NCBI GenBank assembly: GCA_038087875.1 | Contig: CM075988.1 | Location: forward strand, 14,572,001 to 14,636,000 | Direction: 5' to 3' | DNA from: Malacoraja senta | Lineage: Eukaryota | DNA length: 64,000 bases | Part shown: positions 1 through 64,000 of the stretch, one piece after another | Numbering within the stretch: the first letter of the stretch is position 1 | Layout of the letters: each line of letters begins with the position of its first letter | Program-made: the position numbers and the translations under genes | The notes under the pieces: model-generated | Told to the model about the DNA's origin: nothing | Seen by the model: the letters and a program-made list of their open reading frames with translations, nothing else | Databases searched by the model: none

Positions 1-194
1 GGACGGCCTGATGTACAGGCCCTCTCATCGGGATGATCCAAACTCCGACGTCGAGACGGTCGAACACACTCCATGGCTTGGAGCGCCCGAATCGGCACTT
101 TCTTACTGGAGACCGCGGCTTCAGAATGTTATAGGCCGCAGGCCGGCGGTCGGAGCTCTTCTCTAGCGATCCTCGGCAAGGGATCTCAGACTCC
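1..194. repeat. GC/CpG-rich interspersed repeat fragment, truncated by the window start (family not identified)
   Basis: CpG-rich segment with an abrupt boundary into a degraded CR1 3' end at ~195. Composition resembles the GC-rich insertion at 17357-17915. Confidence 0.35.
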
Positions 195-475
195 TCTGAG
201 CAGAGAAATCTGTAACCAGAGAGCGTAGGTTTAAGGTAAAGGAAAAGGAACCTAGTTAGGATTGGAATAAATGTTTATACGTGGAAGGTGGTTGAAATCT
301 GTGTTGCACTGCTGGAAGGTGTTGGAGCTTGGCACTCTCACACATTATGGCATATTTAGGTGATCACTTGACATGCCGAACATAGAAATCAGTGTTGATA
401 AATGGAATTAGTATAGAGAGTACTCAATGGCCACCAGCACACGGTGGGCGAAATGGCCAATTTCCATGACTCATT
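195..475 (+). mobile_element. Old degraded CR1 LINE 3' end
   Basis: ggtttaaggtaaagg...gtggttgaaatctg...gtgggcgaaatggcc matches the ORF2 C-terminus and 3'UTR pattern of the better-preserved CR1 copies in the window. Confidence 0.6.
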
Positions 476-1132
476 TAGTTTATTTGAAGTCAGACAACCA
501 GGCCAACGGAGCAAGGCTGGGAGGGCAGGCAAATGATAGCGGATAGATGCAGCAAAACCCTGACGGTGCTTGAGTTTATGAAAAGCATTAAGAATAGCGG
601 TCTGCTCATTATATATACGTGGCTATAATCTCCTTATATCTCCAGGAATTTTCATTCTCATTGAAAGATGAGCCAGGAGCAAAGATCACTTCTGCTGAGG
701 AGGTGGAAATAAGTTGTCTTGCTGATAGAATAGATTTCGGATTAAAGCCGAGCTCTGGATTGAACAACATGCCAACTTCCATACAGCTTGTTTAGCTTCA
801 GTGATAAAGCAGCAGAACTTCCAAGACTACTTAATAGGATGACTTTGCTCTTCCCGATATTCTTCGAAACAAATGATTATGAGCTAATGTCAGTCACATG
901 GTCCAATGGTGAGCATTGTGTGAACATTACCTGGGTAAACCGCAGAGCAAGAAATGTGTGTTTATATCCAGGGAATAGACTCTAATCAATCGCTTCCTTA
1001 TACATAGGGGCACGGTTCTTTAAAAGTCCAAGCAATAGATGCTACATGACTACAGAAAGGTGCCTTGAAAAGATAGCATCTCCAGCACAATTCCCAGGCT
1101 ATAGAAATTTCCCACAGATATCCAGAGAATTA

Positions 1133-1473
1133 GGGGCAGCACACGGTGGTGCAGAGGTTGAGCGGTTGCCTTACTGCGCCTGAGACCAGGATTCGATCCT
1201 GACTACAGGAGCTGTCTGTTTGGAATTTGTACGTTCTCCCTGTGACACGGAGGCTTTCCTGGGTACTCCGGTTTCCTCCCACACTCCAAAGACGTGCAGG
1301 TTTGTAGGTTAATTAGCTTCGCTAAAGATTGTAAATTATCCCTAGTGTGTCGGATAGTGCTAGTGTTTGGAGATTGCTGGTTGATGCAGACACGGTGGGC
1401 CAAAGGGCCCTTTTCGGCATTGTATCTCGAAACTAAACTAAACTAAACTAAACTAAACTAAACTAAACTAAAC
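1133..1473 (+). mobile_element. tRNA-derived V-SINE (HE1-like) with (AAACT)n tail
   Basis: tRNA-like head with box A/B-like ggtggtgcagaggttg / gattcgatcc; V-domain ggaatttgtacgttctccctgtgac...tttcctcccacactccaaagacgtgc; CR1-like tail gtgggccaaagggcc; about 8 AAACT units at 1430-1473. Confidence 0.85.
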
Positions 1474-1731
1474 CCACTTAGTCCTTCATGGTAAAGCCTC
1501 TTACGCCCCTCAAAACTAAAACACTCTTTTGAAATGGACATTTTGCTCAAGACACAAGATTAAAAAAATACCATTACTGCCACCGAAACCAATTAACAGA
1601 ATGGTTAACATGAGCATTACCAACCTCAGAACTATGTAATGTTCAGCATCATCAACCATTCCCAAAAGCTGATATTACATTGTCTTTAATCTGGCAAGCA
1701 CCTTTATTAACGAGAGAAAGAATAGGCGGCA

Positions 1732-1873
1732 TTTAGGGTTGGAACCGTTCTTCAATTGAATTGACACAAAACTTCACTTATTCCTTTTCTCCAGAGACGC
1801 TGCCTGACCCGCAGTGATTCAAGCATTTTGTGTCTATCTTCGGTATGAGCCAGCATCTGCAGTTCATTCCTAC
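1732..1873 (+). mobile_element. Degraded copy of Penelope-like pLTR/hammerhead-bearing repeat
   Basis: ccttttctccagagacgctgcctgacccgc...cattttgtgtctatcttcgg...cagcatctgcagttc is the shared family body. The ribozyme core is decayed. Confidence 0.55.
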
Positions 1874-2461
1874 ATCTTTATTAATTGACGGCTGTACAAC
1901 AACTGCACAATCCAGGGCCCATCAGGACACTTGGACTTCAAGGTACTTGAATGAGTAGAGGGATGTGGTAATACGCAAGTGGGATTAGGATGGATAAAAA
2001 TGATAATCAGCAAAGACATATTGGACCAAGGGACCAGTTTCAATGCTGTACAACTTTACGACTATGTTCTCTCACGGTATCTGAAATATACAAACCTTGC
2101 ATTCAACACCATTACTTTTTCCTTACAAAAACAGCCTGAAAAGCACCTCAGATGAGGCCAATTAAAAATCAAGAATAGAGTTCTTTGTTCATTTAATTTA
2201 AAAAAACAAAATGGCAAGTTTTACCCTTTCCTATCATTCTGTATAATGTTAAAAATAGAAATCAACCAATACTTTCTTTGTCATGGACCTAGCTCATTTT
2301 ACATAAAGTTCCCGTTGACCAACTAACTTATTTTATTCCCCATTATTCCCCATCTATTTATGCCTCAATACAATGTTTTGTTCTCATAGTCCGCCATTAA
2401 CTGGAGGAGAATTACAACTAATTATTTCAACTGCTGGACATCTCCCACTACTGAAGAAATA

Positions 2462-2620
2462 AGGTCAAGTTTGGGTGTCAAGGGTAATGGGGAGAGGGCA
2501 GGAGAATGGGGTTGAGAGAGAGAGAGAGATCAGCCATAATTGAATGGCAAAGTTTAGTTGATGGGCCGAATGGACTAATTCTGCTCCTATCACCTATGAA
2601 AATGAATTTATGAACTTACG
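2462..2620 (+). mobile_element. CR1 LINE 3'UTR fragment
   Basis: gtcaagggtaatggggagagggcagga...gatcagccat...gatgggccgaatggactaattctgctcctat resembles the CR1 end at 27980-28110. Confidence 0.7.
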
Positions 2621-3224
2621 TCTCCAACTCTGTCAGGAATTGGCTCATTGAATTGCCAATCCAAACTAACATCTTAAAGAATGGTTCACACTTCCTTAAA
2701 GCACAGGTCTTACCCAACAATGTGTGCCCAACTAGAAATCCTGCTGAATTAAAGTAATCCGATATCTTCAGGATCCACGCACTGCTCTGCACATTGTTTC
2801 AATTAGAGATGATCCTGCACATATTTCCGTTAATAATCTCATCAGTTATCCCGGCTAATGGATGTAATTATGCGTATACCATAGACTGATTCCCAGGAGC
2901 TGAAATTTGCAATGAAGAACAAAATTGAAATCAGCAAAATTTTCACAAAAACATTTGGTCATTTGAACAAAAAAAGGGAAATGTGAGAGCACATTAATGG
3001 TTCAATTTGATCATTTTTTAAATGTCTCCAAAAAAGAATATACCTGTTTGGGCACCATGTTGCATGAATGAAAGGGTCAGGACAACTGAATTAAATTAAG
3101 AATGAGAACATTTATTCACGCTGATCAACTTCTACTTGGAGCTAGTTTTCTACTAGTAAGCAGGCCCATTTGAGATAAAGAAAATTAAAAATGGAAATTC
3201 TAGGTTGACACCTCCAAGACGGTA

Positions 3225-3697
3225 AGAAATTGTGGACACACCCATGACCATTACACAAACCAACCTCCCTTCTATTGACTCCATTTATATCTCACGCTGC
3301 CTCAGCGAGGCCAGCAGCATAATCAAGGATGAGTCGGACCCTGGCGACTCCCTCTTCACCCCTCTCCCATCAGGCAAATGTTATAGAAGTGTGAAAACGC
3401 ACGCCTCCAGATTCAAGGACAGTTTCTTCCCAGCTGTTATCAGGCAACTGAATCATTTTACCACAACCAGAGAGCAGTACTGGACTACTATCTGCCTCTT
3501 TGGTGACCCTCGCACTATCCTTGATCGGACTTTGCTGGCTTTGCCTTGCACTAAACGTTATTCCCTTATCATGTATCTATACACTGCAAATGGCTCGATT
3601 GTAATCATGTATTGTCTTTCTGCTGACTGGATAGCATGCAACAAAAGCTTTTCACTCTATCCCGGTACACGTGACAATAAACTAAACTGAACTGAAC
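3225..3697 (+). mobile_element. Rex1/Babar-clade LINE 3' end
   Basis: Translation DSLFTPLPSGKCYRSVKTHASRFKDSFFPAVIRQLN fits the Rex/Babar C-terminal pattern (LF.LLPSGRRYRS...R...SFFP.A.R.LN). The 3'UTR ends tgacaataaactaaactgaactgaac. Confidence 0.8.
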
Positions 3698-5119
3698 ATT
3701 GTACTCATCTGAGGCACATTTTGAGAACACTGATTTTTTGCCAAAAATGGTTGGACAGTTATTCAAATTATTTCTAACTGAAGCTCTGGCATTTCCAGTG
3801 TTAAAATACCTCACTGCACTGAATGGATTTGTATGCACACTTTGCTTGGTTTCCCTATGCCAGCTAATACTTGCCTCCTTCCAGCTGTTTAATAGTTCTT
3901 GGCTGAGTTGTAGGTGGGACAGTACATGGTACGTGAAGCATCTTATATCTGGGGAAGAAAAGATTATAACAAGATGAATCCGCACACTGTATTAAGCATG
4001 CTTCCTGTTGATGGCTATTGGGTTTAATGTGGATGGGCTTTTCCACTTCATTTCTTGTTCTCCATAACAAAATGAAAATTATTTATCCGGTAAATAAAAT
4101 AAGGACTGTTGAAAGGGATGAACAGGAAAATCAAAGTAAAACTGTGAGCAGGTATGATCTATAAAAACATTGGTTAAGTGATCATGGATATTAATTGGTT
4201 CATTTACATTTTTAGTTTTATTCCCCTGAATTTCTATGTGTCTTTTTTTAACAGTAATAAACTAAATTCCTGTCTTTTAGTAAAACAATTGATGAAAGTA
4301 ATTGATCCACACAAAAGGATGAATTGGATGGCTTTCTATAATATTTTGGCAGAAATAAACGAATCTATCAAAATAATTGTGACACAAATAAATAAAATGC
4401 CAGAGCAAAAACCTCAGGAGTATCTACCAGTGTTTTGAATTTGAAGGCTCCAGTCTCCAAGTTGTAATGTATGGCAGAGGAGAAACTGAGGCGCTAAGAC
4501 ATTGATAACAATTTTTAGTTACATCATGGACTATAAACCTGAGCCTGTTAAATTTATTATGTTATCAGAGAAAAAAATTACAAGGGTTTTGAAGTGTGGA
4601 AGCTGCACAATTATTCGCGCCATCCTACCGCACCACTTTTGATCACAGTATATACATCAGAACATTTTCAGATGTGAATCCCTTCTGACATGGGAAGTTG
4701 ATAGAGGTTGCATTCCAAGTTACACACCAATTATTTTGGAAATATATTGTTGGCCCTTCTTCATCACTCAATCCCCCTCTGTAACAGCACTGCGCGAGTG
4801 CCTTCACCTGAATTCAGCACACCAGCATCTTCTCAAGGGCATTTAGGGATGGGTGATAAATAATGGTTTTTATCAGTGATGCACAGATTTCAAAAATTGA
4901 TTCAATAAAGAAAAATAATCTCTTCATGGGAAGTCAAATGAAAAATGCAAATCATTTATCTGCATAGTAATTCTGGCAAATACTGCTCAGGAGTGAATTA
5001 TTTTCTAGTTTTGTACAGTTAATCTCTCTCCACTTCAGGATTGCTCTCATCAACTCAGTTTGCTGGTCCATTGTAGGCCTGTGTACCTAACTGTTGCTAG
5101 AACCTTTATCTCCAAGTTA

Positions 5120-5932
5120 AGAATCGATCGACTGACCAAATGGCGCCAGAACAACAACCTTGCTCTTAATGGCAGTAAATCCAAGGAGCTGATTGTTCAC
5201 TTTAGAAGAGGAAGGCCAAGGATCCACAAACCTGTCTTCAACAACGGGACAGTGATGGAGAAAGTCAAAACCTTTACATTCCTGGGCGTGGATACCTCTG
5301 AAGATCTGTCCTGGACCCAGCACATTAATACAAACATAAAGAAAGCCTATCAATGTCTCTACTTCCTTGGAAGATTGAGGAGATTTGGTATGTCGACAAA
5401 TACTCTCTCAAACATCCACAGGTGTATAGCAGAGAGCATATTGATTAGTTGCATCACAGCCTGGTTTGGAAACTCAAACGCCCAGGAACGCCAAAGATGA
5501 TTGCAAAAAGTGGTTCAGGTTCAGGAACAGCTACTTCCCTACAACCAGCCTATTAAACAATACAACCTCCAAATAAATTCCGAACAACACAGACTTGGGG
5601 GCATTGTTTTTTTCACTGCGCTATTATTGTTTTTTTTTTAATACTTTGGTCTTTTTTATTGTTTATTATGGGATTATTACAGAGTAGGGATCATGACAGA
5701 AGCCTCCTCATGGCAATCCTCAGAAACGACGACACGATGCACTCTGTGACGTGTCGGGCGAACAATTTCTGTCAACATGTTGGACGACGACAGAAGCCAA
5801 CAGCGAGCTATACTTCGTCTGACACACGAGCAAACGATTACCGAATACTATGTTTACATATCTGTTGTGCTGCTGCAAGTAAGAATGTAATTGTTCCGTT
5901 TTGGGACAAGTGACAATAGAACACTCTTGACT
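5120..5932 (+). mobile_element. Rex1/Babar-clade LINE fragment (RT C-terminal half + 3'UTR, internally deleted)
   Basis: W.QNNNLALN.SKSKELIVHFRR, FLGVDTSEDLSW, KKAYQCLYFLGRLRRFG, ESILISCITAWFGN. Tail gtgacaatagaacactcttgactc. Interrupted by a 150-bp insertion at 5687-5836. Confidence 0.8.
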
Positions 5933-7415
5933 CACATTGGAACCTAAATTGCCACTGATCAGAGATCGTAATGGACAGGTCTTTGTCAGCTCATTGTTCT
6001 TGAGCCCAAGTCAACTATAGGTTCACATGCTCTGCAGGTTGGCTTATGAATATAAAGTACAGTTTTACCAATAGTTGATGCCTTTTAGGCTAATAAATAA
6101 ATTAATATATAATATTGTGTGTTACATCATATTGTCATGTTCTACCTTCCTTTGTATTGATCAAAAAGTACACAGAGAAAGGGAAAATACCTGAGGATTT
6201 CCAGCCGGTAAAGAAAATGTATTCAAGTTCAAGTTTGCGTTTATTGTCACATAACCAATTAAGGTACAGTGAAATTTAAGTTATATGCAATATCAGTTTT
6301 ATTGCATATTCTAATATGCAATATCAATTTGCTTGCTAAATATACTGTGCTTATTAATATTAAAATGCTTGCATAAATACTCTTCTGGCAGATGAAGAAT
6401 AGACAAGATTCAATGTAAAAGTTCTCCGATCGACCCCAGTAATCAAGTTGGCATTAACCTGATATTTCTCTACCCCATAGTTATTCAATGATGTGTCTGC
6501 ATGAAATTGCCTCTCTATTCATGCATTAGAATCAGAGAAACTTCCAGTGCAGGAGTTATTTATTCTGCTCATCACACTGTGCTGGTTCTTTCAAAGAGCA
6601 GAGGTCTATAGCACCACAGTCCTGGTCTTTGTCCATAACCATTCCAGTTGCTCATTTTAAAATATATCTAGCTAGCCTCTTTTGGAAGTTTTAAAAAATG
6701 GAATCAATTTCCAGCATCTTTTTATGTACAGTACTCTAGATCCCAATGTTAGCAAAATAATTCTCTTTATCACCCCTCTGGACCCTTTAATGGCCTCTTG
6801 CTATCTGTTTCTATGCATCATCCATCTGCCTCTGCCTCCTAACTCCATCCCTCCCTCATTTGCTTGATATCTTTCATCCTTCTTCATTCCACCAGTGACC
6901 TCTAGATTCTGCTCACCATTGCCCCCTCCTCTTTATACTTGCTGTGCCCCCTCTCCGGCTTTAACCTGAAATGTTGACCATTCCTTTCCATCCATAAATA
7001 CTGCTTGATCTGCTTGAGCTCCTTCAGCAGATTGTTGCTCCAGGTTTCAGCATCTACAGTCTCTTGTGTGTCTTCCTGCTAGACCTGCTGTTCACCGACT
7101 AGACAGGACAGACTTTTCCCACCTTATCAAATCCTCTCAACATATTGAAAACCCATGGTAGGTCACCCATTAACCCCATTCACATTTTTAATGGAACTTC
7201 GTAATTGCAATCCCTTATCCTTGGTTTGTCTTTGGCTTGTACTGTGGATTTATGCTCACTGGACGCTGGATTGAAGAAACAGAAACCTAATCTACATTAC
7301 AGACGGACGGATAAAATGGCACAGGGAAATTTATCCCTTAGATTTGTTGGAAACTGAAAGAAAATTTTAACATTTAAGTCTGACTGCAAAGATCGCAACA
7401 AAAGGAAAATATTAA

Positions 7416-14619
<7,204 letters not shown>

Positions 14620-16339
14620 TAGGATTGTCATTTACAACTGGGATAGGTCATATTGAATACAAACTTAAATGGGGTTAGTTATATAAGCAGTGACATGTGT
14701 CAAAATAGTTCTTTTCAATAAATAATTATCACCTCTATTGTCAAGCATTTGTCAGATTTGGGGCTGGTTTTGAATGAAAATTTCGAAAGATATTAATAAA
14801 CCAAATGAAGCCACCCACCATTTCCTGCTATTGGCATTTTTTTTCAATGATATTTTCACAGGTTTGCATCTATTACAACAGTTACCTGTGCAAAAATCCT
14901 AACATAAGCAGAAACCATAGCTTACTTGATATGACAACTATAATGGCAGGTTTACTCCAAGTGAGAGCTGCAGTGCCAGAGTACACTGGGCAGCAAGTAC
15001 TATATTAGCCATTTAGGCCAGGAATCTAAGACATATTCCTACCCTTAGAACCTAAGCATGTCATTTCAAATACGGAAATTGCCAGGGTATCAGCAAATCC
15101 TCCATCATGATTAATGTTAAGTTTAACATCTCATTGTTCGACTACAGCGAAATCTGTGATCTTTCAATGAATAAAATGCAGTTTTGTTATCATGATGACT
15201 TTGTACGTTTTTTAAATATGGAAAATAGAGTTAATTAACTAAGTGCATCGACACTGTGCGGAGAAGTACATTAGTTACTCATGTCTGACATGCGGAAAGG
15301 GAGGCTATAAAGCATATTGTCAGTAAGGCCTTCATTCAGCCTTCCCATCTGCTTGCAACTCGTTGTCAATTTACCACATTTATACTTTCCTTCATCAGAG
15401 AAAAAAAAATCCTTGTAAACGATTCACTTGCAGTAGTGTTCTCATGTTTGAAAATTATTGTTGGTAGGAGTGCACGTATTTGGAGACAGTGATGAGGGAA
15501 TCCTCAACTTACATACTAGTTTTTCTTTGGATCTTTTACACCTGCTTTGAAGAAGACAGGAGTGTGAGATCATTCACCCTAGCCGTGACTCACCTTGCCA
15601 TCTGTCAAAAAAGCCATCCACTGGCTTGTCAACAGCAACAAAAATGGTTTAATTGCTGACAAACTTTATTAGGCACAATAGAATGACACCTGAGATGTCC
15701 CTCGGGTTATCTAACATTTTCCCTGAGGCTGCAATTCAATGAGACTACATAGCAAAGAGCCAGCACTATTGATCCTCGAGAATGTTGCTTATCGATGTTA
15801 CCAAGCCAAAAATCACCTGGCACAGAAACAATTGTTGTGTTCACATGCAACTGAAATATCCTGAGCAAGAGTGCACTACCAGTGATCATTCACGCATTAA
15901 CCCTTGGCACCCAGCAAGAAACAAACTGCTGGAGGAACTCAACAGGTCAAAAAGCATCTCTGGAGGCAAAGAGATGGTCAACATTTGGGGTCGAGACTCT
16001 GCTTCAGACAAATTTCCCTCCCATCTACCGGCCCCTGCCTTGCTCCTCCCTGTCACCTCTTTATATTGATTATCTTCCCTTTTCACTCTCTGTCTTGTTA
16101 CATTATCTTGAACCAAAACACCAACCACTCCTTTGCCTTCACATGTCTTCCACCATTTTGTTGTTTGCTGCAGATTTCAACATCTGCAGTCTCTGGTGTC
16201 ATACCTGTACACAGCTAGAATTGGGATTTCCTTGGAGCTACTCTAATTTGCAAAAGTCAAAATCTCTGCAGTGTCTCCAGCTCTCGGTGGGATATCTGTC
16301 CCCTATTGGTATCCCCTGTGGTGATATCAAGGCAAACGT

Positions 16340-16920
16340 GATTTTTATATTTTATTTTTATTCTTATATACACAAGTACAATGGTGATACAGGAGGAATT
16401 AAAAACTTGTTTACAGTGGTGTCACTAGGATGTGGACTCAGACAACACAGAGAACATAAATTACATATAAATTCTAGAAGACTGAAAAGAAAAAAAGACT
16501 GAAAAAACAAGACATTAGTACAAAACAGAATTTGAAAACAAGTCTATGGTAGTGCAAGATGTGATCCTTTGCTAAGGTAGGATTAGGGTCGTGCAAGTTG
16601 GTTCAAGTACCTGATGATTGTACGTAGGTAAGTAGCTCTCCCTGAACCGGGTGGGGTGAAACAAGAGGCTTCTGTACCTCCTACCTGACGGAAGCAGCGA
16701 GAAAGTGGCCTTACCTGGAAGGCAGGGAATCTTGATGAAAGATGATTGCCTCGTGGAGATGTTTCTGATGGAGGGGAGGGCTGTGCCCATGATGGACCGG
16801 GCTTAGTCTACCTCCAATATAAAGCCTTGCATTCCTGTGCATTGGAATTGTTGTACCAGGCCATGATGCAACCAGTGAGGATATTTCTATGCTGCATCTG
16901 GAGAAGTTTGTTAGATGACT
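16340..16920 (-). mobile_element. Rex1/Babar-clade LINE 3' fragment
   Basis: Minus-strand translations NILTGCIMAWYNNSNAQECKAL and FSLLPSGRRYRSLLFHPTRFRESYLP. Confidence 0.75.
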
Positions 16921-17236
16921 GGAACTGGCCACTCCCTCTCCTCCCCTCTCCCATCAGGCAAAAGGTATAGGTGTGAAAAAGCACACTTCCAGATTCAGGG
17001 ACAGTTTCTTCCCAGCTGTTATCAGGCAACTGAATCATTCTACCACAACCAGAGAGCAGTGCTGAACTATTATCTACCTCTTTGGTGACCCTCGCACTAT
17101 CCTTGATCAGACTTTGTTGGCTTTACCTTGCACTAAACGTTATTTCCTTATCATGTATCTGTACACTGTAAATGGCTCCATTGTAATCATGTATTGTCTT
17201 TGTGCTGACTGGATAGCACACAACAAAAGGTTTTCA

Positions 17237-19133
17237 TCAGGTCATAAGGTCATAAGAAATAGGAGTGGCCCGTCAAGTCTACTTCGCCATTCAATCAGGG
17301 CTGATCTATCTCTCCCTCCTAACCCCATTCTCCTCCCTTCTCCCCATAACCTCTGAGACTGAGCTGTGGCGGCGTACCGGCGTACCGGTGGCGGCGACTC
17401 AACTTCGGAGCTGTGGCGGTGTACCGGCGTTCCGGCGGCGGTGGCCCGACTTCGGAGGCTCGGCCGCGGGCCCAGTGGACGACATCGTCTGGAGCTCGCA
17501 GGTCACAGGTTGGTGACCTGTTTTTTCGGAGCTCCCGCAACAACAGCTTCGTCCGCTGGACTGGAGGGCGGCAGCTTCGGCAGCTTCGACCACCCCGGGC
17601 CGCGGAGTTTGAACCAGCCCGTTCGCGGAGCTTGGATTCAGCCGCGGGACTGACTCACTTACCATCACCCAGCGGGGTCACAACATCGGAAGCCTGGGTC
17701 GCTTCAGCGTAGAGGGAGAACAAGGAGGGAAGAGACAAAGACTTTAAGACTTTTGCCTTCCATCACAGTGAGGAGGTGCCTGGTGAACTCACTGTGGTGG
17801 ATGTTAAATTTGTGTTTATTGTGTGTTTTTGTTATTTTATTATATGTATGACTGCAAGGCAACGAAATTTCATTCAGACCGGAAGGTTTGAATGACAATA
17901 AAGGATACTTTTTTTACACCTGTACTAATTTGTATCAAAATACCAAGAATCTATCGATCTCTGCCTTAAAAATATCCACTGACTTGGCCTCTACAGCCTT
18001 CTGTGGCAACAAATTCCACAGATTCACCACCCTCTGACTAAAGAAATTTCTCCTTCCTAGAAGAACGTCCATCAATTCTGAGGCCGAGACCTCTAGTTCT
18101 AGTCTCTCTCACTAATGGAAACATCCTCTCCACTTCCACTCTATCCAAGCCTTTCACTATTCTGTATGTTTCAATGAGGCCCCCTCTCATTCTTCGAAAC
18201 TCCAGCGAGTACAGGCCCAGTGCCGACAAATGCTCATCATAGGTTAACCAACTCATTCCTGGGATCATTGTTGTAAACCTCCTCTGGACCCTCTCCAAAG
18301 CCAGCACATCCTTCCTCAGATATGGTGCCCAAAATTGCTCACAATATTCCAAATACGGCTTTACCAGTGCCTTATAAAGCCTCAAAATTACATCCCTGTT
18401 TTTTGTGTACAAACCCTCTTGAAGTAAATGCTAGCATTGAGTTTGCTTTCTTTACTATCGATTTGACTAGCAGATAAACTTTTTGGGAATCCTGCACCAG
18501 CACTCCCAAGTCCCTTTGCACCTCTGATTTCTGGATTCTCTCCCCATTTATAAAATATTCTACGCCTTTATGCCTACTACCAAAATGCATGACTTCACAC
18601 TTTACTGCACTACATTCCATCTGCCACTTCTCTGCCCAATCCCCCAGCCTGTCCAAGTCCTTCTGCAGAGTCCCTGCTTTCTCTACAATATCTAACACTC
18701 CACCTATTTTCATATCATCTGCTAACTAAAGCCTTCAATCCCCTCGTCCAAATCATTAATATTCAATGTGAAGAGTAACGGCCCAGCACCAACTCTTGCG
18801 TATCTACATTAGTCACTGGCAGCCAACCAGAAAAAGCCCCCTTTATTGCCAATCTTTGTCTTCCAGCCAACCTGCTATCCGTGCGAGTATCTGCCCTTTG
18901 ATACGGTGGGGTCTCATCTTCCTAAGCAACCTAACATGTGGTACTTTATCAAAGGCTTTCTGAAAATCTAAATATACGACATCTACTGACTCTACTTTGT
19001 TTGTCCTGCTATTTAGTTCTTCAAAGAATTCCAGCAAATTTGTCAAGCAAGTCCTCCCCTTCACAAAGCCATGCTTACTTTGGCCTATTTTATCGTGAGC
19101 TTCTAAGTACATCCTTTACAATGGACTCTAAAA
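17237..19133 (-). mobile_element. 5'-truncated, frameshifted CR1 LINE (RT + 3'UTR), interrupted at 17357-17915
   Basis: Minus-strand ORFs HGFVKGRTCLTNLLEFF, VDVVYLDFQKAFDKVPH, LQKDLDRLGDWAEKWQM, YKALVKPYLEYCEQFWAP. The 3'UTR tail (cttatgac repeats on the minus strand) lies at 17237-17356. Confidence 0.9.
17357..17915 (+). mobile_element. GC-rich non-autonomous retroposon-like insertion with Rex/Babar-like tgacaataaa tail
   Basis: Precisely interrupts the CR1 3' region (…ataacctctga | acacctgtactaat…). CpG-rich 5' part with an internal ~48-bp duplication; ends gaatgacaataaaggatac followed by a T run. Confidence 0.6.
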
Positions 19134-19805
19134 TCACTGTGCCTCAGTACATGTGACAATAAACTAAACTGGACTGAACAGAACTAAGTGAAATATATGC
19201 AGGATTTGCTATGTTACTTCCTTGTGCTTGGCAACAGAGGGTTAACTGAAAACAAGTCTAGGGTCACAGCCTGGCAAGACTGACCTCAAGCTATCACCAT
19301 GGACATTAAGGCTGGCCAACCATAACCAAAGCTGGTAACATGCAAACTTTCATTTAATAGATTGTTGCGTTCTGCTGATGTTGCTCCTTCCCCTCCAGGC
19401 ACAATCAGAGGAACTTATCATAGCTTTATCATGACATTGCTCATCCAGTAAAGGTCACAACAGCTGCACTGTGAAAATCTACACTGTGCATAATTTGAAG
19501 GAGTGATTGTACACATTCACAAAATCTATTTCAGTATGTGACTGGCTTTGATATTCCAGTTCAGGTCAGTGCAGGGCTGACATCTCAAGATTACCTCTGG
19601 CAGGATCATTTGCATTTTGAACAGCTTTTGTTGCCAAGTTAACATTGAAAAGCCAACAGGTTTATTTTGTTGAACTACATCATTCTGTGCCCTCCGGCTC
19701 ATTAAATTAGTGAAGATTTCATAGTCTATCTATTAAACTCGACGTGAGTCACTTTAAAAAATATATATATTCAGAGACACAAGTCAATCTATGACATCAA
19801 ACAAG

Positions 19806-19942
19806 GGGTGGGAGATTGCAACCTTCACGTGGTCCACCCTCTTTTGACTAATGCAATCAACCCGACGTGCACAAACAAAAGATCAAATAGAACAAGTTGA
19901 ACTACAACTTTAGGCTGTGCAGGCCATACGCAAGAAGAAGAA
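19806..19942 (+). mobile_element. Short 5'-truncated LINE end with (GAA)n tail and 13-bp target-site duplication (possibly Ingi/Vingi-type)
   Basis: TSD gacatcaaacaag (19793-19805) / gacgtcaaacaag (19943-19955); ends gccatacgcaagaagaagaa. The clade assignment is tentative. Confidence 0.6.
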
Positions 19943-19957
19943 GACGTCAAACAAGAT

Positions 19958-20045
19958 GGACACAAAAAGCTGGAGTAACTCAAAGGGTCAGACTGCATCT
20001 CTGGAGAAAAGGAATAGGTGACGTTTCGGGTCGAGACCCTTCAGG
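19958..20045 (-). mobile_element. Penelope-like pLTR repeat fragment (hammerhead core partly deleted)
   Basis: gacacaaaaagctggagtaactc...aggtgacgtttcgggtcgagacccttcag; the reverse complement lacks 3 nt of CTGAAGAA. Confidence 0.6.
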
Positions 20046-20965
20046 GTTATAACCTCAATGGAACCAGGGTTTCAATCTCAATGAAACCAGCAAATGGGGG
20101 TGATGTTGCCATAACTCTGTACACTCAGAGCAGTTTGGCAGGATTGATTTTCATTTTCTATTTTTCTCAGGAAGGATGAGCATTTCATTGAGGATTATTT
20201 ATTACAATTTTACCTTATTCTCCCTTACAGAATTGATGGAAGGAAGTGATGAGCTTGTAATGCACTGGCTGCATTCAACACTCTCTGCACCTTCAGGCGG
20301 TCAGAGTGATTGTCATACCAGGCTGAGATGCACCCCATCAAAATACTTTCTCAACTGTAGAAGTTCGGGATGACTGCATCAGTGTAAAGGGACCAGGTTA
20401 GGCTGTTGATTAGGTTTGTTGATTAGGAAGAAATATTAGGTGGAATCCCAGAGCAACTCCTCTGTTCTCATTTGAGTAGCACCAAGGGATCCTTTAATTT
20501 CACTCCCAACCTACTGCACTGAGGACCCACTTCAGAAGTGAACCTTAAACTCACCATTTATATAGATGTGGCGTCAAGAATACTATGATTTTGCTAAAGC
20601 TAAATGAATGTCTTAATCTTGTGGGAACAAAAACATACCAAATTATTAATTCTATGTTAAGGGGGGTGGATGGGGAGTGGTCTGGATAATGTACAGCGCC
20701 AGTAGATTTGTAAGTCAGGTTCACAACACAATAAGAGCAGAAGCATCAGAACAGGAGGAAACCACTCCCACGTCCTTGCTGTTTGTCTGTAACCTTGTAA
20801 ACTTCTCACCCTGCACATCTCTAGCAGAAAAGTAGTTATTTTTGATCTACTATATCCAAGGCTGTCACCATTTGAATAACCCATGTTGACCCCATAACAA
20901 TGTTCTTATTCAAAAGAGAATATTGACAAATCATTCTATTTGGTATCCCTTCTGAGATCTTTACT

Positions 20966-21263
20966 AGAGTCATAGAGTCTCGCAACATGGAAACAGTCCT
21001 TCGGCCCAATTTGCCAACACTAGCCAACATGTCCCATCTACACTAGTCCCACCTGCCTGCGTTTGGCCCATATCCCTCCAAATATGTCCTACCATGTACC
21101 TGTCTAAATGTTTCTTAAACATTGTGATAGTACCTGCCTCAACCATCTCCTCCGGCAACTCGTTTCATACACTCACCATTGTTGTGTGAAAAAGTTACCC
21201 CTCAGGTTTCTATTAAATCTTTCCCCCCTCTCCTTAAACTTGTTTCTTCTGGTTCTTGATTCC
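20966..21263 (-). mobile_element. CR1 LINE 3' end
   Basis: Minus-strand LPEEMVEAGTITMFKKHLDRYM followed by the 3'UTR ttgggccgaaggactgtttcc...gactctatgactct. Confidence 0.8.
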
Positions 21264-22229
21264 TGCCTAGAAATTCAGCAGCATTAAAGAGTCACATCAG
21301 AAAGCTATACTCTCTCTGAAATTCATTTAATTATGCCAAGGTGGAATGCACTCACAACCATGGACAAATTTCTAGACAAATATCTGTCCAGAATTGTGGT
21401 GCTCAGAATTGTCTGCAGTCAGCTAGCTGAAAACAAACCAGTGATTTATAAACTTCCAGCATGATCTCCCTGCGTTTGCACCCTGTGCCTTCATTTATTA
21501 ACCCAAGTAACCCATAAATGTTTTAGCTAGCATTTGCCTTAAGCATTGTGAATGTCTCTCTCCTCAGCTTTGTCATGCTATTTGTAGTATAGCTCCTCTG
21601 TCATATCACATTTCATCATTGTAAACCTCTTCCTATTGAATGCTAACTGCCTTGCATCTGCCCTGTGCACCATCGTGAATCTAAAATTACCCTCTAGATT
21701 GCCAAATTCTATACGGTTTACAAGCTTTCTTATGCACATTTGAGAAATGGATTTGGACATAAAAAAATATGCAGAGTAGTGTTATAATGGCAATTGGTTT
21801 AGAATATAAAAATACAGATGCAATGCTGAATCTATCTAGAACCAAATGACTATATTGTGTCCAACTTTGGGATTTACATCATAAAGGCACAGAATGGGGT
21901 ATAGGATGGGATATAGTGTAGCATGGGATATTTGTTTTGATAATTTAATTTGGAAGAGCATTTGAAACTTTTATAGTTACGCAAGAGAAATGAAAATGAC
22001 CAAGAAGGGAGCAAAGTAGATAGACATACTATTTACAGTGGTTGAGGAACTAGAATAATGGGATGCAGATGTAAACTGTAAAATGTATTTGTTTAAACAA
22101 TGAGGGCAGAAACCCTTTAACTAAAGTTCTGAGACTGTAAAAGTTAAATCCCAAGCAACCGTTTGAAGCAGTGAGCACATTAACACTTAGAGGTAGGTTT
22201 GATGGATATCTGACAAAGACAGAATTAAG

Positions 22230-22360
22230 TGTAAGAAGGATCTGCAGATGCTGGTTTAAACCGAAGATAGACACAAAAAGCTGGAGTAACTCAGCAGTAC
22301 AGGCAGCATCATTGGAGAGAAGGAATGGGTGATGTTTCGGGTCGAGAACCTTCTTCAGAC
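22230..22360 (-). mobile_element. Penelope-like pLTR repeat with hammerhead-like core (22331-22358)
   Basis: Reverse complement CTGAAGA-A-GGTT-CTCG-ACCC-GAAAC-ATC followed by the family body. Confidence 0.6.
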
Positions 22361-23836
22361 AGAATTAAAGCAGGTATCACGGAATGATTAAAGGGGCTTT
22401 TAGATAGGCACAAGGATATGCAGAAAGTAGGGATATGGATCTCCTGCAGGCAGAGGAGATTAGTTTAACTTGGCATCATGCTCGGCACAGACATTGTAGA
22501 CTGAAGGGCTTGCTGCTGTGCTGTACAGTTCTATATTCTATGTTCTTGGAGGTAGGGCAGGAATATAGGTTGAGACATCTGCTTGGAACAGATGAACATC
22601 ACTGTGGACTATTTATTTCAGACTGTCTATTTCTGTACATGAATTACCATCTAACTTTATGAAATTCACAACACCTCTCATGGTATTCCTCTTTTCAGTT
22701 ACGTTGCACATACTCTCTTGTAAAAGTCATAATGGCCCCAATATTATTTTCAGGGAAAAGACTACTCGACTTGCTGCTGAGGTGTGAAGAAGCCCATATT
22801 TACTTGTGTGAATCCCCAACCTCAACTTGTGCTTCAAAGTCAACCCAAACCTCAGTGGCAAGGCCTTGTTAACATTAGTGCTCATCATATGGGAGGAGAA
22901 GTCAACATAAGCCCCATCCACTGAACAACCGAAAACAGGAGATAGCTGGACCAGTGTAGCTGGCTGTCAAAACTTTACTGGCTTCTAAATATCTCTGCCA
23001 ATGAAAAAGGATATTCAAATTGTTAAACCAATTAGAATTAACTAAATAATTGTAAACTTGAAAAACAGTACACTTAAATATGTAATAAATACTCATGTAT
23101 TTTAAATAAATTAAAATGAGGTTAGAAAATGTAAACTTGCTGATTGTTAACTTTATCCCCCACAGCTATACCTCTCTGTTCTTATGAAGGCTAGCATGGT
23201 GTCCACACCTGTTTTAACATGACATATATTGTTAGGGCTGATTTCCCAGGGCAATCGTTCTGCATTTGTTGCAAACTTGTTCTCTACCCATCAGTGCACA
23301 GTCCGATTCAGAAATCATTCTGCAAGCAAGTATAACATAAGGACCTCTGCATTCCCGCAGGTATTCCAAAGTCGCCATCCACTACATGAGAAATTATTGG
23401 CTGCCATGCGGAAACGGCTGACAAATTTTGCCCAGTCTGACCTTTGCCAACAAATACACCTCTGCCTAATTGAATTCTCCCTCATAGCAATCTCCTCTTA
23501 TATTGGTTACGATCACAACTGATCTGCCATATTGACTACATCAGTAATCATTGACTTCATCTTTCTACTCACCATTATCCTTTCCTTCCACATCCTCAGC
23601 AATGATGTCCTTCTCCAGCCTTTCCCCAGCATTGACCTTCCAGTTGGTCTTCCCTATCTGCAAAAGATACCTGGCATTGAAGTAAGAGCTTCAGCGTTTA
23701 TGCAGGTATATTTCAGAGGAGAATGTGGATGGGAAGTCCAAGACATAGTCTGCTGTAGGTGATCCTGCATCGATTTGGCCTGCTGTAGCGAAGACAACAA
23801 AAAGGAAGAAAGGAGGGTAGCACAGTGGCTCAACTT

Positions 23837-24268
23837 GGGTAACACAGTGGCACAGGTGGTGGAGCTACTGCCTCACAGTGCCAGAGACTGGGGTCCGATT
23901 CTGGCCTCAGGTGCTGTCTCTATGGATTTGCACATTTTCCCTGTGACCATGTAGGTTTCCTCGAGGTGCTCCAGTTTCCTCCCGCATCCCAAAGACGTGC
24001 AGGCTTTTAGGCTAATTGGCTTCTGAAAATACCTGTAATGTGTAAGGAGTGTGTGCGAAAATGGGATAACATAGAACTAGTGTAAATAGGGTGATCATGG
24101 TCGGTGTGGTCTTGGTAGGTCGAAGGGTCTGAAGAAGAGTTCCAACTCGAAACGTCACCCATCCTTTTTCTTCAGAGAAGCTGCCTAACCCGCTGAGTTA
24201 CTCCAGCACTTTGTATCTATCATCTGGTGGGCCAAAGGCCTGCTTAATGCTATATCATTCAATCAATA
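23837..24268 (+). mobile_element. V-SINE (HE1-like) interrupted near its tail by a pLTR/hammerhead repeat (~24125-24222)
   Basis: tRNA-like head and V-domain ccagtttcctcccgcatcccaaagacgtgc. The tail motif ggtaggtcgaaggg / ggtgggccaaaggcc appears on both sides of the insertion. Confidence 0.75.
24125..24160 (+). ncRNA. Minimal type-I hammerhead ribozyme motif (predicted)
   Basis: GGGT-CTGAAGA-A-GAGT(TCCA)ACTC-GAAA-CG-TC-ACCC: 4-bp stem I, intact CUGANGA/GAAA core, 4-bp stem II, palindromic ACGT stem III and GUC cleavage triplet. Confidence 0.6.
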
Positions 24269-24920
24269 TAAAAAAATGCATTGCCAAGATGTGAATAAAT
24301 GAGAAGCCATTTGAACAAGTATTTTTGGAAGTTGCATTAATGTTACATAGTTCTGATTACAGCATTGTTATCATACTTGTTATTGCTAGCTTGTGTTGTG
24401 GTTTTTATATCTTATCCCAGACTTTTAAATCTTACCATTCACACCTCTATACTTATCTAGTTACACATTCCAGCACCAATTTTCAGAATAAATTAGAATA
24501 GGTCCCTGATCTTTGTTAGATCAATCCAATCGATATCAAAATCAAAACGACAAATTGAAATCATCCTTCTTAGCACTAAAATGTTCATAACAACTGGTCA
24601 ATGAGATAGTTGAACATTATTCAATAAATTAATAATTAATACAATTTGGAAAGGCAAAGACAAGGTCAACATGTGAAGATTCTGTAAAAGCCACGACTGG
24701 ATATTTTAGTAAGGAAACTGGAGGAAGTGCAAAATTGAAGACAGGACAAAACTAAGAAATCTGGAGGTTGATATGATCAATAATTAATCAGGATGCTTTT
24801 TGGACCTGGAATAGATTCAAAAGGCAAAAAAGTGCACTACACAGCAATGATTCTGTTCTTTACACTGTTTGGTTAAGTTTTGAAAAGTCATTAAGTTTTC
24901 TGAAATAAAGTTTTTTTTTA

Positions 24921-25228
24921 AATGGTTGGCTGCCAGTGACTGGTGGTATTCCGCAGGGGGTCGATGTTGGTATCGACTTCTGCTTCACATGGTATATCAA
25001 TGATTTGGAAGATGGAATTGAGGGCTTTGTGGCCAAGGTTGCAGATAATACGAAGATCGGATAGCATAGATGAAGCAGGGAGTCTACAGAAGGACTTGGA
25101 CAGGTTGGGAGAGTGGGCAAAGAAGTGGCATATGCAATGCAGCATAGCAAAGTATGCGGTCATGCATAATGCATAGTATGAATAAAGGCATAGATGATTT
25201 TCTAAATGGGGAGTGGATTCTGAAATCA
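24921..25228 (+). mobile_element. Old degraded CR1 RT fragment
   Basis: gtgactggtggtattccgcaggggg (G.PQG motif), gcagataatacgaagatcgg (decayed ADDTK), and LQKDLDRLGEWAKKWHMQ. Confidence 0.8.
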
Positions 25229-25278
25229 AAACAACCTGTAGATGAGTTCAACGGGTTGAGCAACGTTTGTAGGTATAA

Positions 25279-28024
25279 ATAGCTATTAATGATTATGATA
25301 TAGTTGGGATCACGGAGACATGGCTCCAGGGTGACCAAGGCTGGGAGCTGAACATCCAGGGATATTCAATATTCAGGAGGGATAGAGAGAAAGGAAAAGG
25401 AGGTGGGGTAGCGTTGCTGGTTAGAGAGGAGATTAACGCAGTGGAAAGGAAGGACATTAGCTTGGAGGATGTGGAATCGGTATGGGTAGAGCTGCGAAAC
25501 ACTAAGGGGCAGAAAACGCTGGTGGCTGTTGTGTACAGGCCACCTAGCAGTAGTAGTGAAGTTGGGGATGGCATCAAACAGGAAATTAGAAATGCGTGCA
25601 ACAAAGGCAAAACGGTTATAATGGGTGACTTCAATCTACATATAGATTGGGTGAATCAAATTGGCAGGGGTGCTGAGGAAGAGGATTTCTTGGAATGTAT
25701 GCGAGATAGTTATCTAAACCAACATGTAGAGGAACCAACGAGAGAGCAGGCTATTCTAGACTGGGTATTGAGTAATGAGGAAGGGTTAGTTAGCAGTCTT
25801 GTTGTGCGTGCCCCCTTGGGCAAGAGTGACCATAATATGGTTGAGTTCTTCATTAGGATGGAGAGTGACATTGTTAATTCAGAAACAACGGTTCTGAACT
25901 TAAAGAAAGGTAACTTTGAGGGTATGATACGTGAATTGGCCAAGATTGACTGGCAATTAGTTCTAAAAGGGTTGACGGTGGATATGCAATGGAAGACATT
26001 TAAAGACTGCATGGATGAACTACAAAAATTGTTCATCCCAGTTTGGCAAAAGAATAAATCAGGGAAGGTAGTGCATCCGTGGATAACAAGGGAAATCAGG
26101 GATAGTATCAAAGCAAAAGATGATGTGTACAAATTAGCCAGAAAAAGCAGCATACCAGAGGACTGGGAGAAATTCAGAGACCAGCAGAGGAGGAAAAAGG
26201 GCTTAATTAGGAAAGGGAAAATAGATTATGAAAGAAAACTGGCAGGGAACATAAAAATGAACTGCAAAAAGTTTTTATAGATATGTGAAGAGAAAGAGAT
26301 TAGTTAAAACAAATGTAGGTCCCTTGCAGTCAGAAACAGGTGAACTGATCATGGGGAACAAGGATATGGCAGACCAATTGAATAACTACTTTGGTTCCGT
26401 CTTCACTAAGGAAGACATAAATAATCTGCCGGAAATAGCAGGGGGCCGCGGGTCAAAGGAGATGGAGGAACTGAGTGAAATCCAGGTTAGTCGGGAAGTG
26501 GTGTTGGGTAAATTGAATGGATTAAAGGCCGATAAATCACCAGGGCCAGATAGGCTGCATCCCAGAGTACTTAAGGAAGTAGCTCCAGAAATAGTGGATG
26601 CATTAGTGATAATTTTTCAAAACTCTTTAGATTCTGGAGTAGTTCCTGAGGATTGGAGGGTAGCAAACGTAACCCCACTTTTTAAGAAGGGAGGGAGAGA
26701 GAAATCGGGGAATTACAGACCAGTTAGTCTAACATCGGTAGTGGGGAAACTGCTAGAGTCAGTTATTAAAGATGGGATAGCAGCACATTTGGAAAGTGGT
26801 GAAATCATTGGACAAAGTCAGCATGGATTTACGAAAGGTAAATCGTGTCTGACGAATCTTATAGAATTTTTCGAGGATGTAACTAGTAGAGTGGATAGGG
26901 GAGAACCAGTGGATGTGTTGTATCTGGACTTTCAGAAGGCTTTCGACAAGGTACCACATAAGAGATTAGTATACAAACTTAAAGCACATGGTATTGGGGG
27001 TTCAGTATTGATGTGGATAGAGAACTGGCTGGCAAACAGGAAACAAAGAGTAGGAGTAAACGGGTCCTTTTCACAATGGCAGGCAGTGACTAGTGGGGTA
27101 CCGCAAGGCTCAGTGCTGGGACCCCAGCTACTTACAATTTATATTAATGAACTGGATGAGGGAATTGAAGGCAACATCTCCAAGTTTGCGGATGACACTA
27201 AGCTGGGGGGCAGTGTTAGCTGGGAGGAGGATGCTAGGAGACTGCAAGGTGACTTGGATAGGTTGGGTGAGTGGGCAAATGTTTGGCAGATGCAGTATAA
27301 TGTGGATAAATGTGAGGTTATCCACTTTGGTGGCAAAAACAGGAAAGCAGACTATTATCTAAATGGTGGCCGATTAGGAAATGGGGAGATGCAGCGAGAC
27401 CTGGGTGTCATGGTACACCAGTCATTGAAAGTAGGCATGCAGGTGCAGCAGGCAGTGAAGAAAGCGAATGGTATGTTAGTTTTCATAGCAAAAGGATTTG
27501 AGTATAGGAGCAGGGAGGTTCTACTGCAGTTGTACAGGGTCTTGGTGAGACCACACCTGGAGTATTGCGTACAGTTTTGGTCTCCAAATCTGAGGAAGGA
27601 CATTATAGCCATAGAGGGAGTGCAGAGAAGGTTCACCAGACTGATTCCTGGGATGTCAGGACTTTCATATGAAGAAAGACTGGATAGACTTGGCTTATAC
27701 TCGCTAGAATTTAGGAGATTGAGAGGGGATCTTATAGAAACGTACAAAATTCTTATGGGGTTGGACAGGCTAGATGCAGGAAGATTGTTCCCGATGTTGG
27801 GGAAGTCCAGGACAAGGGGTCACAGCTTAAGGATAAGGGGGAAATCCTTTAAGACCGAGATGAGAAAAAACGTTTTCACACAGAGAGTGGTGAATCTCTG
27901 GAACTCTCTGCCACAGAGGGTAGTTGAGGCCAGTTCATTGGCTATATTTAAGAGGGAGTTAGATGTGGCCCTTGTGGCTAAAGGGATCAGGGGGTATGGA
28001 GAGAAGGCAGGTACGGGATACTGA
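25279..28024 (+). pseudogene. CR1 ORF2 endonuclease/reverse transcriptase (frames 25279-26280 and 26285-28024; about 914 aa if one A is removed)
   Basis: Removing one A from the A5 run at 26266-26270 restores ...NCKSFYRYVKRKR... and joins the two listed ORFs. The N-terminal endonuclease residues and ORF1 are absent. Confidence 0.9.
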
Positions 28025-28124
28025 GTTGGATGATCAGCCATGATCATATTGAATGGCGGTGCAGGCTCGAAGGGCCGAATGGCCTACTCTTGCACCTATT
28101 TTCTATGTATCTATGTATCTATGT
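25279..28124 (+). mobile_element. Young CR1 LINE, 5'-truncated inside the endonuclease; ORF2 (APE + RT) with a single +1 frameshift at ~26266-26270; 3'UTR ending in (TCTATGTA)n
   Basis: APE motifs GITETW, YRPP, GDFN, LD.VL, SDH. RT motifs NYRPVSLTS, QHGF.KGKSCLTNL, YLDFQKAFDKV, GVPQGSVLGP, FADDTKL. The 8-bp terminal repeat is typical of CR1. Confidence 0.97.
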
Positions 28125-29839
28125 AAATGAATGGCCGATGTTTCTGTTCGAAACCCTGAACCAGGACGGAGAGTGCAGAAGGGAGGTTGCCATTATAAAG
28201 AAGAGAGGGGAAGTGGTGACACAGATTTGCTCAACCCACTGAGTTCCTCCATCCAGCAGATTGTTGGGTACTCCAGCTTCTAGCATCGGCAGTCTCTTGT
28301 GCCTCTCTGCCATCACTGTCCTAGAAAAGTGAATATCCTGGGTACATTGCTCCCCAGATATCTCAGGATAGGCGTGTGGATCCTGGAACAATCCAGGACT
28401 GTGCCTTATCTGACAAGTCCACTGAGACTTCGGCACATCTGCTCCAACTCTGCTTTGTTTTGAAGGCCAAGTGGGACCACAGCCATGATTCCCAAGTTAG
28501 CAATAAAAACTACCTCAAACTTATCGCTTACAGAAATTTATTCCATCTTATCAATACTCTCTTCAACTCTACTGAATAATGTAAGATTAATTCTCCTTCA
28601 AATTACCTCCCAAGACTTTGCTCATTATTCATGATAATTAAGAAAGGCATGTCCAAGCTGATTAGATCTGCTTTCGTATCTGCCATCCTCATTGAGTGTT
28701 AATTGTACAAATGTTATTCACTTTCACAGTAGAAGCATCAATTGCGCTTTGCATGTTGATGAACAATATCCAATTGTTCTAAAGTAGGCAAACCATCTAA
28801 ACCAAATTCATATCTTGTGCGCCATGCACTAAAAAATAGCAATGGCACTTTGCAATCAATTTTATAACTCAATTTTTAAGTTTGTCATAAATAAAATAAT
28901 GCACAAAACATGAACCTCAAGGTCATGAAATTCTTAGGTGCTTCAGTGTTTTGGTATTCAGTGATGGTATCATTTTTTTGTGCCTATACAGGGCAACTAT
29001 ATGTTTCACTGTGTAAGTTATATTGAATGCAACTCTGCAATGTGCAAACTAACTTCTGCAAAGATAAGAGCAACTTCTGTTGAGTATCAGTGGCCCATAA
29101 GAAATGTGTGTTATTATTTATCACAGAAGGTAGCGATAATAGACTTTATAGAAAGGAATGATGCACTTCCACCATTTTGCTCTAACAGTCAGCCTTGCAC
29201 TTCTGAAGGAAGTGCAAAATTGGTCCAAAGGTTGAATTACCAACCAGTACCTGTTGATAACTAATATGACCTGGGTTACAGCAGTGTTTGTGGCAATCTA
29301 TTAAACTGCATAACAATATTAGTGAATGTTTATTGACCATCCATCCAATCCTAACATGAATAAATGGAAGCAGTTTTGTTAAATCAGCTAATCAATAAAG
29401 TATCTGTGGCCATGTCTTTATGTGCTGAATCTATTTTTCACTCGCATCAATTTAATATTGAAACTTGTCAATATTAGAATTGCTAACACTTTGGATTTGT
29501 ACATTTTAATTGGTGGTACAGAACTTGGAAAAATAATATTTGAAGCCTGACCTTTTTTTGAGTTGTATATGTACACGTAACAAGTGGCTGTTTGGCTGAT
29601 GAATATGGTACTGACTAGAATTCAAATCCTATTTATACCAATCAGATAAATTGTCTAATTTGTAGCCCACAATGAGAAATATAACCAATATAGATTACAA
29701 GATAAATGCTACAAGGTCAATATCCGGGAAGGTAATTGTACTATTGCCATGCCAGAGACTGTAGATGCTGGAATCTTGAGCAAAGAAAATGTTCTGGGGA
29801 ACTCAGCAGATCAGGCAGCATTTGTGAAGGGGAAATGAA

Positions 29840-30110
29840 TGCCAAGACAGCCTTTGTTCGTTGGAGAAAAAGGATGTTTGAAGATCGAGGTTTCAAACCT
29901 GGTTCTAACCTCATGGTCTATGAACAGCAATGATCTTTGCCCTCATGTATGTGCCCAAGCTCTGGACTACCTACAGCAGGCAACTAACTCATTGTGGAAA
30001 AAAACCTATGTTTGAAAATACTTCCAAATCCACAGGCAAACCAATGTTAGTGTCCTTTCCCAAGCCAACACCTCTGGCGTTGAGGCCCCACTGCACTCAG
30101 GTAGCTTCAT
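29840..30110 (+). mobile_element. Degraded RTE-clade LINE fragment
   Basis: AKTAFVRWRKRMFEDRGFKPGSNLMVY, then (frameshifted) ALMYVPKLWTTYSRQL, resemble the RTE post-RT region (A..AFG.L..RV.....TK..VY......LLY..ETWT). Confidence 0.6.
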
Positions 30111-31584
30111 TGGGCAGTCCATGTTCTGGGAAACAGTGGCAAAAAGGGCAGAGGTTCAGATTATGGCAAGATATCCAAAGGCTTAGGTGTACACCCTAAG
30201 CCGTGAACATCACGTGGACACTGATTTAATATTCTTAGCGCAAGAGGAATATTGGGAGTTCATGGCCTCGAGCAGTTCAAAAGATGACTGATTTGTTTAG
30301 ACTCACATGAGAGCTAGTTCAGCATAGTATGAAGACAATGGCTTTACCAATGCTGGTGTCAACTACAAAGATAGTAGTGGACTGTTATAGAATTTCAAAC
30401 ATGTTGTATGGTGTTGATGTAGTGGAAATGATTGCACAGGTCGAGGAAAATGACATGGTATTTAAATTATTGAGGGAAGATGTGGGAGGACGTGAAGAGT
30501 GATGATCCCATGCATGCTGTTTCCTCAAGCTTGAACTTAGAATGTTTGCTGAGGACACTGTGGCTAAGTTGCAGCAAGGGGAACTGAGAATCATGATGCT
30601 TAAGATGCCTACACTGTAAACCACCAAGACAGGAAGAGGTTTTGTCTTCCTAACTTCAAAAGGACAACAAAAAATAACAGCAAAACACACATCATTGTGG
30701 AGCCAGTATTAGTCATAACATAAGAATGTTGTGAAGGTAGGAAGCTCTGAGGAAAATTTAAGTTAGGGATTGTTATAATTGGTTGGATGATCCTTAGGAA
30801 TATGTTGGAGAGAATTAATTATTGTAATTATTCTTATAGCTAAGGGAATTTTCGGTCGGCATTAAGTTTGGGGTTGTAATTGATGAGTGGAAGTGATTTC
30901 ATACATTATGTATTCATAGTCACGTGAAATAATGGAAAGATTTAGTATGGGATATGAGACTTGTACTTGGTGAAGCCTATTAGAGAAATCCATCATGGGA
31001 TTTGCTTACAGTAGAGTTACATATTGTGGTTGGCTGGAATAGAAAACGGAATGGGTTTATGTTTATCCTGGAACCATAGGATGATTTTGGCTCAAAAGGA
31101 AGCAATTCAGCTCATCATGTGCACACCAACTCTCAACTTATGGAACACATTGGTTCTGTCCACCGAACCACTTCCTTGTAACACTGCAGTTTTTTTCTTC
31201 ACCATTTGCGTAATTACAATAGATGATCTAATTCCATCCCGAAGGCCAAATGAAAACTGCCTCCTCTGTAGATTCCACCAGATTAACCAATCTCAATTGC
31301 ACGTCGCACGAAAGGCTGCCTATGCCACTAGTCGATTTTTTACTGCTAAATTAAGTTTATAGTCATTGATTGTGCAAATATTTAGTTACTTCTAAAAATT
31401 CACATTACGTGCAACCAATTAATGAACAGAACAAGTTATGTAGATTGCCGTTACTTATATGGGTGTGCTTTATCGGCCATTGGTTTTAGTTGAATGTTAG
31501 CTGCCTGCAATAAAAGGATAAGAACTTCTAACCTCCTTAAAAACCGAAACAAAAAAATCTATCCAAAGTTTAAAAACTAGAGTG

Positions 31585-31865
31585 TGTAGGAAGGAACTGC
31601 AGATGCTGGTTGATACCTATGATAGACACAAAACGCTGGAGTAACTCAGCGGGTCAGGCAGTGTCTCTGGAGAAAACGAACATGTGATGTTTCTGGTTGG
31701 AACCCTTCTTCAAACGAAAGGATAGAGAAGGCCAGAACAAAAGAAGGCCAGCAGTAGATGACCTCAGGAAAGGTGGAGTTCATAATGGTCCATTGTTGGC
31801 TGGGGAAGGTGTACTAAAGACAGGGATACAAGGATGCGAACAGTGGATTTAGAAGGACAACGAGG
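31585..31865 (-). mobile_element. Penelope-like pLTR repeat (longer copy, degraded core)
   Basis: aggaactgcagatgctgg...gacacaaaacgctggagtaactcagcgggtcaggc...gatgtttctggttggaacccttcttc. The extension aatggtccattgttgg is shared with 55970-56230. Confidence 0.6.
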
Positions 31866-31989
31866 GCACAAGCAAACAGCAATTTCAAGCTCTTGTTTCA
31901 ATCACTTGCTGCTGGGGCCAAAATACACATATAGTTAACAAGAATATCAAATTCCTGTTAAACTGTGGTTTGGCTCATTGCTATCACTC

Positions 31990-32372
31990 CCTTTTCTAAA
32001 TGATATCAGGATCCTCTCCTGGTCTTGACTGCGGTGCTGAAGGAGTCTGCATTGTAAAAGGTGTCATATGTGATACTAAACTGAGGCCCAGCCCTTGACT
32101 ACCTTTCCAAGAGAACATAAAGTATTGGTAGCATTTCCACAAGAAGGCCAAAGGAATTCCCCCAGTCTGTTGGTCAATATTCATTACCCAACCAGCATCT
32201 CAAGATGAGTAATGGGTCAAACATCTCCTGGCTGTGTCTAGGAATTTACAGCATGTGAACTATCTCCTGTATTTCCATAAAATAAATATTAAGTCCACTT
32301 CAAAGGTAATTCACTGGGTGGGAAGCGTTCTAATACACGAGAGGCAATAAATAAACACAACTCTTTCTTTCA
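31990..32372 (+). mobile_element. Old Deu-domain SINE (SacSINE1/DeuSINE-like)
   Basis: gtgctgaaggagtctgcattgt...taaactgaggccc...ggtcaatattcattacccaaccagcatc...cacttcaaaggtaattcactggg...aaataaacacaactctttcttt follows the Deu-core and tail order as I recall it; highly diverged. Confidence 0.6.
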
Positions 32373-33951
32373 GTCAATATTTCATCAGAAAATGAATAAA
32401 AGATGATTTAATGATCTAAGCTGTCGAGAGAGCAGCATAGTAACATTTACCCTTTCAGATTAAATCAACCAGACCCAAGGCCATTGCTTAAAAATTGGGT
32501 ATGAGCAGCAGTGGGTACAATACTAAGTATGAATAAGTTGCAAGTGGAGTTGGAGAGTTGACCAATACATAAAATGTTTGATGGTGCAACATAGAAAAAA
32601 TTAAGAATGGAAAGTTCACAAAACAACCTTGAATATACATATAGTGGAATATTTTTCACAGTTAGAAAGCAGACTGCTTTCAATTTGACCTCCAATTCAA
32701 CCTATACCATTTTTCAAGGCTGTATAAAACTAAAATGTGGTGGGGGAAAAAACCATGATGCCTGCAAAGCAACCTAAATTGATGCAAGATTCCACCGACC
32801 TAATTTATAGGTTGGAAAGTAACTCTTGGTGTAAAACAACCTGTCAAGAAGCACATCGTTCCTCTCACTAACTGAGTCTCTTCAATATTGATGGGAGTGA
32901 AAGAAATGATTAAGTGCACCTACGCATTGATCCAGAACCCTTTAACTAAGTTTTCAACTGCAATCAACTGGTCACTTCCAACTAAGTGATGTTCTGCCTT
33001 AAGCAGTGAAAGTAAACCATTCCTAGCTTTGGTGGAAAGCATGTCGTAATGAATGAAAATTAGGACTGCCGGGTTCTTTTTTAATGTTTGAAAAATAGGG
33101 CTATGTCTCTTGGATCCTCTCCAGTTCCAAATAATCCCGTAAGAAATGTGTTTGCACCGATATCTTTACATAGATTGGGATAGAGGGTCTGAGGCATGAG
33201 GTAGGGTTAAACTCTCCCAAAAGCATCTCACTGTGGGTTTTTTCATGAGGAGCTGCACCAAAGAGCTGCGTGCAAAAATGAGGAAACTCAGATCAAGGAA
33301 TCAGAAAAGAAATATTTGGGTCACTGAATCTCCAAAGGATGACGATAAATCATAACATCCGAAATGAGAAGCAAGGCTTATCATAACATTACCCATTTTG
33401 GATTCTTCTTCCAAAGTTCTCAGCAGTGACTGCTCCCCGTACAATCTTCACAAAGAAGATAATTTTACATGGAATCAATTAAGACCCAGAGCTTCCTGGA
33501 AGTGACATCCAGCAATGATATATTTAAAAGCATCTCAGAAGGAATTGTCACCATGAGAAATACTCAGATTACATTAAAGAAACATTTTTTGACATCAATA
33601 AGGTTTCATTTCTATAGTTTTGGACGAATTGGGCAGTGCCTGTTATGAAGGGCACAGCTGACTAGGCCCCATAGTTGACTAAGCTTGATATATTAAAAGA
33701 CTTACTAATGGAGGCTGAGAAATTACAGCACAGTTTGGACGCAGCAGTTCTTGAAATGCAGTGGTCTTCAGAGTCCATACTTCGATCCAGGAGGGATGTT
33801 GGGGCAAATGAATAGCAAGAGTCCCAGCCTTAATCCCTGTGTTCTCATCAGAAATATAACAATAAATGCAAAACTACAGAATGCTGCAAAGGTTGTAGTG
33901 CATTTATAAACTAAAAGTGCAATAATGGGATAACTGAAGGAGCTAGAGTTA

Positions 33952-34643
33952 AGGGCCTGTCCCACTTGGGCATCATTTGCGCGTCATTTACTCGACAGGC
34001 CGGTAGTGACTGACGCGCTTCGGTCGCGCGACTGTTGCACGCAAATCACGCGTCATCATGCGTTAGCACAGCCATCTGGTGCGCGTGACGTCATTAGAAT
34101 ACCCTGCTTCCCTATTCTGCATCATGACCATCATGGAAGAACTACAGATTTTATTGCTACAGCAACAACAGAGACTTCTGTTAGCAGCAGCCCTCATACT
34201 TACAGATCAGCCAGGCAGGTGTACAACAAGAAAGACTAGCAAGAAACCCAGGAAGAGGCCTGTGAGGACAAGGTTAGAGGTTACATGACACAAAAAAGGC
34301 GGGCCGACTGCGTATGGGCGTCGCGCGGCGTCGCATGTTTACAGACATTGACGCGAGGTGACGTAACCATGCGTCACCAAGTGATACAGCATGCGACGCC
34401 AATGCGTCAGCGGGCGTAGCCAATACGTCAGCGTGCGTAAGCGATACGTCACGCAGGTGGCGAGCGAGGATTTTGGTACACTACGAAATTGTGGAGCGCC
34501 GCGCAATACCGCGCGCCACTTCATGCGATTCCACGCCTCACCATGCGCTATGCGCACGTCACCCACGTGTCCCCCACGCGTCGACCAATTTTCTACATGA
34601 CGCGTAAATGAGGTGCAAATGACGCCCAAGTGGGACAGGCCCT
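33952..34643. mobile_element. Non-autonomous PIF/Harbinger transposon, 692 bp
   Basis: 40-bp TIRs with 3 mismatches, starting AGGGCCTGTCCCACTTGGGC. Perfect TTA TSD (33949-33951 / 34644-34646). CpG-rich subterminal TGACG/CGTCA repeats. Confidence 0.9.
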
Positions 34644-34689
34644 TTAAGAGTAAGAGTTTTTGGCAGCACCTCCAGGAAGTGAGTGTGAA

Positions 34690-34890
34690 ATAATTGATTG
34701 GTTCAGAAGTCTGATTGCAGTGTGGAAGAAACTGTTCTTAAATCTGGACGTCTAGGTTTTTAAGCTCCTGCATCTTCTCCAAGAAGGTAGAAGGGAAAAA
34801 GGTGAATGGCCAGGGTGATAGGGATCCTTGACGATACTTCTAGCCTTCCTGATGCAATGCTCCAGGTCCATGCAATCAACTGCAGAAGTA
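34690..34890 (-). mobile_element. Rex1/Babar LINE 3' fragment
   Basis: The reverse complement encodes a decayed KDPYHPGHSPFSLLPS...FKNSFFHTAIRLL-like C-terminus. Confidence 0.6.
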
Positions 34891-35928
34891 TCCTTTCAAA
34901 ATACTATCTAACACACATCTGCAGTAGTTTGAGAGAATTTTCAAGAGAAGCAAGAAAACACTTCTTAGCAACGTACATGGCAGGGTATACGTTGTCACAA
35001 ACGCAGAAGTATATATTGAGGTATTTAATTCTTAAATTTAGCTCTAATTAAAATAGAACAAGAGTAAATAAAAAAAATCAAAGAAATCACAACCACTGGA
35101 AATCTGAAATAAAAGTTAAAAGTAGCAGAAACGTTGAACAAGTCAGGCAATATCTGTGAAAGAGAAAATGTGTCTGATGAGTGTCTTTGACCTGAAACAG
35201 TCGCATTGTTTCTCTCTCCACAGATGCTGCCTGCCCCGCTGAGCATTTCTTGAATTTTGTAGGTCATCCCTGGGTAACAAACGCATTCCGTTTCTACAAA
35301 TGGCCATAAGTTGATTTCCACATTATAGTTAAGAATTGCATCAAAGGCAATCAGTCTGACAAGGAACAATTTAACAACAAAAGTGTGGAGAGAGAGGAAA
35401 CTAGTTCTGCCATTTGCAGGAATGAATGTATGTACATACATAGAACTTATTAACGAACGTAATAATATTATGGAAGCTTCTTGTAATAAAGGGATGTCCA
35501 TAAATATTTTTTTTACCGGTGTTGGCCAGTATTTAAGAATAAACAAATCATGGAGAGAATGCAAATTTAGCTCTAGAAAAATACAGTACAAGATCTTTTA
35601 AAAATGTGCCTGTTAGGGAGTTCCAACATGCCTTACACATCAGTATTTTGTGCTCATATACTCTCCTCAAACTACAGCAGTAGCTTCAAGCACAGCAGGA
35701 AATAAAGTCATTCATCTATGCATTATTGCAATATGTTGAGCATTTTACAATATGAAATACAGTGTAATCTCATCACTGAGACCATACTGTATTTCTTATT
35801 TCTTTTAATGCATTTTAATGGCTTATAAAAAGTCACATTAAAAATAGACAGTGAGATATGCAGTGAGATAAAAAGGAAGTGTCTCCGCCTCTTCCCTTCT
35901 CTTCCTGCCCCCCCACCCCCACATCAGT

Positions 35929-35956
35929 CTGAAGAAGGGTCTCGACCCGAAACGTC
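35929..35956 (+). ncRNA. Minimal hammerhead ribozyme core (predicted) within pLTR repeat 35885-36022
   Basis: CTGAAGA-A-GGGT(CTCG)ACCC-GAAA-CG-TC. Core and stem II are intact; cis stem I is weak (agt/gcc). Confidence 0.5.
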
Positions 35957-36239
35957 GCCTATTTCCTTCGCTCCACAGATGCTGCCTCACCTGCTGAGTT
36001 TCTCCAACATTTTTGTCTACCTCAAAAATAGACAAGCTACTCGAACATGAGACTCATCAGAAAATGTGACATTAGGAATGAGTGCATTTTGGATCCAACA
36101 ATCATTCTGTGTTGTGCTTATGAACAATTTTTTTTGGCCCTGAATGGCAGTAACAAGATGGTAGCTCTACCCATGTGAAAGGCCATCCTGATTAGATTCA
36201 TAGAGCCATACAGCATTAAAAAAACTGGCCCTCCAAATG

Positions 36240-36610
36240 GGTTCTCCCAACTTCTCTTCTTAAATACAGGAACAACATTAGCTACTCTCCAGTCCTCTGG
36301 GATCTCACCTGTGTGTAGAGAAGACACAAAGATCTTTGTCAAGGTTCCCACAATCTCTTTTCTTGCCTCTCTCAATAACCCAAGATAAATTCCATCAGGT
36401 CCCAGGGATTCATCTCCCTTAATGCTCTTCAAGAGCCACAACACCTCCTCCTTCTTAATCTCAAACTGCCCATGCATATCTCACTGTCTTCACTGTCCTC
36501 CATGTACTTCTCCTTGATAAAAATAGATCCAAAGTTCTCGCCTACATCCCCGGACTCCAAGCACAAATCCATTCCTTTGTCCTTGACCGGTCCTGCCTTC
36601 CACCTCATAC
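36240..36610 (-). mobile_element. CR1 ORF2 fragment (linker/RT start)
   Basis: EIKKEEVLWLLKSIKGDESLGPDGIYLGLLREA...TGEIPEDWRVANVVPVFKK. Confidence 0.85.
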
Positions 36611-38069
36611 ATTCAGCCACAGTTCAGGAAACAAACTGAGAGAAACAGATCAGGTTTAAGGAACTTTGGCAATGGTAGGGAATAATATAGGAACAGAATA
36701 GACCCTTGTGTTTTTAGGAAAGAAAAGCATCAAAAGCACAACTATATGATGCATTCTCGTCCCTTTACAGTTTTGTTCAGTCATGCATTCTGATCATGTA
36801 CCACATCCTATTGGTGCCATTTTCCAGTTGACTGTGCAAATACCAATCAAGTAAAAGTAAACAAATGGATGTGCCCAATGGAGAACAGGATTAAAGCATG
36901 TACAGTATGTCTCTTGTTCATGTGACTGCAAGTCCTCAAACTTTAGTTCTGCATTAATTTTCTTTAAAAAAAAATCCCTCCTGTAAGCTATTCTCACGCT
37001 CTGCTCTCTTGTGAATGCCTGGATTATTCAGCTTGCTGAGAGCAGCACGGCTGGGTTAAAGATTCAGATTCAGGGCACCGGGGTTGTGGAACCAAAATTC
37101 CCCCACAGGAAGGATCTGTGCATTGGCAGAGGTGGCTAAAGTTCCTGCAGGTGCCTGACACATTTTTAGTCCAAAAATAAAATTTAATCAGAATAAAGAA
37201 AATACATACAAAACGAGAACAGTGCAAAAAAACTCGTCTGATATTCTCAGCATGTCATTCATTAGTGTTATATTCAGTAGTGTTCGCGAACTATCTTTAT
37301 ATCAAGCACCTTTGGCACTCATGTGGCACTCTGGGTTGATATCCCTTCCCTTCTTTGCATAGTGTCTCCACCAGATCCTGCCTCTAAACGTCCCACCATG
37401 GAAGGACCCTCGACTGTGCTTTTCCAATTGTAAATATCCCTGTACACAACTGATTTAATAAAGGAAGGTAGACACAAAATGCTGGCGTAACTCAGCAGGA
37501 CAGGCAGCATCTCTGGAGAGAAGGAATGGATAATGTTTCGGGTTGAGATGATTTAATAAGGAACTTGGTTTACTCCTAAGGAGCACATAATTTGCATCTC
37601 CATTAGTCACTTTTGATCTAACAGGTTTGATCTAAACAACAGGTTTATTTGCCCTTGGGAGTTGGGACATGTCAGTCAGGTCAGCCCTGAGTTACTCTAA
37701 GATAGAGTCAAATAGTCTTGTTATTTTACAATTGAAATGATTTGGTCACCATCAATTGACACTGTGGAGTAACTGCTTATTCATGTACCTCACAGGCCTC
37801 TGCACCCTTTCTTCATTTCTTACACAGTTCATATCACACTTAAAGCATCAGCCACCCCAAGAGATTGCATGTATTTTTTTTCTTATGGGGCATTATAAGA
37901 CAAATTGAGTGTTGACAACAATCCAATGTTTTTTGGGATTTTTTTAGTTTCCTAATTCCATTCCATAAATTATCTGAAATAATTATTCAATTTCCCACAT
38001 TGCTGACGTGAGTTTTGAACTCTTGAACCCCAGCATTATAATCACAATGAATTGTCATCCAGTGCCATG

Positions 38070-39629
38070 GATACATAGATACATAGAAAATAGGTGCAGG
38101 AGTAGGCCATTCGGCCCTTCGAGCCTGCACCGCCATTCAATATGATCATGGCTGATCATCCAACTCAGTATCCCGTACCTGCCTTCTCTCAATACCCCCT
38201 GATCCCCTTAGCCACAAGGGCCACATCTAACTCCCACTTAAATATAGCGAATGAACTGGCCTCAACTACCCTCTGTGGCAGAGAGTTCCAGAGATTCACC
38301 ACTCTCTGTGTGAAAAAGATTTTCCTCATCTCGGTCTTAAAGGATTTCCCCCTTATCCTTAAGCTGTGACCCCTTGTCCTGGACTTCCCTAACATCGGGA
38401 ACAATCTTCCTGCATCTAGCCTGTCCAACCCCATAAGAATTTTGTATGTTTCTATGAGATCCCCTCTCAATCTCCTAAATTCTAGCGAGTATAAGCCAAA
38501 TCTATCCAGTCTTTTTTCATATGAAAGTCCTGCCATCCCAGGAATCAGTCTGGTGAACCTTCTCTGCACTCCCTCTATGGCTATAATGTCCTTCCTCAGA
38601 TTTGGAGACCAAAACCGTACGCAATACTCCAGGTGTGGTCTCACCAAGACCCTGTACAACTGCAGTAGAACCTCCCTGCTCCTATACTCAAATCCTCTTG
38701 CTATGAAGGCCAACATACCATTCGCTTTCTTCACTGCCTGCTGCACCTGCATGCCTACTTTCACTGACTGGTGTACCATGACACCCAGGTCTCGTTGCAT
38801 CTCCCCATTTCCTAATCGGCCACCATTTAGATAATAGTCTGCCTTCCCGTTTTTGCCACCAAAGTGAATAACCTCACATTTATCCACATTATACTGCATC
38901 TGCCAAACATTTGCCCACTCACCCAGCCTATCCAAGTCACCTTGCAGTCTCCTAGCATCCTCCTCACAGCTAACACTGCCCCCCAGCTTAGTGTCATCCG
39001 CAAACTTTGAGATGTTGCTTTCAATTCCCTCGTCCAGCTCATTAATATAAATTGTAAATAGCTGGGGTCCCAGCACTGAGCCTTGCGGTACCCCACTAGT
39101 CACTGCCTGCCATTGTGAAAAGGACCCGTTTACTCCTACTCTTTGCTTCCTGTTTGCCAGCCAGTTCTCTATCCACATCAATACTGAACCCCCAATACCG
39201 TGTGATTTAAGTTTGTATCCTAATCTCTTATGTGGTACCTTGTCGAAAGCCTTCTGAAAGTCCAGATACAACACATCCACTGGTTCTCCCCTATCCACTC
39301 TACTAGTTACATCCTCTAAAAATTCTATAAGATTCGTCAGACACGATTTACCTTTTGTAAATCCATGCTGACTTTGTCCAATGATTTCACCACTTTCCAA
39401 ATGTGCTGCTATCCCATCTTTAATAACTGACTCTAGCAGTTTCCCCACTACCGATGTTAGACTAACTGGTCTGTAATTCCCCGTTTTCTCTCTCCCTCCC
39501 TTCTTAAAAAGTGGGGTTACGTTTGCTACCCTCCAATCCTCAGGAACTACTCCAGAATCTAAGGAGTTTTGAAAAATTATCACTAATGCATCCACTATTT
39601 CTGGAGGTACTTCCTTAAGTACTCTGGGA
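38070..39629 (-). mobile_element. Young 5'-truncated CR1 LINE (RT + 3'UTR), same subfamily as 25279-28124
   Basis: 468-aa ORF nearly identical to the ORF at 26285-28024, ending at a premature TGA a few codons early. Same 3'UTR and (TCTATGTA) tail. Confidence 0.97.
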
Positions 39630-42345
39630 CTGCTAATATACCTTCAGTCAGGGGACATGCACCAAGTTCGGACTTCAGCACAAAACCTTGGATGATTTAA
39701 TTCACTATCTGCTGGAAGAAACAAGCCATGATCTCTTACCCTCAGCATTTTCTCTCCTTATTTATGATTTACTTTGATTTATTTGCTCAGGAATACAAAC
39801 AGCAATCACAAAGATTGCATTTACTGTCAATCCCTAGTTGCTCTTGCACTGAATTATATGAGATCTAGATAGGTCCGAACATCTATCCAGATTCCAATTC
39901 CAGATTTTACTTTAATTAAAATTCTTCATTCACCAAACAGTGTAGGCTGAAGAAGGGTCCCAACCTGAATGTTTCCTATCCATGTCCTCCAGAGTTACTG
40001 CCTGACCTGTTGAGCTACTCTAGTGCTTTGTGTTCTGTGTAAGATTCAAGCACCTGCAGTTCCTTGTGTTCATACAGTCCAGACTAATCTTGCAACCAAC
40101 AATCGTGGTATTACTTTCTCAAAGTGCTTGTCTTTATTTGCTTGGTGTCCAGCTTCTTGTGTTGACGGAGCTGCAAGTAAAGACAATGCCATCATTATCC
40201 TGGCATGTGTCCTGTAGATGGTGTAAATGGGGTCAGGAGATGAGTCTTTGGTCACATAGTAACCAGCCTATGTCTGTACTTATAGCCCAAAGATGTATGC
40301 AGCTGATCAATCTAGTTGTCAGCAACCCCCCCCCACCCTCCCCCTCCCCCCACCACCCTGCATGTTGATAGTGGGCAACTCAACGGTGCAGGACAATGGA
40401 CAACAATGTCCTGATCTCGGAGTTCAACTGCACTTATGCAGCCAGTATAAGTTACTGACCAATTAATTCTGTAATAACAATGAGAGTCGTTTGTCTTACA
40501 ATCCAACCATTGCTTCAGATAAATATAATATCTGCAAAATATCTAATAATAATCAAAAAAGAAACACTTCATCATTGAATTATGGCCTATTTATCATTGC
40601 TGAACTTGGTCCACTTTGAATCTTCTTGCTTGTTGTAACTTGTAGTTTCAATTTAAATTCAGATGATGGAACTATTAGCCTGATATCGACATTTCCATCA
40701 TGGCACCTTGAAGATACTGGTAGTGAACAAATTTTTCAGGGAAAAGGGAGAAGACAGAAAAATATTAATTTAACAAAATAATAAAACCTAATGTGGGCAA
40801 TTCAAATCTAAAATATTATGGATACTGGCAGTTTGAAAATAAACAGTAAATGCAAGAAATCCTCAGCAAATCAGACAACATCCATGGAGTGAGAAACAGT
40901 TACTATTCCACAAGAAGACCGTTTAATCAGAACTGTTCAAATGAAAGGTCAGCGTCCGGAAACGTGAAGTCTATTTTCCTCTGTAAAGATACCACCTGAA
41001 CTGGTGAGAAATAAATTTTGGTTTTGCCTTTATTTTATGAAATGACTAAACTCATATTTTTCATGTCTAAATTAAATAGGAGATGGTGAATTGTAAGCTT
41101 GCTCTGCAGATCATTCAAGCTTTAAAGTTTAACAGGAACAATAATTGCACATTTTATTCGGAAGATTCCTCAAGATAGGATTCAACGGCATTTACTAAAA
41201 CAGTCTGAATTCGTCATCTCCTGTCCACATTTTCCATTTATGAAATTCAATATTGCTCTCTGCCGCACTTTCGGGAAGCTGATTATACACATTCTGGGTT
41301 AGGTATTGTACACAAATGTGCAAACAATGCTTATCCAAACAGATACTTTACCAGTATGTTCACAAAGTATTTATTCTAAGGATTCATTTGATTTATCTTC
41401 TTTCTTTGTTTCTATTTCTGATTTTAAAAAGTTTGTAAAACAACACCTAAAACATAATAACTAAGAGCTGGTTCTAACCAATTGTGATAGTTTAATTTAA
41501 TCACTGTGCCATCCTTTAATTCCAGCAATTTATTGCATTGCATAATGATCCCCTGTCTATCGGCTAATTATCCTATCATTGTCAGAATAAGAAAGCCCCT
41601 AATTATTTACCTGGACTATTTAAATAGAGGGTTATAATTAATTATCGAAATTCAAATAAAGGAGATAATTAGTTAACTATCAGCAGGTATTAAAATTTCC
41701 TTCCGCTAACTTAAACTGAATAGCTCCGTTTAGCAAAAGGTGGTTATTGTGATAAAACATCACTGTTTCCCATTTGACCTGATCAACTGGACTATTTTGA
41801 AATCTGCACAGAAATGGCTGCACTCAACTTAGATATCCCTACTTCAATGTAGAATTCTGCCACATTTTAAAAAATGGCATCTGCTGATCTGCATAATGTA
41901 CATTATAGTGTTACAATCCAGCGTTATAGCATTACAATATTAAGGTTCTGGCATCCATCCAGGCCTATACCTCCAGGTAGACCAGGATTGGGCTACCTCA
42001 AAAGCAGTCTTTCTTTAGGCTTAAAGTAGGTCAGATGTGGTGCAATGAGAATTAACTCCTCTTCTACTTGTTTTAATTACTCCATAACATCGTATGAATT
42101 GGTGCAAATTTAAAATCACTTTTATAGGTTTTTTTTTAGCACATTAATCAACTTTTGTTAAGAAAGGCAACTATTATTACAAATGCATACATTATTGCAT
42201 TAGATTTTTTCATGATGTTATTAAAATATACAATAATTCTATGTAGACCATTTATCAAATGTGAATTGCTTACAGCTTTTTATATTGTCGATCTACCTGA
42301 GAAAATGACTAGCCTGTGGTACTCATGAAGTTAGGTTTCTATTAA

Positions 42346-43567
42346 TCACTATACATAAAACTCTGATCATGAATGTGGATGTATTTATTTGTGTGTGTAT
42401 TTGTTCGTCTGCGATTCACATATCCTCGAAAACACGATGCACTAACGGTGACATTTTTACATATTCCGATAGAGATTTATGTCATGATGTCAAAAATCAC
42501 CTCATCTGAAAATCTGATGCATTATTTCCCGAGTTATTTATGAAAATGTTCAAAAAATTCAAATAACTTGGTATATAAACGAGATGGTCTCGCTGATGAC
42601 GGCACAATGGCTCTGACTGCCTGCCTCTGTTCGCGCTGTGAGTGACGTCACCCCTGCTGCTCAGGTCGTCCTGTGCGCTCTGCTGGGCTCCTTGAAATTC
42701 TAGAACATTGCTGCGGCGGCTGTTATCTCCGCGCGGGCGCGGGTGAGGGTGCAGGACAGCGTGATGGGAACTTGATCGTGGCGGACATTACTCCGTCTGG
42801 GAGAGGCTGTCTATGGAGACCTGGGGGGGATGGAGAGGGGGTGGGAGAGGGGGGAGAGGAGGTAGGAGAGGGGGGGAGGAGAGGGGGGTGGAGAGGGGGG
42901 GAAGGGGGCCTCGCTCGGGTCCACGCCCACCCGCAGCCTCGCTTGTGCCCGGCGCCTGGTGGGGAGGCTGCTGCTCTACAACCTGGATAGGTGCTGCTTC
43001 TACCCCCTCCCTCTGTGTCCCCTCCCTTTCTGCCCCCCCTCCCTCTCTGCTCCCCCCTCCTTCTCTGCCCGCCCACCTTCCTCTCTGCCCCCCTTCCTCT
43101 CTGCCCCTCCCTCCCTCTCTGCCCCCCCCCTCCATCTCTGACCCCCCCCTCCCTCTCTAGGGAGTGGTGAGTATTGGGACCTATGGGTGAGTGGTGGAGT
43201 ATTACGTTCGGGAACCAGCCCTCCCCTGTGACGCCCCCCACCCCTCAATCTCTAACCCCTTCCCTCTCCCTCTACCTCTCTAACCTCCTACCTCTCCCTC
43301 TCTAGCCCCTCCCCCTCCCTCTCCCCCCCCCTAGCCACACCTGCGCAGTTGGGGGTTATGCATGAATGGATAGGGCGGGCGATGGGGTAAAAGGAACGAA
43401 TGAATAATATTGATATAATATTAAGGGCGGGGGGTAGTGTGTGTGTGTGGGGGGTGGTTTGTGAGTGTGGGGGGTGGTTAGTGTGTGTGTGTGATGCCGC
43501 AGGCCGCCCCTCCCCCCAAAAAAAGTGCGTTGAGGGGACGGGACCCAACGGGTCCCCCTTGGTCTAG
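42346..43567 (+). mobile_element. Non-autonomous Helitron (~1.2 kb)
   Basis: 5' A|TCACTATACATAAAA; 3' hairpin GGGACCC-AAC-GGGTCCC (43540-43556) 7 nt before CTAG|T; no TSD; GC-rich interior in AT-rich flanks. The 3' end is well supported, the 5' boundary is inferred. Confidence 0.75.
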
Positions 43568-44424
43568 TATAGAATAATGTTCATGTTTAGCTGTCAGCAT
43601 ATCAATGTGGCTATTTGATTGCCTTTTTTTTAGCAGTGGCAAACTTAACTTTCTTTGCAAAACTGATAGTTACTTCAGTCCTATTCCACAATGTTAACTG
43701 CAATCACGGAAAATTAATGAACTAATAACAATTTCATTGTGCAGTAACTAGTCTTACTACAAAATAGATTGAATCTGTCTGCTTTATTTTTTTTCCGATA
43801 ATGGTACATTACGATTACAAATGAACAAACTGTCTAGCACTCATAAAAACAATTTTATGTCTATACAGCAATTATGTCAGAAGGAATACTTCAAAATATG
43901 TTTAATATTTCCTGCATATGTTGTTTCAACTTCTATCATCATCTGGCTGCTTCAACCTATATTCTGAAGGTCTGAATTTGTTAACCAAAATTTGTTCGTT
44001 TTGCTTTTCCTTTTTGTTCATTGCAGGACTTTAGTACAATTAGCTGCTAAATTCATTTGATGTCTTCACTCTTACTTGAAGCCACGGATCCCCGCTGAAC
44101 TAATGCCATGCAGAAAATGTTGTTGGTCAGGAAAAGTCTACATTGCAGAGATGGTTAAGTCTTCATGGGGCTGTTTCATTTAAGGATGTCATTGAGCAAT
44201 TTGTCGCTGATTGCAAGAACAAATTAAATAAATGCTTAAATATAATGAGATGATATTGAAGTGTTATTCTGATTGTGGGCATTGCACACAAAACAATGGT
44301 TACAGAATGAAGTTCCAGTCCTTATTTTGACCCAGAGTTGACATTATCCCTGGATCAACAAAAAACTCTGGTTCTCATCAATCTCATCTGAATGCAGCAA
44401 TCAGAACCAACTTGTTGATTTTAC

Positions 44425-44690
44425 CGGCACAATGGGGCAACTGCTAGAGCTGCTGCCTCACTGCGCCATAGAGCAGAGTTCGATCCTGACCTCGGTTGCT
44501 CTCTGTGTGGAGTTCCTATATTCTCTCCATGACCGCATGGGTTTCCTCTGGGTGGGTTCCTCCAACATCCCAGAGACATGCGGGTTTGTAGGTTAATTGG
44601 CCTCTGTAAATTGTCCATAGTGTGTAAGGAGTAGATGAGAAAGTGGGATTATATAGAACTAGTGTGAACAGAGGATCGATGGTTGGTGGG
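44425..44690 (+). mobile_element. V-SINE (HE1-like)
   Basis: agagctgctgcctcac...gttcgatcctgacctcgg...gtggagttcctatattctctccatgacc...cccagagacatgcgggtttgtagg. Confidence 0.75.
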
Positions 44691-46929
44691 AACTGTTGTA
44701 AGACAAGTGTGCAAAACTGAGAGGAGTGGCCAATTATTAAATCAGGACAAGAGACTGACAGTAATGTAATAAATCCTTTACTACCATGCAAGATACTAAC
44801 CTACCTAAGATTTACCAAGCTTCCAATTCACCCCACTAATCCTGAGTAATGAATATGCTTCAATTGAGCACAGTGGTCCTTTAATCAAGGTTTTTCTGCA
44901 TGAAACATTTTCAGCTGAGTTAGGAAATGTGCCAAGGGCCATGAAATTGGGCTGAAAATGAGACAACATTTGGTGCATTTCCTTAATTTAAAATGTATTG
45001 TTTTTTTGAAGATGCAAAATCACATAGCACTGTTACACAGATATTACTGTACTCTAGGGTACTGCTTCTGCAACATTAATTCCTTCATTCATGATTAAAC
45101 AATTCATATTTTAATGCCAACTGCCTGGATTATCATATTGCCACAGATATCATTAAATGAACATTTAGATAGGGCGGGAGACTGTCGTTGGAATGCTCAT
45201 GAATTCAACACCATTCTGTGTAAGTACAGGGTTTGTTCGTCCTTGACACGGAATTATAAGAACAAGGGTAGACCATATCGCCCCTGAAGTCTTCTCTACC
45301 AGTCAGTGCAGTTACAGTTTATCTGTAACCTAACTAAAATATTTGTCCTCACATTTGATCTTTTCTTAACCAATGTGATTCAAAATTCTTGTGTAGAGGA
45401 ATTCTATTATGAATGCAATTCCTAAAGCATGGTCCATCCATGTGCAGGTCCACTTCAACTGCATATCTGGTTTACATGTTACACCAAGCGCAAGTCAAAC
45501 TGCATCAGAGGCTAAAGGATAAAAGGCAAATTGAATAACATTCCTTCTTCACCCAGTGGGCTGGACAATCAAGAAGAGATGTTTCTTCTGTTATCCAAAA
45601 ACTTAGTAATAAAACAAGTGGTAATAAAGTAATAAAACACTTTTTTTTTAAATTCTCCCTCACCCACCAAGACGTAATGCACAAAGTATCTAACTTACAT
45701 GATCTTGTAACACACAAATAATAATGTTATGCAAACCAACTTTCTTGGAGGGCCATATTAACTCGCAGTTTGAAGAAGAGGCCAAACCGAAACATTGCCG
45801 ATCCATGTCCTCCAGAGATGCTACTTGACCTGCTGAGTTCCTCCAGCACTTTGTGTTTTACACAAGATTCCAGCATCTGCCGTTCCTTGCCTCTCTCATA
45901 TTAACTTGCTTGGGTACAACTGAATTACTAATGAGTACATGATCACGTAATTCCGATTCTTTCAGGCTTCCGTGCAATTTCATCCTCAGTTGTATTGTTA
46001 TACAAAAATCAATACATCTAAGTTGGCTTCTACACATGTACTATGAATAGATAGAGGCAGGCTTCTAGTGTTCATTCTTAATTTCTCTGTATAATTAAAT
46101 ATCTCTATTTCATTCTCTCCTGAATGTATTCGCAGATGTGCACAAAATACTGAGTAAACTTTTAAAAAATCCACAAGATTTTACAGAGAATAAAAAATGA
46201 GTTATGTTATTATTCAAAAATTCTAATATCAGGAAGGAAGAGATTTACACCCATAGATACCTGATCCGTGAATCAGAGTGCAATATATTCATATTAGTAA
46301 AGAGCACCATACTGGGATGGGAAGTGAAAGATTAATGATGACAGGGTAAGTAAAATGAATGAAAATATAAATAACATGTTCACACCAGTTTATCAATGGA
46401 GGCTAGATAATGGGGAGCATTTAGAGATTTACAGAGAGGTTTTTAAGACATATGTGCCAAACACAGGCAAGTTCTGGTAGGCAACATACACACCTCGGTC
46501 AACCTGGATAAGTTGTGCCTAAGGGCCTGTGCTATATAAATCTATGATTCTACCTGTGTCCAATATGCACAGGCATTGGCTACTTTATGAAGTTCAAAGG
46601 TCCACATTTTAGGCAACCTCGACAATTACCTTAAGGATCCAAGAAAGAGAAACCATACTGTCCCTGTGGTCTGTACTTGTCAATAAGATCATGGTTGATC
46701 CTACTCAAGCCCACCTTTCTCTGATCTCCTTATCCCAATTCCTTTAGTATCCAAATGTGTTACTTTGTAACTTACCATCCACTGGGATAGAAGATGTCAA
46801 AGATTCTTAATGCTTCGAGTAACAGTTTTTTTTTGTCATCTTAACAACCAAACCTTTATCCTGAAAAGATTCCCCTCATTCCAAACTTTGCAACCAGACA
46901 TAAACATCTCCTCTGCATCTATTTAGAAT

Positions 46930-47468
46930 ATTGTGTTCCGTTTTGGTCATCCTGTTATGAGAAAGATATTGTTAAGCTGGAGATGGTGCAGAGAAGATTT
47001 ACAAGGATGTTGCCAGGACTCAAGGGCCTGAGCTATAGGGAGTGGTTGAGAAGGCTGGGACTTTATTCCTTGGAGCACAACGGGATGAGCGGTGATCTTA
47101 TAAAGGTGTACAAGATCATGAGAGGAATAGATAGGGAAAATGCTCCGTCTTTCTTCCAGATTAGGGGAATCGAGAACCGGAGGATATAGGTTTAAGGTGA
47201 AAGACAAACATTTAATGGGAAAATGGGAACCTACACGACCACTTTTTTTTACACAAAGAGTGGTGGGTATATGGAACGAGCTGCTGGAGGAAAAAGTTGA
47301 GGCAGGTATTATCACAACATTTTAAAAACATTTAGACAGGTACGTGGATAGGATAGGTTAGAGGTACATGGGCCAAAAGCAGGCATAGTGTTGATAGGGC
47401 ATGTTGGTGGGCATGGGCAAGTTGGGCTGAAGGGATTGTTTCCACACCGTATGGCTCTATGACTCTAT
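46930..47468 (+). mobile_element. CR1 LINE 3' end
   Basis: VQRRFTRMLPGLKGLSYRE.L..LGLYSLE...GDLIKVYKIMRG; FFTQRVVGIWNEL; tail ctctatgactcta. Confidence 0.9.
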
Positions 47469-49377
47469 TATAGCATATAAAGAAAAAGGAAGCAAAGTTA
47501 ATAGGATTGAGTATTGCTCTTCGTTCCCAGTACCAATCATGTACAAGGTATGTTGACAGATTGAGGGTGTGTTGAAGGTGTGTCTGAGCCTGTCTGAAGC
47601 CCTCCACTGCCCTCCTTTCCCCACCTCCAGCACACCACTACCACTCACTTATCACATAAACCATGAATGTAAACTGTTAGCAAACTAACTGGGTAAAGCC
47701 AGGGTGGAGATTGGAGAGGAAAAACCCTCAACCTCCCACCAACCAGGCAGAAAATATTTGAGGGATTTATTACTTGGGATACTCCTAATATACTTCTCAA
47801 CATATGAGAGCATGATAAATAGAAGTAAGAATAGATCAATAGACCATGCAGCCTGACCCATTGACTGAGTAACTCAACATGTCAGGTAGCATCTATGGAG
47901 GAAATGGATTAATCCATGTTTGATCCATTCCCTCCACAGATGCTGCCTGACCCATTGAATTACTTCAGCACTTTGTGTTTTGCTCAGGATTCCAGCATCT
48001 GCACTTCCTTGCATCTCCAGGTCTTATGACACCTTGTGCTATCTCTGCCATTCAATAAAATGGTTGATATTTCTTCCTCAACATCTCTTTCCTGCACTAA
48101 CTCCATATTCCTTGATTACCTTAATACCTACATGAAATGAGATTTACTTTGTTAATCTATTACAACCAAGGACAGGAATAGCTTGAAGGGTTTTTTCAGA
48201 TGAACCAAGACAGGTGACTGTAAATGTTACACCATGAAGCAATCTCATGCATCTCACTGAGCTGAATGTTACTTTCTTCTTTTACTTGCCATGGTTTGAA
48301 GAAAGTGTTTGTCATAATGTTGATGTTATTTGGCTTTTCTTCTTGGGACAAGTATTTTTCATCCATTGATTTTAATTAGCCTGGAGAATGATGGGGGTTG
48401 GGGATAAGGTTTCTGAGAAAATAAATTTCTTTGAAATCAGGCTCAGTGGGAAATGTTGAGGAATCACAAATATTGTGAATATTACTCAAATTCCTATGTA
48501 GGTTGTCCAGGGGATAGTTGACCTTTGGAGATCTCTCTGCAAGAGGACTGTGTACGATCAGTCATTCTGTACAATCAAGGCAGAGTTCAATGGGTTTTTG
48601 GATGTTAAGGGAAGCAGGGATATAGTTAGAGCAGCAAATTGGCACTGAGATGAAATATCAGCAATAATTGTATTGAAAGGTGACTTCAAAGCTGGAATGA
48701 CCTTCCTTAAATCAGGCAACCATACTGCGTGCAGCATTTCAAATGAGTTCTTACTAAAGGCCTGCATAATCTTATTACATTTCCTCTTGGTTGTACTCCA
48801 AATCCCCATGCATTGGTTTAGTTTATCATTATTGTCACTGGTATCAAGACACAGTGAAAAGCTTGTTCTGCATGCTATCCATTTTAGACATGAATACATT
48901 AGGTCATCTTCTAGAACAGCACAGAGAGAATCACTATGTTCGGTGCCATCTTGCAACATCCAAGTCTCAAATCACTGAGTTAGTCCAGCCCTTGGTGTTC
49001 CATGCAAGATTCCAGTTTCTGCAGTTCCTTGTGTCTCCACGGATATGTGTTATCTCGTCTCACAGCAGTTGGTTGATAGTCATGTCTCAGTCGGCATAAA
49101 TATTAAGATGGATCAATGATGGAGAAGAAAGGCACCATAGCACTCCTGCAATGAATGTCTTAGGTCAATTTCATGCCTGTTGTGCATTGACAAAGTATAA
49201 GCCCTTACAGTTGGAGGACAATAATTCTGCTACACCTGAGACCTGGTGTTGTTATGAGAAGCAGACAGTGCAGCACTTGGTTTGCTCACTGCCCAAGACC
49301 AACCCTGCACAGCTTGGGGTCTTGCTAAGACTGATTTGAGTAATTTGCCTGTCAGTAGAAAGGTCCAGGATTCAGGC

Positions 49378-49675
49378 GGAGGAGGGATGAGGGGGGAGGA
49401 GGAGGTGGAGGAGGAGGAGGAGGAGGGATGAGGGGGGAGGAGGAGGAGGGATGAGGAGGGAGGAGGGATGAGGGGGGAGGAGGAGGAGGAGGAGGAGGGG
49501 GAGGAGTGAGGAGTGAGGAGTGATGATGAGGAGGAGGAGGAGGGAGGGAGGAGGGAGGAGGGAGGAGGGAGGAGGGAGGAGGGAGGAGGGAGGAGGGAGG
49601 AGGGAGGAGGGAGGAGGGAGGAGGGAGGAGGGAGGAGGGAGGAGGGAGGAGGAGGAGGATGTGGAGGAGGAGGAA
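49378..49675. repeat. Polypurine (GGA)n / (GGAGGGA)n simple repeat
   Basis: Directly visible; near-perfect 7-mer run at ~49540-49650. Confidence 0.95.
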
Positions 49676-50169
49676 AAAAGAGAAAGTAGGTGAATGCAGT
49701 GAAGGCAAAAAAAAAGAAAGAGGAAAGAAGAAGGGAAAAATAATTGGACATTGATGAAGAAGATGAAGATGACAATGATGACTCCTGGTATGGAGATACT
49801 TGGATTACCAGTTGTGCAATTGATGACTCTCTCTACACGTGAAGACAGCTGAAGCCACAAACCATAGCATGTGCTTGCTCCAATTGATTTCATTAGTAAT
49901 AATGTGGATATAATTGGGCATCCGATAAACAGGGCATCAATCACTTGCCTCATGCATTTATCTGCTGCCAAGTGTGCGATTCTGTCATTATCTTCACAGG
50001 CCCCTGGAAAGATTTTACGTCAAAGAAATGAGATAAAACAAATGCATATCTCTAAGATCTGATCTGGGCCCAGCGCTTTTTTTAGTCGATCTTAAAGAAA
50101 GCCCATCAATGCCTCTATTTTCTTAGAAGATTGAAGAGATGCGGAAAGTCGATGAATAACTCTCAACCC

Positions 50170-50660
50170 TCTACAACTGTATGGTCGAGAGCATATTGAC
50201 CGGTAGCATCATGGCCTGGTTCAGCAACACAAACGCCCAGGAACAAAAGAGATTACAAAATGTGGTGGACACTGCCCGGTGCATCGCAGGTACTGACCTC
50301 CCCATCATCGAAGGGATCAATAGGAGGCGCTGCCTTAAAAGGGCAGCCAGCATTGACCCACACCACCCTGGCCATGCTCTCATTTCACTGCTATCTGGAA
50401 GAAGGTATAGGAGTCTGAAAAACCCCACCATGATCTCCAGATTCAAGAACAGAAGCGTTAGGCTATTGAACACTACAAACAGCAAATGCATTATGAACTA
50501 TTGTGGTTGCACTAAGGACTTTGGGCTTTTGTTCATTGACTTTGGGGTTTTTAAACTTATCGTGTCTTTTTTGTTTACGTTATCTATGAGTACTGTGTTA
50601 TGCTGCTGCAAGTAAGTTCCGTTGTCGGTGCATATCACAATCAAACACTCTTGACACTTG
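50170..50660 (+). mobile_element. Rex1/Babar LINE 3' fragment
   Basis: VESILTGSIMAWFSN...LQNVVDTA...HHPGHALISLLSGRRYRSLK; tail tcaaacactcttgac. Confidence 0.8.
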
Positions 50661-51688
50661 TTGGAGTAAATTTCAGAACCAAAGAGGATGTCGGGATACT
50701 TGACTATGTGGACACTGCAACATGCTTACTGAACATTGACTTTGTTGGCTAAATGCCAAGTGGAGAATGGGGCATAGCTAAGTCACAAGTTCAGATGCTG
50801 AGCGCCTGCAATCGCCAAAATATAGATACGGTCAAGCCACAATGACTGAAATACATGATTAAGTTGCTGAGGGGTTGACTGGCCTCTCACCCAAACAATG
50901 TAAACACCTGATATTGTTTGATATTAAAATATATATAAACCAGCTGTAAGGATCTGTCGGGGAGAAGGTGCTCCCAGACCACGTGGTCTTGACTCTTGTC
51001 TCAGAGCTCTGTTAACAATAAAGTTGCCGCTTTTCGCTTGCTCAGGTCTCAGTGGATATTTTCACCAACACTCCCGACCCTAATGGTGGGTCCACCAGTT
51101 GCATTGGGCAGCAGATGTGTTCCACGAGGTTGCAGGCTTCTGCCTCAGTTTTGGGAAGCCGCTGCTATAGATCTGAGTGATGTTGATATCCTCCTTAGGG
51201 AATGGCTGGTACAGCAGCACTCCCTGCACCCTTGCCATGGAGTGAAGCACAGTGCACCCTGTGTGCTGTGAGCAACAATATTTGAGTAATAGACTTCACT
51301 AACTTCACTCCAGTGGCTATAAATTTATTTCCAAGATTCTCCAAATAACCTCTCCGCCTATCTCCCCTGAAAAGAACTGTTCGCGGAGTCACAGAAGGAA
51401 GCGGCCGGACAGAGCAGTATTTATTGACTGATTTAGCTGTCGAAACTTCAACTTTCGTGCATGCCGAGCACTCGCAATGCGCTCACTGGCAGGTTCAACA
51501 AAGCTCAGTAAACTTGTGCATGCTCATTTACAGTCTTAAACTGCTGTCGATATCACTCTTGGTAAGTGATTACCAATCTCAAATTGACAACCAGCTGCTC
51601 TAAGGAGAGTTTCACTCCCAGCCTGGTGAAGTGGGTTAAAGTCGGGCAGTTTCTCTTTACTATTGCACCCTCCTTTCATGCATCAACG

Positions 51689-51893
51689 CCCATATCCTTC
51701 CTTTCAAATGTGTTAACATTTCTTTCCACCTTCTCCCATATCCTTCTGGTAAAATATGTTAAAATTTCATCCCACTTTCTCCCATATCCTTCCTTTCAAA
51801 TGTATCATAATTCCCCATATCCTTCCTCTCAAATGTGTTAACATTTCCTCCCACCTTCCCCCATATCCTTCCTCTCAAATGTGTTAAAATCCC
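51689..51893. repeat. Minisatellite, ~46-bp unit x ~4.5 (one unit shortened to ~33 bp)
   Basis: cccatatccttcct(t/c)tcaaatgtgttaa(c/a)att… recurs at ~51689, 51735, 51781, 51814 and 51860. Confidence 0.9.
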
Positions 51894-53916
51894 CCTGAGA
51901 ATATCCAGTCAATGCCCACAACTTACCTCCGATTTATCTCTTCCCCATTTTTCTTTACAGTCAGAAATATGATGTTTCTAGTCTTTCTTTCTCAGTGCCA
52001 GAGTTTTGCTATTATCATCCCATGGTCATCCCATGTAACAGTTTGTGTCTCCTGCTCCTGAATCTTTTCTTTTTTGACTAATTTATTTCAGATCTGGTAC
52101 CATGGGCAGGGCCAGCATTTATTGCACAACCCTTGGTTGCTCCTGAAGTGGCTTACTAATCTATTTCAGAGTCTACGTAAAAGTCAAGCACTGGTGGGTC
52201 TGGAGTCACAGTTAGGTTATCTGTCGCCCTCCAATTCTCTGTGCATGCACAGTGTAAATCATTCCTACCTGCCTTGTCTTTTCCCCATTCCTGATCCCTC
52301 CGGTTTTAATTCTAAGATTGTTTTTCTTTCTCTTAGTCCTCTCTAATGCATCATCCTGGTGGATCTCCCTTGCAACGTCAGTAAACTACCCTCCTCCACA
52401 GCATCAGTTAACCTCCGACGAGTAATGTGGGAAAACCCAGTGCTCAGACTTGTCTTGTTCAATACCATATACCGTGGATGATGATTCTTTATTGCCTGGG
52501 CTACTGTGAAGTGAATTGGATTTGTTTCCAGCATCTTAATAATTCTCAGCAAAGCACTTCGATTTGGCATTAATTGATAAAATGCTGAAAATCTCTTTCA
52601 GAGTGGCTGGTGAATTTGGAAACCAGAGATGAGGCAAAGGTGAAAAATGGCAATAAGTGGAGACAAAGAGCGGTGGAGTGGAGCTCGGCTATGAACTTAC
52701 ACAATAAAGAGAAAATGCTGCAGTGAAAAGATTTTGAATTATTTTCTATAATTTCTCCACTTAAATCATTAACATGCAGCACAAAAAATTGAGATGAATA
52801 GCTTCTTGATTAGTAAGGGTGTCAAAGCACAATGTGGTTGAGAAGGAAAAATAGATCCGCCATGATCGAATCGATGGGCCAAATGGCCTAATTCTGCTTC
52901 TATGTCTTGTGATCTTATGATCTAAAAATAACTCTAGCTAGGTGATTATTAATTTAAGGGATTAGGGAGATTTTGTGAATTTATCACATATTGACAGGTG
53001 ACCAGAGGTGACCAGAGCAAGTAAGGCTGGAGAATGACCACCAGCGTTACAGTTTGCATGGAAATTATGACACAATTTTTTAAGATTGCAAATAAAAAAA
53101 ACTCAACATTATTTCCAGGGAGCATTTTTGTTCTTGTAATAATTTGAGGGAGGGGGCCAGGAGGCACAGGGGCCTGCTGTTTGCGACAGTCCCCTGTCCC
53201 CTGCTGATGTCATTTCCTGAGAGGGTTGCCTGCCCATGGCTGGTGTTGAGCTCATTCAGTATGCTGCTGCAGAGAGAGGCTCGATCCGATTGAAGAAATA
53301 ACCTCGTCTCTCCCATTCATCTAGTGAATGGCTTAATCCATCAATTAAGAAAAAAGACAGAGTACAATATTTAAATCAAAACGCATAATTTGTGCCCCAG
53401 TGTGGAATGATTTAAAAGGCTCTTAACTGTTCAACAACTGTCAATTTTCCACAAGATCTCCATTTATGCTGCAAAAAGTGAAGAATGACGGCATTCATTT
53501 TAAATCAGGATGATCTGCAGAAATGTGCAACTTCCCCAGGGTTTACATTATATTTGGCGCTGCCCTCATTCAGTAACTGCACTGAATGGCTTTAAGTTAT
53601 TAGTTGCACACATGCGCTGGATCTTCTGTCCCTGCAGGGAAGGCGAGTTTGTCATATTAACCATAAATTAGCTGCTTCCAGGTCCAAAGCAATGACGAGC
53701 TGTTTTTTTGAATGGTGGAAGTAATGAGGCTGACTTCTACCCATTTAGTAGCAGGTTTACAACAATTTCAACAACAGAGCTGCAACAAATGTGATTTTAA
53801 ATTGTTTGTGGAAATTGAGGCATAATTGCACTTGACTAATTATTTCAGTGCGGACTGTTTAAATTACCTGTGGTCTGCTCTGACGTTAAATCACAGGAGG
53901 ATTGCAATTTTTTTTC

Positions 53917-54255
53917 ACAGACAAAGGAGGCCATTTGGTCTATCGAGTCTGTGCTGGCTCTGAGTGCAATTGTATCAGTCCTATTCTGCCACTTATTCCA
54001 TATAACCCATTTTCCCCTTGCATGCTCCTTAATGCTATTAGGTTGTATTACCACCCACTTGAGGTGATTTGCAGCAGCCAATTAATGCACGAACCAGCAT
54101 GTCATTAGGAGGAAACTGAAACATCCAGGAAAGTCCCATGCAGTTACAAGGGAGAATGAGCAAACTCCACGATCAGACAGTGCCACAGGCCTGGATCCAA
54201 CCTGGCTCATTGGAGCTGTGAGGCAGCCGCATTACCTGTCTCTCCCACTGCCACC
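53917..54255 (-). mobile_element. Degraded V-SINE-like element
   Basis: The reverse complement has ctgcctcacagctcc...ggttggatccag...gtggagtttgctcattctcccttgtaac, plus a CR1-like tail. Confidence 0.6.
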
Positions 54256-54679
54256 AACAATTGTCTTGCTTTTAGCCGAGGCAACCCTAGCTTAAAAAAA
54301 GAAAGTCAGTATACATGGTATTGTGGTGATAGCAATATACAATTCTGAGAAAGGACTTCAAGAAAAACGCTAAGAATACGAAACACACCAAAGTAGTGCT
54401 AATTAGTTAGTGGACCTTGCTGATGCTTATTAACTCTCATTAACCCTCTTTCAGAGGAGCCTGTGTTGCTACACTTATATTTTTCTCTATTCTGCATTAG
54501 TTATCAAGCAGTTTTTAATTTTATTTCTTTTTCAAAGGTTCAAAGACCCTTCATGAATTATTCAGGGTGATTCCCAAATCCACAATTGTAACAGAAGATG
54601 ACCTTATCTGAAGCTGAAGCTGTGGTGACAACAATGTGGCCTGATAATGATGTCTAAAACGAGCCGGCAGTTAGACAAT

Positions 54680-55060
54680 AGACATTTATCCACATGAAAC
54701 TGTATCTGCCATGCATCTGCCCACTCACCCAACCTGTCCAAGTCACCCTGCATCCTCATAGCATCCTCCTCACAGTTCACACTGCCACCCAGCGTTGTGT
54801 CATCTGCAAATTTGCTAATGTTACTTTTAATCCCTGCATCTAAATCATTAATGTATATTGTAAATAGCTGCAGTCCCAGCACCGGGCCTTGTGGTACCCC
54901 ACTAGTCACTGCCTGCCATTCTGAAAGGGACCCGTTAATCCCTACTCTTTGTTTCCTGTCTGCCAACCAATTTTCTATCCATGTCAGTACCCTACCTCCA
55001 ACACCATGTGCTCTAATTTTGCCCACTAATCTCCTATGTGGGACCTTATCAAATGCTTTT
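54680..55060 (-). mobile_element. CR1 RT fragment
   Basis: KAFDKVPHRRL...SGVPQGPVLG.QLFTIYINDLD...FADDTTLGG. Confidence 0.9.
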
Positions 55061-55460
55061 GGATGCAATTAAGCAATCATTCTGCAGGTCACATCTTCTT
55101 TTGCCCACAACAAAGTGATTGTTGCACTCTCAGTGCCAAGTTATTTATACAGTTATTTGACATGAGCATTAAGTAGATTGAATTGAACAATAAAATGAAC
55201 CATCTGAAAATGTCTTTTATACAACTTGACACAAGAAAATTGGGTTTTCAGCGAGGCAAGGAAATAAAACAGAAACAGATTAGGTGTCATTGATATTTCC
55301 ATGTAAATAGAATCACTTCTGTCTTTGAAGGCATTAATCTTTCCTTCACTGAACAAAGTTTGATATTTGTCCCAAACAGTTTTTTCTAACAACTGCTCGG
55401 TTGAATAGTTTTCCAAACAATTCTCCTTCCATAGTTAGGTTTTTAACCAAGATCTAAGAA

Positions 55461-55750
55461 ATGGCACAGTGTCGCAGCTTTAGAGTTGCTACCTTACAAT
55501 GCCAGAGACCCAGGTTCGATCCTGACTACGGGTGCTGTCTGTATGGAGTTTGTACGTTCTTTCTGTGGCCACGTGGGTTTTATCCCGGTGCTCTGGTTTC
55601 CTATCACTTCCAAAAGACATACAGGTTCAGCAAAACTGGAAATTGTTCCTAGTGTGTATGATAGTGCTAATGTATGGGGTAATTGCTGTTCAATGCCGAC
55701 TGAGTGGGCCGAAGGGCCTGTTTCCACACTGTATTTCTAAAGTCTAAAGT
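55461..55750 (+). mobile_element. V-SINE (HE1-like)
   Basis: agagttgctaccttacaatgccagagacccaggttcgatcctgactacgggtgctgtctgtatggagtttgtacgttc...gtgggccgaagggcctgtttcc. Confidence 0.85.
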
Positions 55751-55802
55751 ATTGTAGAAACCAGGGCTACATTTCTTGGAAATTACTTTAGGGTAATTTG
55801 AT

Positions 55803-55896
55803 TGAAAGAACTGCCATCAACCGAGTGAGGTGGAGGACATTTGTCAATGGCCTATGCTCCCTGGAGGAGCAAAGGGCTTAAGAAGAAGAAGAAGAA
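55803..55896 (+). mobile_element. RTE-type LINE extreme 3' end with (AAG)n tail
   Basis: Encodes RTAINRVRWRTFVNGLCSLEEQRA*, similar to the RTE C-terminal A.DR..WR..V.GLCS motif, followed by aagaagaagaag. Confidence 0.55.
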
Positions 55897-56409
55897 TTTG
55901 ATTGAAGTTTCCAATATATTAAGGGGTTACTTCTGTGAGTTGGGGAACCTATGGAGGTATAGTAATGTGTAGAAAGGAAATGCAGATGCTAATTTATACT
56001 GATGATAGACACAAAGTGCTGAAGTGTCTCAGCGGGTCAGGTAGCATCTCTGGATAAAAATAATGGGTGACTTTTCGGGTCGGGGCCCTGCTCCAAACCG
56101 AAAGTGGAGGGGAGGAAACTGGAGGTATTAAAGTCCAGAACAAAGCAACAGATGACCAATAATGGCCCATTGTTGGTTGGGGAAGAGGTGATAACGGATA
56201 ACAATGGATACAGTAAGATAAGTTGGATGAGGTGCAAGTGAACCTCTGCTTTTCATAAAAGGACTGTCGGGATCCTGGATGGAGTCAAGGGAGGACTGTG
56301 GAATCTGCTCAATTTCAAATGTTGGTAGGTGAAGGGTCAGGCTGCCGTTTGGCAATGCATGAACCTATGTTGTAGGAAGGAAGATGTGTGGATAGAGCAG
56401 AAATGGATG

Positions 56410-56707
56410 ACACAATGGCACAGTTGGTAGAGCTGCAGCCTCACAGCACCAGAGGCCTGGGTTCAATCCTGACCTTGGGGGGATGTCTGTGTGGAGTTTG
56501 CATGTTTTCCCTGTGATTGTGGTGGTTTCCTCTGGGTCCTCTGGTTTCCTCCAGAACCCAAAGACATGCAGGTTTGGAGGTCAATTGTAAATTGCCCTTA
56601 GTGTGGAAGAGTGGATGAGAAAGTGGGATAACATAGAAGAAGTGTGAACCGGTGATCAATGGTTGACGCAGTCCCTGTTTCCATGGTGTATCCTTAAACT
56701 AAACTAA
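56410..56707 (+). mobile_element. V-SINE (HE1-like)
   Basis: ggtagagctgcagcctcacagcaccagaggcctgggttcaatcctgacc...gtggagtttgcatgttttccctgtga; taaactaaact tail. Confidence 0.8.
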
Positions 56708-57604
56708 ATATGCTGGGTGTATGGAGGTCTCGTGCAACAGTGAGATGGAAAGTACCTGACATCACAACCGAGAAGAGATGAAAGGTGCAGTCAGTGGGGA
56801 GATGTCACCAATTGTTTCAGTGTAAAGCTTTTACTTTCTGAAAGTACTGATAGCAGCTGAATGTTTTTAAGAAAAAAAGTGATAACAAAACATCATTTTC
56901 AATTTAGACTCAGTGGTATAAAGTATCCAGAACTATTTTGAAGAAATACTGTAACTTCAGTTCTTCAATAACAAGCCTGTTGATTTTATTTACGTTCCCA
57001 TTATTTAATTTGAAATTTATTTTTATATAATTTAATATCATTAGAGTTTTTAATCAGTAACTGAGCATCTTAACTATCAGAATTAGGGAATCATCTGGAG
57101 CAGAACAGCATGAGAACTGCACATAATTCCGATCTGTGCAATGAAACACAGAGTTACAGTGGCACTCAATGTGATTTTCTAATGTCACATTTCGATAAAT
57201 ATTGAGAATAACTTTAAAAGAATTTACTTAATTTCACTTAATTCAGAAAGTATCCACTAATGCTTGTGGAGTTCTTGTTTTTTAACCCGTGTACTCAATC
57301 GGACAATCAAACAGATTTGTGAACAAGGGTGAAATATTCTTTGTAAAAAAACAGGGAACTGCAGATGCTGGTTAATACGGAAAAAGACACAAAGTGCAGG
57401 AGTAACTCAGCTTGTCAGACCGCATCTTTGGTGAACTTAGTTAGGTGATGTTTTTGGTCGAGACCCTTCTTCAGACTGGTTCTCCTGAAGCTGCTTGCTC
57501 CTTGCCTGAAACACAATCTCACAGTCAACTATCCTTCTAGTTTGTCTTTTTTTTTTTGTGTCTTATGTATCCCTGCTCACGTAACTATATATATATTTTC
57601 TTAA

Positions 57605-57890
57605 AGATACAGCATGGAAAGAGGCCCTTCAACCCACTGAATCCATGCCAACCATCGATCACCTGTTATCAAACTTTCTCATCCACTCCCAACACACTGG
57701 GGACAATTAAGAGGCCAGTTGACCCCACAAACTCACCCATCTTTGGGATATGGAAGACAACTGGAGCACTGGGAGAAAACCCACGTGATCACAGTGTGAA
57801 CATGCAAACTCCATACAGACAGGATGAGGTCAGGATCTAACCTTGGATTTTGGTGCTGTGTATCAGCTGTTCTGTTAGCTGTGCCGTCCC
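57605..57890 (-). mobile_element. V-SINE (HE1-like)
   Basis: The reverse complement contains gtctgtatggagtttgcatgttcacactgtgatcacgtgggttttctcccagtgctccag and the tail gggttgaagggcctctttccatgctgtatct. Confidence 0.75.
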
Positions 57891-57915
57891 TAAATTGTTT
57901 CGTCTAACATTGCTG

Positions 57916-58093
57916 TAAATCCTTAAATGCCACACATTAAGCAGAAGATATGTGGATAAATGTAAAAAGAAATTGGATGCAATATTCTGTTATCTTTATC
58001 CTAATGTGTTGCATTTAAATCCTTAAATGCCACACATTAAGCAGAAGATATGAGGATAAATGTGTAAAGACATTGGATGCAATATTCTGTTAT
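57916..58093. repeat. Tandem duplication, 100-bp period (~1.8 copies)
   Basis: taaatccttaaatgccacacattaagcagaagatatg…ggatgcaatattctgttat at 57916 and 58016. Confidence 0.9.
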
Positions 58094-59039
58094 AATTCCC
58101 CTTTCAGTAATTTCTAGAAATGATGAATGGTATTCAGTAACACACCGTGACAGATTTAGCCCAAGGCTTAAAAGCATCCAGCAATTGTTTTCGTCACAGT
58201 AGCATTAATAAACATTGTTTCAGTCACTCTTGTTCACTAAAATATATTTTCTAGTGTTTCTTTCCCAGTCAAACTAATTGGGACAAAAAGCGTTTTCAAA
58301 AAGAAATCACCTTTACTCATTGCCTTCTCTAGTTTGCTCTTCATTTATTCAATTCAGCTAGTTGTAAAGATTACCCATGCAGCAGAACTGTTGGTCAATG
58401 GTGAATTAATTCCCGGTTATAAGGTAATATATCATTTGCAGTGAAAGTAAAGCCCAGTAAAGGGTGGCAAATGAGCTGTCAATTTACAATCATCTGTTTT
58501 ATTCCATTATCAGAATTGCTCCCAGCGTTCGATGTAATCACTAGGCAGTCAGCCACTGGCCAAAAATGATTTTCTCAGTCGAAGAGGAAAAAAAGACTCT
58601 AAAGTGATTCTCAGCAAGCAGCAATACTCAAGGAGAAAAGCAAAATGCTGCAGATGCTGGAAATCTAACACAAATGGTATTGGTGCCAGTTAGTGGTGAA
58701 GGTTTGTTAATTACAGCTGACCTCTCCGAATTGAGCTCCATGGAGCTAGGTGAGGTTGAGGGGGGAGCAGGATTTATTTGGAGATGATGATAAGAGGGCA
58801 CAAGTAAGATTCCAGCACTTATAGTTGTGTTCCTGCTTATCACCTTCCAGCCATTCTCCTTCCCCTACTTTTTCACTTGTCACCCTCTAGTTCCCAAATC
58901 CATCCCTTCCCACTTCCTCACTTGGCTCCTTCATCACCCTTCACTCCTTCTTGAATCACCCATGATGTATAAACCTGTCTCCTCCTCCTCTCCTCTTTAT
59001 ACCAGCTAACATCGTACATTCTGTATCATCCCTCTGACC

Positions 59040-59465
59040 CATTGTGTTCAGGAAAGTTTCCTCAGACAATATGTAGAGGGGTCTGCAAGGGAGAGGACAA
59101 AGCATGATCCACCCTTCGGAAATTGGGAAAAGCAAGTGAGTGAAATGTTGATGGACGAGCCTTTTGGGAGCAGTGACCACTGTTCTTTTAGCTTTAAAAT
59201 AGTTATGGATAAAGACAGGGCAGCCACACAAGTTAAATACTGAATTGGCAAGGTGAACTTTGATGATATTAGACAAGAACTTGCTAAAGTTAATTGGAGT
59301 ATATTGGTTGTGGGCAAAGAAACGTCTGGAAAGAGCGCGTGTTTAAAAATTGTGATAACGAAAATTCAGGGTATGCATGTTCCTGTTGGAGTGAACGACA
59401 AGGTATGTGGGAGTAAGGAAACTTGCATGATGAGAAAAACGGAGGCTCTGGTCAGGAAAAAGAAG
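59040..59465 (+). mobile_element. Old CR1 ORF2 fragment (endonuclease C-terminus/linker)
   Basis: CVQESFLRQYVEG..., FGSSDH, NFDDIRQELAKVNW; homologous to 25690-25950. Confidence 0.75.
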
Positions 59466-60384
59466 GCCACATCAGCCCCATCATTAAAGACTTATTTCTG
59501 AAGCACCAACTCTGAATTTTACAGCTGTCTTTAGGGGCCATGCATTTTTAACCAACAGCAGTTTCTGCATTGCACCAGTTCCTGTCTCATTTACCGTGTT
59601 GCTTTTTTGAGTACTTTTGGCTCTTCTTATTACAAAATCCAGCCGAGATTTTCACTCCTGGCCTTTAAAAGCACGATGCCTTTTGTACCGAATATCTTCA
59701 TTTGTTTTTAGCCTCCAATAAATGTCTCCCACTGGTTTAGATGGGAAGATTAATGAAGATTAATGAAAGGTTCAAGACGTCTAGGGTGCGCAAGAAGTTT
59801 CTATTGGCTTCACCTGTGGAAAGAGGGATGATGATTTCATTTTTTAAATGTGTTGAACGCCAATTCTCAACACCAAACACGTATCGACCGATGCATGGTC
59901 ATGATTAACAATTATGTTGTGCAGTTAGACAGGAACTCCCCAATAACAACATGCCAGGGCCTCATAAGAGAACAGAATAATAACAAGAGGTGGTATTGCC
60001 TGATTACCTGCAACTTTCAAGATGCTGCCAGCTATTTCTACAGGCGTTCGATGTACCTGCTTGGCATAGACCCAGTGATAATCAACAGTTCAAGTCTGGA
60101 TTATACAGGCTGCACTAGGATATGACTCTTGAAAGGTTTTTTCAAGAAACTGTGAGGCAAGATGATATTAATATGGCGAGTGTGACTGCAAAGGCCTACT
60201 ATCTCTAAAAGAAGGTAGAGCTCGACAATGATGCCCAATATTGCTGTTTGGCAACTGGTACCCATGTACTTGGTGAGTTTTGTGAAATGTTTTAAAAACA
60301 ATGTTAAAAACTAATGCTGCTTTAATGCTGGAAATCAGTGCAAAGGAGTTAAGAAGCCTTCATCAATCACAATACAGGCATCAG

Positions 60385-60715
60385 AGGCACAGAGTCTCTT
60401 GCCCAAAGTAGGTAAATCGAGGACAAAGGTTTAAGGTGAAGGAGAAAAGATTTAATAGGAATCTGAGAGATACCTTTTTCACGTAAAGGGTAGTTTGTGT
60501 ATGGAACAAGCTGCCAGAGGAGGTAGTTGAGGCAGGGACTATCCCAATGTTTAAGAAACCATTAAACAGGTACATGGATAGGACAGGTTTGGAGGGATAT
60601 GGGCAAAATACGGGCAGGTGGATTTAGTGTAGCTGGAACATGTTGGGAGGTGTGGGCAAGCTGTGCCGAGGGGCCTGTTTGCACACTGTATCACTCCAGG
60701 AGTCTATGATGACTA
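60385..60715 (+). mobile_element. CR1 LINE 3' end
   Basis: ggtttaaggtgaaggagaaaagatttaataggaatctgag...tggaacaagctgccagaggaggtagttgaggcagg...gggcctgtttgcacactgtatc. Confidence 0.85.
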
Positions 60716-61816
60716 TAATTTCCGATTCCCAACCATAAAAAGACCTTCCCATTGGTTTTATTATTCAAAATGTACTATGTTTTGAATTTTGATCTCTCAA
60801 CATTGAATATGGTGGGTATTCCCACTTGGATAGAAACTTAAGGTTGTAATAAGGCTAATGACTGAACACCAGTGAATGGAGATTGATTAACAGAAGATCT
60901 CTCAGGTGCGTTTTGTAACAATTTTAAAACATGTGTAGACCACGTTGAAGTCAGAAAAATTACATTAAAATCTCAGGAACTGAGAAGTAGGAAGCATTAT
61001 TTATGGTCAAGGAATCTGCACACATGCACCTGTTTTGATATATAAACATCAGACAGACGAATATATTCTGACAAATAATAAATGTTACTGAACAAATGTT
61101 GATTTTCGACAATTAGGGAAGCTACAATCACTCTACATCTAAAACTATTTATTTATACCTTTCAAGAAAAACTCCTCTTAATCATCTTCCTAAGCCGATA
61201 AACTCAAAATCCCACCACATATAGCTTGATGATAATCTTTTGGATAATGTACACCAAATCTTTGTGTGATTCCTCCTTCATTCCATTAATCTCAAAAGCA
61301 ACAAATGCTGCAGTCCATTCTTGAATGTGCAATCAACCTCCCTAGATATTTTATGTGGATGAGACAGTAATCGAATTAACATAGTAAATGCAGTTATGTA
61401 TAAACAACTTTGCATAATTTATTATAATGAGTAGAGACAAGCTATTCATCAAATGTTATGCTCATTTGCAACACTTCTCCTAGCTTTACCATTCTCCATC
61501 TCTCCACAACCAAATAATCACTGCCAAACAACTCCACCCAACCCAAGCCAACATCTCTCTCTCATTTCACCAACTAGCCTCTTGTACAAACTTGACTGCC
61601 ATTTGACTGTGCATGTAGGTATGGCAGTGAGAACATATTTATTTGCTTATTAGGTGCGGGGAAAAAATGATACAGTACATATGTTTGGTTTCCTGCAGTT
61701 AGGGAAGCTACATTTATTCTCTACATCCAAAACCATTTATTTACACTTTGTCCACTGACACACCCAACCAGGAGATCTCCCACATTCTACCTGCTAAGTG
61801 TACAGATATGCCACAC

Positions 61817-62250
61817 ATAGAGTCATACAGCACAGAAACAAGCCCTTCGGCCCAACTTGCCCATGCTGATCAAGATGCCCCATCTAAGCTAGTCCCACCT
61901 TCCCATATTAGGCCCATATCCCTCTGAACCGTTTCTATCCGTGTACCCATCCAAATGTCTTTTAAATGTTGTTATAGTATCTGCCTCAACTATTTCCTTT
62001 TGCAGTTCGTTCCATACACCCACTACCCTCTGTGGGAAAAGGTTACCCCTCAGGTGCCTATTAAATCTTTCCCCTCTCACCTTAAACCTATGTCTCCTGC
62101 TTTTTGATTCCCCTGCGCTGGGTAAAAGACTATATGCGTTTATCCTATTTACACTCTAGGTATAAAGTCCTAGCCTGTCCAACCTCTTCCTATTCCTCAG
62201 TCCCTCAAGTCCTGGCAATATCCTCTCTGCTCTCTTTCCAGCTTAACAAC
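61817..62250 (-). mobile_element. CR1 LINE 3' end
   Basis: RGERFNRHLRGNLFPQRVVGVWNELQKEIVEADTITTFKRHLDGY plus the 3'UTR gttgggccgaagggcttgtttc. Confidence 0.85.
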
Positions 62251-62322
62251 TGCCTGTTGCATCCAGGAACCTGTTGCTGTGCTTTGTTTGTGAACTCGGA
62301 TTTCAAGTGATGAAAAAACCCC

Positions 62323-62520
62323 ACACAAAGTGCTGGAGGAACTCTGCGGGTCAGGAAGCATTTGTGGAGGGAACGTTTCAGGTCGGGACCCTTCTCTCTG
62401 AGGAAGAGTCGCAACCTGAGTCGGTCCATTCTCTCCGTAGATTCTGCCTGACCTGCTAAGTTCTTCCCGCACTTTGTGTTTTGTTCAAGATTCCAACATC
62501 TGCAGTTCTTTGTGTTTCCA
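62323..62520. mobile_element. Inverted (palindromic) pair of Penelope-like pLTR fragments
   Basis: cacaaagtgctggaggaactctgcgggtcagg... and ...ctgcctgacctgctaagttcttcccgcactttgtg form an imperfect ~155-bp hairpin. Confidence 0.65.
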
Positions 62521-63274
62521 GGAAGTGATGACAACCTGTTTGACTGTGAAAGGCTTCATAGCAGATTTTAACTTGAGATGCAGTTCCTTGCATTTTCTAA
62601 GAAAGAGGTTAATGGATAGCGACTAGTACTTAATCCATTGGGCACTGAATTTATTAGTACACCTCAGCTATCATTCTTCATGGGCTAACTAGGTGAATGT
62701 TATGGAATATATCTTCCATTGAACAAATCACTGGAACTCATTGCATGAGTTTTACCCATGGAGATAGAATAGGAGACAATGATTAGATGTAACAGAACCA
62801 ACGAATGTGTACCAGACAGCAATTAAATCAGTGAATAAATTCAAAACAATCATATATTTTGACATCTCTTCAGCTCTTCAAAATATAGTCTATTTCCATT
62901 CTGAAAATTATGAGGGATGATTTTCAACTACAATCATGTTTCATTAAAAAAAATTCAAAAAATGCTAGACCTGGAAATATCAGTAATCAAATAGGATCAA
63001 ATAAATGTCCAGAAAGTGCTCAAGTCAGCTACTTGTTTCTTTGCTACAGTTCAGATTAAACATATTCGAGCTGAAAAGGACATTGAGTATTCATTAAATA
63101 GCAAAATATGTCTGGTTAAAGATCACATCTTCATTATATGACTAGTGTCTGAGAAGATAGTTTCAGTTTGTTGATGTGGCCGTGGAGCCAACTGTAGGCC
63201 TACTCCTGCACCTATTGTCTATTGTTAGAATGGGTAATGCAGGCAGGAACCCATTTCCAGGTTACAAGTGTTTA

Positions 63275-63965
63275 AGAGGGAACTGCACATGCTGGAAAAT
63301 CGAAGGTAGACAAAAGTGTTGGAGAAACTCAGCGGGTGCAGCAGCTTCTTCAGAAGTACCTGGAGCAAAACCTGGAGCAAAACACAATGTGCTGGAGGAA
63401 CCTAACAGGTCAGGCAGCATCTTCGAAGGGAATGACAGAAGAGATTTTGAGTTGGGGCCCTTCTTCAGACTGACTGCAATCGGGAGGAAGAAGCTGGAAG
63501 AGAGAGGTGGGGGTGAAACAAAGCCAGGTAAGTGATAGGGGAAGGTACACAAAAATGCTGGAGAAACTCAGCGGGTGCAGCAGCATCTACTGAGCGAAGG
63601 AAATAGGCAACGTTTCGGGCCGAAACCCTTCTTCAGACTCCATAAGTGATAGGGGAACACTGGTGAGGGTGATTTGATAGCAGACTGGTGAATTAAGTGA
63701 TACAGGCTAGAGTAAAATGGAAACCAAAGGGTGTCGGATAAGGAGAGGTGAAATGTAAAGCAGCAGGAGGGACGTGGACGGGTAGACAAGGGGAAAGGAA
63801 TGCGGGGATGAGAGGGAAATCTGCCCCAAATGAATCCTTTTTTTTTTTTTTTTTTTCCTTCTCCCCCCTTTCCTCCCCCAAATGAATCCTGACCCGATAT
63901 TGCCTAATCCACTGAGTTCCTCCAGCACTTTGTGTTTTGCTCGAGATTCCAGCATCTGCAGTTTC
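63275..63965. mobile_element. Cluster of Penelope-like pLTR fragments (three on -, one on +)
   Basis: Repeated aaaatgctggagaaactcagcgggtgcagcagcatc body at ~63290, 63385 and 63550; inverted body at 63890-63965. Confidence 0.65.
63609..63636 (-). ncRNA. Minimal hammerhead ribozyme core (predicted)
   Basis: Reverse complement CTGAAGA-A-GGGT(TTCG)GCCC-GAAA-CG-TT: intact core, stem II with a UUCG loop, palindromic AACGTT stem III and a GUU triplet. Confidence 0.5.
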
Positions 63966-64000
63966 TCAAACCTACAAATACCTGGATGCAAACTTGAAGC

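Follow-up and report, generated by a model that had tools for sequence, protein, structure and literature searches.

A dispersed repeat family in Malacoraja senta with a candidate minimal type-I hammerhead, probably derived from the terminal repeat of a Neptune-like Penelope-like element

Results

A family of short repeats dispersed through the window

The window, meaning the whole 64,000-nt stretch of Malacoraja senta DNA analysed here, holds a dispersed family of short repeats with a unit of 95-135 bp (Table 1). An iterated profile recovered 29 matches and a longer model of 138 positions recovered 30, which by arithmetic on the 30 matches amounts to ~23 insertion events if the seven paired + arms are counted with their partners. 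A sequence-only reading of this DNA had proposed a family of roughly 15-20 copies; the family exists, and its size needed correcting upwards. Ten of the 11 positions named in that reading fall within, or at most 2 nt from, a profile match, and the remaining one (35885) lies 42 nt upstream of a match. The same reading had copies ending in the hammerhead; in the ribozyme sense the hammerhead is instead the start of the conserved unit, and 70-105 nt follow it. Comparisons among copies made below use an alignment of 21 of the ~30 matches, namely those with some hammerhead region.

The family appears to be very abundant. Contigs at least 80% like 35800-36120 numbered 96,730, 112,731, 10,730 and 2,507 in four public runs; matching contigs are not copy counts, and together with the density in the window they suggest copies on the order of 100,000 or more. 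A literature search returned no description of the family; Repbase and Dfam lay outside that search and may well hold it.

Several other features share the window. A young LINE with endonuclease and RT domains, which we take to be CR1-like, is present at 25279-28133(+) and 38056-39643(-), the two copies sharing 97% identity across 1574 nt; in one LINE cluster the commonest phylum was Chordata. The copy at 25279-28133 seems to split the minus arm of an inverted pair of the repeat family (score 31 versus a shuffle maximum of 28), in which case the LINE would be younger than that family copy. An open frame of 151 codons at 50160-50615(+) had no Pfam match and presumably resembles the C-terminal end of a Rex/L2-type RT. 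A second dispersed repeat family occupies 60422-62094, 20998-21263 and 47004-47461 and includes a 282-nt inverted pair 1109 nt apart. The (TG)n tract at 8044-14483 (6.4 kb, 3222 copies at 99% match) is unusually long and is possibly an assembly artefact, and a GC-rich stretch at 42600-43160 that gives way to simple repeats of purines and pyrimidines is possibly the promoter or first exon of a host gene.

Table 1. Positions of repeat-family copies, inverted units and associated features in the window
Coordinates	Strand	Feature	Remarks
1712..1874		Head-to-head pair	One arm with tail
15914..16200		Head-to-head pair	One arm with tail
19954..20042	-	Single copy, tail-less	Truncated within core
22226..22360	-	Single copy with tail	Core intact, stem II pair and palindrome broken; 12-bp duplication of target at hammerhead edge
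23836..24262	+	SINE-like host repeat split by focal copy	Five other host copies in window
24113..24126 and 24225-24238	+	Degenerate 14-bp target duplication of focal copy (left and right)	11/14 identical; score 6.5, not significant alone
24127..24226	+	Focal copy, tail-less	Hammerhead core 24129-24156; predicted cleavage after 24156
24137-24140 with 24145-24148	+	Stem II of focal copy	
28118..28305		Head-to-head pair	Minus arm apparently split by LINE insertion, rest near 25228-25263
31583..31830	-	Single copy with tail and ~110 nt of upstream element sequence	Repeat unit 31583-31715
35927..36022	+	Single copy, tail-less	Intact core; pyrimidine-rich upstream element sequence; reference for contig comparison
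37465..37548	-	Single copy	Truncated inside stem II; perfect 11-bp target duplication
39945..40075	+	Single copy with tail	Begins at hammerhead edge
40821..41009		Old head-to-head pair	Full tail on neither arm
45768..45897	+	Single copy with tail	13-bp target duplication (12/13) ending one base before unit
47867..48018		Head-to-head pair without hammerhead	One arm with tail
55965..56098	-	Single copy with tail	Degenerate core (3/11 core positions changed); 102 nt downstream of endonuclease remnant
56131..56212	-	Non-coding element sequence common to region upstream of 31583-31715 copy (31728-31830)	Score 59 versus shuffle maximum 37
56201..56275	-	25-codon remnant of Penelope-like GIY-YIG endonuclease	Reaches degenerate GIY motif and next cysteine, stops before YIG
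57343..57476	-	Single copy with tail	Begins at hammerhead edge; duplication looked for, none found
62322..62521		Head-to-head pair	Tail on + arm only; 12-bp duplication (11/12) around whole unit
63369..63965		Head-to-head unit and upstream element sequence	Host of nested 63547-63638 copy
63547..63638	-	Single copy	Intact core; perfect 15-bp target duplication 63643-63657 and 63529-63543

The unit opens with a candidate minimal type-I hammerhead

Across the whole window the pattern CTGANGA-N(4-30)-GAAACG occurs exactly at 24129-24154(+), 35929-35954(+) and 63611-63636(-), compared with a mean of 0.06 in shuffled sequence, and none of 100 shuffles reached three. The hammerhead core that had been proposed from the sequence is thus borne out, as are the three versions of stem II (the copy at 24129 has a G-C to A-U double change, and the copy at 63636 a U-G pair and a UUCG loop) and a stem III that consists of the ACGU palindrome and no more. 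This palindrome (positions 15.2/16.2), which would allow a dimeric stem III, is present in three of the four copies with an intact core. The consensus of the 21 aligned copies has all 11 core positions, an extra base after A9, the G10.1-C11.1 pair and the palindrome; individually, all 11 core positions are intact in only 4 of the 21. Stem I is 2-3 bp long in the other intact copies; the focal copy has 4 bp, but owes the excess to the host duplication described below. With both core and palindrome present, the consensus is, as judged from its bases, a putative minimal type-I hammerhead of the kind carried by Penelope-like elements (PLEs).

The covariation of stem II seen by the earlier reading did not survive a comparison across copies. 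In the 16 of 21 aligned rows that could be used (five were dropped for gaps), one double change was found in 64 cells versus 1.3 expected from neutral decay (P=0.74), and pairing was kept in 46 of the 64 cells versus 49.4 expected; when all 21 rows were scored, 63 of 500 shuffles reached the observed covariation score. Nor is the core better kept than the rest of the unit, since differences from the consensus number 25 of 175 in the core and 100 of 605 in the downstream part. Among the variants listed for the contigs of the four runs, those in stem II are one-sided (A35945G, 4-24%; C35948T, 6-11%) and none falls at 35937-35940 or 35946-35947; the core base G12, at a CpG, is changed in 9-14%. 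Position 17 (35956) is C or T, with T making up 16-62% of depth over the four runs, and the next base is G or A. This C/T and G/A variation at 35956-35957 reflects either subfamilies or CpG decay, and both alternative bases are compatible with the NUH rule.

A search of the window with the Rfam covariance models at E<=10, a check that had been suggested with the hammerhead proposal, gave no hammerhead match and three unrelated weak ones. In predicted folding, which takes no account of tertiary contacts, the three best copies would need 19, 35 and 53 kcal/mol over the minimum to adopt the active dimer fold, and stem II forms with a probability of ~0.3 in the focal copy but of nearly 0 in each of the other three copies with an intact core. 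At 35933-35970 and 63595-63632, stem II is hidden in the minimum fold, where the core's purine run pairs with a run of pyrimidines downstream, a predicted arrangement that could represent an off state relieved by protein binding. On the whole, the dispersed copies look like decaying passengers rather than working ribozymes.

One explanation for these results is that the likeness to a hammerhead is incidental and that an unrelated short repeat was moved by the local LINE machinery. The missing covariation, core conservation and Rfam match, the disfavoured active fold and the young RT-encoding LINE copies nearby are all in its favour. However, chance likeness would have to produce a family consensus with 11 core positions, the extra base after A9, G10.1-C11.1 and the palindrome, and the endonuclease remnant, inverted pairs and optional tail described below point to PLEs. 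Moreover, once inserted, copies made from a single master would not be expected to show covariation, so its absence does not refute a ribozyme in the master element. We therefore regard an incidental motif as hardly credible and consider that the hammerhead is very probably a minimal one derived from a PLE.

The focal copy lies within a SINE-like repeat

The host repeat that the focal copy splits is presumably V-SINE/HE1-like. An uninterrupted host copy carries the 14-bp motif found duplicated around the focal copy once, and the outer G's of the 4-bp stem I of the focal copy are therefore host-derived. The caution that stem I may partly belong to the host SINE was thus well placed.

Inverted pairs, optional tails and target duplications

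Copies of the family are arranged head to head more often than expected. Eight such pairings, involving seven distinct + arms, were found versus 1.9 expected (P(>=7)=0.0036), and none was tail to tail; six opposite-strand joints were present among the contig matches listed for the four runs. The 3′ part of the unit is an optional tail of ~35 nt, such that 3′ ends fall at model positions 91-104 (7 of 30 matches) or 130-135 (14 of 30), and several variants of the tail exist in the 21-copy alignment. In seven of the eight pairings the tail is on a single arm, although in one of these the other arm has been cut by the LINE. Target duplications of 11-15 bp with a score of at least 10 accompany 4 of the 30 matches, compared with 0.65% of random sites, and a duplication surrounds the entire inverted unit in one of eight examined. 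Inverted pairs, a tail on one arm and variable target duplications are PLE hallmarks, and the combination of inverted copies, tail and duplications has been described for PLEs in PMC8557442 and PMC3846280.

Two further observations concern these arrangements. In all six distinct tailed inverted units (1712, 15914, 28118, 47867, 62322 and 63369), the tail is on the + arm; with five of five informative, one other arm being LINE-cut, this pattern may be due to chance or to an orientation bias. The copy at 63547-63638 is nested in the upstream element sequence of another family copy (63529-63657), which is compatible with chance as well as with a tendency of the element to insert into its own terminal repeat.

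A remnant of a Penelope-like endonuclease

A short cysteine-rich peptide encoded at 56192-56284(-) matched a protein, P0002, at E=7.3e-4 in a phmmer search of 1.84 billion proteins. P0002 carries a Pfam GIY-YIG domain (E=6.9e-10); its relatives carry an RT (PF00078) and PF26215, and the two that are named are corals. By tblastn, 39 of 56 relatives matched the site of the remnant at E<0.01, and the pattern running from a cysteine linker to YIG is present in 42 of the 56. This CX2-5CxxC linker, common to Neptune and Nematis, is lacking in the remnant itself, which is ~50% identical to its homologues. A profile built from 89 endonuclease segments, cut from 124 proteins, had its sole match in the window at 56201-56275, with 19.6 bits compared with at most 9.7 in 15 shuffles; it was seeded by the remnant's own match, and because it descends from that match, the phmmer search is the only independent test. 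The second phmmer match, P0001, was set aside as spurious, being a repetitive sulfotransferase-like protein.

Other searches were less informative. For the remnant, a word-based protein search gave no candidate, Pfam gave just a sub-threshold IBR match, and the ESM Atlas returned nothing above 0.78. Exact-pattern scans of metagenome and viral contigs gave no matches. The best 120 of 150 protein matches included no named homologue from cartilaginous fish; the three named were corals.

The remnant ends 102 nt before the hammerhead of the copy at 55965-56098, on the same strand, an arrangement that by arithmetic has a chance of ~4%. The stretch separating the two recurs upstream of the copy at 31583-31715 (score 59 versus a shuffle maximum of 37), which speaks for the PLE link. 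A 9-bp repeat, 21 nt upstream, flanks that copy (~2% by chance per copy), so the copy could instead be a separate insertion into an older PLE fragment and not continuous with it. The sequence-only reading had found no Penelope RT or GIY-YIG ORF in this DNA. For the endonuclease this must be revised in view of the remnant; for the RT it holds, as neither an RT nor a full ORF of the family is present in the window, and the PLE link in the window consequently rests on one remnant of 25 codons.

Where copies begin

The 5′ ends of copies pile up at the 5′ edge of the ribozyme, 28 nt before the cleavage site. Fourteen of the 30 matches start at model positions 2-4; four of these run on into pyrimidine-rich upstream sequence, one as far as coding sequence, and ten do not. 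As the profile model itself starts at the hammerhead edge, ends marked by target duplications provide a fairer test, and four of five such ends, including the weakly supported focal case, are at the edge; under uniform truncation, clustering of this kind has P ~6e-5 in what is a small sample. In the contigs of the four runs, 11 of the 12 'before' loose ends among the matches listed are at 35923-35927, and all seven 'goes back' joints and all six opposite-strand joints among those listed involve the same positions. Upstream of the edge, the consensus sequence forms a pyrimidine tract whose terminal CAG lies one base before the core. From its sequence, this tract with its CAG resembles a splice acceptor, and in Drosophila virilis Penelope an intron end at helix I is described in PMC4209133. 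The pile-up may in part reflect poor alignment of a fast-changing pyrimidine tract.

Cleavage was considered as the source of these 5′ ends and found no support, given that none of 12 loose ends is at 35957 and 1 of 12 joints goes there, among the matches listed. Sequence from both sides of the cleavage site is present in copies.

Semi-fixed ends of this kind raise the question of whether the 95-135 bp unit is a self-propagating non-autonomous element, transcribed from the hammerhead edge and copied in trans by a PLE protein, much as a SINE is. The ten edge starts that are free of upstream sequence, the duplication-marked ends, the loose ends of the contigs and the several tail variants would all agree with this. 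However, four of the 14 edge-starting copies extend upstream, a search of the window for tRNA genes gave none, and run-off from autonomous transcripts would yield identical ends. We consider self-propagation unlikely.

A second alternative, also raised by the sequence-only reading, is a non-LTR retrozyme, in which the transcript of a tandem array would be cleaved by every hammerhead it contains and the resulting units closed into small circles before reinsertion. According to 10.64898/2026.07.22.740005, PLE terminal repeats gave rise to retrozymes, which are present in the one chondrichthyan sampled there, and head-to-tail joints of a 96-nt unit (36022 to 35927) occur in all four runs analysed here. 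Such joints are nevertheless few, being found in at least 6, 14, 1 and 1 contigs of 96,730, 112,731, 10,730 and 2,507, respectively, and no tandem array of the unit is among the 27 TRF rows in the window. The copies lying close together at 63369/63547 result from the insertion of one into the other, marked by a perfect 15-bp duplication. Inverted pairs and tails are characteristic of PLEs, and the ribozyme is of the minimal PLE type and not the canonical one with loop-loop contacts by which retrozymes are defined (PMC7229834). A retrozyme origin is thus very improbable, and this part of the earlier proposal is not upheld.

Discussion

Comparison with known elements

The best explanation overall is that the family is probably a pseudo-LTR piece of a Neptune-like PLE with the known minimal type-I hammerhead. 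Both the Penelope origin and the hammerhead type put forward by the sequence-only reading are supported by the endonuclease remnant, the inverted pairs, the optional tail and the target duplications. PLE terminal repeats with a minimal type-I hammerhead are a kind already known, of which this family is a new member.

The PLE hammerheads described in PMC4209133 share with the family a CUGANGA core with one extra base, G10.1-C11.1, a two-base palindrome for stem III, a short stem I, U/C-rich upstream sequence, mostly solitary copies and close opposite-strand pairs; that source gives a consensus for the minimal PLE hammerhead, with which the motif of the family agrees, and reports low dimer activity in vitro. 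Its Neptune example from Acropora digitifera has the same layout, with a 4-bp stem II and a tetraloop. The family differs in its stem I, which is 2-3 bp compared with 3-5 bp, and its copy number would apparently be far above the ~4,000 of coelacanth and ~9,000 of Xenopus given there. No cartilaginous fish is named in the portion of supplement file 2 of PMC4209133 that was available.

With the endonuclease-bearing PLEs Neptune and Nematis, as presented in PMC8557442, the family shares 5′ truncation, an inverted terminal copy and an optional tail of 30-40 bp at one end, and the homologues of the remnant share the cysteine linker before GIY-YIG. In contrast to those elements, the window retains only 25 codons of the endonuclease, the linker is missing, and no sign of (TA)n targeting was apparent. 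Neptune is not distinguishable here from Nematis. Non-LTR retrozymes, too, are short non-coding repeats that carry a type-I hammerhead and are related to PLE ends; their defining features are tandem units, canonical ribozymes and circles (PMC7229834; 10.64898/2026.07.22.740005). Their arrays of 150-450 bp tandem units, canonical ribozymes and circular RNAs contrast with the dispersed monomers and inverted pairs, 95-135 bp unit and minimal ribozyme found here. In one sampled chondrichthyan, retrozyme families average 363 bp, and the supplements of the same work may list a related family (10.64898/2026.07.22.740005).

The closest parallel in mechanism is the Anolis Poseidon element PAc. According to PMC11167929, the RT of PAc initiates internally on its RNA, at either of two positions that delimit the tail. 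The RNA is not cleaved unless the protein is present, and it is mainly the uncleaved form that is used as substrate. In PAc, as in the family, the terminal repeat contains a hammerhead, a tail is delimited by two 3′ ends lying ~100-135 nt downstream, and the RNA is inserted uncleaved (PMC11167929). PAc belongs to another clade, and its ORF starts at stem II whereas the intact cores here are without ATG (PMC11167929).

A model for the copying of the family

Two 3′ ends and an intact cleavage site fit the route used by PAc, with an internal start of reverse transcription on uncleaved RNA, and by analogy we consider it reasonably likely that the family would be copied in this way. Drawing on published PLE biochemistry, the GIY-YIG endonuclease would nick the target, and the RT would then start inside the element RNA at one of two positions, ~95 nt downstream of the hammerhead edge for tail-less copies and ~130 nt for tailed ones. 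The template would be uncleaved RNA. Many cDNAs would stop at the 5′ edge of the hammerhead, perhaps because the template begins there (at a transcription start or splice junction) or because the RT falls off at the pyrimidine tract, a step that we put forward more cautiously; rarer, longer cDNAs would reach the 3′ UTR and the ORF. The ribozyme, if it matters, would act in the master RNA as a dimer or with the help of protein, with the dispersed copies as passengers. We raise more tentatively the possibility that the 95- and 135-bp copies are a discrete PLE product, made by internal initiation at the two boundaries of the tail and by run-off where the hammerhead edge coincides with the 5′ end of the RNA or with a splice junction. 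Solo terminal units, perhaps self-propagating, would in this way be turned out in large numbers.

If this run-off reading is true, the family would be the largest natural set of hammerheads in a vertebrate genome (on the order of 100,000 or more), cleavage would not set the ends of insertions, and the edge of the ribozyme would be a transcript boundary. Minimal hammerheads dispersed in animal genomes by truncated PLEs have been described since 2014; the family adds a very large, sharp-ended sample, with which the question of what fixes the 5′ ends of PLEs becomes testable from one genome and long RNA reads. The uncleaved site and the starts 28 nt upstream of it agree with in vitro work in which insertion needs no cleavage. 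The family gives no evidence that copies cut host transcripts. Head-to-head pairs could, if transcribed, give hairpin RNAs; the pair at 47866-47965 weakly, and falsely, matches a miRNA precursor model in Rfam (E=0.11).
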